Shown here: positions 1-64,000 of the stretch, one piece after another
Numbering within the stretch: position 1 is the stretch's first letter
Layout: the number at the start of each line of letters is the position of its first letter
Virus record (IMG/VR): IMGVR_UViG_3300042516_002585
DNA length: 64,000 nt
Source: an uncultured virus (IMG/VR IMGVR_UViG_3300042516_002585)
Lineage: Duplodnaviria; Heunggongvirae; Uroviricota; Caudoviricetes
Reading direction: 5' to 3' (one strand)
Program-made: the position numbers and the translations under genes
Notes under the pieces: generated by a model
What the model was told of the DNA's origin: nothing
What the model saw: the letters and a program-made list of their open reading frames with translations, nothing else
Database searches by the model: none

Positions 1-516
1 TCTGAAAGAATTGTTTTTGATCCTTCAACTTTTAGAACAACCATTATAAACTTTGATAAAAATCAATATGCTGGAAAATCAAAAAATCTTGGAACAAAGA
101 TAGAACCTCCTAAGATTTCTTTTTCAGATGCGGTTGATCTAGATCTCGGAGAAACTACATCAAGAATAGTTGCAACGATTGCAGACATTGGAACATTTGA
201 TCCAGAAGTTTCATTAAATCAAAATGCAAACTCAATAAATTATCAGGCACAATCTCTAATGAGATATAATACATTGTTTACGCAAGTATTAAATGCAACT
301 ATTCCATCAAATACAAATTTGAGAGCAGGAGATATTATTGAGTGCCAGTTTCCAAAAACAACTATTTCTAAAAAGAAAGAATTTGATCAGGAACAAAGTG
401 GTCTATATATGATTAAAGCATTGTGTCATCATTTTGATACCACTGGATCATATACATCTTTGAAACTAATTAGAGATACTTTTGGAAAATTCGGAACTAA
501 TAATAAGGTAGATTAA
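1..516 (+). CDS. Baseplate hub-like structural protein, C-terminal part (5' end outside window)
   Basis: Frame is open from base 1. The C-terminus NLRAGDIIE...SGLYMIKALCHHF...LKLIRD is typical of hub/late-control-like proteins, and it lies directly before the gp5-like gene. Confidence 0.6.
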   Translation, partial: SERIVFDPSTFRTTIINFDKNQYAGKSKNLGTKIEPPKISFSDAVDLDLGETTSRIVATIADIGTFDPEVSLNQNANSINYQAQSLMRYNTLFTQVLNATIPSNTNLRAGDIIECQFPKTTISKKKEFDQEQSGLYMIKALCHHFDTTGSYTSLKLIRDTFGKFGTNNKVD

Positions 517-519
517 GGA

Positions 520-2637
520 ATGTTAGATCAGTCTCTAATAAAAAGTAATTTTATAGGAAAAGATGGATTTATATGGTGGATTGGACAAATTCCACCAGAG
601 GAAAATCATCAAGGACAAATTAATGGTGCTGGTTGGGGACACAGATATAAAGTTCGCATTTTAGGATATGATTCTCCTAGAACATCAGAACTTTCAAATG
701 ATGAACTTCGTTGGGCGCAAGTTATGCTCCCAACAACCGCTGGATCTGGTGCAGCAAACCAGGCAACAACTGTCTCAATCTCGCCAGGTGATTGGGTTTT
801 TGGATTTTTCTTAGATGGATCACCAGATTATAGTTTACCAGTAATCCTTGGTGTATTTGGCAGAACATCACTAGTTGGAACTAATCAATACATAGCACCT
901 TTTCAACCCTATACTGGATATACAAATAAGGTTGATAATGATGGTGCTAACCTCATAAAAAATGAGGCAAATGAAAATAATGCGAATTCGCAAAAATCAC
1001 CAAGACACGTATCACCAAATCAAGCAAAGAAAATTGGTCCAGATGAAAGATCTTATTATAGTGCAATTGGAGACACTATAAAAGCAGCAACTGGATCTAC
1101 TTCAAGTACAATTGAAAAAATATCAACTGAAGTTGATAACTTTGTAAATAAAATACAATCAATTTCTGATAATGTAACCGGAGCAATTGGAAAAACAAAA
1201 GCATTAATTAACGCAGAAATTGCAAACATAACAGCAAAAATACAAAAAATTGCAAGTGGAATTGTTAATAATGTAATTAACAATTTATATAAAGCATTAG
1301 AACCAGTATTAAACGCTGGATTGAAATTGCTTTATAAAACAGTTTATGCAATTGTTTTTGCCGCAACTCAAAATGATCCAATAGCACATCAGGCAGGAGT
1401 TGCAGCACAAGCAGCAATGATCGCACCAGTTCAAGCAATTGAAGAAGCGTTGCCTTGCATTGCCAATTCAATATTAGGATCTATTGGTAATGTAATTAAA
1501 AATCTTTTAAGTTCAGTTGCAGATAATGTTGCTAATTTTGTGAGTTGTATTTCAGAACAATTTATTGGCGGGTTATTAAATCATATCATTGGTGGAATAG
1601 ATTCAATACTTACACCTCTTCTTGGTGGAGTTGAAAAGATTTTAATGGGATTTAATCTAATTTCATTTTTGAGATCAAGTGCAGAAGGACTATTAAGTAG
1701 AAATTTCAGACGCTCTTGTAATGAAATTGCTCCAAATTATAATTCCCCAACAAATCAGTGGGTTATTGGCAAAGGTGCAAAAGAAGAACCTGGTATTCCT
1801 ATAAACGCTATTTTAGAATCTGCTAATCTAGCAGCATCGATAGCAGAATCTTTCATCAATACGGGAGAAGCAATAGATGACTTTGTAAAAGATGTTGGAT
1901 CTCTTGACTTCTTAGGAAAAGGATTCTCAAATCCAGGATTCAAAGGTCTCGTTTCCGATTGTTATGGTGGTCCACCATTAAATTGTGGAGGAGTTAAAGT
2001 TAAGATATTTGGAAGCAATGGATCAGGAGCATCTGCAAGAGCAATTATTGGTTCATTAGTTGGTGATGGACCAATTGTAACTGGAAGTATTGTTGGATTT
2101 GAAATAGATGATGGTGGGTCTAATTATGATTTCCCACCATTTGTAGAAATTATTGATGATTGCAAACAAGGATATGGGGCTGTGGCAAGATCAGTCATAG
2201 ATTATGATGAAGAGTCTCCAACTTATGGACAAGTGATTGAAATTTACATTGTTTCTGAGGGTGAAAATTATCCTGTTAGTGGAACAGTTGAAGCAACGAG
2301 TCCAGAACCACCGTATGTTATTGATGATATTGTTATTATTGAACCTGGAACTGGATATACGAATACCGATACAGTTATAAATGTATCTACTCTTGATGCT
2401 GTTGGTATTTCCACTACGAGTCCTATTTCATATAAAATACAGGTTGGTGATAATGGAGAGATTACTAAAGTATTCCCAATAAATAGTCAATTGAATAATG
2501 TTTTAGAAGTTAATGATTTGCCAGTTCTTAAAGTGATAAGTGAAACTGGTTATGGAGCAACTCTCAAAGCAAGACTAAAACCGAGAAAACAATATCAAGG
2601 TGAAGTTAAACAACAAATAGATTGTATCGGTAAGTAA
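520..2637 (+). CDS. gp5: T4 gp5-like baseplate hub subunit (N-terminal OB fold)
   Basis: FIWWIGQI...RYKVRILGY...LRWAQVMLPTT...VFGFFLDG...PVILG matches the gp5/VgrG OB-fold N-terminus. Confidence 0.8.
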   Translation: MLDQSLIKSNFIGKDGFIWWIGQIPPEENHQGQINGAGWGHRYKVRILGYDSPRTSELSNDELRWAQVMLPTTAGSGAANQATTVSISPGDWVFGFFLDGSPDYSLPVILGVFGRTSLVGTNQYIAPFQPYTGYTNKVDNDGANLIKNEANENNANSQKSPRHVSPNQAKKIGPDERSYYSAIGDTIKAATGSTSSTIEKISTEVDNFVNKIQSISDNVTGAIGKTKALINAEIANITAKIQKIASGIVNNVINNLYKALEPVLNAGLKLLYKTVYAIVFAATQNDPIAHQAGVAAQAAMIAPVQAIEEALPCIANSILGSIGNVIKNLLSSVADNVANFVSCISEQFIGGLLNHIIGGIDSILTPLLGGVEKILMGFNLISFLRSSAEGLLSRNFRRSCNEIAPNYNSPTNQWVIGKGAKEEPGIPINAILESANLAASIAESFINTGEAIDDFVKDVGSLDFLGKGFSNPGFKGLVSDCYGGPPLNCGGVKVKIFGSNGSGASARAIIGSLVGDGPIVTGSIVGFEIDDGGSNYDFPPFVEIIDDCKQGYGAVARSVIDYDEESPTYGQVIEIYIVSEGENYPVSGTVEATSPEPPYVIDDIVIIEPGTGYTNTDTVINVSTLDAVGISTTSPISYKIQVGDNGEITKVFPINSQLNNVLEVNDLPVLKVISETGYGATLKARLKPRKQYQGEVKQQIDCIGK

Positions 2638-2638
2638 T

Positions 2639-3181
2639 ATGGCACAAAGACCTTTCGAAAAACAAAATTGGCAAAGAAGAAAGTATCATTCTTTTAGTCC
2701 TCATTTCAGAATTGATACTGGTAACCCTCAAATGGGTTTAAATGGTAGTGATGTTTATAATTTATATGGTGTAAATGATGAAAGAGATGTTTCTCTTGTA
2801 GGAATGTCTTTTGGTGGAATGTTTCATATTTACAATGATCAATCGATTGAAATTATAGGTGGTCAAAAAAGTACCACAACTGGAGTTGATATTATTATTA
2901 CTGGAAAAAATGGTGATATCTGGATTACTGCTGAGAAAAATGGACAAGTTAGAATTCGTGGAGCAAATGTTGTAGTAGATGCGGATGAAAATCTAACGTT
3001 AAAAGCAGGAAATAGTGTTAAAATTGAAGCAGGCAATAAAATAGATCTTAAATCAAATATTGCAAACTGTGATGCTCTTTCGGGTAATTTGGCACCAGAG
3101 AATGCAACCTTTATGAATGGTGTGTTTAGAGGAACTTATGTAGCAGATAAAGCGTTAGGAACTCTTGGTGGTTTCTTATAA
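2639..3181 (+). CDS. Baseplate spike-like protein (gp5 C-terminal beta-repeat type)
   Basis: Repetitive beta-strand segments (NLTLKAGNSVKIEAGNKIDLKS); immediately follows gp5. Confidence 0.55.
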   Translation: MAQRPFEKQNWQRRKYHSFSPHFRIDTGNPQMGLNGSDVYNLYGVNDERDVSLVGMSFGGMFHIYNDQSIEIIGGQKSTTTGVDIIITGKNGDIWITAEKNGQVRIRGANVVVDADENLTLKAGNSVKIEAGNKIDLKSNIANCDALSGNLAPENATFMNGVFRGTYVADKALGTLGGFL

Positions 3182-3192
3182 GGAGTTAAAAA

Positions 3193-3429
3193 ATGGCATT
3201 TACAGATTCAGAAAACTTATCAGATTTAAAAGTTTTTAATGATGAAGTTTGGTTTAATGAAGATGTCAGATTCTACAAAAACGTTGTAGTTTCTGGAACT
3301 TTATTTTACAATAACGCTCAACTTTCTCCATCTTCTGGTGGTGGAGGAGGAGGTGGTGGTGGAGGTGGATCTTTACCATCAGGATCTAATGGTGGATTTA
3401 GTGCAGTAACTTGGATTTTATCCACCTAA
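3193..3429 (+). CDS. Small Gly-rich virion-associated protein
   Basis: AAGGAG Shine-Dalgarno upstream; poly-Gly linker; lies in the structural operon. Confidence 0.5.
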   Translation: MAFTDSENLSDLKVFNDEVWFNEDVRFYKNVVVSGTLFYNNAQLSPSSGGGGGGGGGGGSLPSGSNGGFSAVTWILST

Positions 3430-3459
3430 TAAATAAAAAAATATCATTGTTTTTAACTA

Positions 3460-3831
3460 ATGACATCTCCTAATATTGTATCTACAACCAGCATATATGG
3501 TGTGACAACTGCTGGTGAATTAACAACATCAACTGTTTCTTTGCTTTCTAATGCGACTTCTAGTGGAAAGTTATATAGAGTAAATACAATTATTGTAACA
3601 AACGTTGATGGAACAAATAGTGCTAACGTAACAATCTCATACAATACCGCAGAGGAAGGTGGTGGAGATAATTACGAAATTGCATCAACAATTGCGGTTT
3701 TACCGGACTCTACATTAGTTGTTTTAGGAAAAGATTCTTCAATTTATTTACAAGAAGATAGATCAATTACAGGTCTTGCATCAGCAAATTCTGATTTAAA
3801 ATATATCATTTCATATGAAGAAATATCGTAA
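3460..3831 (+). CDS. Putative virion structural protein
   Basis: Ser/Thr-rich beta protein preceded by an AATAAATA late-type promoter. Confidence 0.5.
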   Translation: MTSPNIVSTTSIYGVTTAGELTTSTVSLLSNATSSGKLYRVNTIIVTNVDGTNSANVTISYNTAEEGGGDNYEIASTIAVLPDSTLVVLGKDSSIYLQEDRSITGLASANSDLKYIISYEEIS

Positions 3832-3839
3832 TAAAAAAT

Positions 3840-4658
3840 ATGGTTAAATTTATAGGAAATCGGATTGGAAGTTCAGTAACTAATGCACTATCTCAATCGG
3901 GAATTTTTAATTTATTCTCTCAGGAATATTTAAATAGAAGTTCAAATTGGGATACTCAATCTAGATATCATTATTTTACTTCTCCTGGATCAATTGATGT
4001 TTCATCATACTATCCAAAGATATCAAGAATAGATTTTTTTGGAGTTACTGGTGGTGGCGGTGGAGGTTCTGGAGCTCCTGGAATTCCTAGGTCAGCAGAT
4101 GGGGGCGCGGGTGGAACTGGTGGATCTAGTGGAACAATTACAGTTTACTTAAACGCTCCAAAAGCACCATATTCTCCAGGAACTATACCAGTAAGTGTTG
4201 GATCTAATTTTCCAACACCTGTCTCAGGTCCAAATCCTGGACCAGGAGGATCTGTGTTATCAGTTCCACAATCAATAAAAACTGTATTTTCTAGTTATGG
4301 TATAAACACATTTCCAACAGCAGCAACTGGTTACGGTGAAGGTGGTTTTGCAGGAGATGGTGGATTTGGTGGTGCAGGAGGAGTTGCCTTTAATAAATCA
4401 ACTTCTGAACCAGCACCTTTAGTACCAGAAATACCGTTCGTTCAGGGTACAAAAGGTTCAAATGGAAACTACGTAGTCAGTGCTGGTGGAAATGCTATTC
4501 GTACTGGCGGTGAAGGAGGAGATGGTGGTTTTGGATATGGTGGAGGCGGCGGTGGAGGCGGCGGCGGTGCTGAATATGATGGAAATACTTCATCAGGAGG
4601 TCCTGGACAACCTGGATCGCCAGGACTAATCGTTGTAAAAATTACATATCAATATTAA
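3840..4658 (+). CDS. Glycine-rich tail-fibre-associated protein
   Basis: GGGGGG/GGAGG motifs with a C-terminal G.PGLIVVKITY, typical of Gly-rich adhesin domains. Confidence 0.6.
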   Translation: MVKFIGNRIGSSVTNALSQSGIFNLFSQEYLNRSSNWDTQSRYHYFTSPGSIDVSSYYPKISRIDFFGVTGGGGGGSGAPGIPRSADGGAGGTGGSSGTITVYLNAPKAPYSPGTIPVSVGSNFPTPVSGPNPGPGGSVLSVPQSIKTVFSSYGINTFPTAATGYGEGGFAGDGGFGGAGGVAFNKSTSEPAPLVPEIPFVQGTKGSNGNYVVSAGGNAIRTGGEGGDGGFGYGGGGGGGGGGAEYDGNTSSGGPGQPGSPGLIVVKITYQY

Positions 4659-4693
4659 TATATTAAAAATAAATAATTAAAAATTTTCTTACT

Positions 4694-5155
4694 ATGAGAA
4701 TTACCGTAAGAGTTGAAGATAATTATATCTCAATAGATGGTCAATATCTTTCAAATATAAAAACGGATTTATCCTGGATTCCTTCTGGAATTATATCTTT
4801 AGAATGGTATAATGACTATGGAGAAATAGAGTATGAAGATAGGAAAGAAAACACAACAGAATTTGAAATTTTTCAACAATGTGTGGATGTTTTTTACACA
4901 GAATTGCAAAGAATTGAATATGAAAGAGTAACAATAAAACCAGTAGAAGTTGATTATTGGAGAGAACTTAGAAATAGAAGAAATTACATTTTACAAATGA
5001 CAGACTGGACACAGTGTAGAGATATTTTCCTTGAAAATGATGAGGAGTGGAAAGTTTATCGACAAGAATTAAGAGATCTACCAAAAAATATTGAAGATCC
5101 ACAACCTTTAATGCTTGATAAAAACCATCCAGACTGGCCCACGCCACCCTCTTGA
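4694..5155 (+). CDS. Phage tail-fibre assembly chaperone
   Basis: C-terminal W.ELR..RN..L..TDWTQ..D...WKVYRQELRDLP...WPTPP motif. Confidence 0.75.
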   Translation: MRITVRVEDNYISIDGQYLSNIKTDLSWIPSGIISLEWYNDYGEIEYEDRKENTTEFEIFQQCVDVFYTELQRIEYERVTIKPVEVDYWRELRNRRNYILQMTDWTQCRDIFLENDEEWKVYRQELRDLPKNIEDPQPLMLDKNHPDWPTPPS

Positions 5156-5180
5156 CACCAGACCCAAGACCCCCTATAAT
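5152..5180 (+). promoter_or_regulatory. Sigma70-type promoter
   Basis: TTGACA-17 nt-TATAAT, perfect consensus. Confidence 0.8.
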
Positions 5181-5205
5181 ATGGGGGTAATCAACGGAAC
5201 ACCAA

Positions 5206-5406
5206 ATGAGCACCGCACAAGAAACCGTACAGGGTATTGTGATTGATGTCTGCACCCGCACTTTCCTCCTTCTCAGTGATCAGGGCAGTGAGCGCCTGGT
5301 TGAGTGTGAGACTGTTCAAGAGTTTATGAACGTGTTGGAAGTTGTCACTGCTCAACTTGATCCTGAGCAGATTGAGTATGCTGATCTTGCAATTTATGGT
5401 GAGTGA
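5206..5406 (+). CDS. Hypothetical protein
   Basis: 66-aa ORF directly downstream of a consensus promoter. Confidence 0.65.
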   Translation: MSTAQETVQGIVIDVCTRTFLLLSDQGSERLVECETVQEFMNVLEVVTAQLDPEQIEYADLAIYGE

Positions 5407-5414
5407 TGCTATAA

Positions 5415-5422
5415 TATAAATA
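5415..5422 (+). promoter_or_regulatory. T4-type late promoter
   Basis: TATAAATA, 14 nt before the ATG at 5437. Confidence 0.6.
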
Positions 5423-5436
5423 TCCGAAAGAAATCA

Positions 5437-5610
5437 ATGGAAATTTTCACGGTGCAAGAATTTCAAGAAAGATTTGATGAACTGATTGAAAGAGTGGAAA
5501 ACGGAGAGCATATAGGAATCGTGGATGAAAATGGTAAAGCAGCAGTTATGATACCTGCGGATGATGACCTCATACGAATACACACTGAGTTAAATAACGA
5601 GGCATCATAA
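5437..5610 (+). CDS. Phd/YefM-like antitoxin-domain protein (57 aa, not in ORF track)
   Basis: MEIFTVQEFQERFDELIERVENGEHIGIVDENGKAAVMIP fits the Phd N-terminal pattern. Confidence 0.6.
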   Translation: MEIFTVQEFQERFDELIERVENGEHIGIVDENGKAAVMIPADDDLIRIHTELNNEAS

Positions 5611-5616
5611 AAGCAA

Positions 5617-5688
5617 GGGAGCATAGCTTAATGGTCAGAGCGGCCTGCTTATAACGGGTTAGTCTGGGTTCAACTCCCAGTGTTCCCA
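5617..5688 (+). tRNA. tRNA-Ile(UAU)
   Basis: Acceptor stem GGGAGCA/TGTTCCC, anticodon arm GCCTG-CTTATAA-CGGGT, T-arm with GTTCAA. Confidence 0.9.
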
Positions 5689-5690
5689 TT

Positions 5691-5763
5691 GCTCGTTTAG
5701 CAATCTGGTGAATGCACCGATCTCATAAATCGGCATAGGTGGGATCGTTCCCCACAACGAGCA
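5691..5763 (+). tRNA. tRNA with CAU anticodon (Met or Ile2)
   Basis: Acceptor stem GCTCGTT/AACGAGC, anticodon arm CCGAT-CTCATAA-ATCGG, T-stem GTGGG/CCCAC with an atypical ATCGTTC loop. Confidence 0.8.
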
Positions 5764-5853
5764 CTTGCCGTGGTTCATAACTTATGATAGAATCCAGTGG
5801 GGCATCTATCAAACGGTTTTGATTTAGTCTCACAAACACACGGCATCAAACAA

Positions 5854-5937
5854 GCGAGTATGGTGGAATCGGTAGACACACCAGACTTAAAATCTGTTGG
5901 GGGCAACCTCGTGGGAGTTCAAGTCTCCCTACTCGCA
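5854..5937 (+). tRNA. tRNA-Leu(UAA)
   Basis: Acceptor stem GCGAGTA/TACTCGC, anticodon arm CAGA-CTTAAAA-TCTG, long variable arm, GTTCAAG T-loop. Confidence 0.92.
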
Positions 5938-5968
5938 TAAAAATAAATATAAGATATGGGAAAACCCT

Positions 5969-6271
5969 ATGTCTTATCGTATCGATCACGCATACTGCTG
6001 GTACAATAATGGCAGTATGATTGTGAAGATGTATTTTATCAATCACATTCCTTTTACGTTTGACGAACTTCCAGATGGTCACTTATATGATCAAGATCTT
6101 TGTAGAGCAGCAGATAAAAATCGTACATTTGAACCCGAAGATTTATACAGAAACTCATTCTATTTGATAGACGAAGAGGTCCATCCTTGCTTTTTTCCAG
6201 TTGAGTTAGAGAATCCAGAAGATATGCCTGATGATGTTATTGAATATGATGAGGAGGATTTAATGGGATAA
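5969..6271 (+). CDS. Hypothetical protein
   Basis: ATG at 5969 after AATAAATA. The longer track ORF starts inside tRNA-Leu. Confidence 0.65.
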   Translation: MSYRIDHAYCWYNNGSMIVKMYFINHIPFTFDELPDGHLYDQDLCRAADKNRTFEPEDLYRNSFYLIDEEVHPCFFPVELENPEDMPDDVIEYDEEDLMG

Positions 6272-6306
6272 ATAAAGCATAGAAATATCTTGGCGAATAT
6301 AATCCG

Positions 6307-9300
6307 ATGCCTCTTAATAAGCTAGAGAATTTTATCAAGAATACAGAAGGTCGTATTCTTTATGTTAACCCCAATGATCTTGATGCTACTGATGGTATTG
6401 AGAATCAGGGTAACTCATTAACAAAACCATTTAAAACGATTCAGAGAGCATTAATTGAGTCTGCTAGATTCTCGTATCTAAGAGGAAATGATAATGATAT
6501 TACAGAAAAAACAACAATTCTTTTATTTCCTGGCGAACACCTAGTTGATAATAGACCTGGTTATGCAATCAAAGATAATGGTGGAGTTGCAACGGCAGTT
6601 TCTCCAACAGGTGCAGAATCTTTTGCTGGTGCAGAATTAACTTTAACACTTAATTCTAACTTTGATCTTACACAATCGGACAATATTCTCTATAAGTTTA
6701 ATAGTATTTACGGTGGAGCAGTTGTTCCAAGAGGAACTTCAATCGTTGGTCTTGATTTAAGAAAGACTAAAATTCGACCAAAATACGTTCCAAATCCCAC
6801 GGATTCTAACGCACCGACTAGTGCCATTTTTAGAATTACTGGTGCTTGTTATTTTTGGCAGTTTTCTATTTTTGATGGAAATGAACTTGGTCTTGTCTAT
6901 ACTGACCCGTCTGATTTTTCTGCGAATAATCAGTCCAGACCAACATTTTCACACCATAAGCTGACTTGTTTCGAATATGCTGATGGTGTAAATTTACCAA
7001 GTGGTTATGCCATTACAGATCTTGATATGTATTATAGCAAGGTCGGTAATGCTTTTAATAGAGCATCTGGAAGGGAAATTGATCAAAAATATCCATCTGA
7101 ACCAAATTCATTTGCTAAGCAAAGACCAGAATGGGAAATTGTTGGAGCATTTGCTGCTGATCCAATTACCATTTCTTCAATCATTTCTGGTGATGGTGCA
7201 ACACCAGGAACAGTTGTCACAGTTACAACACAAACGCCACACGGATTGACTGGTGGAACTCCAATTAAGATCCGTGGAATTAACGTTAATGATTATAATA
7301 TTTCAACAAAAGTTTCTTCTGTTATTAGTAGCACTACATTCACTTATTCACTATCAAACGTAAGAGCGAACTTACCAGCAGGTCCAGCAGCAGGATTGGC
7401 ACCTGGTCCAACCGCAGCAGTTATTATTGAAACTGACACTGTATCTGGTGCTTCCCCATACGTATTCAACGTATCCTTACGCTCTGTATGGGGTATGAAT
7501 GGAATGCACGCTGATGGTGCAAAAGCATCAGGTTTCCGTTCAATGGTCGTCGCACAGTTTACTGCTGTATCTCTACAAAAAGATGACCGTGCTTTTGTAA
7601 AATATAATCCATCAAATAGAACGTATGATAGCATTGGGATTACAAAAGTAACTGGTGAAGCTCTTTCATCAGAATCATCATCAATTAATCAGGCATTTGT
7701 TTATCACCTTGATCCCGACGCAATTTATAGACAAGGTTGGGAGATTAGTCACATTAAGATGTCAAACGATGCGTTTATTCAAATCGTTTCCGTCTTTGCT
7801 ATTGGATTTACTTATCATTTCGATACTCGTAGTGGTGGTGATGCTTCGATTACAAACTCTAACTCTAACTTTGGTCAAGTATCACTTCTTGCTGATGGAT
7901 TTAAAGCAGAAGCATTTACAAAAGATAACAAGGGATATATTACATCAATTGTTTCTCCAAGAGCAATTGTTAAGGATGAATCCCAAATCGAATGGGTTCA
8001 ATTTGATGTAAGCAAAACAAAATCAGTTGGAATTAGCAATCATCTATACTTATTAGGATACAACAAACTAGATATTGCACCTCCGATTATTTCTCAGGGT
8101 TATAGAATTGGTGCAAGAGTTAATGATGCTGTATATGTTTCAACATATAAAGCAAATATTTTAATGACCAATGGTCCGATCGTTTCTCCTGCTACAACGA
8201 TTTCTGGATCAGATAGTTCTGCCAAAGTTTATAAAACAACACTATCAAATACTTCTAACGGGACAGTTTATACGATTCCCACAGGACATTCACTGAGAAA
8301 CGGTGAATCCATTCGTATTTTCAGTGAAACTGGTGATCTACCCGAAGGCATTGAAGAGAATACGTTATATTATGCAGTAACTTCGGAAAAGAAAACCACA
8401 TTAGGTGCCACTGAAATTCAAATTGCTTCTTCAAGAACAAATGCATCATCACAAACACCATTAACAATTACTGCTTATGGTGGGCAACAACTTAGAATTG
8501 AAAGTAGAGTTTCTGACAAAGAGTCTGGGGAACTAGGTCATCCTATTCAGTGGGATCCAAATCAAAATCAGTGGTTTGTTCATGTAAGTGCTAATAGTGA
8601 ACTTTATACTTATATTAATGGTCTTACAATTCCGGAAACAGATATTTCTTATGTTTTAAGAAAAGAAGACGATAGAAGTTTAGATGAAAAAATTTATAAA
8701 CTTCGTTATGTAATTCCAAAAGAACTTTCAAATGGTAGAGCTCCTAGCGAAGGATTTGTCATACAAGAATCAAGTTCTACTTCGGTTAGAGAAAACTCCG
8801 ACTTCTCTTTAACATCACTGACAAGATCAGATTATGATTATGATCGTAATCCAAGATTTATTTCAACTTGCACATTTAATTCTGGAACTGCAACAGTCAC
8901 TGTTAGAGCAGACTCCACTCACGATTTGAGAGTTGGTGATAAAATTATTGTCACAAACGCCCAGAGCACTACTAATACGTCTGGAACAAAGAATATTGGG
9001 TATAATGGAACATTTGCAGTTTCTGCAATTACTGATGATAAAACTTTCTCATACAGCTCCACCGACATATTCGGAGTAACTCATAATCCTGGAACATTTA
9101 CAAGTAATACTAATACCAGAACAAAAGATCTTCCCAGATTCACTAGATCTGATGTAATTGACAATTTCTATGTTTACAGATCAGAAGTTGTTACACCATA
9201 CATTTACAATGTTCAGGATGGTGTTTATTACTTATATGTCCTAAATTCTGGAACTGCAATTCCTGTTGAATTTACAGATTTTAAATGTTCACAAAGAGTA

Positions 9301-11859
9301 TCTGATCTATATCCACAACAAGATAGAGATAATCACGAAGATAATCCACCAGCAGCGAAAAGCTTTACTAAAAGACATCCAAAGGGAGATGTTTCCACAA
9401 ATGATTTAAAGAGAAGTATAACAAGAGAAACACTTGATAAATTTGTTGATACATTCTCTCACGGTAGAAAAATTACTGGTGTTTCAGATTCTGGAACTGC
9501 TGCAACACTGACATTTGATGGAGAGCATCAACTTGGTGGTATTAAAGCATACACCACACTCAATGGTGGATCTGGACATACAAATGGTACATATTATAAT
9601 GTAAGATTATTTAATAGTAATGCTGCACCATCATCAGCAGTTTGGGATGGAGCCACTGCAAATGTAACAGTTAGTGGTGGTGCTGTTACTGCTGCAACTC
9701 TTGTTGAAGCAGGTTCGGGATATACTGATGGCGAACAACTTTATTTTGATAGTAGTGTAATTGGTGGAACACCTCAGGCAAATGTTGTAATTAATAGTGT
9801 CGGTATTTCAACAGCAGTTGATAATTATGTTCAAGTTACTGGTATTGGAACGACCGCTGGTGGATATTTTAGAATTACTTCTGCATCAAACAAGAGTGCA
9901 ATTTCTATCGCAAAAACAGCAGGTGATCCATTAATTGTTGCAAATCAATATGCTCTTAATATTGGTCCAGCAATTACGATTAGACAAACCGAATACGATA
10001 GTACAATTGGTATTGCAACTTATCAATCACTCAGTTCTCCTCACGGACTGCTTGCTGGTAATGCACTTAGAATATTAGATAGTAGTAATAATAATCTAGG
10101 TGATTATATTGTCAATAACGTCAATAGTGTTAATGAATTCACAGTAAAAACACCAATTTCATTGGCAGACGCTAGATGGTCATTAAAACATGGTATGTCT
10201 GCAAATAGTGCAAGTGCAGATAATCTTGGAGAAAATCTTGGTGTAAGATCTCTTGCAATTTATGATAATGAACTTTTAATTCTTGGTGAAACAATTACAA
10301 GTGATGAAGAATTCATCGTAGATCTTCCAGGTGCTGGTATTGGAACTGCAGCAAGATTCCCACTAGGTTCTTATATTCAAATTGACAATGAAATTATGCG
10401 AGTTAAGAGTAATACTCTTACTGGTGCTGGTTCAAATGAACTTCAAGTAATTCGTGGTTCAATGGGAACTATTATTGAATCTCATAATAGTGGTGCATTA
10501 ATTAAAAAAATTAGACTAACCCCAATCGAATTCCGCAGACCATCGATTGTTCGTGCCTCTGGTCACACATTCGAATACCTTGGATACGGTCCTGGTAACT
10601 ATTCAACTGGTCTTCCACAAGTTCAAGTTAAAACTTTAAGCGAAAAAGAAGATTTCCTTGCACAAGCACAAGAAACATCGTGCGGATCTGTTCTTTACAC
10701 TGGTATGAATAGTGATGGTGATTTCTACATTGGAAACACCAAATATTCAGCACAGTCCGGTGAGCAAACAACTTTTGACGTTCCTACACCAACAATTACT
10801 GGTGAAGATCCAAATCGTTTAAGTGTTGTATTTGATGAAGTTATCGTTAAAGAAAGAATTCTTGTAGAGGGTGGAAACTCTGGTCAGATTCTTTCACAAT
10901 TTGACGGACCAGTCACATTTAATGGTGACGTGAGAATGAATCAACAACTTATTCTCAATGACAATTTAAGAGTTTCTGGGCACATTGAAGTAAAAAATGA
11001 CACAGAATCTACGAGTTGTACAACTGGTGCTCTTACTGTTGCTGGTGGAGTTGGCATTTCAAAGAGATTAAATGTTTGCGGTGACGTTAAATTTAACTCT
11101 ACAACAGAATCTACATCAATTACAACTGGATCGCTTGTTGTTAGTGGTGGTGTTGGCATAGGAAGTACTTTAAGTGTAGGCGCTGATATTTTCGTCAAAA
11201 CTGACCGAAAAATTATATTAGGAGATTCACAGCAACTTCAAATTTATACTGATAATACAAACAGTTATATTACTGAATCTAGTTCAGGAGCACTACAAAT
11301 AAACACCAGTGCTCTACAAATCAAAAACGCAGCAGGATCAGAAACATTACTTACTGCAACAGAAAATGATGCTGTTGCACTATACTATGATAATGTTTCT
11401 AGACTTCAAACATCTTCTTCTGGAATCACAGTTTCTGGTGATGCTTCGATTAGTGGATCTATCTCTGGATCTTCATTATCAATTTCAGGTTCAGCTACCG
11501 TAGGTCCTTTAACAGTTAATGGATCTATTCAAGCAACTGGTGACATAAGTGCATTTGTTTCTGATGATAGACTGAAAACCGATAGAGTTATAATTGCAAA
11601 TGCTCTTGAAAAAGTATGTTCTTTAAATGGATTTACCTACAGATTCAATGATCTTGCTGGCCAGTTTGGGTTGAATACAGAAGAAACACACGTCGGTGTT
11701 TCTGCCCAAGAGGTTTATGAAGTTCTTCCAGAAGTAACAGGACCAGCTCCAATTAATTCTGAATATATTACTGTAAAATATGATAAGTTGGTTCCCCTAC
11801 TTATTGAGGCAATTAAAGAACTTAAAAAAGAAATCGAAGAATTAAAATCTTCCAAATAA
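6307..11859 (+). CDS. Large tail fibre/virion protein with C-terminal intramolecular chaperone (peptidase S74-like)
   Basis: 1850 aa. N-terminal GNSLTKPFKTIQRAL; C-terminal SDDRLK...LNGFTYRF...GVSAQEV...VKYDKLVPLLIEAIKEL plus a coiled coil. Confidence 0.8.
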   Translation: MPLNKLENFIKNTEGRILYVNPNDLDATDGIENQGNSLTKPFKTIQRALIESARFSYLRGNDNDITEKTTILLFPGEHLVDNRPGYAIKDNGGVATAVSPTGAESFAGAELTLTLNSNFDLTQSDNILYKFNSIYGGAVVPRGTSIVGLDLRKTKIRPKYVPNPTDSNAPTSAIFRITGACYFWQFSIFDGNELGLVYTDPSDFSANNQSRPTFSHHKLTCFEYADGVNLPSGYAITDLDMYYSKVGNAFNRASGREIDQKYPSEPNSFAKQRPEWEIVGAFAADPITISSIISGDGATPGTVVTVTTQTPHGLTGGTPIKIRGINVNDYNISTKVSSVISSTTFTYSLSNVRANLPAGPAAGLAPGPTAAVIIETDTVSGASPYVFNVSLRSVWGMNGMHADGAKASGFRSMVVAQFTAVSLQKDDRAFVKYNPSNRTYDSIGITKVTGEALSSESSSINQAFVYHLDPDAIYRQGWEISHIKMSNDAFIQIVSVFAIGFTYHFDTRSGGDASITNSNSNFGQVSLLADGFKAEAFTKDNKGYITSIVSPRAIVKDESQIEWVQFDVSKTKSVGISNHLYLLGYNKLDIAPPIISQGYRIGARVNDAVYVSTYKANILMTNGPIVSPATTISGSDSSAKVYKTTLSNTSNGTVYTIPTGHSLRNGESIRIFSETGDLPEGIEENTLYYAVTSEKKTTLGATEIQIASSRTNASSQTPLTITAYGGQQLRIESRVSDKESGELGHPIQWDPNQNQWFVHVSANSELYTYINGLTIPETDISYVLRKEDDRSLDEKIYKLRYVIPKELSNGRAPSEGFVIQESSSTSVRENSDFSLTSLTRSDYDYDRNPRFISTCTFNSGTATVTVRADSTHDLRVGDKIIVTNAQSTTNTSGTKNIGYNGTFAVSAITDDKTFSYSSTDIFGVTHNPGTFTSNTNTRTKDLPRFTRSDVIDNFYVYRSEVVTPYIYNVQDGVYYLYVLNSGTAIPVEFTDFKCSQRVSDLYPQQDRDNHEDNPPAAKSFTKRHPKGDVSTNDLKRSITRETLDKFVDTFSHGRKITGVSDSGTAATLTFDGEHQLGGIKAYTTLNGGSGHTNGTYYNVRLFNSNAAPSSAVWDGATANVTVSGGAVTAATLVEAGSGYTDGEQLYFDSSVIGGTPQANVVINSVGISTAVDNYVQVTGIGTTAGGYFRITSASNKSAISIAKTAGDPLIVANQYALNIGPAITIRQTEYDSTIGIATYQSLSSPHGLLAGNALRILDSSNNNLGDYIVNNVNSVNEFTVKTPISLADARWSLKHGMSANSASADNLGENLGVRSLAIYDNELLILGETITSDEEFIVDLPGAGIGTAARFPLGSYIQIDNEIMRVKSNTLTGAGSNELQVIRGSMGTIIESHNSGALIKKIRLTPIEFRRPSIVRASGHTFEYLGYGPGNYSTGLPQVQVKTLSEKEDFLAQAQETSCGSVLYTGMNSDGDFYIGNTKYSAQSGEQTTFDVPTPTITGEDPNRLSVVFDEVIVKERILVEGGNSGQILSQFDGPVTFNGDVRMNQQLILNDNLRVSGHIEVKNDTESTSCTTGALTVAGGVGISKRLNVCGDVKFNSTTESTSITTGSLVVSGGVGIGSTLSVGADIFVKTDRKIILGDSQQLQIYTDNTNSYITESSSGALQINTSALQIKNAAGSETLLTATENDAVALYYDNVSRLQTSSSGITVSGDASISGSISGSSLSISGSATVGPLTVNGSIQATGDISAFVSDDRLKTDRVIIANALEKVCSLNGFTYRFNDLAGQFGLNTEETHVGVSAQEVYEVLPEVTGPAPINSEYITVKYDKLVPLLIEAIKELKKEIEELKSSK

Positions 11860-11876
11860 TTAGGAGTAAATATCAA

Positions 11877-13883
11877 ATGACTTTACAAGGCTCTGGCACA
11901 ATAAGGTTTTCTGATATCACTAATGAATTTGGAACTCCCCCAAATAGAAATATTGGGGCTTATCGAGTTAGTGAATCATTTAGTGGACTTACAAATATGC
12001 CACTTGATGATGGAATTCCACAATCTGGTAGAATTAATTTTAGTGATTTTTATAATAAAAAACTTAATATGGTTGTCGATTGTTTTAGTAGTTCTGGTTC
12101 AATACCATCTCAGTTTCATTTCGACACGATGCAAGCACTTGAAACTGGTTTAAGAGATGTATGGTTTAGAGTTGATAATTCATCAACAACTCCAACAGTA
12201 TATTTGGAGTCATTTGGATCTGGTGTTGCTACTGTTCCTATTAGAATTAGAATAAATGATGATCCATCATCTCAAGGATCTTCTTTTGGAAGTATAACAT
12301 TTCAACAACATAATGCAAGTAACATCACTGTAAATTTTTCGAATGGTCTAGATACAACTATTAATGTTCAAATAAGTGATTCTCCACTAGTAGTTACTTT
12401 TTCAGGACTGATAGAAAATTTAAGATTTCTTGATATGGTAACTGAGAATAGTTTGGTAATATCTCCCCCACCAGGAGATAGTGCATTACCAAATCTTGCG
12501 AAAGGTTTGGCTTTAAGAGATAGAGGTGGTAGTGATGCCAAAACAAAAATAACAATTGGAACTGCATCTGCTGTAAGTGGAAACAATACCAGAGTTGCTG
12601 ATCGACAATTGTATCCATATAAACCAGATCCTTATCGTTATCCAGCAAACGCAGAAGTATCAGATGCAAATTTTGTGTCCAGATATGCAGTTACTTATTA
12701 TAATGTTTATGATACTTCGAATAATTATGCTGTAATTAATAATCCAACACCTGCTGGTGAATTTACCTGGACTTATGCAAGAGTAACATTCCCATCAAAT
12801 ACTTATTATAGAATTAAATGTGTAGTAGATGATAATGCAACCATTACTATTGGTAGTGTATTTACTTTTAATGCAGGATTTAATCCAATAGGTTCTCCTG
12901 GTATATTCAATGCTTACGACAATACAACTTTCATATCAGCAGGAACTTATGATATACGTGTCACATACCGTCAGGGTCCAAATGGTCCAATATCAGGGGG
13001 AAATTTATCCTATTTTGCATTAACAATTGATACGGCAACTAGCACTCCATCATTATCATCATCGGCAATAGATAAATGTGGATTAAAATCTAGATATAAT
13101 AATCTAGCAAATTCAACTCGAGTTATTGGTGGATTTAAAGGAAAACCATCTTCAACTTCTGGAACAAAAGTATGGGCAGATGTTAATACAACAATTTACA
13201 ATAGCACACAAAGAACAGGAACTACAACAGCAGCGTTTAGAACAGGAATATGGGATTCTGGTACAGAATTAATAGTTAATGTTGGTCCAAGTGGTCAAAT
13301 ATATGGATATGGTGGAATTGGGGGAAGAGGTGGTGGATCTTTTGGTCCAGCAATATCAGGAGAACCAGCAGGATGTGCATTTTCAGCACAAACATCTTGC
13401 ACACTTCGAAATTATGGTCTGATTGTTCAAGGATATGGAGGAGGTGGTGGTGGAAATGGTGCTTCTTTCACTACACAAGTTTGTACATCAAGAACAGTTG
13501 GTACTGGTAGAAATCGAAGAACAGTAACTAGTTGTACAACATATGCAAACTACTCTACCGGTGGTGGAGGAGGTGGAGGTAGAGGATATCCTGCGGGAAC
13601 TGGTGGTGCTGCTGGCGGAGGTGCATACGGTCCAAGTGGAACTACTGGAGGATCTGGTGGTGTTGGATCATTAAGTAGTGGAGGATCTGGTGGTGGAGGT
13701 GGAACCAATGCTAGCCCTGGTGGTAATGGAAGACCAGGATCTCCCGGAGCAAGTCCTAATGGTGCAGCAGGTGGTGAAAATGGAGCAGCAATTACAACAG
13801 CTCCTGGTGTTTCTGTTACTCTTCAAAACTATGGACAAATATTTGGAAGAACTCTTAGCGATATCAACACAATATTGTATTGA
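11877..13883 (+). CDS. Glycine-rich tail-fibre adhesin (gp38-like architecture)
   Basis: N-terminal SGTIRFSDITNEFG...IPQSGRINFSDFY, Gly-rich C-terminal half, and position directly after the S74-bearing fibre. Confidence 0.65.
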   Translation: MTLQGSGTIRFSDITNEFGTPPNRNIGAYRVSESFSGLTNMPLDDGIPQSGRINFSDFYNKKLNMVVDCFSSSGSIPSQFHFDTMQALETGLRDVWFRVDNSSTTPTVYLESFGSGVATVPIRIRINDDPSSQGSSFGSITFQQHNASNITVNFSNGLDTTINVQISDSPLVVTFSGLIENLRFLDMVTENSLVISPPPGDSALPNLAKGLALRDRGGSDAKTKITIGTASAVSGNNTRVADRQLYPYKPDPYRYPANAEVSDANFVSRYAVTYYNVYDTSNNYAVINNPTPAGEFTWTYARVTFPSNTYYRIKCVVDDNATITIGSVFTFNAGFNPIGSPGIFNAYDNTTFISAGTYDIRVTYRQGPNGPISGGNLSYFALTIDTATSTPSLSSSAIDKCGLKSRYNNLANSTRVIGGFKGKPSSTSGTKVWADVNTTIYNSTQRTGTTTAAFRTGIWDSGTELIVNVGPSGQIYGYGGIGGRGGGSFGPAISGEPAGCAFSAQTSCTLRNYGLIVQGYGGGGGGNGASFTTQVCTSRTVGTGRNRRTVTSCTTYANYSTGGGGGGGRGYPAGTGGAAGGGAYGPSGTTGGSGGVGSLSSGGSGGGGGTNASPGGNGRPGSPGASPNGAAGGENGAAITTAPGVSVTLQNYGQIFGRTLSDINTILY

Positions 13884-13921
13884 TGTGTATAAGGATAAAT
13901 AACTAGAAAATCCCATATAAG

Positions 13922-15976
13922 ATGTCAAATATTAGAAAGCAGTTTAACTTTCGCAATGGACTACAAGTTGATGATGATAATTTAGTTATAAGTCCAGCTG
14001 GTTTGGTTGGTATTGGCACGACAATTCCAACAGAAACCTTAGACATTCGTGGGATTAGTCCAGCACAAGCGACTGTAAAAGTAGTTGGATTGGTAACTGC
14101 AAATCAAATTTATACTCCTACATTAACTGCTACTAATGTTTCAATTAATAGTTTATCTGTAAATAGTATTCTTGGTGCAGGTTTAAGTTTATCAAGCGGA
14201 ATTGTAACCGCATCTTCTGTATCTGGAATCGTAACTTATTATGGTGATGGTGGAAAACTACTTAACCTACCAACTTCACAATGGTTGGATGTTGATGTTG
14301 GTTTAGGATTTACCAGCATATATGCTCAGGGATTTGTTGGTGTTGCAACAAATGATCCTAGATTTGCTTTCCAAGTTGGTGGAAATAACTTAGTATCATC
14401 GTTCGAAAATGGTGTAGGTATTAATAATTTGGGTGAAATTTATGCCACTGGCATAGTTACTGCTTCAAAATTTGTCGGAATTGGTTCAAATTTAACTCTC
14501 ATTAATGCTGATAATATTTCTTCTGGTACTATTAGTACTGACAGAATTCCGCAATTACCAAACAGTAAATTACCTTTAAATATTAATTCATCTGGAATAA
14601 TTACTGCTTCTGGTGGATTTATTGGTAATTTAACAGGAAACGTAACTGGTAATCTAGTTGGTATTGCCTCAACAGCAAGAGATTTAACTTCTGATGCTAG
14701 ATTGAATATTAACAGTATTTCCTGTAACGTTTCAAATATTGGTGTATCAACAATAGGAACGAGACTAGATGTAATTGGATCTGTTGGCGTAGGAACTAGT
14801 GGTGCTTCTGGTTATCAAAGTGACATTCACGTTTCCAGAACAGGAATATCATCTATTCAAATTTCTTCCCAAAACTCAGAATCTTATATTACTTTAAGTA
14901 GAGGATTCAATCAAAATTTAAATGCTGCAGCATTTAAATATGGAAATCAAATTGGCATTTACCCATACAGCACGATTAACTCTCTTGATATTATAAACTA
15001 TGATGCTGGAAATGTAAACAACTATATTCATCTCGGAGTATCAACTGGCATCTCGACAGGTGGATTTAATTGGATCTATGGAAAAGATTCAACAAATACA
15101 TTAATGACTTTGACCTATACCGGAAATTTAGGTTTAGGTAATACAAATCCAACAGTTAAGTTAGATGTAGTTGGTGATGCTTCAATTAGTGGTACTTTAA
15201 ACGCTAATGATAATGTTTCTGTTGGTTCAAGTTTAACTGTCAACAATTTATATGTAACTGGAACGGCATCAATTCCTGGGTTAACCACTTCTTCTGGTGG
15301 AACAACAATTACAGAGAACTTTAATTTAACCTCAGGTGTATCAACAGCATTTAATTTAGATGTCTCTGGTAGTAGATTATTCTTACCATTTAATTCTTCG
15401 ATTGGTATTGGAACAACACAACCAACCTCAGACATTCAAATTGGAATTGGTGAGGGATCTGTTGTCATTAGTAGTGGTGGAATAGGAATTGGAACAACAT
15501 CTATTCCTATTGGAATTGGATTAGATGCAAGGAATACAATAGGATTATTTGAATCTATTGGTCTTGGGACAGATTTCCCAGTAAGTTCTGTTGATTTCGC
15601 TCTTGCAGGAGTTGGTGTCAATACCGCAGGAAGATTCCTACGTCTTCCAACTATTACCAGTTCTGTTAGAACAACTATAAATTCTGAAAATGATGATGTA
15701 GATGTACAAGGTGGTATTGTTTTCAATTCTTCAACAAATACTTTTGAGGGATTTGTTGGAGCAGGAAGCAGTTGGGTCAATCTTGGTATTCAGACATCAA
15801 GAATAAATTCTGATGAAATTAAAGTTGGTACAGGTGTAACAGTAAATTCAGGAATTGTTACTGCAACAAATGGATTTAATAGTGGTATAGGAACTGCTGT
15901 CAAAATAACCACAGTTGGGAACAGAATTTTCTTCACTGTTCCAGGAGTTGGATCAACTTCCCTTGTTTTATATTAA
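13922..15976 (+). CDS. Tail fibre / virion structural protein
   Basis: Repeated VGIGTT/GIVTA motifs typical of cyanophage fibres; GATAAATA late-type promoter upstream. Confidence 0.7.
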   Translation: MSNIRKQFNFRNGLQVDDDNLVISPAGLVGIGTTIPTETLDIRGISPAQATVKVVGLVTANQIYTPTLTATNVSINSLSVNSILGAGLSLSSGIVTASSVSGIVTYYGDGGKLLNLPTSQWLDVDVGLGFTSIYAQGFVGVATNDPRFAFQVGGNNLVSSFENGVGINNLGEIYATGIVTASKFVGIGSNLTLINADNISSGTISTDRIPQLPNSKLPLNINSSGIITASGGFIGNLTGNVTGNLVGIASTARDLTSDARLNINSISCNVSNIGVSTIGTRLDVIGSVGVGTSGASGYQSDIHVSRTGISSIQISSQNSESYITLSRGFNQNLNAAAFKYGNQIGIYPYSTINSLDIINYDAGNVNNYIHLGVSTGISTGGFNWIYGKDSTNTLMTLTYTGNLGLGNTNPTVKLDVVGDASISGTLNANDNVSVGSSLTVNNLYVTGTASIPGLTTSSGGTTITENFNLTSGVSTAFNLDVSGSRLFLPFNSSIGIGTTQPTSDIQIGIGEGSVVISSGGIGIGTTSIPIGIGLDARNTIGLFESIGLGTDFPVSSVDFALAGVGVNTAGRFLRLPTITSSVRTTINSENDDVDVQGGIVFNSSTNTFEGFVGAGSSWVNLGIQTSRINSDEIKVGTGVTVNSGIVTATNGFNSGIGTAVKITTVGNRIFFTVPGVGSTSLVLY

Positions 15977-16037
15977 ATGACTTGACAGAACCCCTCAAAT
16001 CACAGTAGAATCGCTTTGTTGCCGTTGAAGAGAAGGA

Positions 16038-16622
16038 ATGAGATTCAGCTTAGCTATTGGTAATCCTCCATATGGTGTTGGTGGTAATCTTGCTATAAAG
16101 TTCTTGAATAAGACTGCTGAGATTACTGATGACATAAGGTTTGTATTACCAACTTCTGTACGCAAACCTTCTTCTTTGAATAAAATTAAAGGTCACCTTC
16201 ATTGTGTTGTTGATGAAGATTTAGATCCTTCCACATTTCCTGGTGGGATTAGTGCTGTAAAACAGTACTGGGAAGTTAGAAATACGTCTAGATTTAGGGT
16301 TGGAGTCGGAGAAATTCCGATGATGCGTGAGCATTCTGACTTTGAGTTTCTTTCTTATGAGAGAAGATTTGAAGCAGATGTGTTTGTGGGTGAGTATGGT
16401 TGTGGACCCAGTGGTAGAGTTAAAACTGAGAACTTTACTCATTATGCAAAGGGACATCACTTTCTCAAAGTTCGTTCACCAGATGTAATACAAAATCTCG
16501 TTGAGTTTGCGCCTGTGTTTAGAGAGGTTGCAAATCAGTGCAATGGACGGTATCATTTTGGTAAGAACGATCTAATCTCGACGTATGTGAGGTGTCTAGA
16601 AGAGAAAAATGGCAAAGAATAA
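16038..16622 (+). CDS. N6-adenine DNA methyltransferase, catalytic half
   Basis: AIGNPPY (motif IV) at the very N-terminus, then FVLPTS; no motif I. Confidence 0.65.
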   Translation: MRFSLAIGNPPYGVGGNLAIKFLNKTAEITDDIRFVLPTSVRKPSSLNKIKGHLHCVVDEDLDPSTFPGGISAVKQYWEVRNTSRFRVGVGEIPMMREHSDFEFLSYERRFEADVFVGEYGCGPSGRVKTENFTHYAKGHHFLKVRSPDVIQNLVEFAPVFREVANQCNGRYHFGKNDLISTYVRCLEEKNGKE

Positions 16623-17010
16623 ACATAATCTAGAAGTTGGATCTACGATTGAAAGATCCGATGAAAGAATTAAAGAAACACAAGAAGTTTTTACCCCACA
16701 AGAACTTGTCGAGAATATGATTGATGAAATTCCTTTGGAATTACTTCAAGATCCGAGCAGTACTTTCATCGATAACTCGGCAGGGTCTGGTAATTTTCTT
16801 CTAGGATTAAAGAATCGTTTGTGTCAATATCATAGTGAAGAATATGTTTTGAATCATATGCTTTATGCTGTTGAGATGATGGAAGATAATCATAAAGAGT
16901 TATGCACTAGACTTGGAGTATCTGTTGATCATCCACACTATGTTTGTGCCGATGCTCTGGAATATGATTACTCATTTGGAGAACTTATCGGTATTGAAAA
17001 GTTTTTCTAA
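16609..17010 (+). CDS. N6-adenine DNA methyltransferase, SAM-binding half
   Basis: QEVFTP (motif X), FIDNSAGSGNFL (motif I), LYAVE (II) and CADAL (III); no NPPY. Confidence 0.65.
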   Translation: MAKNKHNLEVGSTIERSDERIKETQEVFTPQELVENMIDEIPLELLQDPSSTFIDNSAGSGNFLLGLKNRLCQYHSEEYVLNHMLYAVEMMEDNHKELCTRLGVSVDHPHYVCADALEYDYSFGELIGIEKFF

Positions 17011-17084
17011 TCATTCGGGGGTTGACGGCAAGGGAGATCCATCGTATATTAAGCGGGTGGTTGAGGCACACTGCCAAAACCGAA

Positions 17085-18143
17085 ATGGACAAATTGCCGA
17101 ATCTTATGACTTTCACTGAATTTAACATCAATATTCCTTCTGACTATCAACCGCATCCGCAAGATGATGCTGTTCTGCGTCTTGTAGAAGAAATTCGTTC
17201 CTATCCTATTCCTGACCAATACGAAACTCTGGAATATGTGGAAACTCGTGCTATTAATGTAAATACCGTTCAAAAACCTGGTAAAGCAAACGTTGGTCGC
17301 TTTCGTGGTATCACCAAAACTTCTTATGAAACTGTTGACCGTTCGATGTCGAAGGGTTGGAAGTTTGGTAAGCGACCTGCCTGTATGCTTGAAGGTGAAG
17401 ATTGGTTGCTGAATGGTAATCATCGTCTCCGTTGGTATAAGGAAAATGGTTATACCTGGATGCCTGTTGATATCTTCCGCCCCAAAGAAAATTATAGTGT
17501 TGGTGACGTAATCGATGAGATTGGTCTACTTCACCAACCCCAACCTGATGGAACTGCTGCTTGTTTCGAAGACTACAAAGCACGTGGTATTCTTTTCATT
17601 GAGCGAAAGAAAAATGAGGGTGTAGAAGTTACTTCCGAACTTGTGAGTGCTTGGGTAGAAAAGTTTGCTCCTAATGAGACCAAACTCTCCCGCAGCAATC
17701 TCAAAAAAGCAATCTTCAATAACACTGGAAAGAGCGCATTTCTTGCTTCTATTTCCCGAAATGAAGTTATTGATATGCTTATTTTAGACAAGGGTTTTGT
17801 AATTCGTGAATGTGATTTCAAACTTGAAGATGATGTAAAAGTTGTACATCGCCTTTATGAGGCAAGTCAAAAGGTTTTCCTCCGCGATTTCTTGCCTATC
17901 TTCTTTGATGCTGCTTCTAAGGGAATCAAGACTGTTGTCCACTTCTATGTGACTACCTCTAACGTAAAAGATGGTAATGATCTTCGCAAAGTTGTAGAAA
18001 CACGCAAGCAAGAAGCATATCGTGTGATCTCTTCTCTTGAAACTTTTAACACTCACAATTCTTCTTTGCGCGATTATCTTGAATTTGGATACCGTGCTCC
18101 TCAGATTTGTGGGATGGATGGGGAAGAACTGGTTAAACTCTGA
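17085..18143 (+). CDS. Protein with ParB/sulfiredoxin-like N-terminal domain
   Basis: WLLNGNHRL resembles the ParB-N DGxHR motif. TTGACG-17-TATATT promoter at 17022-17050. Confidence 0.5.
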   Translation: MDKLPNLMTFTEFNINIPSDYQPHPQDDAVLRLVEEIRSYPIPDQYETLEYVETRAINVNTVQKPGKANVGRFRGITKTSYETVDRSMSKGWKFGKRPACMLEGEDWLLNGNHRLRWYKENGYTWMPVDIFRPKENYSVGDVIDEIGLLHQPQPDGTAACFEDYKARGILFIERKKNEGVEVTSELVSAWVEKFAPNETKLSRSNLKKAIFNNTGKSAFLASISRNEVIDMLILDKGFVIRECDFKLEDDVKVVHRLYEASQKVFLRDFLPIFFDAASKGIKTVVHFYVTTSNVKDGNDLRKVVETRKQEAYRVISSLETFNTHNSSLRDYLEFGYRAPQICGMDGEELVKL

Positions 18144-18219
18144 TCCACTTTCATAACTGTCACAGGGGGGCTTTGGTTCCCCTGTTTTTTGCTGTATAAT
18201 AACTGTATTGAAACGCAAG

Positions 18220-19449
18220 ATGATGTTCCAACTTCGCCCTCACCAACAACGTGCTCTGGATGCCCTTGCCAAGTACCTGAAAGGGCAAGTGATTATCCCC
18301 ACTGGCGGCGGCAAGACTAATGTTGCTATCTTTGATGCTATTCGTGAGTTTCTTAAGAATATTCCCCAGACTATCGTGGTCGTGGCACCGCGCATCCTCC
18401 TGGCAGAGCAATTGTCCAGTGAGTTCTTGGAGTTCATCACCAATGCTTCTGTGCTGCACGTTCACAGTGGTGAAACTCATCACCAGAGCACCACTCGCCC
18501 GAATGAGATTCGTAACTGGGTGGATCAGACTCGTGGTAACAAACTGATCTTCACCACCTACAACTCTCTGCAACGCCTGCAACAGGCAGACGTTCACGTC
18601 AATACCATTTACTTCGATGAAGCACACAACTCTGTCCAGCGCCATTTCTTCCCTGCCACCGAGCATTTCGCTTCTACTGCTGACCGCTGCTATTTCTTCA
18701 CTGCTACTCCTAAGCATTCTGCTACTATTTCCAAACCTGGGATGAACGACGCTGCCGTTTATGGCAACGTGATCTGCAACGTACCTGCTCCTGAACTGGT
18801 AGAAGGTGGTTTCATTGTTCCTCCTAAGGTTGTTGTGCAGCAGTTTGAGATGCTCTCTAAGGATCAGATTGTTGCTGATGTTGACTGTGAGAACCTGATT
18901 GCTACCATCGATGCTCAGGAAGTGGAGAAGGTTCTGATTTGTGCAAAAGCAACCAAACAGATTCAGAATCTGGTTTCTCAAACTGATTTCTGCACTCAAC
19001 TGGAAGATCGTGGTTTCTCTTGGATGTATATCACCAGCAAGACTGGCGCTATCATCGATGGGCAGAAGGTCAACCGTGAGGTGTTTTTTGATACTCTCAG
19101 TGCTTGGGGTAAGGATGACTCTAAGAAGTTTGTGGTTCTTCATCACAGCATTCTTTCTGAGGGAATCAATGTTTCTGGTCTGGAAGCAGTTCTCTTTATG
19201 CGTTCGATGGATTACATTGGCGTCTCCCAAACCATCGGTCGTGTGATTCGCCTCCACCAGAGCGACGCAGCGGCACTCAGGAGCGGCGCTATTGCCCCTG
19301 GAAACCTTTCCGAGTATACTAAGTCCTTTGGGTTGGTCTGCATCCCTGTGTACTCTTCTGTGGGCATCAGCACCGCTAAGAAGGTGCAAGCGGTGGTGGA
19401 CACCGTGTTCAATCAAGGTCAACCTGCAATTTCGGTAGTGAAGCGATGA
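18220..19449 (+). CDS. Superfamily 2 helicase (ResIII/DEAH type)
   Basis: LRPHQ Q-motif, PTGGGKT, DEAH, TATP, LSEGINV, QTIGRVIR. Confidence 0.9.
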   Translation: MMFQLRPHQQRALDALAKYLKGQVIIPTGGGKTNVAIFDAIREFLKNIPQTIVVVAPRILLAEQLSSEFLEFITNASVLHVHSGETHHQSTTRPNEIRNWVDQTRGNKLIFTTYNSLQRLQQADVHVNTIYFDEAHNSVQRHFFPATEHFASTADRCYFFTATPKHSATISKPGMNDAAVYGNVICNVPAPELVEGGFIVPPKVVVQQFEMLSKDQIVADVDCENLIATIDAQEVEKVLICAKATKQIQNLVSQTDFCTQLEDRGFSWMYITSKTGAIIDGQKVNREVFFDTLSAWGKDDSKKFVVLHHSILSEGINVSGLEAVLFMRSMDYIGVSQTIGRVIRLHQSDAAALRSGAIAPGNLSEYTKSFGLVCIPVYSSVGISTAKKVQAVVDTVFNQGQPAISVVKR

Positions 19450-20264
19450 ATCAATTATTTCAAGGAGATTGTATTGAGATTATGTCCACACTTCCTGAGG
19501 GTTGTGTGGATATGGTCTTTGCTGACCTCCCTTACGGAACCACTATGAACGAGTGGGATTGTTTGATTCCATTTGATCAACTGTGGGAACAGTATCATCG
19601 TGTCGTAAAGGAAAATGGTGCAATTGTTCTCACTGCACAACCACCTTTTGATAAGGTTCTTGCCTGTTCTAACTTGAAATATTTCAAATATGAGTGGATC
19701 TGGGAAAAGAACAAGGCAACTGGGCACCTGAATGCAAAGAAGATGCCTATGAAGGCACACGAAAATGTGCTGGTGTTTTATCGTAAGTTGCCAACATACA
19801 ATCCCCAAATGACACATGGGCATAAACCCATGAATGCGGTGCTGCCGAAGGACCAGTTGCCCCCTCCCGACAGAAAACGCAATTATAACCATGTTGAGAG
19901 GCGCCTGGGCAATCCTGGTGGTTCAACGACAAGATATCCCCGTGATGTTCTGCAATTTCCTGTCATTAACAACGATGATCCGTTAAAGTTTCATCCAACA
20001 CAGAAACCTGTGCCTCTAATTGAATACTTCATCAAGACATACAGCAATGAAGGTGACATTATCCTAGATAATTGTATGGGTTCTGGATCAACTATCATTG
20101 CCTGTAAGAATACTAATCGTCAATACATCGGAATTGAGAACGATTCAGAATATTTTGAAAAAGCACGGGAGTGGGTGGGTTCCTACGATAAAATCGATCC
20201 CTTTGTGACGGATGAAGAAGTGGCACAACCCATCATGAACCCTCTGCTTTCTGCATTAAAATAA
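19446..20264 (+). CDS. N4/N6 DNA methyltransferase (beta class)
   Basis: GDC, ADLPY, HPTQKP, LDNCMGSGST, IGIE. Confidence 0.9.
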   Translation: MNQLFQGDCIEIMSTLPEGCVDMVFADLPYGTTMNEWDCLIPFDQLWEQYHRVVKENGAIVLTAQPPFDKVLACSNLKYFKYEWIWEKNKATGHLNAKKMPMKAHENVLVFYRKLPTYNPQMTHGHKPMNAVLPKDQLPPPDRKRNYNHVERRLGNPGGSTTRYPRDVLQFPVINNDDPLKFHPTQKPVPLIEYFIKTYSNEGDIILDNCMGSGSTIIACKNTNRQYIGIENDSEYFEKAREWVGSYDKIDPFVTDEEVAQPIMNPLLSALK

Positions 20265-20286
20265 ACAGGTAATCAGGAGAAATCCA

Positions 20287-20430
20287 ATGCGTTGCAAAGT
20301 TCAACTCTACGTTGCTGGTAAGGTCTTTGATGAGATCGTGGAAGCACGTGATTATCAGGATGCAAAAAGAACTGCACTCGCTCGTAATCCTAGTGCAAAA
20401 GTAATTGGAGTAACTGCGGTATTTGGATGA
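20287..20430 (+). CDS. Small hypothetical protein (47 aa)
   Basis: AGGAG SD; MRCKVQLYVAGKVFDEIVEARDYQDAKRTALARNP. Confidence 0.6.
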   Translation: MRCKVQLYVAGKVFDEIVEARDYQDAKRTALARNPSAKVIGVTAVFG

Positions 20431-20675
20431 CTGAAAAGTTTTTAAAACCTTTTATTCCCCGTCCTGGTGTTTTAGATCCTAAACCAGGAGATCCACAAGG
20501 ATATGTAACCAAGGATGGAATGTGGGCAGCAGTTCCTTTTGGAAAAAAGTTTGCCATTATACATAATGGGCAGCAAGTTCATGTTGCTAACAACTATAAA
20601 TCGGCAAGAACTTACATCTCAAAAGAGATTAAAGCAGCAAAAAATGTAACAAATACGTTAGAAAAGTTTCTATGA
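20427..20675 (+). CDS. Hypothetical protein
   Basis: ATGA-coupled ORF in a dense + strand array. Confidence 0.6.
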   Translation: MTEKFLKPFIPRPGVLDPKPGDPQGYVTKDGMWAAVPFGKKFAIIHNGQQVHVANNYKSARTYISKEIKAAKNVTNTLEKFL

Positions 20676-20908
20676 AACTCATACCAATTTTTCTACTTAC
20701 TTTATTTCCAATACCAGCACAAGCAATCACCTGGCAAGAATTTTGGGAACCATTTGTCTATGAAAGACCCTATTATAATTATAGAGAATACATTCCAATT
20801 TGTAGAGAACGCATTCTTCACGAAGAATATGTTCCTGGTAATCGGTGGAGATCTGGTTATGTTAGGAGGTGGACAGAAGTTGTAAGAGTTCCTTGTGACC
20901 CTTATTAA
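20672..20908 (+). CDS. Hypothetical secreted/membrane protein
   Basis: Signal peptide ending AQA; ATGA coupling. Confidence 0.55.
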   Translation: MKLIPIFLLTLFPIPAQAITWQEFWEPFVYERPYYNYREYIPICRERILHEEYVPGNRWRSGYVRRWTEVVRVPCDPY

Positions 20909-20931
20909 ATAGTACAACTACAACGAAAATT

Positions 20932-21111
20932 ATGGACAAAGCAGAAAAACGTCACCGTGCTCTGGGACTTTTTGTAGAGAGTGTTTTAAAACCAGATCAC
21001 GAACTTAGACAGTGTGCCCATAATCAAAAATGTTACAATGAACTCCTTGAATGGAGAGAAGAAGTGTTAGAATATCTAAACTCCCGTAGATCTCAGGAGT
21101 TTGGACAATGA
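20932..21111 (+). CDS. Hypothetical protein (59 aa)
   Basis: MDKAEKRHRALGLFVESVLKPDHELRQCAHNQKCYNELLEWRE; coupled to the next ORF. Confidence 0.55.
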   Translation: MDKAEKRHRALGLFVESVLKPDHELRQCAHNQKCYNELLEWREEVLEYLNSRRSQEFGQ

Positions 21112-21341
21112 CTTCTTATTACATATGGATATTATTTTTTGCAGTGGTCGCTTATCTGATTGCAACAGATAATAGCGTTGCCGCTGCTTTTTATTATGTT
21201 TCTAAGTTAGCAAAATCTAACTTTGAGAAGCAAAAGTGGTGGTTATTGAATAATCCACGCAATCCCGTGGTAAAATATTTAATGTGGCGTCGTTCTATGA
21301 AACTTGCAAAAGAGTTGATGAACGAATACGAAAATAAATAA
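21108..21341 (+). CDS. Hypothetical membrane protein
   Basis: N-terminal hydrophobic helix. Confidence 0.55.
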   Translation: MTSYYIWILFFAVVAYLIATDNSVAAAFYYVSKLAKSNFEKQKWWLLNNPRNPVVKYLMWRRSMKLAKELMNEYENK

Positions 21342-21360
21342 CACATACTTGGAGTAGGTT

Positions 21361-21681
21361 ATGTTATCAACCCAGTATCGTCTTCGTTTAGAGGCAATCT
21401 GTGAAAGGATCGTGCTTCACGAAGAGGTAAGTTTAGAAGATATGATTTGGGCAGAGAAGCTTGCAAAAGCAAATAGAACTGCTGCTACAATATTACGCCA
21501 AGCAAGGAGAAAATCGGAGAATCCTGATATGCAGGATGGTGATCTTGATGATTTTATGAATCAACTTGATCTTGGTGGATTTGGTAATGAACGCTTTGGT
21601 AAGCGTGGATTTGATAGTGTTGATGATATGATTGACTGGTGGACTGAGGATCGCCCAGACGATTGGAGGACTCGGGATTGA
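21361..21681 (+). CDS. Hypothetical protein
   Basis: 106-aa ORF with GGAG upstream. Confidence 0.65.
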   Translation: MLSTQYRLRLEAICERIVLHEEVSLEDMIWAEKLAKANRTAATILRQARRKSENPDMQDGDLDDFMNQLDLGGFGNERFGKRGFDSVDDMIDWWTEDRPDDWRTRD

Positions 21682-21918
21682 CATACAACGAGTTTGTAAA
21701 CAAGGGCACTGAATTCTACATGGAAATGGTGCGTCTTGTTGATGTTAAACTCAAATATCGTATGGAATTCACGGAAGAAGAAAAAGAAATAAAAGATCAT
21801 ATTATGGAGTTTCAGCATCAGGTTAAGTTAAATGAGTTAAGAGACAAGTTTGAGAAGTGCCTGGATATTGACAACACTTGACAAATCCCCTATAATACCT
21901 TTACGTAAACCTTTCATC

Positions 21919-22122
21919 ATGAACTACAAACCATACTCAATGGAATGGAGTAGACGGCGATATCTTGCCGAAGCAATCCAACAGTATTTTGACACTGACG
22001 CATCTTTGGATGTGGTTTTGGATGATATTGTAAGTGTATTAGAAGAAAATGTAGAGAATCATAAGAGTCGTGCCGAACGCTTTCAGGAAGTTCTGAATGG
22101 TTTGAAATCTCTTCCTTACTGA
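21919..22122 (+). CDS. Hypothetical protein
   Basis: ATG downstream of a TTGACA...TATAAT promoter near 21870-21896. Confidence 0.55.
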   Translation: MNYKPYSMEWSRRRYLAEAIQQYFDTDASLDVVLDDIVSVLEENVENHKSRAERFQEVLNGLKSLPY

Positions 22123-22123
22123 T

Positions 22124-22309
22124 ATGAAACCCAACTTTCGTAAAGTATTAGAAATGGCACTGGAAGAAGGTGTCCGTTATGGGTATAATCGTGCTCATAA
22201 ACACGTAGAGAATCCACACGAAGATGCTGTTGTTGATTGTGTGGTTGAGGGTGCTATGAATTCTATATACGAATGGTTTGACTTTGAGGATGAGTTTAAA
22301 GATGTCTGA
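22124..22309 (+). CDS. Hypothetical protein
   Basis: Tiled ORF. Confidence 0.55.
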   Translation: MKPNFRKVLEMALEEGVRYGYNRAHKHVENPHEDAVVDCVVEGAMNSIYEWFDFEDEFKDV

Positions 22310-22496
22310 TAGAGCGCAAGAGTTTATGAATGCGGTATGGCAGCGTAGAAACGAAGGTGCTGATACTGAGGAAAAATTGGTTGCTGCAATCCTTTCTCTT
22401 GCAGCAGAAGCAGTGAAATATTACAATGCTCAAAACGATATGATAGTCTTGGATAAGATTGATCTGCTACAACTTGCAGAGGAACTTACGCAATGA
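22302..22496 (+). CDS. Hypothetical protein
   Basis: Tiled ORF. Confidence 0.5.
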   Translation: MSDRAQEFMNAVWQRRNEGADTEEKLVAAILSLAAEAVKYYNAQNDMIVLDKIDLLQLAEELTQ

Positions 22497-22792
22497 ATTT
22501 AATTAAATTTAATAAACGCAAATTTTTGATTAAGTACAATCATCGTGAAGATTTTGGTCACGAATGGTATGTTCAGATTTTCAATATCAAGCGTTGGAGT
22601 TTGCTTCAAGCATCTGTAAGTTGGAATGATTATCCATCTTGGCCTTATCTACAAATCAAGTCTGGATCTGGTGATGTTTTGAGTATTCTATTTTGGGCAT
22701 ATAAGTTTGGATTTGATATTGATTTTATCTCTCGCACTTGGAACTGGGATCATTTGGAGGAACTAGATGAAGACGAAACTGAACTGGTTTGA
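22493..22792 (+). CDS. Hypothetical protein
   Basis: ATGA-coupled ORF; resembles 24664..24924. Confidence 0.55.
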   Translation: MNLIKFNKRKFLIKYNHREDFGHEWYVQIFNIKRWSLLQASVSWNDYPSWPYLQIKSGSGDVLSILFWAYKFGFDIDFISRTWNWDHLEELDEDETELV

Positions 22793-23114
22793 ATATTACT
22801 TTGGTCATTGTTTCCAGACTGGTTGGAGAGAAATCTGGAATAACTTTAAGATGTGGAGAGATCTTATCAGTGGTAACTACGCTGATTATGCTCTACTGAG
22901 TAGTGATGATCCGTATGAAGAATGTTATCAGTGGTTCTGGTGCAGCATCAATATGGATGAAACATATCCAAAAGAATTTCTAGAATATCTGATGGAAATG
23001 TGTGACAGAATTGATCGGGGTGAAGAGAAATTGATTCCATTAGATGAAGATTTCTTTGATAGAATAAAAGAACTTACTGATGGTGTGGAGTTAAATGATG
23101 AAGACTTTACCTGA
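22767..23114 (+). CDS. Hypothetical protein
   Basis: GGAGG SD; acidic and Trp-rich. Confidence 0.55.
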   Translation: MKTKLNWFEYYFGHCFQTGWREIWNNFKMWRDLISGNYADYALLSSDDPYEECYQWFWCSINMDETYPKEFLEYLMEMCDRIDRGEEKLIPLDEDFFDRIKELTDGVELNDEDFT

Positions 23115-23468
23115 TAAGAAAGCACTGGATATTATGTGGACGGTGGCGACCTCGACCAGTATCGAAACTGGCACAAGACCCCACTACGGATTCGCCAAGA
23201 TGCTGTATGATTACCTCATAGACAACAACCCCTATGGACTTTCCATCCCCTATGACTCTCAAAGAGAAGAAGGCACTACTCAAACGACTTGAACAGACAG
23301 GTACAACCTGTATGGATTGTGGACACAAGTATGGTGTCTATTCAGTCGGTTGTTCATCTGTCTGGAATGGTAAGTGTGGTGTTTGTGGCGAAGACAAACG
23401 TGTAACTGAAAGTCGTGACTTTGCTTATTTTATCACTGGTATTCGCAAACTGAAACTGGAAATTCAAA

Positions 23469-23684
23469 ATGAGAAAAGTAATCGTCAAACCCAAAAGCAG
23501 CAAGGCAAAGAACCGCCTTGCTAATACAATGGAAGGTAATCCTGTCTGTATTGTAGAACAGGACACTGGTGGTGAGTTGTTCTTAGCATCAGAAAATCGT
23601 AAATACTTTTTCTGGGTTAGCACTCGTACTGGTACTAACCGTTTTGGTGACAAATCTGACGCACATTGGGAGGTTATTGAATGA
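23469..23684 (+). CDS. Hypothetical protein
   Basis: Tiled ORF, coupled to the next. Confidence 0.55.
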   Translation: MRKVIVKPKSSKAKNRLANTMEGNPVCIVEQDTGGELFLASENRKYFFWVSTRTGTNRFGDKSDAHWEVIE

Positions 23685-23953
23685 GTTTTTCTAAGACTGT
23701 TTCTGTTGTTGCCGCACTTGCAAGTATTTTTAGTGTTGGTGTGGCAAGTTGGAAAATGTCTGAAGAGATTAAAAAAGAACAAACTAATCCTCTTGAAGAA
23801 AAAATTCAACAACTTGAAAAGCAACTTGAAGAAGCAACAACACAAAAACCAGTTCAGCAAGTGGCACCACCTCCACAAATAACTGCACCACAACCTGTTA
23901 TACTACCACCAGTAACACCACCTCCCCCTGTTCCTGAAAATGACACTCCTTGA
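23681..23953 (+). CDS. Hypothetical membrane-anchored coiled-coil, Pro-rich protein
   Basis: N-terminal transmembrane helix, coiled coil, Pro-rich tail. Confidence 0.55.
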   Translation: MSFSKTVSVVAALASIFSVGVASWKMSEEIKKEQTNPLEEKIQQLEKQLEEATTQKPVQQVAPPPQITAPQPVILPPVTPPPPVPENDTP

Positions 23954-24167
23954 TACTCTAGAATACTTCATTGATGATACCAGAGCACGACTTTCTGATA
24001 TTGAGTGGGAAATCCGTGAAGAAACTAACTATGATGATGAAGGACATCAAGAACGAATGGATCAATTCTGTGAAGAATATGATGAGATTGAAGCACGATT
24101 AGAAGATTTACAAAAGATTAAATCTATCATTGAAATTATGGAGATTGAAGACAATGAGATTTCGTAA
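23940..24167 (+). CDS. Hypothetical acidic protein
   Basis: Tiled ORF. Confidence 0.55.
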   Translation: MTLLDTLEYFIDDTRARLSDIEWEIREETNYDDEGHQERMDQFCEEYDEIEARLEDLQKIKSIIEIMEIEDNEIS

Positions 24168-24414
24168 CATTGAGTTCCGTTGGAGCAAATGCAACAACAA
24201 ATATGAACTCGTCAAGTGGAATCAACGCAATGGTTCCGCAGAAGAGACTTGTTATGTGATTGCTTTCTTTGATAAAGGTTCAGAGTGTTATGATATGAGA
24301 ACTATTGGAGACCGATTTTTTGAGGATAAAGATGCCTGGGTCGTAGGTAAGTATGGTTTGGAGTTTCTAAATGAAATCTTTGAGATTGAAAGGATTGAAG
24401 AGGAACTGAAATAG
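24154..24414 (+). CDS. Hypothetical protein
   Basis: Tiled ORF. Confidence 0.55.
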   Translation: MRFRNIEFRWSKCNNKYELVKWNQRNGSAEETCYVIAFFDKGSECYDMRTIGDRFFEDKDAWVVGKYGLEFLNEIFEIERIEEELK

Positions 24415-24490
24415 ACACTTGAAGAACTGGCACAGGGCAGCTCCACAGGTGCCCTTTTTGGTTTATAATGACTTCATACACAACAACCCG

Positions 24491-24667
24491 ATGAACTACC
24501 TCTGCCTTGTTGATGGTGTCGTAGAATACGGCAGCACAGACCTCAACCAATTCAATCATTATCGTATGGTATATTACGAAGACCACAAAGATGCTGAAAA
24601 TGTAGAGTATCTTGTGCTGACTGATGAAGCATACAACGAAATGTTCCCTGTGGAGGATGAAGAATGA
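24491..24667 (+). CDS. Hypothetical protein
   Basis: ATG downstream of a palindrome-plus-TATAAT promoter (24412-24469). Confidence 0.55.
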   Translation: MNYLCLVDGVVEYGSTDLNQFNHYRMVYYEDHKDAENVEYLVLTDEAYNEMFPVEDEE

Positions 24668-24924
24668 AACTCTTTCAATACGATAAAAAAGTTTGGGAAA
24701 ATGATGAAACTGACCGTACTTGGCAGTTTGGTATCATCAACAATCGTTCATTACTTTGGGTGAATTATGAAAATCCTAGTAGTTTAGTCCATAGTAATGG
24801 TGGATTTCACATCCTTCTCTCATTTTTTACTTCTTCTTCTTTGTTTGGAGTAGATTTTCAAGTTGGTAAAGTTGGTTTGAGTCTCAATTTTTTCACAGAA
24901 TACTTTGATGGGTGGGAAGAATGA
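24664..24924 (+). CDS. Hypothetical protein
   Basis: ATGA-coupled ORF. Confidence 0.5.
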   Translation: MKLFQYDKKVWENDETDRTWQFGIINNRSLLWVNYENPSSLVHSNGGFHILLSFFTSSSLFGVDFQVGKVGLSLNFFTEYFDGWEE

Positions 24925-25136
24925 CTAACGAACAAATCCTTGAACTTGTGAGATTTCACTTTCAAGAGGGTGGATTGAGAGACGATGGTAGTTGTTCTGA
25001 ATATTTCGGAACTCCCGAAGATTTTATTGAGTTTGCCCAAGCAATCTACGAAATGGGTAGTGAAAATGGTTGGGAAAGTCACCAAGAAAGTGTATCCCTG
25101 AACTCCTCTTATCCTACTGATTATAACTATGACTGA
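24921..25136 (+). CDS. Hypothetical protein
   Basis: ATGA-coupled ORF. Confidence 0.5.
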   Translation: MTNEQILELVRFHFQEGGLRDDGSCSEYFGTPEDFIEFAQAIYEMGSENGWESHQESVSLNSSYPTDYNYD

Positions 25137-25341
25137 CGCAGCATACAAAGTTTGGGAAGCATTCAAAGCAGAATTGATTGTTGAACCCACAGATGATATG
25201 AAAGAAGCACTTGCTACTGCTATTCGTGAGATTGCTAATCAATATCAATACTATCAGTGTTGTAAAGATGAAGGTGTAGAAGATATGGTAGTTGATGCTC
25301 AAAAACTTTATGAACTTTCTTATGATGTGGAGGCACTATGA
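25129..25341 (+). CDS. Hypothetical protein
   Basis: Tiled ORF. Confidence 0.5.
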   Translation: MTDAAYKVWEAFKAELIVEPTDDMKEALATAIREIANQYQYYQCCKDEGVEDMVVDAQKLYELSYDVEAL

Positions 25342-25523
25342 CTGAACGAGCAAAATTCAAAACTATCACACGAGTGATTGACCCAAAGACACGCATTCAT
25401 TATCTTGATGCTGTTGATGAGAATGGATACCATTGGACTGCCGAAATGTCTCCACACGAAGAGAGATGGTTGTGTTATACTGATATCTGGAAAAAAGACC
25501 CCCAACAACCTTATGACTCTTGA
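25338..25523 (+). CDS. Hypothetical protein
   Basis: ATGA-coupled, GGAGG SD. Confidence 0.5.
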   Translation: MTERAKFKTITRVIDPKTRIHYLDAVDENGYHWTAEMSPHEERWLCYTDIWKKDPQQPYDS

Positions 25524-25779
25524 AGAAATCCTAGAAGAATACGGACAGGAAGTATTAGACACATACTACGAACTGTTCCCAGATAAGAATGTATCAAAGT
25601 TTGGTGATAGGTGTTGTGGATTTGTTGGTGAGTATCGGGATTTTGTGTTAGACTGTTATCATTCAACTGGTAGTGATGAACTGGAAACACTTGAAGACTT
25701 TATGAATGGTGTATTCCAAGAGTATTATTACTACTGTGAAAAAACAGCAACAGGATTTGTATTTTATAATGAACGATGA
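25513..25779 (+). CDS. Hypothetical acidic protein
   Basis: Tiled ORF, coupled to the next. Confidence 0.5.
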   Translation: MTLEEILEEYGQEVLDTYYELFPDKNVSKFGDRCCGFVGEYRDFVLDCYHSTGSDELETLEDFMNGVFQEYYYYCEKTATGFVFYNER

Positions 25780-26384
25780 TTAAACATCCTGCGAATGATT
25801 GGGAATGGGAAGAGACTGCTGAGGTTGCATTTCAGGAGTGGTTCAATGAACTCTATGGACCTTATTCTCATCGTTGTGAATGGTTCTATGGAGATTGTGA
25901 AGAATCTGATGAGAAACAACGAAAGGAAATCTTGATCAAGTGGTTGCACTCTGCCTTCTTGACGGGTTATAATACTGGGAGATGCTCTACCACAATGACT
26001 GAATATCAACCAACTCCACAAACACCAGAACAAGTTGCAGAAGGACTTCGTGATGCGATGAAACAAGCAAAGAAAGATGGTGTCTTTGATGTGGTTGATG
26101 AACCAGATTATTATGATGAAGTAGAGTGGGATGAGAAGGATAATCCAAAACCTATGGATGAGGTTGTGAATAGGTTGGTGAAAAAATACGAAGCACAAAA
26201 ACTTTTTAATAGATTGGTAGATGAACTTGGTTATGATTTTGATGCTTGTAATGATGTTGTAGATTTGGTAGAAGATTGGTTGCCGAAAGAACAATCAGCA
26301 GCAGGAAGTCAGAATGTAAATACTGAATTACTTGTAGATGGATTTAATCATTGTCTTGAAAAAATTAAAGGGATGCTACGATGA
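25776..26384 (+). CDS. Hypothetical acidic protein
   Basis: 202-aa ORF, ATGA coupling at both ends. Confidence 0.55.
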   Translation: MIKHPANDWEWEETAEVAFQEWFNELYGPYSHRCEWFYGDCEESDEKQRKEILIKWLHSAFLTGYNTGRCSTTMTEYQPTPQTPEQVAEGLRDAMKQAKKDGVFDVVDEPDYYDEVEWDEKDNPKPMDEVVNRLVKKYEAQKLFNRLVDELGYDFDACNDVVDLVEDWLPKEQSAAGSQNVNTELLVDGFNHCLEKIKGMLR

Positions 26385-26563
26385 CTGAACGAAACTTCAA
26401 GAAAGAACTTCTGTATTCTTCCTATATTGATATGGAATATGGGAGGGATACGGAGACGATTGATTATGATGCTTTGATTGGTATTATCACCGAGTTGTGT
26501 GATAGAATAGAACAATTGGAGAAGGACAATGAACTTCTAAAATCTTATGCTTGGGAACAATGA
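26381..26563 (+). CDS. Hypothetical protein
   Basis: Tiled ORF. Confidence 0.5.
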   Translation: MTERNFKKELLYSSYIDMEYGRDTETIDYDALIGIITELCDRIEQLEKDNELLKSYAWEQ

Positions 26564-26733
26564 AGATTGAAATCACTTATACTCCACATCCAACCAAAGG
26601 ATATACTGCAACAATTTGGGATGGTCCTGATGGAATTGATGAAGATAGTTTTGTCTGTCGTTCTCTTGGAGAATGTTTTGAACAGATTGTAATGTGGAGA
26701 ACACTTAACGCACAACAGTATAAAGATGAATGA
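26560..26733 (+). CDS. Hypothetical protein
   Basis: ATGA-coupled ORF. Confidence 0.5.
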   Translation: MKIEITYTPHPTKGYTATIWDGPDGIDEDSFVCRSLGECFEQIVMWRTLNAQQYKDE

Positions 26734-27193
26734 AGATATGCCGTGGGTTAATCTCACACAAGAAGAAGTAGAAGAACTCCGCAACAAAAAACACGAACTC
26801 ACTGAATACGGCAAACAGAGGTTAAAGGAACTTATGAGAAACCAAGAACCGTATCCCGACGAAATGTTTGAGGAAGCTGAAAGAAGAGAAGCAGCAAACA
26901 GAGAACTTGCAAAACAAGAATGGGAACGCAAAGAACGCAGTGATACTGTGCTGAGACGATATAATCACTTCTATAATGAAGAATGTTCTGGTATGCCTCA
27001 TGGGACACCAATCACACCAGAACATATGCAGGCAATGGCACTGGACTGTGCTGTTGATGCTCTTATGTGCGAAAACCTGAATGTAGAGTATAATGTGATT
27101 GCAATTGATGATATTAAGGATTTGATTGCACGATTGTATCAACAGAGTGATGAGTTTCTTGCAAGAGTGAGGAAGAATAATGAAACTCTGTAA
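26726..27193 (+). CDS. Hypothetical protein
   Basis: 155-aa tiled ORF. Confidence 0.55.
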   Translation: MNEDMPWVNLTQEEVEELRNKKHELTEYGKQRLKELMRNQEPYPDEMFEEAERREAANRELAKQEWERKERSDTVLRRYNHFYNEECSGMPHGTPITPEHMQAMALDCAVDALMCENLNVEYNVIAIDDIKDLIARLYQQSDEFLARVRKNNETL

Positions 27194-27395
27194 GGACTGT
27201 AAATGGTATCGTAAATCCTGGTTTGAACATATCTTTTTTAGGGACAATAGGTTTGATATGTGTGCCTCTCCAAATACTACTGATGACCTTGTAACTGGTC
27301 GTAAGCAACGATTTTGTGATATGTTGAGGTCAACCAGATGGGAGTTTCTTGATTATGCTTGTGGACCTGATGGTAAGTTCTGGGAGGCAAAATGA
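27180..27395 (+). CDS. Hypothetical Cys-rich protein
   Basis: CKDC...C...C...CG.DGKFWE pattern; GAGG SD. Confidence 0.55.
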   Translation: MKLCKDCKWYRKSWFEHIFFRDNRFDMCASPNTTDDLVTGRKQRFCDMLRSTRWEFLDYACGPDGKFWEAK

Positions 27396-27577
27396 GTAGA
27401 TTTACTGAAAACCCAGACGAAATTGTACTGAAAGGTGTGGATTTGTTTCATCTGGAAAGTATGAACGAACGGAGTCTGTGGGTGGGGATTTACACACAAA
27501 ACGGCAAGACTTACCACTTGAATATTCACGCAGATGGTGATAAACTTAAATACTATTGGAGTAACGAAACAATCTAA
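27392..27577 (+). CDS. Hypothetical protein
   Basis: ATGA-coupled, GGAGG SD. Confidence 0.5.
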   Translation: MSRFTENPDEIVLKGVDLFHLESMNERSLWVGIYTQNGKTYHLNIHADGDKLKYYWSNETI

Positions 27578-27763
27578 AACTCAAAGGGAGAACACTAAAA
27601 TGAAACTTTGCAATCTTATCTTTTTCTCACTTATTGGTGTTTGTGTTGCTGGTATGGTGTATGCTAATACTACTTCAGAAAAGACATCACAACACACATC
27701 TACCGTTTCTGGAACATCTGGCGATTTGAATTGTTCTGGATCATCCTGTGTTGTAAAAGAAAA

Positions 27764-28111
27764 ATGAGATTTGAAGAACCAACAAAATGGGAAATCTTTC
27801 TTGATGGTTTCCACAACATCCTGTATATTCTTGACTGTTATAATGACGGTGATGAATGGGGATATGGTGAGTTCTGGGAGAGTTTGAGTATTGGTTGGTT
27901 TCAAGAATACATCTATCCTTATGATGACCCCTACAATATAACTATCAGTCCAGAACGCAGGTTGCGATTGTCAGAAGAACCAGAAAGGATTATTGTATCC
28001 GCAGAAGCATATGATGAACTTGTGCGACGAATCAATGAACCACCAGATCCTGCTGTGGTGGAAAGAATTAAAGAACTTATGAACCGCAAAGCACCTTGGG
28101 ATAATGAATGA
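27764..28111 (+). CDS. Hypothetical protein with DUF1778/TacA-like C-terminus
   Basis: C-terminal IIVSAEAYDELVRRINEPPDPAVVERIKELMNRKAPWD. Confidence 0.5.
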   Translation: MRFEEPTKWEIFLDGFHNILYILDCYNDGDEWGYGEFWESLSIGWFQEYIYPYDDPYNITISPERRLRLSEEPERIIVSAEAYDELVRRINEPPDPAVVERIKELMNRKAPWDNE

Positions 28112-28276
28112 AAAATCTAAAATCTTTTACAATATTTGGTGTTGTGCTTATCAACGCAGGGGATTGTATCGTGGCACACCTCGAGAGCAGAGAGAGCATG
28201 ATACAATATTGATGTGCTTAAACATGAAAGATGTTAAGTTCTATCAATTTGATACTGACAAACCTCATTATTTGAA

Positions 28277-28477
28277 ATGAAAACCTTTAAACAAACCTGT
28301 GATAAACCTTATGATCGCCACGATTATAAGTTAATTTGTGAAGATGGTAGAGAATTTATTTTTGATAACTATGAAGACATTCAGGTGTCTTGGTTCCAGT
28401 GTGGTGGAAGATTTTTGAGTCACGTTGAAGTTTTGGATAAAGTTATTGAAAAGAAAAAGAGTAAAGGATTCAAGTGA
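28277..28477 (+). CDS. Hypothetical protein
   Basis: Tiled ORF. Confidence 0.5.
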   Translation: MKTFKQTCDKPYDRHDYKLICEDGREFIFDNYEDIQVSWFQCGGRFLSHVEVLDKVIEKKKSKGFK

Positions 28478-29106
28478 TGGTATCAATTTTTAATTTATTT
28501 CATGATGAAAGAAAATATGGGTGGGTCGTAGATAAACACTACGATTGGATTAATATGCTTTCAAAAATGCAAAAAAACAATCCACAAAGATTTGAAGAGT
28601 TTAAATACTCGCAGGAAACAATTTATCATTACTTAGATAGAATCCAACAAGAACAAAACCTTTACGACTAATGAACTTTACACAAGAACAGTATAAACTG
28701 ATCTTCAATTCTGTACGTAGATGGCAGATTGAAAAAACACTCCTGAATAGTAAAGAATATCAGCAGTGCAACGAGGTACTTGACGAACTCTTCAAATACG
28801 TTTATACTCAGAACGTAGAGCAACCAACCTAATGGCAACTAACGAAGAAGAATTTCCGTTTGATCAATTCCCCTGGAAACTGATTCACAAAGATGGAAAA
28901 GAAACACGTAAGTGTTACTTTCAAACAGAAGAGCATCGTAAAAAGCACATTGAACGCTACAATCTTAAAAAGAAAGACATTCAACTGAGTTATAAGTATG
29001 ACTGAACGCACATTTGTCGATAAAAATGGAAATTCCTGGTTTTGGGAAGAAACTCCTGAAACCATTGAAGCACTGAAACAACTTCACGAAACTGTAAAGC
29101 AAGTAA

Positions 29107-29319
29107 ATGACCGAAAAGAAACTAATTGATGACTGCTTTTACGTTAATCAAAAAAAGTATGGACTCTGGGACTCAACTGATCTTGAAGGCAATGGACTTA
29201 TCACGTCTCTCACTGAAGAGCAATGTATATCAGCAACCCGTTTTTATCTTAAGGGACGGCAAGAGGGTTTCCCTGAACCCGAAAAAGTTCATGAAGGTAC
29301 AGTAGGTGGAAAACTCTGA
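29107..29319 (+). CDS. Hypothetical protein
   Basis: Tiled ORF ending GTVGGKL. Confidence 0.55.
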   Translation: MTEKKLIDDCFYVNQKKYGLWDSTDLEGNGLITSLTEEQCISATRFYLKGRQEGFPEPEKVHEGTVGGKL

Positions 29320-29466
29320 TTATCCATATCACGTATTAGATCCAACCACTCCTTGGTATGAGTGGTTGTGTTATTGTGAAATCTGTCATCAGTTAGATAT
29401 TAAAGGGCAACCAAACTGGAATCGTTTTATGCGATATAGAAATTATTTGAAAGAGGTTGGGGTATT

Positions 29467-29685
29467 GTGATAAAAATTTTAAATTGGTTATTTTCTCCAA
29501 CAGAAAAAACAATAGTAGAAGATCACATAGATCTTTACGCCAAACTCATTGAATTAGAAAATCGCATTGAACTTTTAGAAGCAGAAAATGTAGAAACCAC
29601 TAATGAACTCTATCGTCTTGAAAATTCTCTTGATGCTCGTATAGATATTCTTGCCGAGCATTGTAGAATTAATTACGATGTATGA
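29467..29685 (+). CDS. Hypothetical coiled-coil protein
   Basis: GTG start with GAGG upstream; heptad pattern. Confidence 0.5.
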   Translation: MIKILNWLFSPTEKTIVEDHIDLYAKLIELENRIELLEAENVETTNELYRLENSLDARIDILAEHCRINYDV

Positions 29686-29857
29686 CTTAGACGACTTCGA
29701 AAAAGCACTTGCACATTTTGGAACTAGAGTTGATATAATCATTGCCCTTGAAATGGGAGGAAAATTAGATGCTGACACTGCTTACAAAAATATTAAGACT
29801 GAACTTAAAGAACTCAAAAAAATCAGAAAGTCTATCAAAAAAGACAAGGATTTGTGA
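29678..29857 (+). CDS. Hypothetical protein
   Basis: Tiled ORF. Confidence 0.5.
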   Translation: MYDLDDFEKALAHFGTRVDIIIALEMGGKLDADTAYKNIKTELKELKKIRKSIKKDKDL

Positions 29858-30112
29858 TAAATGTGGTACAATAAAACCACTCAATGAAGATAATTTTCAA
29901 AAAGTAAAGTATTTTAGAGACGGATTTAGTTATTACTGCAATGAATGCTCCAAACCTAAACCCAGAGAATGATTCTCTGAAAATAACGCAAAATGAAGAT
30001 GGGTCTTTTACAATGGATTGGGACCCACAAGACCCAAATTGGAAATGGTTGAATGGGTTGACATCCAAAGAAGTTCAGGTTATTATGGATCAAGCAATCA
30101 AGGATTATCTCA

Positions 30113-30670
30113 ATGACCTCCGAGTTTGATTATAAAAAGTATTCTCTTGGACAACTTAAAACTTGGGTAACAGATGCTTTAACAAGCGCAGAAGCATCTC
30201 CACAAGAAATTTACGATACTATCAAACGTGTTGTTGAAGAAGAATACTATTGCTTCAAACATCACACTGGTCGTTGTTATGACCTTCTGGCACTTTTGAA
30301 TGGTAATGGACATAGTGAGGCAGATGAAGAAAAGAATAAATGCCGTGAATATAATTTGCGTGAAGCAGAATACTACAACAAACGTGTAGAACTTGATTCT
30401 AAGCAAGATAAAGTAGTTAAGTGGCAACTTCCTGTTGAGGTTGATGGTGTAAGTGGAGAATACTTTATTCAATTTCCTGATGATTTGTTAGAAGCATCAA
30501 GTCTGAAAGAAGGTGATACAATTCAGTGGGTTGATCGTGGTGATGGTTCTTATCTTCTCAAAAAAGTTGAAAAGAGAACTGAAAAAGTTAGTCCCGATAA
30601 TATGACTTGGGATCAAGCAATGGAAGGTGGTTGGTCTATGACTGATGATGGTTTCTGGATCAAAGAATGA
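30113..30670 (+). CDS. Protein with AbrB/MazE/SpoVT-like domain
   Basis: GEYFIQFPDDLLEASSLKEGDTIQWVDRGDGSYLLKK fits the swapped-hairpin pattern. Confidence 0.55.
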   Translation: MTSEFDYKKYSLGQLKTWVTDALTSAEASPQEIYDTIKRVVEEEYYCFKHHTGRCYDLLALLNGNGHSEADEEKNKCREYNLREAEYYNKRVELDSKQDKVVKWQLPVEVDGVSGEYFIQFPDDLLEASSLKEGDTIQWVDRGDGSYLLKKVEKRTEKVSPDNMTWDQAMEGGWSMTDDGFWIKE

Positions 30671-30823
30671 TTGAAACTCTTGTATGTGGTTATAATATAT
30701 TCTGTCACGTAAAAAATATGATAGAATATCAAAACCATCAACCACCTGTGGTAAAATACTATGAACCAGGCAAATCTTGCTACGTTAATGGTGTTTTCTA
30801 TACTAAATGTGAGGATCGATTAA

Positions 30824-31048
30824 ATGGCACTAAGTGAATCTGTTGAAAATAGTCTAAAAGAAGCAGAAGCATCCCTTCGCAATGCATTAGCATATGCTGC
30901 CCGTCAAGAACGACCAATGGTTTGTAGCGTGATTGCAGATCTTATCAGTCGCATTGAAACATTACAAACAACTGATTCTATTCTTGATAAATTGGAGAAT
31001 CGCAAACCAGGCGATAAAGGATTTTTTGGAACTATGTTTGGGGAATAA
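30824..31048 (+). CDS. Hypothetical protein
   Basis: GAGG SD; coupled to the next ORF. Confidence 0.6.
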   Translation: MALSESVENSLKEAEASLRNALAYAARQERPMVCSVIADLISRIETLQTTDSILDKLENRKPGDKGFFGTMFGE

Positions 31049-31410
31049 TGACCGACCAACAACCTAACGAACTTGGTAAGGCACTTCAAGAATGGTGGGA
31101 TTCTGATGCATACAAAGAGATGCAGAAGTCTCACCAAGAAAGTCTAGAAAGAGCAGTCGGAAAGTATTTTATGCTTTCTGAGTCTGATAAGATTGATATG
31201 ATCCAAGCAATGTGCTATATTATGTGTAAGGCAGAAAGTGAAGGAACCAGTCATCGTGGTCTTCAAGACGCTCTGGGAGTTTATCCTGCTGGTTTCTGGG
31301 TAAGTGAACTGATGGACGTTCACAATGCTCTTTGGTCTTATTATCACGATAAGAAACAAGAAAAAGAACTTAAAGATGACTTAGATAATCTTGATAAATT
31401 TATGTCCTAA
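31048..31410 (+). CDS. Hypothetical protein
   Basis: TAATG-coupled 120-aa ORF. Confidence 0.6.
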   Translation: MTDQQPNELGKALQEWWDSDAYKEMQKSHQESLERAVGKYFMLSESDKIDMIQAMCYIMCKAESEGTSHRGLQDALGVYPAGFWVSELMDVHNALWSYYHDKKQEKELKDDLDNLDKFMS

Positions 31411-31494
31411 TGTAACGTGATCCCAAAGAAATCATTAAGTTTCTAGATAGTATGGTATTGAAATGCTAACATTGAGAAACAACGCAAGAAACTT

Positions 31495-31701
31495 ATGACC
31501 CTAGCAAAAACTGGAACAGAAGTTCTTACAAAAGAAGAGTGGAATGAACTTGTTGCCCTCAAAGATGCAATTACTTATGCTCCACAAACAGTTTCTGCTG
31601 AAAAAATGGAGAAATTTACTGAATTGATGGTTCGCTCACTTGAAGGTAAATGTGACCCACCACCACCAAAGAATTGGCGTGGAAATTCTTTAAGTGAATA
31701 A
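31495..31701 (+). CDS. Hypothetical protein
   Basis: 68-aa ORF. Confidence 0.55.
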   Translation: MTLAKTGTEVLTKEEWNELVALKDAITYAPQTVSAEKMEKFTELMVRSLEGKCDPPPPKNWRGNSLSE

Positions 31702-31734
31702 TAAAAATAAATATTATCATCACGATACAAAACA

Positions 31735-31947
31735 ATGGATAACATCGATCAACATATTCAAAAGGATGAAGATCTTTTGAGTGATCCTATGATTTCTCCA
31801 CAATCTAGGAGACATACTGAAGAAGAACTTGAAGCACTTAAAGCATACAAGGAAAACCATCCAGAAGATTCACACGATCCTACTCCACTAGAACTTTACT
31901 GTGACGCTAATCCAAATGCTTTGGAATGTAGAGTTTACGAAGACTGA
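31735..31947 (+). CDS. cp12: CP12 Calvin-cycle inhibitor (auxiliary metabolic gene)
   Basis: C-terminal DPTPLELYCDANPNALECRVYED is the CP12 signature. Confidence 0.9.
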   Translation: MDNIDQHIQKDEDLLSDPMISPQSRRHTEEELEALKAYKENHPEDSHDPTPLELYCDANPNALECRVYED

Positions 31948-32210
31948 AAAATAAATACATTTAGTTACTTCCAATAAAAATGTCTAGATTTACTGATCTT
32001 TTCCAGGAACCAACTCCTGCACCAGAACCAACCGCTGCACTAGAATCTGTGGAAGTTGAGAAAGTTGCGGAAACTAAGACTGAAAAAGTAAGCAAAGCAT
32101 CTAAGAAAAAGTTCACAATGGATTGAGTGGCACTTTAAAAACTGGCACACAGGGGGTTCTCAGGGCACTGGGGACCCCTTATAATATGTGGGTAATCAAC
32201 AAACGCCCTA

Positions 32211-32639
32211 ATGGCAACCCGCTCTCGCATTGGTATCGAACTTCGTGATGGTTCGATTCTGTCTGCATATTCCCACTGGGATGGTTATCCTGAATGGATG
32301 GGTCGCATTCTTCGCACTCATTACAACACCAAAGAGAAAGTCGCTGAATTGATTGATGGTGGTGATATGAGTTCTCCTTGGACTGAGGATCGTTTTAGTA
32401 TTGATCCCACACACGGTTGGAAAGTTCAAGAATATGGTCCTCAATACTATTCTCAGCGTGGTGATAACTGCCCTCCTCGCCTTGATGCTGACCTGTGTGA
32501 ATATCTTCTGCCTGATAACAGCGAAGAGTTTGCATATGTTTTCCGTGCTGGTGAGTGGGTGTGCTATAATATGCACCAGTTTGATGATTCTAAACTTCCT
32601 GAAATCGTTGAAATCCCTTCTGGTGCTCTTGCTGTTTAA
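32211..32639 (+). CDS. Hypothetical phage protein
   Basis: MATRSRIG...YSHWDGYP motif; own palindrome-type promoter. Confidence 0.7.
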   Translation: MATRSRIGIELRDGSILSAYSHWDGYPEWMGRILRTHYNTKEKVAELIDGGDMSSPWTEDRFSIDPTHGWKVQEYGPQYYSQRGDNCPPRLDADLCEYLLPDNSEEFAYVFRAGEWVCYNMHQFDDSKLPEIVEIPSGALAV

Positions 32640-32642
32640 TCT

Positions 32643-32834
32643 ATGAAATCTTCTACTGCTCTTGGTTTTGCTTTTGGTGTCATTGTAATTGCTGTTGCTG
32701 GACTATTCTTTGAAGCAGCATTGCTTGGACTGATTCTGTCATGGTTTGGTGTCTTTTTGACCATTTGGCAAAATCTTGCTATCGTTTTTCTTGCTAATCT
32801 TATCTTTAAAAATACTGGAGTTTCTTCAAAATGA
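32643..32834 (+). CDS. Small membrane protein
   Basis: Two hydrophobic helices. Confidence 0.55.
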   Translation: MKSSTALGFAFGVIVIAVAGLFFEAALLGLILSWFGVFLTIWQNLAIVFLANLIFKNTGVSSK

Positions 32835-33238
32835 AAAATCAAAACGGTTTTATTGATTCTGGTGTTGCTCTCGTAGCAGTTGGTGTCGTTGTAATTGGTG
32901 GTCTCATCTTTATTGGTGGTCCACAATACAATGTGTGGCAGCAATCTCTTGCTGGTAAAGCAGAATTGCAGAAGGCAGAATATACGCGACAGGTAGCAGT
33001 GTTGGAAGCACAAGCAAAGAAAGATAGTGCCCAACAACTTGCTGATGCTGAAATCATCCGTGCTACTGGTGTTGCTAAGGCAAACCAAATCATCGGTGAT
33101 TCGCTGAAAGACAACCGTGAGTATCTTCAATATCTTTATATCACTGGACTGGAAGAAGGATCTAATAAAGGTAACGTAACGATCTACGTTCCTACTGAGG
33201 GTGGAATGCCTGTTCCCACACTTCAAATGAATAAGTGA
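32831..33238 (+). CDS. Membrane-anchored coiled-coil protein (SPFH/band-7 C-terminus-like)
   Basis: TM helix, then AEIIRATGVAKANQIIGDSL...YLQYLYI. Confidence 0.6.
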   Translation: MKNQNGFIDSGVALVAVGVVVIGGLIFIGGPQYNVWQQSLAGKAELQKAEYTRQVAVLEAQAKKDSAQQLADAEIIRATGVAKANQIIGDSLKDNREYLQYLYITGLEEGSNKGNVTIYVPTEGGMPVPTLQMNK

Positions 33239-33495
33239 CACTTTAATAACTGGCACACGACCCGCCCCATAAGGCGGGTTTTTTGCTATAATAAAGAAGT
33301 AGTTGAGGAACTCTCCATGAATCTGACTGAGTTGATTGAAGAAATCCGTGAGATTGAAATCTATGGTTCTGATCCAGCAGACTGGATGGGTTATTTGGGT
33401 TCTGACGACTACTGGGTGCCAGATGAGGAACTGGCATACTAACCCTGTCAGGGGTGCCTAGGTGCCCCTATAATAAGCACATACGCAACCAACCG

Positions 33496-33855
33496 ATGCC
33501 TACCCTCAACAAAGAGTTCAGCGCCTTCTGTGCCGAGCGTGATGCCAAGAACACCATTCAACTGAATGTTGTTAAGTGGACTTGGATGTTCTGTGATGCT
33601 CTGCGTGGCGGTGCTCCTGATGGTTACGATTACATCTTCGAGTCTGGTAAGAAGTATCACAAGGTCATTATGATTGATTCCAGTGGTGCTCGCTCTGTCC
33701 ACTGCTTCATTGATAAGAAGACTGGTGAGGTTTACAAGTCTGCATCTTGGAAAGCACCCGCCAAAGGTGTTCGCTACGATCTCCGCATCATTGAACAGCG
33801 TGAATGGTTGTTTGAGAAAGCAGATTGGGCAGGAGGTTATCTTTACGCAAGATGA
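33496..33855 (+). CDS. Hypothetical phage protein
   Basis: GKKYHKV...SVHCFIDKKTGEVYKSASWKAPAKGVR motif; own promoter. Confidence 0.7.
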   Translation: MPTLNKEFSAFCAERDAKNTIQLNVVKWTWMFCDALRGGAPDGYDYIFESGKKYHKVIMIDSSGARSVHCFIDKKTGEVYKSASWKAPAKGVRYDLRIIEQREWLFEKADWAGGYLYAR

Positions 33856-34001
33856 TTTCTTCTATTTTCTTCTGGTGGTTTATCGCTCTTATTGGTGCTT
33901 GTTTTGTTAATTATGCATTGATGCAATTCACTGACAACGATGACGACAACTAACAAACTAATCTTTATCTCTTCGTTCATTTGGTTTCTTCACTGGGGAC
34001 A

Positions 34002-34478
34002 ATGCATTACCTTGAAATGTCTGGATATGGTTATTCTAAACTCCTCTGTGAGGACGTTACCACTTGGTTTCTGAATAAGTTTTTACCACGTCATAAGATT
34101 GAAGTAGAGATCCTGCATCGTGGACTGAAACGTGAGCAGGTTTATGGTTATTGTGACTACGTGGAAGAATCGTATCGTCCCCGTGAGTTTTTGATTGAAC
34201 TTCAAACTCATATGGAGGAGGAGTTGTATATAAAAACTCTTTTGCATGAACTGGTCCACCTGCGGCAGTGGGTGCTAGGTTCGCTGCGGATGCGACGTGG
34301 AAAAATGTGTTATGGTAAAGTTCAAGTCGAACTTTATGACTATTGGCATCAACCACATGAAATAGAAGCACGAGAGCAAGAAGAAACCTTATATCTGAGG
34401 TATCTGATTGAGAAGAACTGTGTGCCACCTACCAAAGTGGCACAGTTCTTCCCGAACCGCCTGATGGTGGCGCTATAA
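34002..34478 (+). CDS. Zn metallopeptidase (HExxH, SprT-like)
   Basis: TLLHELVHLRQW plus downstream PHEIEA. Confidence 0.7.
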   Translation: MHYLEMSGYGYSKLLCEDVTTWFLNKFLPRHKIEVEILHRGLKREQVYGYCDYVEESYRPREFLIELQTHMEEELYIKTLLHELVHLRQWVLGSLRMRRGKMCYGKVQVELYDYWHQPHEIEAREQEETLYLRYLIEKNCVPPTKVAQFFPNRLMVAL

Positions 34479-34665
34479 TTACAAGGTAATCAAGGGAACC
34501 ACAATGGTCACCGACACCGCACAGGATGCCCAGATCCGCCGTTCTATCATTAAATCGGTGAGCGGCATGGATCTTCGCCTTCTGCAACGAATTGCCTATG
34601 AGGTTCGTTGTGAAGAACTGGGCATTCGCCCTGATGGTTGGAAACTCTACCCTGAGAACTGATTC

Positions 34666-34869
34666 ATGAAACTTTCTACTACTTCTGTCACCAAGATTGC
34701 TGATGCTCTCAAACCAGCAGTCATTGATTACATTTATGAAGATGAAGGATTTGTTGAATATATGCAAACTGCCGTGGTAGAGGGTATTCGCAATGCGATG
34801 GGAGATATGGATGAGGATTTACTTTTTGAACTGGGTATGTTAATCTTTGATCGGATCGAACTGAAATGA
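34666..34869 (+). CDS. Hypothetical protein
   Basis: Tiled ORF. Confidence 0.55.
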   Translation: MKLSTTSVTKIADALKPAVIDYIYEDEGFVEYMQTAVVEGIRNAMGDMDEDLLFELGMLIFDRIELK

Positions 34870-35096
34870 TGAACGAGCAACGAAACAAAGTAATTCAATA
34901 TGCCGTTGTTGTGAGCACTATTCTCAACTTAGGAATGTGCCTGAATTTGTATCTTCAACTTGGTAGAATGCAATATCAAGTAGCACAAATAGACAGTGAT
35001 ATTTCAAGTGCTGTTGAAGCATTGAGTCGTTATATTTGGGAAATCAAAAACAATGAAGTAAGTAATTCTGAAACTTATCCAGGAGGACTTCAATGA
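34866..35096 (+). CDS. Hypothetical membrane protein
   Basis: One TM helix; ATGA coupling. Confidence 0.5.
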   Translation: MMNEQRNKVIQYAVVVSTILNLGMCLNLYLQLGRMQYQVAQIDSDISSAVEALSRYIWEIKNNEVSNSETYPGGLQ

Positions 35097-35404
35097 TTGG
35101 ATTGATCGCTGGTTTGACGTGTGGAATCGCTACATACTACGGTGTTGGTGATGGTTTCCATGGACAAACAACCGCTAATGGTGAACGGTTTGATGCTTAT
35201 CGTTGGACTGCAGCTCATCCTTATCTTCCTATGGGTACGAGGATTCGGGTAACCAATCAGGATAATCTCAAACAAGTGATTGTGAGAGTGAATGATCGTG
35301 GTCCATATTCTCATGCAGATCTAGATCTATCCTATGCTGCATTTGCACATATTCAATCTCCCCGCAAGGGTAACGCCACTATTTGTTATCGTGTAATCGG
35401 ATGA
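35093..35404 (+). CDS. rlpA: RlpA-like double-psi beta-barrel lytic transglycosylase
   Basis: ATYYG...FHGQTTANGERFD...TAAH..LPMGT...VIVRVNDRGPY...LDLSYAAF. Confidence 0.85.
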   Translation: MIGLIAGLTCGIATYYGVGDGFHGQTTANGERFDAYRWTAAHPYLPMGTRIRVTNQDNLKQVIVRVNDRGPYSHADLDLSYAAFAHIQSPRKGNATICYRVIG

Positions 35405-35775
35405 AAAAACTTCTTTTTGCTGCTGCGATTCTGTTCTCTGCACCAGTTTATGCACAACAGTCACCAACGAATTATCAACCATTTCGTTATGAAACATCTT
35501 GTGCTCTGATGTATGAGGGTGAACCAATGACGGATCTGTGTGTGGTGATTGAAACCCGTGAAAAAGGTGGAGCACTTCGCACTCGTAATATCTTTTCAAA
35601 TCGATTCAGTCTGACGATCAAAGGAAGATTTGATAAGCAGAAAGGTTATATGACCTGGGATTCTCATAATAAGTATGAATATAAATGGGACTATAAGATC
35701 GGTCAGGTTGGAGAACTTGGTGTCTGGTCTGAGGTTATGCCTAGTTTTTATTTGCAAAACGTAAGTTGGGATTGA
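35401..35775 (+). CDS. Hypothetical secreted protein
   Basis: Signal peptide MKKLLFAAAILFSAPVYA. Confidence 0.6.
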   Translation: MKKLLFAAAILFSAPVYAQQSPTNYQPFRYETSCALMYEGEPMTDLCVVIETREKGGALRTRNIFSNRFSLTIKGRFDKQKGYMTWDSHNKYEYKWDYKIGQVGELGVWSEVMPSFYLQNVSWD

Positions 35776-35778
35776 ATA

Positions 35779-35988
35779 ATGAAAATTACAGAAGCAACAG
35801 TTAATTTAAATGTACATGAGATGGGTGTGATTCTTTCTGCACTGCAAAATCTTGAAAATGCAGATGAACATCGTATTGCCAGAGAATATGGCAGTGTGCC
35901 AGCACTTTATGATAAACTCTATTCCTACTGGGAGCAGATGGACAGATCGCAAACTGGACTACGGTACGATGTGGTGCCCTCCTTCTGA
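35779..35988 (+). CDS. Hypothetical protein
   Basis: Tiled ORF. Confidence 0.5.
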   Translation: MKITEATVNLNVHEMGVILSALQNLENADEHRIAREYGSVPALYDKLYSYWEQMDRSQTGLRYDVVPSF

Positions 35989-36021
35989 GGTTATAATACA
36001 AAGGTAATCGGGACACACCCA

Positions 36022-36282
36022 ATGCAAACGCCTCAACTGACCAGCAAGGACGGCAATATGGTGGTTGACTTCTATCCCGTCAAGACTCCTTATGGTGATA
36101 TTTCTGAAACTTGGGTACTTCGTACAGTCACCTTTGCTCCTCACGGTCAAGTGTCAAAGAAGTTTCTCAACAAAGTAGAAATGCTGTTGGACATCCGTGA
36201 GCGTGTGGCATACGGTTACAATCAAACGGGTGATAACTCCAATCTTCCCCAACTTGGAAATCCGATGGCAGGTGCCTGCTGA
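36022..36282 (+). CDS. Hypothetical protein
   Basis: Downstream of TATAAT at 35991. Confidence 0.55.
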   Translation: MQTPQLTSKDGNMVVDFYPVKTPYGDISETWVLRTVTFAPHGQVSKKFLNKVEMLLDIRERVAYGYNQTGDNSNLPQLGNPMAGAC

Positions 36283-36787
36283 TGAAAACTTCTTATTGGT
36301 TTCTTGGTATCATTGCCATTCTCATGTGGAACGGAATGATCATCAAACGTGATCAAGAACTGTTCAAGGCATATGATAAGGTCTGTGCCGAACTTCCCTC
36401 TCATCCTCATTGCCATCTTTCCAAATGAACGACGAAGACATTCAACAATTTATGAATGCATTTGATGATTTTATGAAGCATTCTGAGGTTGAGCAATTTA
36501 ATCATGATGCCTGGTTGATTGCTAAACAATACACTGATCATTTTTATGAGCAGAAAGCAGCAGAACTGGAAGTGACTGTTGATTATTACATTCAGGAGTT
36601 TGTATGAACGATCAAACCAAATTCATTTTTGCACTTATGCAGATTGAGAACATTTCAAATCTCATCACAGGAAATGAATATGAAAGGTTCTTTGCTTCAC
36701 ATCTCATTCCAATCAAAGTTGAACTGGAAAGGCAATTGACAAATCTCACTCATTCCTCTAAAATTAAGGAGTAATTTAGAAATACTA

Positions 36788-37018
36788 ATGAAATCACTTT
36801 ACATTGTTGACTACTGGGTTCCGTTTCCTTCTTCTGAATATGGTGGTGTTGTATCACTAATCGCTGAGAATGATACGGAAGCATTCCAACTCCTTGCCGA
36901 TGAAGATGGTTTTGATGACAGTTATCAGAATCTAATCATGCCCAATGTCGTCAAGGCACAGAAGTTCAAACTTGTGGATGATTATGAATCTGGTATTATT
37001 GATGCATTTACCACCTGA
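36788..37018 (+). CDS. Hypothetical protein
   Basis: AAGGAG SD; YIVDYWVPFPSSEYGG. Confidence 0.6.
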   Translation: MKSLYIVDYWVPFPSSEYGGVVSLIAENDTEAFQLLADEDGFDDSYQNLIMPNVVKAQKFKLVDDYESGIIDAFTT

Positions 37019-37190
37019 TAATTATGGAAGAAAGACTCTATCGCATTGAAGAACTTTGTACAACTGGTTGGGAACTGGTTGAAGAAAAGTATGTTAATAT
37101 GACAAAAGAACGCACTCAGGAAGTTTTAAATCAACTGATTGCCGATGGTTATAATCCTAATACATTACGTGCCGTACCCAATCCACAAAA

Positions 37191-37469
37191 ATGATTGAGT
37201 TTCCTCATAAACCACCAGCAGGTTATTCTTATGAACAAGTTCCATTTAAACGTAATGTTATTGCAATCTGGATTCATAATCATTACAGGTTTGTTTACAA
37301 TGGCGGTGGGATTACTCGTAGCATCTGGGGATTCTACAATCTCAAAACCAAGTGCTTCCACTCTCCTATCAACGCCAAAACAGTCGGTGATCAAGTAAAC
37401 ATTGAACAAACAACTCCATACTCTGCTATGATACCTAAACTCTCACCTCTCGAACTTGCTTATGTCTAA
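37191..37469 (+). CDS. Hypothetical protein
   Basis: Tiled ORF. Confidence 0.6.
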   Translation: MIEFPHKPPAGYSYEQVPFKRNVIAIWIHNHYRFVYNGGGITRSIWGFYNLKTKCFHSPINAKTVGDQVNIEQTTPYSAMIPKLSPLELAYV

Positions 37470-37710
37470 GTATAGTCCACGCCTGAATGATTATGTTCAA
37501 TGGAAGAAAGGTGTCGAAGGATGGGTGTATTTTGTTGATAAAGAATATATCACCATCGAAACCAACGTCCGCCCAAAAGATCAATTCAATGTCCAGGCGT
37601 GTTCTATTCATAAGAATGAAAGGTTATTGGTACTTTGTTACAAGGAACAGTGGAATGAATTAACTTATGTCGGACATCGTGTTGATCAGTATTCAACTAC
37701 AATCATATGA
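37462..37710 (+). CDS. Hypothetical protein
   Basis: Tiled ORF. Confidence 0.55.
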   Translation: MSKYSPRLNDYVQWKKGVEGWVYFVDKEYITIETNVRPKDQFNVQACSIHKNERLLVLCYKEQWNELTYVGHRVDQYSTTII

Positions 37711-37952
37711 AACAGAAGAGAACAGTATGGAGATGGTGGGCAAAAGCATTAGGAGAGAAGGCAAGTAAATGTGACAAAGAATCAGACCACATTGCTATTA
37801 TACGTACTGTTATATTCAGTACTTATCTCATTACTAATCTATTCATTATTGCAGGCGTAATTCGACATTGGAACAAAAATGAAATACCAGGTTGTATACT
37901 ACAAATTGAAGAAGGACCAGAAGAAAGCGAAACAAGAAGCAATCTTTTATAA
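37707..37952 (+). CDS. Hypothetical membrane protein
   Basis: WRWWAKALGEK...TM helix...IRHWN. Confidence 0.55.
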   Translation: MKQKRTVWRWWAKALGEKASKCDKESDHIAIIRTVIFSTYLITNLFIIAGVIRHWNKNEIPGCILQIEEGPEESETRSNLL

Positions 37953-38302
37953 TATTGAAGATGCCTCACTCTGGGAGCAACATATTAAGGAACAAGGTTA
38001 TGTAAATTCTGAGATTGTACCAATCTTCTAAATACAAAAAAGATTTCCAAGAAACAATGAAGACGTTTGCACAATTAATGGAACAGATTCATGGTCCAGT
38101 AAATCGAACGGAAGTTGCGCTCGCAAAGACCAGAGCAAACATTGCCTCAGAGCGTCTTCGCAGAAGGCGTCAGTATCAACAAGGTCTTCATACGACGATG
38201 CACTTAAATCAGACCGCAGAAAAGGAAGACAGAAAAAAAGCAGAAGTTTATAATACCTGATTAACCGCAAAACCTACATTGGAATCTCCGCTGTTGTTAC
38301 AT

Positions 38303-39112
38303 TCATTTGTTATAAAACCAGTAATATCCTTTCCAACTATAATGCCCAGGATTGCGTAAACTTTTAATCAATCCGGTACCTTTACCAGAGCCACCTAATA
38401 CTCTCACAGCATCTGCAATAGATTCATAACGGGCACTTATTTCACCTGTTTTTTTATTTACAGCAAATACCGATTTCTTTTTAGATTTGTCTTCTAAGAT
38501 CTGCCACTTGTGTCCATAGGCAGTACCATCTTTTCTGGCAGCAAGTAGAATATTACTATTTTTATTCGGATCACCAGTAAGAGATAATGCTGCCATACGA
38601 GCATTCTCATAGTCAGTACAGATTCCAGTTTCTAAATTCTTTCCACGTATTGGAAGACCACAATGTTTTCCATTACCTCTGTTCTCTTCTGTAAGAGCAC
38701 CCCAAGGTTCTATCTTTGCTTTTGTAGTTAATGCAATAGATATGTTTTCAATATGTTCTGATGTAAGTATCTTTTGCTTTGCTTTTTCTGTTATTTTTTG
38801 TTTTGTTTCTTCACTGAATATTGGACGTTCACCACCACTTGTAGCATTATATCCTTCTTTAAATGTATTATGTTGTTTGATCCAATATTCTTCTCTTTCA
38901 TTTAATAAACTCTCATCACATTCATCTATTTCTTTAATCATGAAGTTGTGATTGCCATATTTACGCATGGCACGATGTAGGGGTTTATCACTCATTCTTA
39001 TTGCTTCTTGTATGTGTTGTTGCCACCTTTTATTCATTCCTTGGGTGGTCTGACCAACATACTTGTGCCCGTTTTGCTTGTTGATAATTAGGTAGATGAT
39101 TCCCTGTGCCAT
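38303..39112 (-). mobile_element. Free-standing GIY-YIG homing endonuclease (Seg-like, NUMOD-type C-terminus)
   Basis: GIIYLIINKQNGHKYVGQT...RW..H...E.YWI...GYN; C-terminal YESIADAVR..G; opposite orientation to its neighbours. Confidence 0.85.
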
Positions 39113-39323
39113 TGATATGATATGCTACATTCTTTATATATTGTACATAACGATTAAAATATAATACATAATGGTGAATTTAAAAAAGTTAAAATTATTG
39201 TATGGTGTAGTTAATGTTATATTAAATTATTGTGTGTGTTTTATAATATTCTCAATAATTATTGTTTATTGAGAATCAATTAGGTATTATGTTGAGAATA
39301 CCCAGATCTTATGCAAGCTTAGC

Positions 39324-39352
39324 ACGTTAGCATAAGGAGCGCAGTTTGTCAA
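39324..39352 (-). promoter_or_regulatory. Leftward sigma70-type promoter
   Basis: Minus strand TTGACA-17-TAACGT. Confidence 0.5.
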
Positions 39353-39403
39353 GTCCGCCGCCCGCGAAAATTTCCCGAGACCCCACACAAGACTTATAAT
39401 GCC

Positions 39404-39432
39404 TTGACAATCTTATAAGTTCGTGATAGAAT
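39404..39432 (+). promoter_or_regulatory. Rightward sigma70-type promoter
   Basis: TTGACA-17-TAGAAT, reading into the repeat cluster. Confidence 0.65.
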
Positions 39433-39680
39433 CTCGACGAGTTATGTTACGAGATGCACATAAATTCGACGAGACATCATATATATTGGTATGAATCTCG
39501 ACGAGACCTATATCTAGACTAGATTGCATCTCGACGAGTTTTATGCTACAATACGAAAGCGTTCACAAATCTCGACGAGCTTATGTACGACGACTACGAT
39601 CTCGACTACACATACACAGGCAACGATTACGCGGATCTCGACGAGTATTATGCACGAGATACACAGGATCTCGACGAGGA
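39431..39680. repeat. Cluster 1 of ATCTCG-A-CGAG(AT) palindromic repeats
   Basis: Copies at about 39431, 39464, 39495, 39528, 39569, 39599, 39635 and 39668; variant ATCTAGACTAGAT at 39512. Confidence 0.8.
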
Positions 39681-39735
39681 TTATGCGCGAGATGGGCAAG
39701 ATTACGAATCACTTGCATATCGTCATTATGCATGA
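39583..39735 (+). CDS. Small Asp/Tyr-rich protein overlapping the repeats (50 aa)
   Basis: MYDDYDLDYTYTGNDYADLDEYYARDTQDLDEDYARDGQDYESLAYRHYA; TACAAT about 30 nt upstream. Confidence 0.45.
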   Translation: MYDDYDLDYTYTGNDYADLDEYYARDTQDLDEDYARDGQDYESLAYRHYA

Positions 39736-39985
39736 TATAATCTAGACACATCGCATCTAGACACCTATGCTAGCACAAAAGCGCATTGTACAGGTTACAC
39801 TAGACATTATGTGTTATGATGATCTAGATCTAGATCATATTAATTGGCGAGAACTATTACAACTCGAACCGAATGAAGATCTCCATTGTAGGGTGAAAGA
39901 GTTCGATCCATTCGATTAATGTGACAGTTCTTGAATTGGCACAAGATCCCCTATTCTCAATAAGGGGTTTCTTATTGAGAATGAA

Positions 39986-40042
39986 TATTTTATGGCAGGG
40001 GGAGTGGCGATGTATTGTCGTCAGCAGGGATACCCTTCCCCT
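39986..40042 (-). ncRNA. Candidate structured small RNA, copy A
   Basis: Homologous to 44242-44297. Minus-strand promoter TTGATT-17-TATCTT at 40086-40058; 12-bp inverted repeat downstream at about 39953-39982. Confidence 0.5.
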
Positions 40043-40178
40043 CATTAGATTTCTTATAAGATAGCAGAGCATTAATCCCAAATCAAGGGGAATTGTGCCA
40101 GTTCTCCTAGTGGCACAAGGGGGGTTGTAATCTGCCGCCGAGCGGGTTATGTTGGTTTCGTTCCTGAGGGATTGCTCA

Positions 40179-40382
40179 ATGGTTCTTCTCACTGCCACAA
40201 ACTACGGTTGCGTTTTTACTCTTTCTCAGGAAGATGGTGATGAATTGTATTATGCTCCGATTTATGCTGATGGTAGTGTAAATCTTGGTGAATTTGCGCC
40301 AGTTGATATGGATAGCGCAGATATGGATCATATGGAACTTTTTGATATCAGAAACCAATTGCGTGAGATGGTGGAGGTGTGA
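40179..40382 (+). CDS. Hypothetical early protein
   Basis: Follows a palindrome-type promoter. Confidence 0.55.
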   Translation: MVLLTATNYGCVFTLSQEDGDELYYAPIYADGSVNLGEFAPVDMDSADMDHMELFDIRNQLREMVEV

Positions 40383-40461
40383 CGGTTTAACAAGTGGCAC
40401 AAGGGGGGTTGCAATGCCCCCCATCCCCTGATACATTACATTCGTTCCTGAGACACCGACC

Positions 40462-40935
40462 ATGCTGACTGGCAACGCACTGCTGATCAAGGTTAACGAA
40501 ATGCAGGCACAAAACCCGCCTGCTAAGATGTCTGAAATCGTTCGTGCCTGTGGGTATGAACTGGAAGGCAAACTGAAGTATACTCAATTCTACACTGAGT
40601 TGCTGACTGTCAAAGGTATCCTGAACAATGATACTTTGGAGAATGAAATCTCTGAGGAGAATCAGGATCTGTATGCCGAACTGTGTAACCGTTATGGTTC
40701 GGATGCAATCGATGCATTCCTGGAACTCTATGATGAAAATGATCTGGGTAATTTTGAAGATGCCTATCAGGGTCGTTATGATTCTGAGGCAGCATTTGCA
40801 GAGGAAATCACCACTGATTGTTATGGTTTGAACGTTCCTTCGTTCGTGATCATTGACTGGCAAGCAACTTGGGATCAGGGTCTCTATTATGACTATGATT
40901 TCGTGGATGGTTTCGTGTTCAGCAAGAATTGGTAA
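40462..40935 (+). CDS. Cyanobacterial AbrB-like N-terminus fused to ArdA-like antirestriction domain
   Basis: N-terminal LTGNALL.KV....ACGY...FYTELL..KG; highly acidic C-terminus YQGRYDSEAAFAEE...VPSFVIIDWQATW...GFVF. Confidence 0.55.
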   Translation: MLTGNALLIKVNEMQAQNPPAKMSEIVRACGYELEGKLKYTQFYTELLTVKGILNNDTLENEISEENQDLYAELCNRYGSDAIDAFLELYDENDLGNFEDAYQGRYDSEAAFAEEITTDCYGLNVPSFVIIDWQATWDQGLYYDYDFVDGFVFSKNW

Positions 40936-41097
40936 TCTCGACTAGATGATATCAAGATCTCGACGAGACATACACAATTCGTCGAGATCGCATATACGAT
41001 ATACACATCTCGACGACATATACACACGATATTATAATCTCGACGCACATACACATACGTATCGAGATGTGCAAGAATACGTGACACATTCTCGACA
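40935..41097. repeat. Cluster 2 of ATCTCGAC repeats (non-coding)
   Basis: Copies at about 40935, 40957, 40980 (reverse), 41007, 41037, 41061 (reverse) and 41090, separated by ACATAC-rich spacers. Confidence 0.75.
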
Positions 41098-41197
41098 CCC
41101 ACCCACCACGTGAGCTCGCCTTATGTGCAAGAATATGTGCTTCACCCCACTCACCCCTTCCCACACCATCTAGATGTGCTTTTTATATTCTTAGACT

Positions 41198-41216
41198 AAT
41201 ACCCCTTCGGGGTATT
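41198..41216. other. Perfect hairpin with 8-bp stem and GAA/TTC triloop
   Basis: AATACCCC-TTC-GGGGTATT. Confidence 0.6.
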
Positions 41217-41279
41217 GTTTCACATCTCTTTAGTATATCTTATAGAGTCTAGATTCTTATCTTCAATGGGAACAAAGGT

Positions 41280-41308
41280 ATTCTAATCAATATTTTGAGT
41301 ACTGTCAA
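41280..41308 (-). promoter_or_regulatory. Leftward sigma70-type promoter into non-coding repeat cluster 2
   Basis: Minus strand TTGACA-17-TAGAAT, divergent from a + promoter across the palindrome at 41317-41338. Confidence 0.6.
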
Positions 41309-41398
41309 GCCCCTGTGGTCCAGTTCGTGAAGTGGTACAAGATCGGTTGCAATCCGATGATCCCCCTGATAAATTACATTCGTTCCTGAGATTTCGCC

Positions 41399-41557
41399 AT
41401 GACTGAGGTTAAAGTTCGGGTCGAAACTAACGACGGTTGCGTGACATTTTGGTATGAAAAGTCCAGAGTCAAGAATCCCACCGAAGTTGTGTGCAATCGT
41501 GTCACTGAACAGTTAATGGGTCTTAACATTAAAGAGGTGAGTGTGACAGTCGCCTAA
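41399..41557 (+). CDS. Small hypothetical early protein
   Basis: 52-aa ORF after a TTCGTTCCTGAG leader motif. Confidence 0.5.
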   Translation: MTEVKVRVETNDGCVTFWYEKSRVKNPTEVVCNRVTEQLMGLNIKEVSVTVA

Positions 41558-41625
41558 GTGCCACATCGGTGCTTGCTAAGCACCTCCCCCCGTGCCATAC
41601 TACGTTTGTTCCTGAGAGACACACC

Positions 41626-41754
41626 ATGTTTGATGAACTCTGGCAAGAGATTCAAGATGCTCCTGGTGAGATCTTTGACATTCCCGAACTTCGTGATCTG
41701 GATGATGACAAGTTCGATGTCAATGACTACATCAACGGAAACTACGACTACTGA
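41626..41754 (+). CDS. Small acidic early protein
   Basis: MFDELWQEIQDAPGEIFDIPELRDLDDD; own promoter. Confidence 0.55.
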   Translation: MFDELWQEIQDAPGEIFDIPELRDLDDDKFDVNDYINGNYDY

Positions 41755-41951
41755 TGTTGTTTCAAGTCACCGCAATCGAGTTTGATTTTGATGAGGATGA
41801 TGACTTTCCCGAGCATCAATTCTCTAACATTACCGATGAAACGATTGGTATGATTTGGGAAGCAGATGATGAAGATGATCTAGTTGAAGAGATCACATGT
41901 GCCACAGGTTGGTGCATCAAATCCATTGATTATCGTCACGTTCTGAAATGA
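41754..41951 (+). CDS. Small acidic protein
   Basis: TGATG-coupled. Confidence 0.55.
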   Translation: MLFQVTAIEFDFDEDDDFPEHQFSNITDETIGMIWEADDEDDLVEEITCATGWCIKSIDYRHVLK

Positions 41952-42148
41952 CCAACAATGCACCCTATGGTTGCCAAACCTATAAGGATCTGCTGGTCAT
42001 GTTACAATCTATGACAGCAGAGCAGTTGGACTGCACTCCGACAGTGTATGATCCTGATGCGGATGAGTATTATCCCATCACAACACTGCTCACCGCATCT
42101 GACACCAACGACGTGTTAGACTCTGATCATCCTTACCTTTCCTTCTGA
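41948..42148 (+). CDS. Hypothetical protein
   Basis: ATGA-coupled. Confidence 0.55.
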   Translation: MTNNAPYGCQTYKDLLVMLQSMTAEQLDCTPTVYDPDADEYYPITTLLTASDTNDVLDSDHPYLSF

Positions 42149-42339
42149 TGAACCGTTCTGAACTTCAAGATGCTTTCATTCTGCAACTGCTGGATGACAT
42201 GGATCTCAAAACAATGACCCAACTCTGTTATGATTATCTGGATGAGGGTTATGCTAAGTATTCTGATGAAGAATTGCTCAGTGAGTGTAATGAATACTAT
42301 CCCGAACTGCTAGGCGATCCTGCCGTGTCGGACGGTTGA
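42148..42339 (+). CDS. Small acidic protein
   Basis: TGATG-coupled. Confidence 0.55.
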   Translation: MNRSELQDAFILQLLDDMDLKTMTQLCYDYLDEGYAKYSDEELLSECNEYYPELLGDPAVSDG

Positions 42340-42408
42340 GCAAGTGGCACACAGGGGGTTGCGAGCACCGTGCCCCCGTGCCATACTACGTTCATCAGCA
42401 AACAACCA

Positions 42409-43308
42409 ATGCAAAACAAGCACCAAGAGCACCCCGAAGACACCATCCTCACGGGCGACCTTTCCGTTCTGGATTGGTTCACTGCTGCTGGCGCTCTGAG
42501 CGTTAAGATCGACGGTGCCCCTGCAATCGTGTGGGGCACTGATCCTGCAACGGGTACGTTCTTCGTGGGCACTAAGGCAGTATTCAACAAAAAGAAGATT
42601 CGTATTGCTCACTCTCACGATGAGATTGACCAGCATTATGAAGGCAATGTAGCAGACATTCTTCATTCGTGCTTTGATTATCTGCCACGCACCGAGTCTA
42701 TCATTCAGGGTGACTTTATCGGGTTTGGTGGTGAAACTGAATACACTCCGAACGTGATCACCTATAAGTTCGGTGATGTAGTTTCGCAACGTATTATCAT
42801 CGCACCTCACACCTATTATGAAGCAAACGATGACCTTCGTGATAGTTGGGCATTGCCCCTGATGGTGAATCTGCAAAGCGATGATGACGTTCTGTTCGTG
42901 AAACCTGATGCCTACATTGTACACAATCAGACCTCATTCGCTGATGTAAAAGAGGTTTGTGATTTCGCTCGCCAGATGTCAACTGCGTGTGAGTTCGTTT
43001 CTAACAAAGAAGCAGCAGAGATCAAAAAGCAAATTAACGCCTGCATTCGTGCGGGTGAAGAGATCAATCCTGAGGACTTCGATTGTGACACTAACCTGAT
43101 GCGTTTGTGGGCATTGGTGAAGTCAATCAAAGATGACTGTTTGTTCCTCTGCCGTAACAATGGTCCTGCTGCTTATCTCTACGGCAACAGAATCGACGCT
43201 GAGGGTTATGTGATGACCAATGAGTTTGGTATGTTCAAACTGGTCAATCGTGAGGTCTTTTCTAACGCTAACTTCAACCACGGACGCTTTCAGTGTGCCA
43301 ATCGTTGA
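42409..43308 (+). CDS. Phage protein with ligase/nucleotidyltransferase-like motifs
   Basis: SVKIDG (KxDG), IQGDF, EGYV and FKLVNR resemble covalent nucleotidyltransferase motifs I, III, IV and V. Confidence 0.55.
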   Translation: MQNKHQEHPEDTILTGDLSVLDWFTAAGALSVKIDGAPAIVWGTDPATGTFFVGTKAVFNKKKIRIAHSHDEIDQHYEGNVADILHSCFDYLPRTESIIQGDFIGFGGETEYTPNVITYKFGDVVSQRIIIAPHTYYEANDDLRDSWALPLMVNLQSDDDVLFVKPDAYIVHNQTSFADVKEVCDFARQMSTACEFVSNKEAAEIKKQINACIRAGEEINPEDFDCDTNLMRLWALVKSIKDDCLFLCRNNGPAAYLYGNRIDAEGYVMTNEFGMFKLVNREVFSNANFNHGRFQCANR

Positions 43309-43374
43309 AGTGGCACAAGGGGGATTGACTCCCCCCTTCTCACCCTTTATAGTAACTTCAGTTCAATCAAACCA

Positions 43375-43941
43375 ATGGAAACCTTCCTCGAGACTTCCTT
43401 CCAGAATGTACGTTCTTCAAAGCGTACAGATGAGTTCCACAAGGTGCTTTTAGATGAGGTTCTGAATGCAAACCCTCAGTGGGCAGAGTATGACTGGCAG
43501 TATGAATACCAACTGCCCGTAGACGGTTTCGGAGGCACCTTTGACATTGACATTGCTGGGTTTGTTGATAGTCAACTTAAAGTTGCAATTCTTGGCAAAG
43601 CACTCAACAGCAACATCAACAAAAACATCAAAAATTATGCTAACACCAGTGTAGGCGAAGCGGCACGTTTGATGTACGCTCCTGACATCATCCTGGAAAA
43701 AGTGCTGTTCGTGAGTGTTCTTCCCCGTGTGGCACCTCGCTTCAACAAAGCAGGCGAAGTTCAGGGATTCGATGACGTTGTGGGTGCCAAAGAGCGCACT
43801 AAGATTAACACCGTTTTGCAGTTCCAATACGGTGGCAAAGTAGAGGCAATCGACCTGTTCTTTGACATTGACAATGTTAAAGTTCTGACTGAGTTCAACA
43901 CCGTTAGCATCAGCAACCTGGATCCGCTGGTGCTGGTGTGA
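43375..43941 (+). CDS. Putative PD-(D/E)XK restriction-endonuclease-like nuclease
   Basis: EYQLP...FDIDIAG...AILGK..NSNINKNIKNY...GE. Confidence 0.45.
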   Translation: METFLETSFQNVRSSKRTDEFHKVLLDEVLNANPQWAEYDWQYEYQLPVDGFGGTFDIDIAGFVDSQLKVAILGKALNSNINKNIKNYANTSVGEAARLMYAPDIILEKVLFVSVLPRVAPRFNKAGEVQGFDDVVGAKERTKINTVLQFQYGGKVEAIDLFFDIDNVKVLTEFNTVSISNLDPLVLV

Positions 43942-44019
43942 CGGTTCAGGGGGTGGCACACGCTGCCCCCATCCTGCTCCGCTGTGCCTTTATACTGATC
44001 TCAGTTCAGACAAAGACCG

Positions 44020-44193
44020 ATGACCCGCTACGACGTGATCTGCCCTTCCGCTCCCTGGGAGAACACTACCACTGATGAGGATCGTGCCTACGACCTCTGC
44101 TATTCTCTGAGCGAGGACTACGGTTACGCTGAGATTCGCCAGAACGGAATGGTCATCGCAGACTATGGCAACCCTGCCACCTTCCTTGGTTGA
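44020..44193 (+). CDS. Cassette mini-gene (57 aa)
   Basis: ATG at the fixed cassette position; followed by a terminator. Confidence 0.6.
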   Translation: MTRYDVICPSAPWENTTTDEDRAYDLCYSLSEDYGYAEIRQNGMVIADYGNPATFLG

Positions 44194-44200
44194 CACTAAG

Positions 44201-44225
44201 GGGAGCAAATACGCTCCCTTTTTTT
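44201..44225 (+). terminator. Intrinsic terminator
   Basis: GGGAGC-AAATAC-GCTCCC followed by a T run. Confidence 0.7.
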
Positions 44226-44241
44226 ATACTTTTCTTTTTTT

Positions 44242-44297
44242 TATTTTATGGCAGGGGGCGTGGCGACCGTTTTCGTCATCAGGGCTACCCCGCCCCT
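44242..44297 (-). ncRNA. Candidate structured small RNA, copy B
   Basis: Homologous to 39986-40042. Minus-strand promoter TTGCTG-16-TATACT at 44342-44315. Confidence 0.5.
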
Positions 44298-44413
44298 TCT
44301 TCGCTTGTGACCTCAGTATAGGGCCGCGGCAATCCCCAGCAACCACTGCTGTGCCAGTTCCCGAACCGTCCACCAAACCGCCCACTGCCCCCCTGATGCC
44401 CTATACTGATCTC

Positions 44414-44578
44414 ATGAAACAAACCAAGATGACTCACGACGAACTGATCGCTAGCGTGATGGCAGAGTACACCGCCAAGGTCAACCGTGAGGAAGCATAC
44501 CGCCAAGCGGTGCGCCGTGGTGAGATCGCTCCCCCTCAGGTCCAATCCACCAACTGGAACATCAGCGACCGCCATTGA
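44414..44578 (+). CDS. Cassette mini-gene
   Basis: Downstream of TATACT at 44402; ends WNISDRH. Confidence 0.55.
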   Translation: MKQTKMTHDELIASVMAEYTAKVNREEAYRQAVRRGEIAPPQVQSTNWNISDRH

Positions 44579-44619
44579 GCGGCGCTGCCCTTAGAATGAC
44601 CTCAGATCAAACGAACCCC

Positions 44620-44760
44620 ATGATCCGCTACGAAGTCCGCTACCAGGTGCCCTACAACCAGTGTGAGTGGCGCTCTCAGTTCTTCCGCACCTATGATGAG
44701 GCGATGCGGATGGTAGAGTTCTACCGCTCCTGTGGATCCCCTGCTCACCTGGCACCATGA
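44620..44760 (+). CDS. Cassette mini-gene
   Basis: MIRYEVRYQVPYNQCEWRSQFF; downstream of TAGAAT. Confidence 0.55.
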   Translation: MIRYEVRYQVPYNQCEWRSQFFRTYDEAMRMVEFYRSCGSPAHLAP

Positions 44761-44924
44761 TCAAAGCACTGACCCGCTCCCGTTCCCCTGAGTTTCACCG
44801 CGCCACCATGCTGCGCCTCCTGATCACCGCTCTGCTGCTCTGGGGATTCTGGGAACCGCTGCGCCCCATCCGCAATGTGACAGCTCAGGCACTGGACACC
44901 GCTGCCGACCTGATCGCCCGCTGA
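44757..44924 (+). CDS. Small membrane protein
   Basis: ATGA-coupled; hydrophobic LLITALLLWGFW. Confidence 0.5.
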   Translation: MIKALTRSRSPEFHRATMLRLLITALLLWGFWEPLRPIRNVTAQALDTAADLIAR

Positions 44925-44957
44925 CCCTTTATACTGATCTCAGTTCAGACGACACCG

Positions 44958-45128
44958 ATGATCGACCTCCTAAACCGCGTGGGGATCGTTGCCCTTGCTC
45001 TGCTCTTCATTGTGGGCGGCGCCCATCTGGCGGCTCAGGGCAATGCCCACCGCAACGCTGAATGTCGTGCTAACGGTGGCAAGGTGGTTGTCTTTCAGAA
45101 TCGGCCGCCAGGGTGTGTCCTGCCCTGA
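44958..45128 (+). CDS. Cassette mini-gene, membrane peptide with two Cys
   Basis: TM helix then GNA..NAEC.ANGG.V...C; resembles 47650..47826. Confidence 0.55.
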   Translation: MIDLLNRVGIVALALLFIVGGAHLAAQGNAHRNAECRANGGKVVVFQNRPPGCVLP

Positions 45129-45219
45129 ACCCAGTGCCGCCGGCGGCACTGGCACACTGAACCACATGGACCCCCTCCCTGACCCCCTATACTGATCTCA
45201 GTTCACAAGCGAACCCACC

Positions 45220-45471
45220 ATGAAAGTTCAGCAAGTCGGTAGCAACCAAACCGAAGTGACCCTGGCAGACGGGACCTGCATCCTGTTCTCCTACGATCAA
45301 CCCGTCGCCGCCATCGTGCCTGGCAAAGGGTGGATTCGCACCGCTCAGCAGTGGAGCGCCACCACCACCAAGCATGTCAACGCCTGGATTCGCAAGCATC
45401 GCGGCAACTACGTCATCGGTGAGGTTGCCAGTGTGCCACAATGGGATCTGGACCAACTGGTGGCGTTCTGA
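45220..45471 (+). CDS. Cassette mini-gene
   Basis: LFSYDQPVAA...WSATTTKHVNAW. Confidence 0.65.
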   Translation: MKVQQVGSNQTEVTLADGTCILFSYDQPVAAIVPGKGWIRTAQQWSATTTKHVNAWIRKHRGNYVIGEVASVPQWDLDQLVAF

Positions 45472-45518
45472 GGGGCGCCACCCCCTACAATACTCTCAGA
45501 TCAGAGGAACCCCCCCCG

Positions 45519-45716
45519 ATGAAACTCTCCAAAAAGCAAAGGATTGTCGCCGTTCCTATTATCATTGTTCTGGCAATTCCTGCTATTCTCCTAAAAGTTG
45601 CGACGGAGATTTTCTACATCCTCTCCAACATTTTTGGGGCATCTGCTGATAAATTGGAGAAACTAAATCTTGCTTGGGGTGAACAGTTTCAAACCTTCAT
45701 CAAGACTGTCTTGTGA
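45519..45716 (+). CDS. Cassette mini-gene, membrane protein
   Basis: AT-richer than neighbours; hydrophobic helix. Confidence 0.55.
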   Translation: MKLSKKQRIVAVPIIIVLAIPAILLKVATEIFYILSNIFGASADKLEKLNLAWGEQFQTFIKTVL

Positions 45717-45795
45717 CAGTCCAGCAAGTGGCACAAAGCACCGCCGCCTGACCCCCTGACCCCTTACAATACTTTCAGTTCACAAGCAACCGACC

Positions 45796-45972
45796 ATGAC
45801 CTACGCTCAGATCACCGCTTCCAACCTCAGCGCCTCCGCTGCCCGCTCCGCGATCTGTGATCTGGCAGATCAGTTCTCCTGGGAGACCGTCGCCCGTGAG
45901 ATGCTCTCCCGCATGTCAGGTGATGAGGCACGGGAGTTTGTGGAAGACTTCCAGCGCCTCTATGCCGACTGA
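45796..45972 (+). CDS. Cassette mini-gene
   Basis: ATG at the fixed cassette position. Confidence 0.6.
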   Translation: MTYAQITASNLSASAARSAICDLADQFSWETVAREMLSRMSGDEAREFVEDFQRLYAD

Positions 45973-46046
45973 GGCACTGGCACACGGGGGGCACCAACCC
46001 CCCACCCCCGACCTGCTATACTGATCTCAGTTCAAACGACCCGACC

Positions 46047-46232
46047 ATGAAAGTTTACGCCGTTATCGCTGGTGAGGATTATGCGGGGCAGGACTTCGAT
46101 TCCCTGCGCCTGTTCGATTGCCTCTCCGCTGCCCAAGCATACGAAAAAGAACTGCAGCAGCAGTTCGGCGTAGACTATACCCTGCTGGAGGTGCGGGAGG
46201 TTTGCATGGAATCCGCTCTCTGTGCCGCCTGA
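46047..46232 (+). CDS. Cassette mini-gene
   Basis: ATG at the fixed cassette position. Confidence 0.65.
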   Translation: MKVYAVIAGEDYAGQDFDSLRLFDCLSAAQAYEKELQQQFGVDYTLLEVREVCMESALCAA

Positions 46233-46307
46233 GGCACTGGCACAAGGGTCCTGAGCACCGACCCTAAACTGCTCTACAATTCTCTCAGTTCACAACCCGA
46301 ACCGATC

Positions 46308-46514
46308 ATGCGCTACAATCCCGCCACCGATCGCGCCCTGAGCATTGATGAGATCGCCGCGCAGTGTAAGGCAGCGATCATGAAGGCATCCGCTCCCGCT
46401 CCTGCTCCCTGCTCCTGGGAGGATGTTGCTGCCCTGGAGGATGATGACTTCTACGCTGAGAACCCTGTTCTCTGGGGATTCGCCTGGGAGAATGATCTGA
46501 TGATCGCCGCCTGA
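46308..46514 (+). CDS. Cassette mini-gene
   Basis: ATG at the fixed cassette position. Confidence 0.6.
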   Translation: MRYNPATDRALSIDEIAAQCKAAIMKASAPAPAPCSWEDVAALEDDDFYAENPVLWGFAWENDLMIAA

Positions 46515-46610
46515 TACAATGGGAGCGGGAGCGCCTACGGCGGAACGCCTACGGCGTTAACGCCCTTAAAGACTCCCACACCAAACCACAACCCACAATC
46601 CTAGCACACC

Positions 46611-46742
46611 ATGTCCCGCGAACTTGCCCTCTCCCTGCTCCGCTCTGGCAACGACGGCGCTGAGATCCTGCAGATTCTGGAAACGATCGCCGCCGATGAT
46701 GGCAGCGACGCAGAACCCACCCTAGAAGAAATCCAATTCTGA
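46611..46742 (+). CDS. Mini-gene with long structured leader
   Basis: MSRELALSLLRSGNDGAEILQILETIAADD; TACAAT at 46515. Confidence 0.55.
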   Translation: MSRELALSLLRSGNDGAEILQILETIAADDGSDAEPTLEEIQF

Positions 46743-46812
46743 TAGTGGCACAACGGAGGGGGACACCCCTTCCCTTTTGCCTCTATACTGATCTCAGTTC
46801 AGACAAAGACCG

Positions 46813-46959
46813 ATGACCGACTTCTTCGCTTCCTACCTCTCTGACCTCTCCGCTCTGTCGGGTGCTGACCTCTCCTGCCTGCTGTGCGACGCCGTCGACT
46901 TCGATGACGATGCTGCCTTTCAGGTGATCATCGCTGAGATGCAGGCACGGGGCATCTGA
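46813..46959 (+). CDS. Cassette mini-gene
   Basis: ATG at the fixed cassette position. Confidence 0.55.
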   Translation: MTDFFASYLSDLSALSGADLSCLLCDAVDFDDDAAFQVIIAEMQARGI

Positions 46960-46993
46960 TCTGCTACAATACTCTCAACAGCAACGGACCCCG

Positions 46994-47155
46994 ATGCCTT
47001 CCTTCCGCGTTGTTACCACCGATGAGATGCCAGAGGTCCTGGGAGAGTTTCCCAACCTGGCATATGCCGATATGTTTGCTGAGGCACTGATGCACCAGAG
47101 ATGCCAACGCTCAACCGTCGAGCATTGGGATGGCAGGGAATGGGTTTCCCTCTGA
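46994..47155 (+). CDS. Cassette mini-gene
   Basis: ATG at the fixed cassette position. Confidence 0.55.
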   Translation: MPSFRVVTTDEMPEVLGEFPNLAYADMFAEALMHQRCQRSTVEHWDGREWVSL

Positions 47156-47194
47156 CCCGCGACCTGCTACAATACTCTCAGTTCAGACAACCCC

Positions 47195-47383
47195 ATGCAC
47201 TGCACCACCTTCCCCGCCATCGTTTGGAACTGCGCCGATGAGAACGGGTGCATCCGCTGGTCCGCCGCCTGCCAGGCAGCAAAGGATCATGGTCTGTGGG
47301 ATGACTTCCGCACCGACTATGGCACCACCGCCCGCTTCGGTCCCGTGGATGCGGGTGAGTTCCTTTCGTGGTTGGGGTATTGA
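47195..47383 (+). CDS. Cassette mini-gene, DAGE..WLGY family
   Basis: Paralogous to 49130 and 49391. Confidence 0.7.
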   Translation: MHCTTFPAIVWNCADENGCIRWSAACQAAKDHGLWDDFRTDYGTTARFGPVDAGEFLSWLGY

Positions 47384-47432
47384 CCCCTGCCCCCTTCGTG
47401 CTCTACAATTCTCTCAGTTCAGACAAAGACCG

Positions 47433-47615
47433 ATGACCCGCACCCTGACCGACGACCTCCTGGACCTGGCAACTGCCATCGCTGCTGAGATGTATGGTTG
47501 CGATCTGGATCGCCTGGACCCTGAGGACCTGGCATGGTATGCTGACCGCACCGACGCAGACAACCTGGAGGAGATGGCAAACGACCTTGCTGCTGCCGCC
47601 TGGGAATCCTACTGA
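47433..47615 (+). CDS. Cassette mini-gene, acidic
   Basis: ATG at the fixed cassette position. Confidence 0.6.
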   Translation: MTRTLTDDLLDLATAIAAEMYGCDLDRLDPEDLAWYADRTDADNLEEMANDLAAAAWESY

Positions 47616-47649
47616 TCTGCTACAATACTCTCAACAGCAACGGACCCCG

Positions 47650-47826
47650 ATGCAAACTCTCAAAGCAACCGCCATCGCCCTCCTGGTCATCACGCTGGCG
47701 ACCGCTGGATACGCTGCCCTGCTCCACAATGGCAACGCCCGCATCGAAGCCAAGTGCGCCGCTCAGGGTGGGCAGGTCATCACCGCCCCTGGTGAGATCA
47801 GCCGCTGCCTCCGCCCTGCCCGCTGA
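47650..47826 (+). CDS. Cassette mini-gene, membrane peptide with two Cys
   Basis: TM helix then GNARIEAKCAAQGGQV...C. Confidence 0.6.
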   Translation: MQTLKATAIALLVITLATAGYAALLHNGNARIEAKCAAQGGQVITAPGEISRCLRPAR

Positions 47827-47863
47827 TCTGCTACAATACTCTCAACCGACACCTCCCCCACCG

Positions 47864-48031
47864 ATGACCAACCACACCTGGGCCGACAACGCGATGCGCT
47901 GCGCCGCTGCCCGCGCTGCCGCCCTGCGTCCCTTTGAGCACGAGTCCTGGGCACACTACCGTCAGCAGCGGGAGCGGGAGACTCTGACCGCCCTGTGGCA
48001 TCTCTACTGGGATCATGAGGTCGCCTTTTGA
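47864..48031 (+). CDS. Cassette mini-gene
   Basis: ATG at the fixed cassette position. Confidence 0.55.
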   Translation: MTNHTWADNAMRCAAARAAALRPFEHESWAHYRQQRERETLTALWHLYWDHEVAF

Positions 48032-48063
48032 CCTGCTATAATTCTCTCAACCGCAACGGACCC

Positions 48064-48276
48064 ATGACCCTCACCCTCCAGGACCTGACCTTTGAAGAAC
48101 TGGAATCGCTCTGGGATGACTGCCAGCGCAACGGCGACTATGACTTTCAGGATCGCCTGCTGCGGGAGATGCTCACCCGTGAGGATGCCTGCCCCGAATC
48201 CTATGACCTGCTCTGGGAGATGCAGGATGCAGGATGGAACGGTGGGGTCACTCAGGAGGACAGGGACGCTCGCTGA
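48064..48276 (+). CDS. Cassette mini-gene, acidic
   Basis: ATG at the fixed cassette position. Confidence 0.6.
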   Translation: MTLTLQDLTFEELESLWDDCQRNGDYDFQDRLLREMLTREDACPESYDLLWEMQDAGWNGGVTQEDRDAR

Positions 48277-48345
48277 ACCGTCCACCTAGGGGCATCCTGC
48301 CCCCCTGCCGACCTGCTACAATTCTCTCAGTTCAGACAAAGACCG

Positions 48346-48549
48346 ATGACCAAAGCACAAGCGATCGAAACCCTCTCCGCTCAGTTCAACGCTCCCTACG
48401 GCGGGACCTTCATCTCCGCTCTGAGCGGTGACCTGATTCAGGACATCATGATGGAGGGTGACATGGGCAAGACCTTCCACCGCTTTGGTAAGACCATTGT
48501 GGAAGACTCGAGTCTGATCGGTCTGGCACGCTACTACCAGACCCACTGA
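48346..48549 (+). CDS. Cassette mini-gene
   Basis: ATG at the fixed cassette position. Confidence 0.6.
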   Translation: MTKAQAIETLSAQFNAPYGGTFISALSGDLIQDIMMEGDMGKTFHRFGKTIVEDSSLIGLARYYQTH

Positions 48550-48615
48550 ACCCTACGGGGCAGGTTGACCCCTGCCCCCGACCTGCTATACTGAACACGT
48601 TCACACCTGAACCCG

Positions 48616-48798
48616 ATGACCACCACCACCATCGACGGCATTCAATTCAAGGTCACCCGCCTGCCCGTTGCCCATGGCGCTAGCGCCAACCGTTGGGCAT
48701 CCCGAATCAAAGGCGGTTCCTCCCGTGTTCGCACTGGTGCTGGTTCCCGATCGGTTCACCAGAGCACCAAGGCAACCGCTCTGCAGGACGTTCGCTGA
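48616..48798 (+). CDS. Cassette mini-gene, basic
   Basis: ATG at the fixed cassette position. Confidence 0.6.
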   Translation: MTTTTIDGIQFKVTRLPVAHGASANRWASRIKGGSSRVRTGAGSRSVHQSTKATALQDVR

Positions 48799-48836
48799 CC
48801 TGCTATACTGATCTCAGTTCACAACCCGAACCGACC

Positions 48837-49061
48837 ATGACCGATCCCACCCCCCTGCAGACGATCCTTTCCCCCATCCGCTACCCGTTCGCGGTGGCGT
48901 TCGTGAAGGGCGATAAGATCGCCCGCACCCTTGCCTACGCCAGCACCCTGGAGGACTGCTACTTCCAGGTCCAGGGATGGCGCAGCGCCTATGGCAGCGC
49001 CGACTACATCATGGCAGAGCAGCAGGAGCGCAGCGGCAAGTCTTACTGGGTTGCCGTTTGA
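48837..49061 (+). CDS. Cassette mini-gene
   Basis: ATG at the fixed cassette position. Confidence 0.6.
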   Translation: MTDPTPLQTILSPIRYPFAVAFVKGDKIARTLAYASTLEDCYFQVQGWRSAYGSADYIMAEQQERSGKSYWVAV

Positions 49062-49129
49062 CCCTACGGGGCAGGTTGACCCCTGCCCCCGACCTGCTAT
49101 ACTGATCTCAGTTCACAAGCAACCGACCG

Positions 49130-49321
49130 ATGCCTGAGACCTTCTCCGATCAACTGTTGACCATTGCCGATGACAACGGATGCGTCACCTATGACGACGC
49201 CCTGTATGCTGCCGACCTTCACGGCAGCATGAATGAGTTCCTGCAGGAGTACGGCACCGCTGACCACTGGGGAATCTATGGGATCGACGCGGGCGAACTG
49301 TTGACCTGGTTGGGATACTGA
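49130..49321 (+). CDS. Cassette mini-gene, DAGE..WLGY family
   Basis: Ends IDAGELLTWLGY. Confidence 0.7.
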   Translation: MPETFSDQLLTIADDNGCVTYDDALYAADLHGSMNEFLQEYGTADHWGIYGIDAGELLTWLGY

Positions 49322-49390
49322 CCCCTATGGGGCAGGTTGACCCCTGCCCCCGACCTGCTATACTGATTCCAGTTCACAAGCAACCGACCG

Positions 49391-49582
49391 ATGACCTGCT
49401 CCACCTTCCCCGCTCAGATCGCTGAAATCACCAACCCTGAGAACGGGACCATCTTCTGGATCGAAGCGGCATACGCTGCCAAACAGCACGGTCTGTGGGA
49501 TGACTTCCGCACCGACTACGGCACGACCTCTGACTTTGGTGGGGTCGACGCTGGCGAATTTCTGGTGTGGTTGGGGTACTGA
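49391..49582 (+). CDS. Cassette mini-gene, DAGE..WLGY family
   Basis: HGLWDDFRTDYGTT...VDAGEFLVWLGY. Confidence 0.7.
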   Translation: MTCSTFPAQIAEITNPENGTIFWIEAAYAAKQHGLWDDFRTDYGTTSDFGGVDAGEFLVWLGY

Positions 49583-49652
49583 TTCCCTATGGGGCAGGTT
49601 GACCCCTGCCCCCGACCTGCTATACTGATCTCAGTTCACACCCGAACCGACC

Positions 49653-49847
49653 ATGACCCGCTTCCCTCTCTCTCAGGCAACCCGCATCGCTGACCGCCAG
49701 ACCGTGTGGATCTCTGCTGCTGATAATGCTAAGAATGCTGACGGTCGCCCCTCTCAGTACGTTCACTGGGGTGTGCCTACTGCCATCATTGCTGGACAGT
49801 ATTCTGAGTCTTGTGCTCACACCGTCAAAGCACCGTGCTTTGACTGA
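49653..49847 (+). CDS. Cassette mini-gene
   Basis: ATG at the fixed cassette position. Confidence 0.6.
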   Translation: MTRFPLSQATRIADRQTVWISAADNAKNADGRPSQYVHWGVPTAIIAGQYSESCAHTVKAPCFD

Positions 49848-49919
49848 TCTGTTCGTGGGGGTGGGGTGCCACCCTGCCCCCGACCTGCTATACTGATTCC
49901 AGTTCACAAGCAACCGACC

Positions 49920-50090
49920 ATGACCATGACCCTCGAAACCGCCAACCGTATTTGGGAAGACTGCTATCAGAGCACCGACCTCACCCTTTGGGGTAAGTAC
50001 ACTCTGACTCAGCGGATGCAGGCAATCGAAACCCGCGATGCCCACGCTAACGGCGGATGGGGTCGGTGGAACATCAGCGACCGCGACTGA
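49920..50090 (+). CDS. Cassette mini-gene
   Basis: ATG at the fixed cassette position; ends WNISDRD. Confidence 0.6.
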   Translation: MTMTLETANRIWEDCYQSTDLTLWGKYTLTQRMQAIETRDAHANGGWGRWNISDRD

Positions 50091-50349
50091 CCCCTGCGGG
50101 GCGCCGCGCCCTTATGGGTGCGTTCGTGCAGACGCAGGTCCCCCGCCGGGTGCGGGGGGTCGGGCGCGGCGCGTGATGGGGTATAAGGGGGGGTTGTTAT
50201 AAAACCCATAACTACCCTAACCTACAAAGTGTTACGGAAGCGCGATAAATCATAAAGGCATTTCAAATACTCTCAGAATCAAAAAATTCCGGAGATATAA
50301 ACTACAATTATAAGGTTTGCTATATAATTCAAAAATAATAACTATCAGA

Positions 50350-50523
50350 ATGAGAAAAAAATCCGGAGAGGAAAAACGCCCCATAGAGGTTGATACAATC
50401 ACAGGTGAGTATTCTATTAAACTACCAGAATGGATGATCAATGAACTTGGTTGGTATGAAGATACTGAGATTCTTTTTAATCTTGATGGAAAGGACATTA
50501 TTCTTTCAGAGGTAGATGAATGA
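50350..50523 (+). CDS. AbrB/MazE-like small DNA-binding protein
   Basis: GEYSIKLPEWMINELGWYEDTEILFNLDGKDIILS. Confidence 0.55.
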   Translation: MRKKSGEEKRPIEVDTITGEYSIKLPEWMINELGWYEDTEILFNLDGKDIILSEVDE

Positions 50524-50725
50524 AAAAATATGACATCTACGCTAAGGATCGATGTTTATTTCAGAATGTTGATGAAAAAGAATTCGAAATAACTTGGAGT
50601 ACTTTAAAGAATATGGTTGGTTTAATGAAGACAGATTACTCAGTAGAAGATCTATATTACCAGGAAGTCACCAATTGACAACCGCTACATAATACTGTAT
50701 GATATGATTGAAAATTAATCAAGTT

Positions 50726-51481
50726 ATGACAAAAGGATTTACTGTAAAGGCAAAAAGTCCAGTAGTCGCCAAAGAACCTGAATGGGACTACGATAAGGCA
50801 AGAGAAATGGTACGGGGAAAGACAATTGTATTCTGTCTTCCTGGTCGTGGTGTTTCTTATACATATCTGAAAAACTTTGTTCAACTTTGTTTTGATCTAG
50901 TACAAGCAGGTGCAAGTATTCAGATCTCACAAGATTATAGTTCGATGGTGAACTTTGCACGTTGTAAGTGTCTAGGTGCAAATGTTCTTCGTGGTCCTGA
51001 TCAGAAACCTTGGGACGGTAAACTGAAATACGACTGGCAACTGTGGATTGATAGTGATATCGTCTTTAACAGTGAAAAGTTCTGGCAACTGGTTCTGATG
51101 GATCAGGACATTGCTGCTGGTTGGTATTGTACAGAAGATGGTATGACAACCTCTGTTGCACATTGGTTGGATGAAGATGATTTCAGAGGCAATGGTGGTG
51201 TAATGAACCATGAAACTCTGGAAAGTATTCAGAAGCGACGGAAGCCATTTACTGTTGATTACACTGGATTTGGTTGGGTACTCATCAAGAACGGTGTCTT
51301 TGAACATGATGAGATGAAGTATCCTTGGTTTGCTCCGAAGATGCAAGTCTTTGAATCTGGTGAAGTACAAGACATGTGTGGAGAAGACGTATCCTTCTGT
51401 TTGGATGCAAAAGAAGCAGGATTTGAAATCTGGTGTGATCCTCGCATTCGCGTTGGTCACGAAAAGTCACGAATCATCTAA
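50726..51481 (+). CDS. GT-A fold glycosyltransferase-like protein
   Basis: LWIDSD (DxD), TGFGWVLIK, GEDVSFC, RVGHEK. Confidence 0.7.
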   Translation: MTKGFTVKAKSPVVAKEPEWDYDKAREMVRGKTIVFCLPGRGVSYTYLKNFVQLCFDLVQAGASIQISQDYSSMVNFARCKCLGANVLRGPDQKPWDGKLKYDWQLWIDSDIVFNSEKFWQLVLMDQDIAAGWYCTEDGMTTSVAHWLDEDDFRGNGGVMNHETLESIQKRRKPFTVDYTGFGWVLIKNGVFEHDEMKYPWFAPKMQVFESGEVQDMCGEDVSFCLDAKEAGFEIWCDPRIRVGHEKSRII

Positions 51482-51482
51482 G

Positions 51483-51647
51483 ATGGCACAAGAGCGGTAT
51501 AATATTCTCTGTAAGGGGAGGAAGATATACCAAAACCTTACAGAGGAAGAATACTTCGATACTATGGAGGATCTGTCTCAACAGTTCTATCAGACAGGTT
51601 CTCCAAATCCAAGCGAACTTGAAACTGAAATTTATTTGGAGAATTAA
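51483..51647 (+). CDS. Hypothetical protein
   Basis: 54-aa ORF directly after the previous stop. Confidence 0.55.
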   Translation: MAQERYNILCKGRKIYQNLTEEEYFDTMEDLSQQFYQTGSPNPSELETEIYLEN

Positions 51648-51652
51648 TCAAA

Positions 51653-51805
51653 ATGGCAAAAGCAAGCGGTGGTCTCAACAAGCGCACTTCTTATATTCCA
51701 GGGCCTCCTAAGAAGTCTCGCCAAGGCGATGGGGGAGGAACTAAGTACGCAGCGTCTTCTCGCAATGGGGCTCGTAAAAAGTATAGAGGACAAGGTAAAG
51801 GATAA
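51653..51805 (+). CDS. Small basic protein (50 aa)
   Basis: GGAG SD; ends RNGARKKYRGQGKG. Confidence 0.6.
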   Translation: MAKASGGLNKRTSYIPGPPKKSRQGDGGGTKYAASSRNGARKKYRGQGKG

Positions 51806-51807
51806 TC

Positions 51808-52443
51808 ATGGCATATTTAAACCATAGTCTTCCGGATTGGTCTTGTTATATTCGTAACGAATTTCTTTTTAACCATAAAATGGGACATGGTGAAGTGACC
51901 AAATGTGATGTTCATTGTGTTGCAAGCATTGAGAAAAGAGTTCCTTTGTTTGAAGCATTTTTAGAAAATGGCGTGAATTGGACTCGTCGTCCTCTTCACG
52001 CTTTTTGCTGGAAACCAGATGCACCGATTGAACCTCTTGAAGATATTATGTATTGGGACTGCTTTTCTCCCTATATTGATGTTCAAAAACGTGCGCGACT
52101 TGCTGGATTACAGGCAGAATTAATTCGTCCTGATGGAAAAAAAGTCGTTGGAACTTATATGTTCACTCTTGATTGGTCTTGGGAAAACAAAGGTGTTACA
52201 GATCTTAATTTTTCAGAGACACCTGAACATAAATGTGCCCATTTATTCAAAGTAGAAACTGGAAATTACTACGCATATCCAAATAATCGCATTATTTGGT
52301 ATGATAATGCTTGGACATTTAACAGAATTAATAAAAATCCTGGTTATGAAATCGATTTAACGGTTTATTCTGTTGAAAATAAAAGAAAAATTGAAACGTC
52401 CGATCACTATATGTACGAAATCACTGATTTGGAACAAAAATAA
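51808..52443 (+). CDS. Hypothetical phage protein
   Basis: 211 aa; EHKCAH...GNYYAYPNNRI. Confidence 0.7.
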   Translation: MAYLNHSLPDWSCYIRNEFLFNHKMGHGEVTKCDVHCVASIEKRVPLFEAFLENGVNWTRRPLHAFCWKPDAPIEPLEDIMYWDCFSPYIDVQKRARLAGLQAELIRPDGKKVVGTYMFTLDWSWENKGVTDLNFSETPEHKCAHLFKVETGNYYAYPNNRIIWYDNAWTFNRINKNPGYEIDLTVYSVENKRKIETSDHYMYEITDLEQK

Positions 52444-52481
52444 ATAAATTTTTACAAAATCCTGAGTTGAAACAGCATTCA

Positions 52482-52808
52482 ATGGGTAAACACCTGCTCC
52501 TCGAGGTGTATGATGTTAATTTTGACCTAATCAATGACGTAGAATCTCTACAAAACGTCATGATTAGAGGCATTGAACGTGCTAAAATGACCGTTTTGAA
52601 CGTCTTTTCGCACTGTTTTATACCACAAGGTTGTACAGTCGTGATTGCACTTGCCGAAAGTCATGTTTCTTGCCATACTTGGCCTGAAAATGGGTGTCTG
52701 GCAGTGGATGTATACACTTGTGGTGAAGGAAATCCTAAATTAATCGCCCTAGAAATACTCAAATACCTCAATTCGGACTCTTATTCGTTACGTGAAGTCG
52801 ATCGTTAA
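52482..52808 (+). CDS. speD: S-adenosylmethionine decarboxylase proenzyme
   Basis: GKHLL...F.PQG.TVV..LAESHVSCHTWPE...AVDVYTCG, including the ES autocleavage site. Confidence 0.9.
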   Translation: MGKHLLLEVYDVNFDLINDVESLQNVMIRGIERAKMTVLNVFSHCFIPQGCTVVIALAESHVSCHTWPENGCLAVDVYTCGEGNPKLIALEILKYLNSDSYSLREVDR

Positions 52809-52876
52809 ATAGACATAAGGAGATAGCAACCTCCTTTATAAAAGTTCTGTTTTATTCGTTTAAAACAGGAGCTAAA

Positions 52877-53119
52877 ATGTCTAATTTACCAGTCGATAGG
52901 GATTCAAATTACATGTATGATATGTGGGGAACCACAAAATTAATCACTGATTATAGTTCAGAGCAACCAAAAAGAGTGATTCAAGAGGTTATGCACGACT
53001 CTGCACCACGTCATGACCTTAAAAAACAAACTGAGTTGCATGAAAAAATTCGTAACGATGAAGACTATGATGATTGGGAATATGGAACAGAACCAAACTA
53101 TGGATCTTCCTGGCACTAG
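52877..53119 (+). CDS. Hypothetical protein
   Basis: AGGAG SD; 80 aa. Confidence 0.6.
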   Translation: MSNLPVDRDSNYMYDMWGTTKLITDYSSEQPKRVIQEVMHDSAPRHDLKKQTELHEKIRNDEDYDDWEYGTEPNYGSSWH

Positions 53120-53120
53120 G

Positions 53121-53128
53121 TATAAATA
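53121..53128 (+). promoter_or_regulatory. T4-type late promoter
   Basis: TATAAATA upstream of gp25. Confidence 0.75.
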
Positions 53129-53150
53129 GTGCAAGAAAATCTACTTATCA

Positions 53151-53552
53151 ATGGCAGTCACACGAATATCCAGGGGATTTAAGGATATTAGTTTTTCTTT
53201 TGAGCCACATCCTGTGACAAAAGATCTACCTGTCTTGATTAATGAGAGAGCGATTACTAGATCTGTTCGCAATTTAGTAGAAACAATCCCAACAGAAAGA
53301 TTTTTTAATCCATTGTTGGGATCTGATATTCGCAGAAGTTTGTTTGAATTTGTTGATTATGGATCTGCTTCTGTAATTGAAGATCAGATTAAAACAACAA
53401 TTAATAATTTTGAGGATAGAGTTAATAATGTTCAAGTTGAAGTTGAACCAAGACCAGATAATAATGAATTTGAAGTCACTATTATATTTGATATTATTGG
53501 GCAAGATTTCCCAACACAACAATTTTCATTCTTACTAGAGGCAACAAGATAA
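53151..53552 (+). CDS. gp25: Baseplate wedge subunit gp25
   Basis: AITRSVRNLVET...ERFFNP.LGSDI...LFE...I.NFEDRV. Confidence 0.9.
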   Translation: MAVTRISRGFKDISFSFEPHPVTKDLPVLINERAITRSVRNLVETIPTERFFNPLLGSDIRRSLFEFVDYGSASVIEDQIKTTINNFEDRVNNVQVEVEPRPDNNEFEVTIIFDIIGQDFPTQQFSFLLEATR

Positions 53553-53553
53553 A

Positions 53554-55479
53554 ATGCCTTTTACACAATTTACGAATCTAGATTTCGATCAGATTAAAAC
53601 ACAGATTAAAGATTACCTTCGTGCAAATTCAAATTTCACTGATTTTGATTTTGAAGGATCTAATTTTTCTGTTTTAATTGATACTCTCGCATATAATACT
53701 TATATTACAGCATTTAACTCTAATATGGTTGTTAATGAATCCTTCTTGGATTCTGCAACTGTAAGAGAAAATGTTGTTTCTTTGGCAAGGAACATTGGTT
53801 ACGTACCACGCTCCAAAACCGCCTCTAAGGCGGCGATTACATTTGAGGTTCCTACCACTACCGCAAGTCCTTTTCTCACTCTTCAAGCGGGTCTGGTATG
53901 CGTAGGATCGTATGATAACACATCATATAGATTTTCAATTTCAGAAGATATTACAACGACTGTTAATAATGGAATTGCTAGATTTGGGTCATCTTCGTCA
54001 CCGGTTTATATCTATCAAGGAAATTTACTAACAAAACAATGGACAGTTGATAAATCACAAGATCAAAGATTTATTTTAGATAACCCAAATATTGATATTT
54101 CAAGGCTTGTGGTGTATGTAAAAGGAATTAATGACAGTGGGATTGGAAGAGAATATTATAAGGTAGATAATATTCTAAGGTTGAATAAAAATTCAGAAAT
54201 ATATCTAACTCAAGAAGTTCAAGATGAAAAGTATGAACTTCTTTTTGGTGATGGATATTTTGGTAAGCAGTTGGAAAATAATGCGGTAATTACAGCAAAG
54301 TATGTGGTAACTGATGGTGAAAGAGGTAATGGAGCATCTGCATTTGATTTCCAAGGAAATTTTGTGGATGCCTCCAATATTCGTGTAATTCCATCAGGAC
54401 CAATTACTATTAATACAATTGAAAAATCATCAAATGGTGGAGAAATTGAGCCAGTAGCATCTATTAAATATTTTGCTCCAAGACTTTATTCTGCACAATA
54501 TCGAGCAGTCACTTCTCGTGATTATGAGGCTATTGTTCAATCAATATATCCAAATGCAGAATCTGTTGCAGTTGTTGGTGGTGAAGAGTTGACTCCACCA
54601 CAATATGGTAAGGTTCAAATTAGTATTAAACCAAAAAATGGTACATATGTTTCTGATTTTGATAAGCAAAATATTTTAAACAGGTTAAAGCAATATTCAA
54701 TCGCTGGAATTAATCAACAAATAATCGATCTTAAAATTCTATATGTTGAGATTGATTCTTCAGTTTACTATAATACAAATCAAGTATCAAATGTAAATAG
54801 TCTAAAAACATCTATTATATCAGCATTAACCGAATACTCTAAAAATGTTGATATGAATAGATTTGGTGGTAGATTTAAATATAGTAAGGTCGTACAATTG
54901 ATTGATAGAGTTGACAATGCAATTACTTCTAATATTACTAAGGTCAGAATTAGAAGGGATATGAAAGCCCTAGTAAATCAATTTGCTCAGTATGAGATAT
55001 GTTTTGGGAATCGTTTTCATATCAATCCACAAGGATACAATATAAAAAGCACAGGATTTAAAGTTCAAGGATCGGATGATATTGTTTACTTCACCGATGT
55101 TCCAAGAAAAAGTGCTGATGGGCAGTTAGATGGTAGCAATAAAGGAGATTTAGCAGTTATTAGGCAAACTGAAAGGGGTAAAAATACAGTTGTTTTAAAA
55201 TCTATTGGTACAGTAGATTATTTTAATGGAGAAATTATCGTTAATACGATTAATATCACCTCAACAGTAGCAGATAATGAAATCATTGAAATTCAGGCAT
55301 TCCCAGATTCCAATGATGTTGTTGGGTTAAAAGATTTATATTTGAGTTTTGATATTTCCAATAGTGAGATAAATATGATTAGAGACGTTATTGCTTCTGG
55401 AGAGGATATTTCCGGAGTTACTTTTACAAGAGACTACTATACTTCAAGTTATTCTAACGGAGACATCGAGAGGAAATAA
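53554..55479 (+). CDS. gp6: Baseplate wedge subunit gp6
   Basis: LDFDQIK...FTDFDFEGSN...LAYNT...ESFLDSATVRENVVSLARNIGYVP...AQYRAVTSRDYE. Confidence 0.9.
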   Translation: MPFTQFTNLDFDQIKTQIKDYLRANSNFTDFDFEGSNFSVLIDTLAYNTYITAFNSNMVVNESFLDSATVRENVVSLARNIGYVPRSKTASKAAITFEVPTTTASPFLTLQAGLVCVGSYDNTSYRFSISEDITTTVNNGIARFGSSSSPVYIYQGNLLTKQWTVDKSQDQRFILDNPNIDISRLVVYVKGINDSGIGREYYKVDNILRLNKNSEIYLTQEVQDEKYELLFGDGYFGKQLENNAVITAKYVVTDGERGNGASAFDFQGNFVDASNIRVIPSGPITINTIEKSSNGGEIEPVASIKYFAPRLYSAQYRAVTSRDYEAIVQSIYPNAESVAVVGGEELTPPQYGKVQISIKPKNGTYVSDFDKQNILNRLKQYSIAGINQQIIDLKILYVEIDSSVYYNTNQVSNVNSLKTSIISALTEYSKNVDMNRFGGRFKYSKVVQLIDRVDNAITSNITKVRIRRDMKALVNQFAQYEICFGNRFHINPQGYNIKSTGFKVQGSDDIVYFTDVPRKSADGQLDGSNKGDLAVIRQTERGKNTVVLKSIGTVDYFNGEIIVNTINITSTVADNEIIEIQAFPDSNDVVGLKDLYLSFDISNSEINMIRDVIASGEDISGVTFTRDYYTSSYSNGDIERK

Positions 55480-55482
55480 AAT

Positions 55483-58400
55483 ATGTCAGATTTTGAGAAG
55501 AGAGTACAAATCAATAAGATTATTGAGAGTCAACTTCCAGAATTTATAGTTTCGGATTTTCCAAAAGCAACTGAATTTTTCAAACAATACTACATTTCGC
55601 AAGAGTTCCAAGGTGGAACTGTAGATATTGCAGAAAACTTAGATCAGTATTTGAAGCTTGATAATTTAGTTCCAGAAGTCGTTACTGGTCAAACATCATT
55701 AGTATATGATGTAACATCCTCTGCTGGAATTGTTACTGTTACCTCTACAAAAGGTTTTCCATCTGAATATGGTCTATTAAAAATAGACGATGAAATTATC
55801 ACGTATACTGGTATTACAACAAATACTTTTACCGGATGTGTGCGTGGATTTAGCGGAATTACCAATTATTCTAATGTTGGTATTTCTAGTTTTGATGATA
55901 ATGTTAATAAACAAAGTTTAACATTCTCAAAAACTACAGCAGCAAGTCATAATAAAACTTCAATTGTAACTAATTTAAGCGTATTATTTTTACAAGAATT
56001 TTATAAAAAATTAAAATATACCTTTACACCTGGATTAGAAAATTATGATTTTGTTTCTGACCTTGATGTTGGGAACTTTATTAAACACGCAAGAGATTTT
56101 TATCAGTCAAAAGGTATTGAAGAATCTGTAAAAATTCTCTTTAAGGTTTTATATGGTGTAGATGCGAATGTTTTAGATCTTGAAGCAAGATTAATTAAAC
56201 CATCAGCAGCAGACTACATTAGAAGAGAAATTGTTGTAGCTAAAAATATTTCAGGTAATCCACTAAATTTAGAAGGACAAACTATATTTAAATCAACGGA
56301 TACAACAACTAACGCATCAGTATCCGATGTTGAAATTTTTACAAAAAACAACGAAACCTATTATCAATTGGGTTTATTTGTTGGTTATAATGAAAGAGAT
56401 TTGATTGAAGGAATTTTTACAATTCCAGGAAAAACAAAAGTATTAGAAAATGTTTCCGTTGGATCTTCTATTATTTCTGTTGATTCTACTATTGGATTTG
56501 GGCAAACTGGTACACTGATATCTGGAGATAATATTATTGATTATACTTCAAAAAGTATCAATCAATTTTTTGGATGCACTGGAATTACTGATTCAATATC
56601 AATTGCATCTGATATCAGATCAAATGAAACTATTTTTGGATATGAAAATGGTGATACATCAAAAAGAGTTGATTTGCGTATAACCGGAGTTATTTCTGGA
56701 TTTGAAGAATTAGGAAATGTATCACTTATTGATGAAGGTGAAGAAATAACAGTTAAAAATCTTGGAGAGATTATTGACAATCCTACATCTGGAGATAAGA
56801 CTTATAAAGAAGTATTTGCAAATTCTTGGATTTATAATACAAGCACCAGATATCAAGTATCTAGTATTTCTGGATCCACTTTCACTTTACTGAGTTTAAT
56901 TGATAAATCTAGTTTAAGAGAAGGTGATACAGTTGATATTTTATATTCATACACAAATAATATTGCCTCTTCAAATGCAATTGTTACCAGTATTAACACT
57001 GCTCTAAATCAGATTATTCTGAGCAATATTTCTGGATTTACACCAGTTTCAACACAATCATATGATATCAGAAGAAAGATAAAAAAAGCAACAAGTTTAA
57101 ATGTTCCTCTTGTACTTGGCAATAATAACTATATTTCAAATACATTAAACGTTTATAATAATCTAGATAAAGAATCCTACGTAGCATCAAACTCTCTACC
57201 ATCATATCAGATTAATGACGAGATCGTAGAATCTAGTATACCTAATGGTTCATCATCTTATCTTGATGATTATGATAGTGTTTCTCAGGCATATTCTATT
57301 ATTAGATTTCCATCAAATGTAAGATTTATTGATGGTGATGTTGTTGTATATACATCAAGTAATCCACTTTCTGGTTTAATATCTGGATTTGAATATTATG
57401 TAAGATTAGTTGGGACTAATGGTATAAGATTATATGCATCAAAATCTCTTCTTAGTGGATCGGAATATGTTAGATTCCAAGAAAAAACAACTTCTGGAAC
57501 TCATGTTTTTACACTAAAAAGGCATGAGAATAGAAATATTTCAGCAAATAAAATTTTAAGAAAATTTCCAATAGAAAAAATTACATCAAATAATGGAACA
57601 TCTTTAAGAAGATCCATCAATAATGTAATAGGTGGAATTGGTCTCTTAATCGATGGTGTGGAAATTTCTTGTCCAGAATCATTAGATAAGATTTATTATG
57701 GACCAATTAAAGAATTTAACGTATTAAATTCTGGTAAAGATTATGATGTTGTTAATCCACCAAGAATTATAATTTCCTCTGGTTCAACGACTGGAACTGG
57801 AGTTACTGCTCTTGTTGATCCAATTATTAGTGGAATCGTAAAATCGGTTTATGTTGATCCACAGGACTTTGATGTTGATACTGCTATTTCAATTACTTTA
57901 ACTGGTGGCAATGGATCTGGTTGCATTTTAGAACCAATTATAGGAGAAAGATTTAGGGAAGTTGAATTTGATAGTAGGGCACTTACAATTGGAGGTGGTG
58001 TAGATTTAACTGATGAAACCATCACATTCCAAACTTTTCATAATTTTGCCGATGGAGAAAGAATAATTTATAATCAAAATGGAAATGATCCATTATTGAT
58101 TGGAACTTTTGGTGATGTATCAAATACTCCAACTGGAGCATTGGTAAGTGGTGATGAGTATATTGCTAAATTTGTAAATACAAGGACAATTAAACTTTTT
58201 AATACAGAATCTGATTATTTGTCTGGAATTAATACAATTGGGTTTTCAACCTCTACTTCATTTTCTGGAATTCATAAGTTTAGAACATTATCTAAAAAAA
58301 CAATTAGAAATATAAAGGTTTTAGAAGGTGGATCTGGATATCAATATAGAAAATTAAGAGTTAAAGCATCTGGAATTTCCACTGATTATAATACTATAAC

Positions 58401-61400
58401 TTTTAAGAATCATGGTTTTAAAACTGGTGATGTTATTATCTACTCCTCAACTGGAACAGAAATTTCTGGTTTATCGACAACGTCTAGTTATTCAGTAAAA
58501 ACTATTGATTCTGATACTTTTAAATTAATTAATGTTGGATTTGGAGCTACGGTAACTACAGATCTTGTAAGAGATAAGATTGTAAATATTAATTCCACTG
58601 GATCTGGATATCATATTTTCGAATATCCTCCAATTCAAGTCACTGCAAATGTATCTTATGGATCAACATTTACAGGTAGTTTCACATTTACTCCAATTGT
58701 TACTGGCGAAATTATAGGATCATACTTATATGAAAACGGAACTGAGTATGGATCAAATACTTTAAATCTACACAAAAAACCATTAATTACTGTTAAAAAT
58801 GGAAAAAATGCACAATTAAATCCTATTGTTTCAAATGGTAGAATAATTGATGTTCAAGTTTTAAGTACTGGATCTGAGTATTATTCAACACCAGAACTTA
58901 TTATAGATGGAAATGGTACTGGTGCTATACTTAGACCAGTCATAGATGATGGAAAGATTACTAACGTCATTGTTATCAATTCTGGTATTGGTTATAGCGA
59001 CTCTAATACATCTATTAGAGTAAAACCAAGAGGTTCTGGAGCAATATTTGATACTAGTGTTAGAGATCTAACAGTTAATGATGCTGAAAGATATGCAACT
59101 TACTCGAGAACTTTAAATACAAAAATATTTTCAAGTCTCAATAAAAATCTTACTGAGGATTCTCTTGTTTATGGAATATATGGATATTCGGAGGATTTAG
59201 CAAGTAATTATTTTGATAATGGAATTTCTCACTCTCCAATTATTGGATGGGCATATGATGGAAATCCAATTTATGGACCTTATGGATATTCGGATCCAAA
59301 TGACATTCAGTCTGGTGTTAGACTTTTGAATCCCAGTTATTCATTAAATTCTGGAAATATTTCAAATAGACCATCATTTACTTCTGGATTTTTTATTGAA
59401 GATTTTGAATATACTGGAAATGGAGACCTTGATAGGCATAATGGTAGATTTTGTAAAACACCAGAATTTCCAAATGGTGTATATGCATATTTTGCTAGTG
59501 TAACTAGAAGCATTACTTCTAATAAACTTGAACCTCTTTACCCATATTTTATTGGAAATACATTTAGGTCTTCTTTTATTGAGGAAAATTCTTACTTAAA
59601 TCAAAGTTTTGATTTCAATAATTCAAATCTTATTAGAAATACTTTACCATATAAACTCAATGATAAGTATGCAAATTATGATTTCTTACTAGAACCTTAT
59701 GAAATAATACCACAAGTATCAGTTATTGAATCTGTTAAATCCGGTAGTGTTAATAGTATTGATATAATTGATGGTGGAACAGGTTATAGAATTGGAGAGA
59801 CTGTAAATTTTGATGAGGAAGGTACGGAAGGAACAGGTCTTAGAGCTGAAATTTCTGAACTTGTAGGTAAAAACGTTACTAGTATTGAAACATCACTAGA
59901 AACTTATACTTCATGTGTTTTCGTATCCGATACGGATCAGTCTGTTTTTGCATATTACAGATCAGGATTTGATTTGCTTAATAATGACACTGTACTAATC
60001 AGTGGTCTTTCAACATCAATTAATAACCTACCAGGATCAAAATCAATAGGGTTAACAACAGAAACTGTTGGTTTAGCAATAACTATGAGTAGTTATTCAT
60101 CTACTCCTGGTGGAAAATCTGAAGATATTTTTGTCACTACTAGACCAACAGTATCAATTGGCGGAAGTATCAGTATTAAGTCAAATCTTGGTACAGAAAT
60201 TGTAAAGGTTTTAAATGATTATAATAATGGTGTTTTAAAGGTTAAGAGATTTGCTAGTTCTGGTGTTGCACATACTTATAGCAGTAGATTAGATGTTTTA
60301 AATGATAAAATTACTATAAAAAGTAGATCTAAAATACCACAGTTTGATTCTAAACCAAATGATCTAGTTTATTTTAATGCAAAAAATTCTGTTGGTATTG
60401 GGACAACTTTTGGAGGAGCAATATATAAAACATTTACTATTGGAGTTACATCCGAAACAGTATCTATTCCTTACAGAAGCATTTATTTACCAAACCATCC
60501 ATTTAAAACTGGTCAAAGAGTTACATTTACAAAATCCGATCTCGCAGGTGTTGACTCTTTAATTGTTGGTAATGATGCATCTTCATTAAATACATTCCAA
60601 ATTCCAAATACTCTTACTTTAACATCTGACGTTTATATAATTAATAAAGGTAAAGATTATGTTGGACTTGTAACCCAAGTTGGATTAACAACAAACAGTG
60701 AGGGTCTATATTTTTATAGTGATGGTACAGATAACTCCGAATATCTATTACAAACAAATTATAATCAAGTAACTGGTCAAATTGATAGAGTGGTGACTGT
60801 TGTAAGCACTGCTCAAAGTCATGGGTTATTGAATAATGACTCTATTAAGTTGACCATAGTTCCTAACGTTATCGTTGGTGTTGGAACTACATCAGCATTA
60901 ACACTAACATTTAATGAAACTGATAAAAAAATATTAGTCAATCCAGTAGGTGTTAATTCTTCACAAATTAATACTACATCTAACACAATTACTATAACTA
61001 ATCACGGATATAATACTGGTGATAAAATTTTCTATAATAGTACTCAGGTTGCTTCTGGATTAGAAACTGGATCATACTATGTAATTAAAGATAATAATAA
61101 TGAATTCAGACTTGCAGAAACTCTTTATGAGACTATTCCACCGAATGAGAAAGTTGTAAACATTGTTGGAACTGGTGCATCTATTCATACTTTTGCCCTT
61201 ATAAATCCAAGCATAAACGTTGTTAAAAATTCTACGATACAGTTTAATCTTGGTGATTCATCTCTGAATGGTTATAAACTTAAAATTTTTAAAGATGAAG
61301 AATTAAAAAATGAATTTGTAAGCACAAGTGATTCTAGAAACTTTAATGTTACTGGAGTTGGTACAGTTGGATTTGGAACTGCATCACTTTCAATCAAGTG

Positions 61401-64000
61401 TACAGAAAATACTCCATCAAAACTTTTCTATGCTCTAGAAAAATCTGGTTATATAAGTACCGCTGATAAAGATGTTAGAAATTATTCTCAAATTAATTAT
61501 GTAGATAGTGAATACAATGGAACATATAGTATTTTTGGAATATCAACAAATTCTTTTAAGATATCTCCATCACAAGTTCCATCCGTTTTAAAATATACTT
61601 CTGATCAAACTGATAAATTAGAATATTCTACAAAATCTTCAACAGCAATAAATGGTTCTATTGGAAAAATAAAAATTATTTCTGAAGGATTTAATTTCAA
61701 AAAACTTCCGAAATTTAAAGACATAACTACTGAAGAAGGACAGGATGCTAATATTGTAGCAGTATCAACTTCTATCGGAAGAATTAAAAATGTTAGAATT
61801 AAAGATGTTGGATATGAATATCCATCTGATAAAACTCTGACTCCTGAAGCATTTATTTCACCTATTGTAAAATTAGATAATTCTAATACAATTGATGAAA
61901 TTGATATAGTTTCGGGAGGTTCTAGGTATTTAACTGCACCAGATTTGTTACTTTGGAACGATAAAACAAAAACAGTTATTGATAGTTCTTCTTTAATTGC
62001 AATTACTCCAAGTGGTGCAATTTCGGAAGTAAATCAAATAGCACCAATATATGGATTAAAATCTGATCAACATAAAGTTATTGCAATTAATAATTCTAAT
62101 GGAGCTGGAATTAGTTCAATAGTTACTGGAAACACTGGTGTTGCAACTTGCACATTATCGACACCAATTTTAGGATTTACTGCACCATTATTTGCAGATG
62201 GTGATGAAATTTTTGTTGAAGGTATTGATTTAATTGATAATGGAACAGGATATAATTCTAAAAATTATGATTATAGATTTTTCAAAGTACAGTCTTATGT
62301 TAATTCTAATCCAGCAGTCTTAACTTTTGCGGTTGTAGATGAACTAGGTGTTGGATTGTCAACAAATCCAGGAATTGCAAAAACTTTCCAATCTGGATAT
62401 GCAACTATTATTAATAAGAAACATTATCCAGAAATTAATGTAATTAAAAAGAGAGCAGCATTTGCATTAAACGAGCAATTGTTTGTTAATACTGGTACAG
62501 GATTTATTGAGAGAGATCTATATGTATCCTCTATAAGAGATGAATATATTAAGGTTAATGGGTCTTACGCACTTAAAAAGGGTGATCAAATTAAAGGAAA
62601 AGTAAGTGGTGCAATATCAGATGTAAGTTCTGTTAATCAAAATAAATCTAAATTTAAAATTGACTATTCATCTAAACAAAACATTGGGTGGAGAAATGAT
62701 ATTGGAAAATTAAGCGAAGATTATCAGGTTACTCCTGATAATGATTATTATCAAAATCTTTCTTATTCTATTAAGAGTCCAATAACTTGGGATAAATTTG
62801 TTTCTCCTGTTAATAGTATTATTCACCCAGCTGGATTGAAAAATTTCGCAGATGTTGGCATTATATCATCAACAAGAGCTTCTGTTGGACTTTCTGGAAC
62901 AACAAATAGCATAGCTGTTTTAGACGTTATTGAAGAAAAAAGAGTAGATGTTATTAATAATTTTGATAATGTTATTGACTATGACATCAGAACAAATCCA
63001 GATCAATCCAAGTACTTAAAAATACAAAATAGAAAATTAACTGATTATACTGAATGTAGGACTAATAGAGTTTTAATTCATGATGATATTAGTTCAAGAT
63101 TTTCAAGCAGAGGGTTTGAAGATCCATTTGTAGAAATTGAAGAAATTGATACTATTGATTCTCATGTAAGATATACAATTCAGATTGTGGATCCTGATAC
63201 ATATGATTCACAAATAACCGAACTTGTGCTACAAACAACAACATTAGACTCTATCTTATTTGAAAAATATACGGCATATAGTAATGAATTGCTTGGGGAG
63301 TTTAGTGCAAATGTTGATGATGCTGGAAGAAAAACTCTAATATTTACACCAACAGACAGATTTGATAGAGATCATGACATTAAAATTTTGAAGAAAACTT
63401 TTGCATCTCCAGAAGTAGGGTCGGGAATTGGAACTAATACATTCGGTTCTATTAATTTAATAGGATCTACTATCATTGGAATTTCCAGTGTGGGAACAGC
63501 AAATAGTATAAGAACTATCGCACAGTTCTCAGATACTAACTTTAACGGTTTATTTGCAAATATTGAAGTTACAAATACTCTAAGCAAAGAAGTAAATTAT
63601 ATTGAAGCTGCATTAGATTTTGATGGATCAAATACGTATCTAAGTGAGTATTACTTTGACACTAGAACTCAATCATATAGTCTATCTTCTATTGGCATTG
63701 TAACAGCAATCTACGATCCTAATGCGGGAATTGTATCATTTAGAGTTCAAAATGATGAAGTTAACCTTCTAGATGTTAGATCTAATATTGTAGGGTTTGC
63801 TGCAACTAGTTCTGGTATTGGGACTTATAGATTTTCTTTACCTGGACAACCAATTGGAGCAGAGAGAACTGCCAAGTTAGAATCAACCGTTGGTTTTGGC
63901 ACTACTTCTATTAAAGTAGGAACATTTGATTTAGATTTAATATCATCTGTTTCATCTATTGTAAGAGTTTCTTCTGGAAACAGTTCTGCAATTCATCAGG
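55483..64000 (+). CDS. Very large baseplate/virion structural protein (gp7-like position), 3' end outside window
   Basis: Frame from ATG 55483 (MSDFEKRVQINKIIESQLPEF) appears open to the window end, more than 2800 codons. It contains FYQSKG.EES..ILF, HSPIIGWAYDGNPIYGPYGY and HPAGLKNFAD motifs, and follows gp6. Confidence 0.8.
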   Translation, partial: MSDFEKRVQINKIIESQLPEFIVSDFPKATEFFKQYYISQEFQGGTVDIAENLDQYLKLDNLVPEVVTGQTSLVYDVTSSAGIVTVTSTKGFPSEYGLLKIDDEIITYTGITTNTFTGCVRGFSGITNYSNVGISSFDDNVNKQSLTFSKTTAASHNKTSIVTNLSVLFLQEFYKKLKYTFTPGLENYDFVSDLDVGNFIKHARDFYQSKGIEESVKILFKVLYGVDANVLDLEARLIKPSAADYIRREIVVAKNISGNPLNLEGQTIFKSTDTTTNASVSDVEIFTKNNETYYQLGLFVGYNERDLIEGIFTIPGKTKVLENVSVGSSIISVDSTIGFGQTGTLISGDNIIDYTSKSINQFFGCTGITDSISIASDIRSNETIFGYENGDTSKRVDLRITGVISGFEELGNVSLIDEGEEITVKNLGEIIDNPTSGDKTYKEVFANSWIYNTSTRYQVSSISGSTFTLLSLIDKSSLREGDTVDILYSYTNNIASSNAIVTSINTALNQIILSNISGFTPVSTQSYDIRRKIKKATSLNVPLVLGNNNYISNTLNVYNNLDKESYVASNSLPSYQINDEIVESSIPNGSSSYLDDYDSVSQAYSIIRFPSNVRFIDGDVVVYTSSNPLSGLISGFEYYVRLVGTNGIRLYASKSLLSGSEYVRFQEKTTSGTHVFTLKRHENRNISANKILRKFPIEKITSNNGTSLRRSINNVIGGIGLLIDGVEISCPESLDKIYYGPIKEFNVLNSGKDYDVVNPPRIIISSGSTTGTGVTALVDPIISGIVKSVYVDPQDFDVDTAISITLTGGNGSGCILEPIIGERFREVEFDSRALTIGGGVDLTDETITFQTFHNFADGERIIYNQNGNDPLLIGTFGDVSNTPTGALVSGDEYIAKFVNTRTIKLFNTESDYLSGINTIGFSTSTSFSGIHKFRTLSKKTIRNIKVLEGGSGYQYRKLRVKASGISTDYNTITFKNHGFKTGDVIIYSSTGTEISGLSTTSSYSVKTIDSDTFKLINVGFGATVTTDLVRDKIVNINSTGSGYHIFEYPPIQVTANVSYGSTFTGSFTFTPIVTGEIIGSYLYENGTEYGSNTLNLHKKPLITVKNGKNAQLNPIVSNGRIIDVQVLSTGSEYYSTPELIIDGNGTGAILRPVIDDGKITNVIVINSGIGYSDSNTSIRVKPRGSGAIFDTSVRDLTVNDAERYATYSRTLNTKIFSSLNKNLTEDSLVYGIYGYSEDLASNYFDNGISHSPIIGWAYDGNPIYGPYGYSDPNDIQSGVRLLNPSYSLNSGNISNRPSFTSGFFIEDFEYTGNGDLDRHNGRFCKTPEFPNGVYAYFASVTRSITSNKLEPLYPYFIGNTFRSSFIEENSYLNQSFDFNNSNLIRNTLPYKLNDKYANYDFLLEPYEIIPQVSVIESVKSGSVNSIDIIDGGTGYRIGETVNFDEEGTEGTGLRAEISELVGKNVTSIETSLETYTSCVFVSDTDQSVFAYYRSGFDLLNNDTVLISGLSTSINNLPGSKSIGLTTETVGLAITMSSYSSTPGGKSEDIFVTTRPTVSIGGSISIKSNLGTEIVKVLNDYNNGVLKVKRFASSGVAHTYSSRLDVLNDKITIKSRSKIPQFDSKPNDLVYFNAKNSVGIGTTFGGAIYKTFTIGVTSETVSIPYRSIYLPNHPFKTGQRVTFTKSDLAGVDSLIVGNDASSLNTFQIPNTLTLTSDVYIINKGKDYVGLVTQVGLTTNSEGLYFYSDGTDNSEYLLQTNYNQVTGQIDRVVTVVSTAQSHGLLNNDSIKLTIVPNVIVGVGTTSALTLTFNETDKKILVNPVGVNSSQINTTSNTITITNHGYNTGDKIFYNSTQVASGLETGSYYVIKDNNNEFRLAETLYETIPPNEKVVNIVGTGASIHTFALINPSINVVKNSTIQFNLGDSSLNGYKLKIFKDEELKNEFVSTSDSRNFNVTGVGTVGFGTASLSIKCTENTPSKLFYALEKSGYISTADKDVRNYSQINYVDSEYNGTYSIFGISTNSFKISPSQVPSVLKYTSDQTDKLEYSTKSSTAINGSIGKIKIISEGFNFKKLPKFKDITTEEGQDANIVAVSTSIGRIKNVRIKDVGYEYPSDKTLTPEAFISPIVKLDNSNTIDEIDIVSGGSRYLTAPDLLLWNDKTKTVIDSSSLIAITPSGAISEVNQIAPIYGLKSDQHKVIAINNSNGAGISSIVTGNTGVATCTLSTPILGFTAPLFADGDEIFVEGIDLIDNGTGYNSKNYDYRFFKVQSYVNSNPAVLTFAVVDELGVGLSTNPGIAKTFQSGYATIINKKHYPEINVIKKRAAFALNEQLFVNTGTGFIERDLYVSSIRDEYIKVNGSYALKKGDQIKGKVSGAISDVSSVNQNKSKFKIDYSSKQNIGWRNDIGKLSEDYQVTPDNDYYQNLSYSIKSPITWDKFVSPVNSIIHPAGLKNFADVGIISSTRASVGLSGTTNSIAVLDVIEEKRVDVINNFDNVIDYDIRTNPDQSKYLKIQNRKLTDYTECRTNRVLIHDDISSRFSSRGFEDPFVEIEEIDTIDSHVRYTIQIVDPDTYDSQITELVLQTTTLDSILFEKYTAYSNELLGEFSANVDDAGRKTLIFTPTDRFDRDHDIKILKKTFASPEVGSGIGTNTFGSINLIGSTIIGISSVGTANSIRTIAQFSDTNFNGLFANIEVTNTLSKEVNYIEAALDFDGSNTYLSEYYFDTRTQSYSLSSIGIVTAIYDPNAGIVSFRVQNDEVNLLDVRSNIVGFAATSSGIGTYRFSLPGQPIGAERTAKLESTVGFGTTSIKVGTFDLDLISSVSSIVRVSSGNSSAIHQ

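Follow-up and report, generated by a model that had tools for sequence, protein, structure and literature searches.

Layout of the mini-gene array

The window, meaning the whole 64,000-nucleotide stretch analysed here, comes from a T4-like lake cyanophage, with Gp5, gp25 and gp6 among its proteins. A gene flanking the array is matched by 105 records, 96 of which are named Synechococcus, Prochlorococcus or cyanophage, while a blastn search of cultured phages gave only three short matches. Between 44020 and 50090 we count 25 plus-strand ORFs of 43-83 aa (g1 to g25), in agreement with the approximately 25 mini-genes proposed in an earlier, sequence-only reading of this DNA. All 25 end in TGA. The features are, from left to right:

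39992..40052, minus: another copy, upstream of the array, of the putative antisense small RNA
43937..50090, plus: the array, 25 mini-genes and 24 promoter-like units; GC-rich (57-61%), variable small-gene region
43937..43960, unstranded: 24-bp palindrome of the TGTGMC...TGGCACA type; the -10 box of g1 (43991) follows after 30 nt
44020..44193, plus: g1, 57 aa, PHROG 17176; widespread (28 of 60 loci, window included)
44200..44225, unstranded: GC hairpin with a T-run, resembling a terminator for g1 and, on the opposite strand, situated shortly beyond the small RNA
44248..44308, minus: antisense element, ORF-less, conserved, with its own -10 at 44315-44320
44350..44373, unstranded: palindrome shared by divergent -10 boxes, that of the small RNA lying 29 nt leftward and that of g2 28 nt rightward
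44414..44578, plus: g2, PHROG 14769; 54 aa, or 49 aa if translation begins at the second ATG (44429)
44620..44924, plus: g3 (46 aa), overlapped by g4 (55 aa, PHROG 2128); a single minimal unit (-10 at 44592) heads the pair
44958..45128, plus: g5, 56 aa; a different gene instead in the near-identical contig L005
45133..45219, plus: g6 unit, palindrome type; L005 identity resumes within it (45179)
45220..45471, plus: g6, 83 aa, DUF8033 (PF26096), a family of numerous unrelated phages
45519..46514, plus: g7-g10 (65, 58, 61, 68 aa); palindrome or its right half-site before g8, g9 and g10
46515..46742, plus: g11 (43 aa) with TGA-TACAAT box and folded leader of ~90 nt; in 42 of 60 loci
46743..48549, plus: g12-g19, mostly rare genes
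48557..48592, plus: hairpin-type unit 1, before g20; TTGACC in the loop, 16 nt, TG-TATACT
48616..49061, plus: g20 (60 aa), g21 (74 aa)
49068..49652, plus: hairpin-type units 2-4 (49068, 49329, 49591), g22 and g23, both paralogues of g14
49653..50090, plus: g24 (64 aa) and g25 (56 aa), terminal cassettes common to the window and contig L011
50088..50185, plus: fold of very high GC content (z -2.7) at the end of the array; 5 of 88 loci, the window among them, have it

Promoter-leader units

A TAnnnT box lies within 60 nt upstream of the start in 23 of the 25 ORFs, at a distance of 21-27 nt in 22 of them. The g2 box is 6 nt from the first ATG or 21 nt from the second, the TACAAT of g11 directly follows the previous TGA, and g4, which overlaps g3 (ATGA), has no unit. 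In all, 24 of the 25 genes have a -10 box, which is of the extended kind in 13 of the 24 units; a 5/6 match to the TTGACA -35 is found in 5/24. A 22-nt profile derived from 22 units matches 23 times between 43938 and 50090, compared with a mean of 0.05 (maximum 1) in 200 shuffles, which bears out the earlier count of about 23 copies. The rest of the window contains three plus-strand matches, and the minus strand none. Left out of the profile in turn, 21 of the 22 units still score 11-34 bits; the g20 unit scores only 0.4. The earlier reading was also right that most of the ORFs lack a Shine-Dalgarno motif (found before 1/25), but this is not specific to the array, since just 3 of the 14 other genes of the window have one.

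That nearly every gene should have its own promoter and stem-loop cassette stands for the -10 box but not for the stem-loop, as only 14 of the 24 units reach -9 kcal/mol or better on folding, the other 10 having no stable hairpin. The distal stem enclosing the TTGAC -35 box is confirmed: the hairpin GGGGCAGG-TTGACC-CCTGCCCC occurs at 48557, 49068, 49329 and 49591, with TTGACC 16 nt upstream of TATACT. The two distal copies that were folded give z-scores of -3.1 and -4.1, and the distal hairpins have no U-run. These four copies had been described as near-identical repeats of ~70 bp; near-identity is confined to the first ~45 nt, because over 71 nt they are 75, 100, 96 and 87% identical to the reference.

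The units are of three types: those on the left carry an upstream palindrome, those in the middle are minimal and run from the stop codon to the -10, and those on the right have the hairpin with the -35 in its loop. The minimal form, stop-(C/T)CTGC-TAnnnT with an extended -10, precedes g13, g14 and g16-g18. All three would be readable as promoters by a host sigma70-type RNA polymerase.

Cassette content and order among relatives

Cassette content and order were compared among relatives, as the earlier reading had proposed, and genes are gained, lost, replaced and reordered between fixed flanking genes. The flanks are fixed and the content variable in 59 other loci and in 28 further ones; because the unit served as bait in their retrieval, these loci are not a random sample of cyanophages. 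Clustering of the 299 unit-headed genes of 61 loci gives 89 families, of which 39 have a single member. Of the 22 gene adjacencies of the window, 15 are absent from every other locus; the order is reversed in 24 of 129 shared gene pairs, and 19 cases of the commonest family show 13 different next neighbours. Ends of alignments of at least 80% identity lie in spacers (±10 nt) in 101 of 127 cases, against 34% expected, and inside genes in the other 26, although these ends are not independent, the loci being related. This corroborates the proposed repeat-bounded, PeSL-type (promoter-early stem-loop) shuffling of single-gene cassettes. In L011, the order g21, x, x, g22, x, x, g24, g25 corresponds to g21, g22, g23, g24, g25 of the window, and each extra segment is flanked on both sides by a unit. 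L005 is 99.6% identical to the window from 45179 onward and has another gene in place of g5.

The earlier suggestion that the latest expansion is at the right end holds in so far as rare genes and homogenised units are found there, but g24 and g25 also occur in the closest relative, L011, and g5, on the left, has been replaced. Capture of host genes has no support, since the proteins that could be placed all belong to phage families.

A metagenome scan gave one locus, and record G001 does not cover the array. All four runs compared with the locus consist of contigs, in which no transcript start could be seen. Backward joints, such as excised mini-circles would leave, occur in these contigs at 88% likeness and could come from relatives with a different gene order. 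The joints mostly end in or near units, and repeats alone cause such ending. The RNA runs X21 and X23 touch 26 and 22 of 30 bins, mostly with related sequence, in contigs that may include DNA, and give no evidence of expression. Random recombination combined with selection for intact genes would likewise place homology ends at gene borders.

Homogenisation of the units

The hairpin units read TTGACC...TATACT in 4/4 cases in the window and TTGACG...TACACT in 6/6 cases in L011, and this genome-specific variant also precedes genes common to both. In L005, a two-base variant of a neighbouring unit is found in the g24 unit. Such within-genome homogenisation, for which L011 and L005 are the only comparisons, argues that the units recombine with one another; an assembler can, however, flatten identical repeats in a metagenome. 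Likeness between units drops with rank distance, from 0.71 to 0.64. Over all loci it is 0.72 for the same gene in other genomes, 0.66 within the same genome and 0.63 for the background; homogenisation is therefore local, units resembling those of the same gene elsewhere more than those of their own genome.

Coding signal and predicted role of the cargo

GC3 is 0.70 in the array genes and 0.21 elsewhere, compared with 0.46 and 0.43 for GC2. In 16/16 genes with a homologue at 65% identity or more, synonymous single-base changes outnumber non-synonymous ones, with the proviso that this filter, which 9 of the 25 genes have no homologue to pass, biases against non-synonymous change. Both sets of figures support selection on the ORFs at the protein level.

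None of the cargo proteins has a functional match. Pfam gave no credible hit for any of the 25 ORFs, and the six that match PHROGs all fall in families of unknown function. The g6 model (pLDDT 88) matches only DUF8033 and unnamed viral proteins, the best Z among solved chains being 4.8. A PADLOC match for g15 was marginal (E 0.0097) and was not credited; nor was an EF-hand-like reading of the g23 model (pLDDT 78), whose helical matches have Z of 5.6 or less and an rmsd of 3.5 Å or worse. The C-terminal tail of g11 is conserved (PTxxxIQF type); acidic and ending in Phe, it may resemble SSB tails, and a search of the g11 profile against the PDB returned nothing credible (best E 0.017). Early timing and a role in host interaction would fit the position of the genes, which, together with an ArdA-like neighbour, makes it plausible that they encode immediate-early effectors of host takeover or anti-defence.

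The upstream palindrome and a putative antisense small RNA

The element at 44248-44308 on the minus strand is most likely a small RNA and has a covarying 5-bp hairpin with an RRGGUM loop. It has no match in Rfam 15, either at the gathering score or at E ≤ 10. For a second helix there is no two-sided change and no RNAalifold prediction, and the copy at 39992, folded as a single sequence, is not better than shuffles (z +1.0). Two other readings of the element were rejected: a hammerhead (the window copy has CUGAUGA...GAAA, but conservation does not extend to CUGA) and a short internal ORF (its ATG is not conserved).

Small genes in the corresponding regions of S-PM2, S-SRM01 and P-SSM2 are likewise headed by the palindrome, 29-32 nt upstream of the -10. 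The core unit pattern matches twice in S-PM2. Within the array, neither the middle nor the right units carry the palindrome. CGRE1 is the site of PMM1637, a PlmA-type GntR protein, in yfr2 promoters, and the MED4 yfr2 promoter oligo (Supplementary Table S1 of that paper) holds the half-sites AACTGGCACA and TGTGACAATT (PMC6191309). The phage palindrome uses both words, and its TGTGAC half ends ~56 nt before the predicted phage start, a distance also found in the yfr2 promoter. The phage half-sites are, however, in swapped order with a 4-nt spacer added, and the array phage comes from a lake, whereas CGRE1 is found solely in marine picocyanobacteria (PMC6191309).

One could imagine, as a speculative and rather unlikely extension, that the array is at once a platform for swapping genes and an evolving early regulon tuned to the host. 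Unit recombination would reassign genes among the three promoter classes, and PlmA would read the palindrome class, tying the conserved left genes and the antisense small RNA, which is kept from lake phages to P-SSM2, to the light and nitrogen status of the host. New cassettes would enter on the right behind homogenised unconditional promoters and be screened as counter-defence proteins.

Proposed mechanism and alternatives

Based on the above, we propose, with a probability of roughly 0.75, that the locus is a PeSL-type swappable array in which homologous recombination at similar units exchanges whole mini-genes in a T4-like cyanophage. The region would be the most variable end of a presumed early region of small genes, each mini-gene standing behind a short unit, with a -10 box (often extended) and a conserved leader, that a host sigma70-type polymerase would read. 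Ordinary homologous recombination, probably by a RecA-like UvsX (this family is present in four of five related virus records), would insert, delete, replace and reorder genes at the units. Because a similar unit of 25-70 bp bounds each cassette on both sides, whole genes could be exchanged without gene breakage or promoter loss. The same exchanges would copy variants among neighbouring units and homogenise them. The cargo would consist of long-standing phage genes whose codon usage has moved to high GC3, probably to suit translation in a GC-rich picocyanobacterial host as infection begins.

Moron accretion is improbable but is the most serious competitor; it would reduce the units to promoters and leaders that selection for expression keeps similar, with genes arriving non-homologously and surviving only if the joint is intergenic. 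It likewise predicts breaks at gene borders, and both the closer tie of units to the downstream gene than to the genome and the homology ends inside genes favour it. Promoter selection would nevertheless leave unexplained the genome-specific identity of the hairpin units at near-neutral positions, and the direct repeats flanking the L011 inserts and the reordered gene pairs also speak against it. The identity of successive hairpin units within a genome could instead reflect a dedicated site-specific system, integron- or CRISPR-like, that targets the hairpin or palindrome for cassette insertion and duplicates the adjacent unit on each occasion. The exact preservation of the hairpin in 36 stretches of viral contigs and the TGA at the junction of 278 of the 299 unit-headed genes point the same way, but TGA is also frequent in lower-GC upstream genes (32/33 for one family), and the borders use three unlike unit types. 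The earlier reading saw no integrase in the window, and a Pfam scan of 60 window proteins likewise found none. Nor do tyrosine or serine recombinases (PF00589, PF00239) match in any of five related virus records, four of them at least 90% complete. The array holds just three attC-like heptamers (GTTRRRY/RYYYAAC), all within ORFs, and no Rfam match at the gathering score. Insertion is not polar: changes occur at g5 and between g21 and g24, left and right, and the terminal cassettes are those of L011. The integron-like mechanism of the earlier reading is not supported, and we regard a dedicated site-specific system, for instance one with an unrecognised recombinase, as highly unlikely.

Still less probable is an assembly artefact that strung together cassettes of co-occurring phages, even though Logan contigs break at units and the same lake runs also hold relatives with different cassette orders. 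The array is real, because five other IMG/VR contigs, assembled separately, match the window at 100% wherever they overlap it, and one spans the entire array. The order from g6 to g25 is the same in L005, the majority of units are too short and too dissimilar to mislead an assembler, and 20 lake DNA runs hold at least half of the sampled words (7 of these being possible sources of this DNA).

Comparison with known systems

In the SPO1 host-takeover module, about two dozen small early genes are clustered and promoter elements are repeated; the array resembles it in layout, the phage and the proteins being unrelated. Doron et al. 2016 (ISME J) reportedly describe an early-gene cluster and a 'novel regulatory element' of T4-like cyanophages. 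Our literature search, which covered few subscription papers, found nothing on PeSL-type arrays of cyanophages or on the antisense RNA. With integrons the array shares single-gene cassettes in tandem with repeats between them, but its cassettes carry their own promoters, with no integrase, attC or polar insertion.

PeSL cassettes are known in RB49/phi1, T4/PST and KVP40/nt-1, and are likened by their authors to integrons (PMC2839356, PMC4122927); the core mechanism was published in 2010. As in the array, repeated sigma70-type promoter units begin at the upstream stop codon, in a hyperplastic region, upstream of small ORFs without assigned function, and insertions, deletions, replacements and displacements occur at the units without an integrase. 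A poly-G/poly-C stem is frequent in PeSLs and can overlap the -35, much as TTGACC lies inside the hairpin of the distal units here. The array differs in its cyanobacterial host, in having three unit types, in an upstream part that is GC-rich rather than AT-rich, and in units largely without the Shine-Dalgarno that ends PeSL units 3', with few -35 boxes, frequent extended -10s and often no stable stem. It is also denser (24 units in 6 kb, compared with a run of six in ~5 kb in the nt-1 example), its left units have an upstream palindrome, and its cargo shows a codon shift; unit homogenisation is not mentioned in the consulted sections of those accounts.

The 89 families of the 61 loci offer a bounded set of small proteins, predicted to be self-expressing, for host-takeover or counter-defence screens in picocyanobacteria, and the palindrome points to PlmA as a specific host factor to try, next to a putative small-RNA family absent from Rfam. 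The array is mostly of a known kind, working like the PeSL cassettes of T4-type phages and not like an integron. With it, promoter-linker shuffling as known from enteric and Vibrio T4-type phages reaches cyanophages as well, in a dense form.

Three kinds of promoter-like unit in a mini-gene array

The mini-gene array that had been proposed from the sequence is real, comprising 25 plus-strand ORFs (g1 to g25), each 43-83 aa long, that occupy 44020-50090. A TAnnnT box lies 21-27 nt before the start codon in 23 of the 25 genes, the distance for g2 being measured to its second ATG. Of the other two, g4 is coupled to g3, and the TAnnnT box of g11 directly follows the preceding stop and is succeeded by a long leader. 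A profile of the unit, the -10 box and leader that together with a mini-gene form a cassette, gives 23 matches in the array region vs ≤1 in 200 shuffles. Five other contigs are 100% identical to the window over the parts covered, and one of them spans the whole array. The units fall into three kinds:

Left units (g1, g2, g6, g8, g9, g10, g12; variant at g19): a 24-bp palindrome, or the right half of it, ending 28-32 nt before the -10 box
Middle units: minimal, with the -10 box placed 0-14 nt after the upstream TGA, mostly an extended -10
Right units (g20, g22, g23, g24): an 8-bp hairpin with TTGACC in the loop, 16 nt before TG-TATACT

The distal copies had been described as near-identical 70-bp repeats, which holds for the shared first ~45 nt and fails over 71 nt, where identity is 75-100%. 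A stable fold is found in 14 of 24 units; the distal hairpins carry no U-run and are therefore not classical terminators. Downstream of some hairpin units in four other loci (L170, L171, L184 and L202) lies another short hairpin (GGGG-CAAACGGA-CCCC) without a nearby ATG, possibly representing further small RNAs.

The left-unit palindrome also stands ahead of small genes in S-PM2, S-SRM01 and P-SSM2. Within the window, the palindrome-plus--10 layout recurs ahead of upstream small-gene groups (32126-43317):

Palindromes ending at 32149, 33257, 34444, 40401, 41565 and 42351

Coding constraint, base composition and genomic setting

Judged from their sequence, the array ORFs are genes. In each of the 16 genes that have a homologue of ≥65% identity, synonymous single-base changes outnumber non-synonymous ones (311 vs 108 for g3); this identity filter itself favours a synonymous excess and leaves nine genes without such a homologue. 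GC3 is 0.70 in the array vs 0.21 in 14 other window genes (GC2, 0.46 vs 0.43), and relatives display the same shift, with a mean of 0.71 for 299 unit-headed genes and about 0.3 for downstream genes. The array is a GC island in overall composition (57-61% vs 29-48% in the remaining 1-kb windows), closed by the following feature:

50088-50185: very GC-rich fold, directly before GC falls to 41%

AGCT, CCGG and GGCC are avoided in the array (1, 1 and 3 observed vs 18, 27 and 26 expected), likewise in the rest of the window. We infer that the array genes are resident in the phage and have a composition adapted to a host of high GC content. The upstream small-gene groups have an intermediate GC3 of 0.50, giving a gradient of 0.21, 0.50 and 0.70 towards the array.

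Gene content assigns the window to a T4-like cyanophage. Baseplate proteins of the Gp5, gp25 and gp6 families are encoded in it, and of the 105 phage records matched by the gene to the right of the array, nearly all come from Synechococcus or Prochlorococcus phages. At least half of the stretch is present in 20 runs, every one a lake metagenome. Elsewhere in the window lie three tRNA genes (5617-5937), a helicase gene (ResIII/DEAD) with an N6/N4 DNA methylase gene after it, where GC is locally raised (18208-20264), a GIY-YIG endonuclease gene opposing the gene flow (38303-39112, minus strand) and, upstream of the array, an ArdA-like anti-restriction gene (40462-40935; PHROG 36653, E 9e-17; Pfam ArdA below cut-off). 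Two ORF-poor stretches, 39432-39678 and 40936-41017, hold 12 of the 13 window matches to TCTCGACGAG words (≤1 mismatch allowed, with some matches counted on both strands; 1.35 expected by chance on average). They may act as an origin or as an array of protein-binding sites; S-SRM01 has similar words.

Cassette shuffling among relatives

Pattern scans with the unit as bait returned 163 loci and further scans added more, of which 59 longer loci and 28 others were mapped; short loci were excluded, as were most overlapping copies of the same contig. The mapped loci are bounded by a DUF6267 gene and a glycosyltransferase-like gene, and the content between these two varies freely. The 299 unit-headed genes, from 61 loci after 20 redundant or unrelated loci were dropped, form 89 families; 15 of 22 window adjacencies occur in no other locus, and 24 of 129 shared gene pairs are reversed in order. 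Of 127 alignment ends, 101 fall in spacers vs 34% expected; this count excludes 13 redundant loci, and its ends are not mutually independent.

The clearest cases are two close relatives. The contig L005 is 99.6% identical from 45179 onward, yet carries a different gene at the g5 position, and its g1-g4 are present as diverged alleles. In the contig L011, two additional cassettes follow g21 and two others replace g23, with units flanking each. According to contigs from four runs, the same lakes harbour relatives whose cassettes are ordered differently, and the L005-type joint was also seen. Transcript starts, strands and circles are not visible in these contigs.

The units themselves bear signs of homogenisation. 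All four hairpin units of the window read TTGACC...TATACT and all six of L011 TTGACG...TACACT, even ahead of the same genes; in L005 the g24 unit has acquired the two-base variant that the g23 unit carries, and adjacent units resemble each other more closely than distant units do. However, over all loci a unit shares more with its counterpart ahead of the same gene in other genomes (0.72) than with the remaining units of its own genome (0.66), and repeats can be flattened by assemblers, a caveat on the homogenisation.

Array proteins

Six of the 25 array proteins match PHROGs, all without assigned function; g6 is a DUF8033 protein, and g14, g22 and g23 are paralogues within a largely viral cluster. 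Predicted folds of two array proteins provided no functional lead, and PHROGs, families and these two folds together gave no functional match for the 25 ORFs. The commonest array gene, g11 (46611-46742; 42 of 60 loci), encodes a protein with a helical N-terminal part, joined through an acidic linker of variable sequence to a conserved tail that ends in Phe and is reminiscent of SSB-type docking tails. Its leader (46521-46610) is folded (z -3.2) and is shorter in relatives, the window and L005 versions holding an inserted pair of CGCCTACGGCG repeats. One L011 cassette protein (oriented 675-906) consists largely of EIRD/EINIHD repeats.

A probable antisense RNA element

44248-44308, minus strand: ORF-less antisense element within the array, most likely a small RNA
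39992-40052, minus strand: second copy, between two palindromes, upstream of the array

BLAST detected this element in 36 of 88 loci. Pairing holds in 99.4% of the cells of a 36-row alignment. Two-sided changes occur in this alignment at four of the five pairs of the first helix, more than in any slid control, and at no pair of the second helix. An RNA from the minus strand is favoured because G-U pairs are frequent. The model built from the 36 rows gave 41 matches in 78 sources, with a -10 box at the right distance in all 41 and an orientation opposing the array in all 40 of known orientation. A further match, in P-SSM2, is weak (16.5 bits, E 0.01) and shares this promoter layout. An Rfam search of the element returned no match, and the cyanophage RNAs listed in the available part of PMC9964418 are different ones. 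A plus-strand TATACT (44224-44229), kept in most relatives, lies just past the terminator T-run; it may either initiate a transcript running through the small RNA or belong to the terminator itself.

Proposed mechanism and relation to known systems

The sequence-only reading had combined an integron-like capture of genes, growing at one end, with the shuffling known from the promoter-early stem-loop (PeSL) cassettes of T4-type phages. Repeat-bounded PeSL-like shuffling is supported, as cassette content and order vary among relatives and ends fall mostly in spacers. The integron part finds no such support: neither a tyrosine nor a serine recombinase was found in any of five related records, four of which have a RecA-family gene, the array spacers contain no attC-like sites, and the data support neither polar growth of the array nor capture of host genes. 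General recombination at promoter linkers is the best account in our analysis; it would shuffle cassettes, as proposed for PeSLs in PMC2839356 and PMC4122927.

Two known systems invite comparison. The MED4 yfr2 promoter oligo (Table S1 of PMC6191309) contains the same two half-sites as the phage palindrome in swapped order, and the left-unit palindrome is a candidate PlmA site. Unlike PeSLs, the array units lack the AT-rich upstream region and, in nearly all cases, the Shine-Dalgarno; we therefore class the array as a variant with PeSL-like behaviour rather than as a member of the PeSL class.
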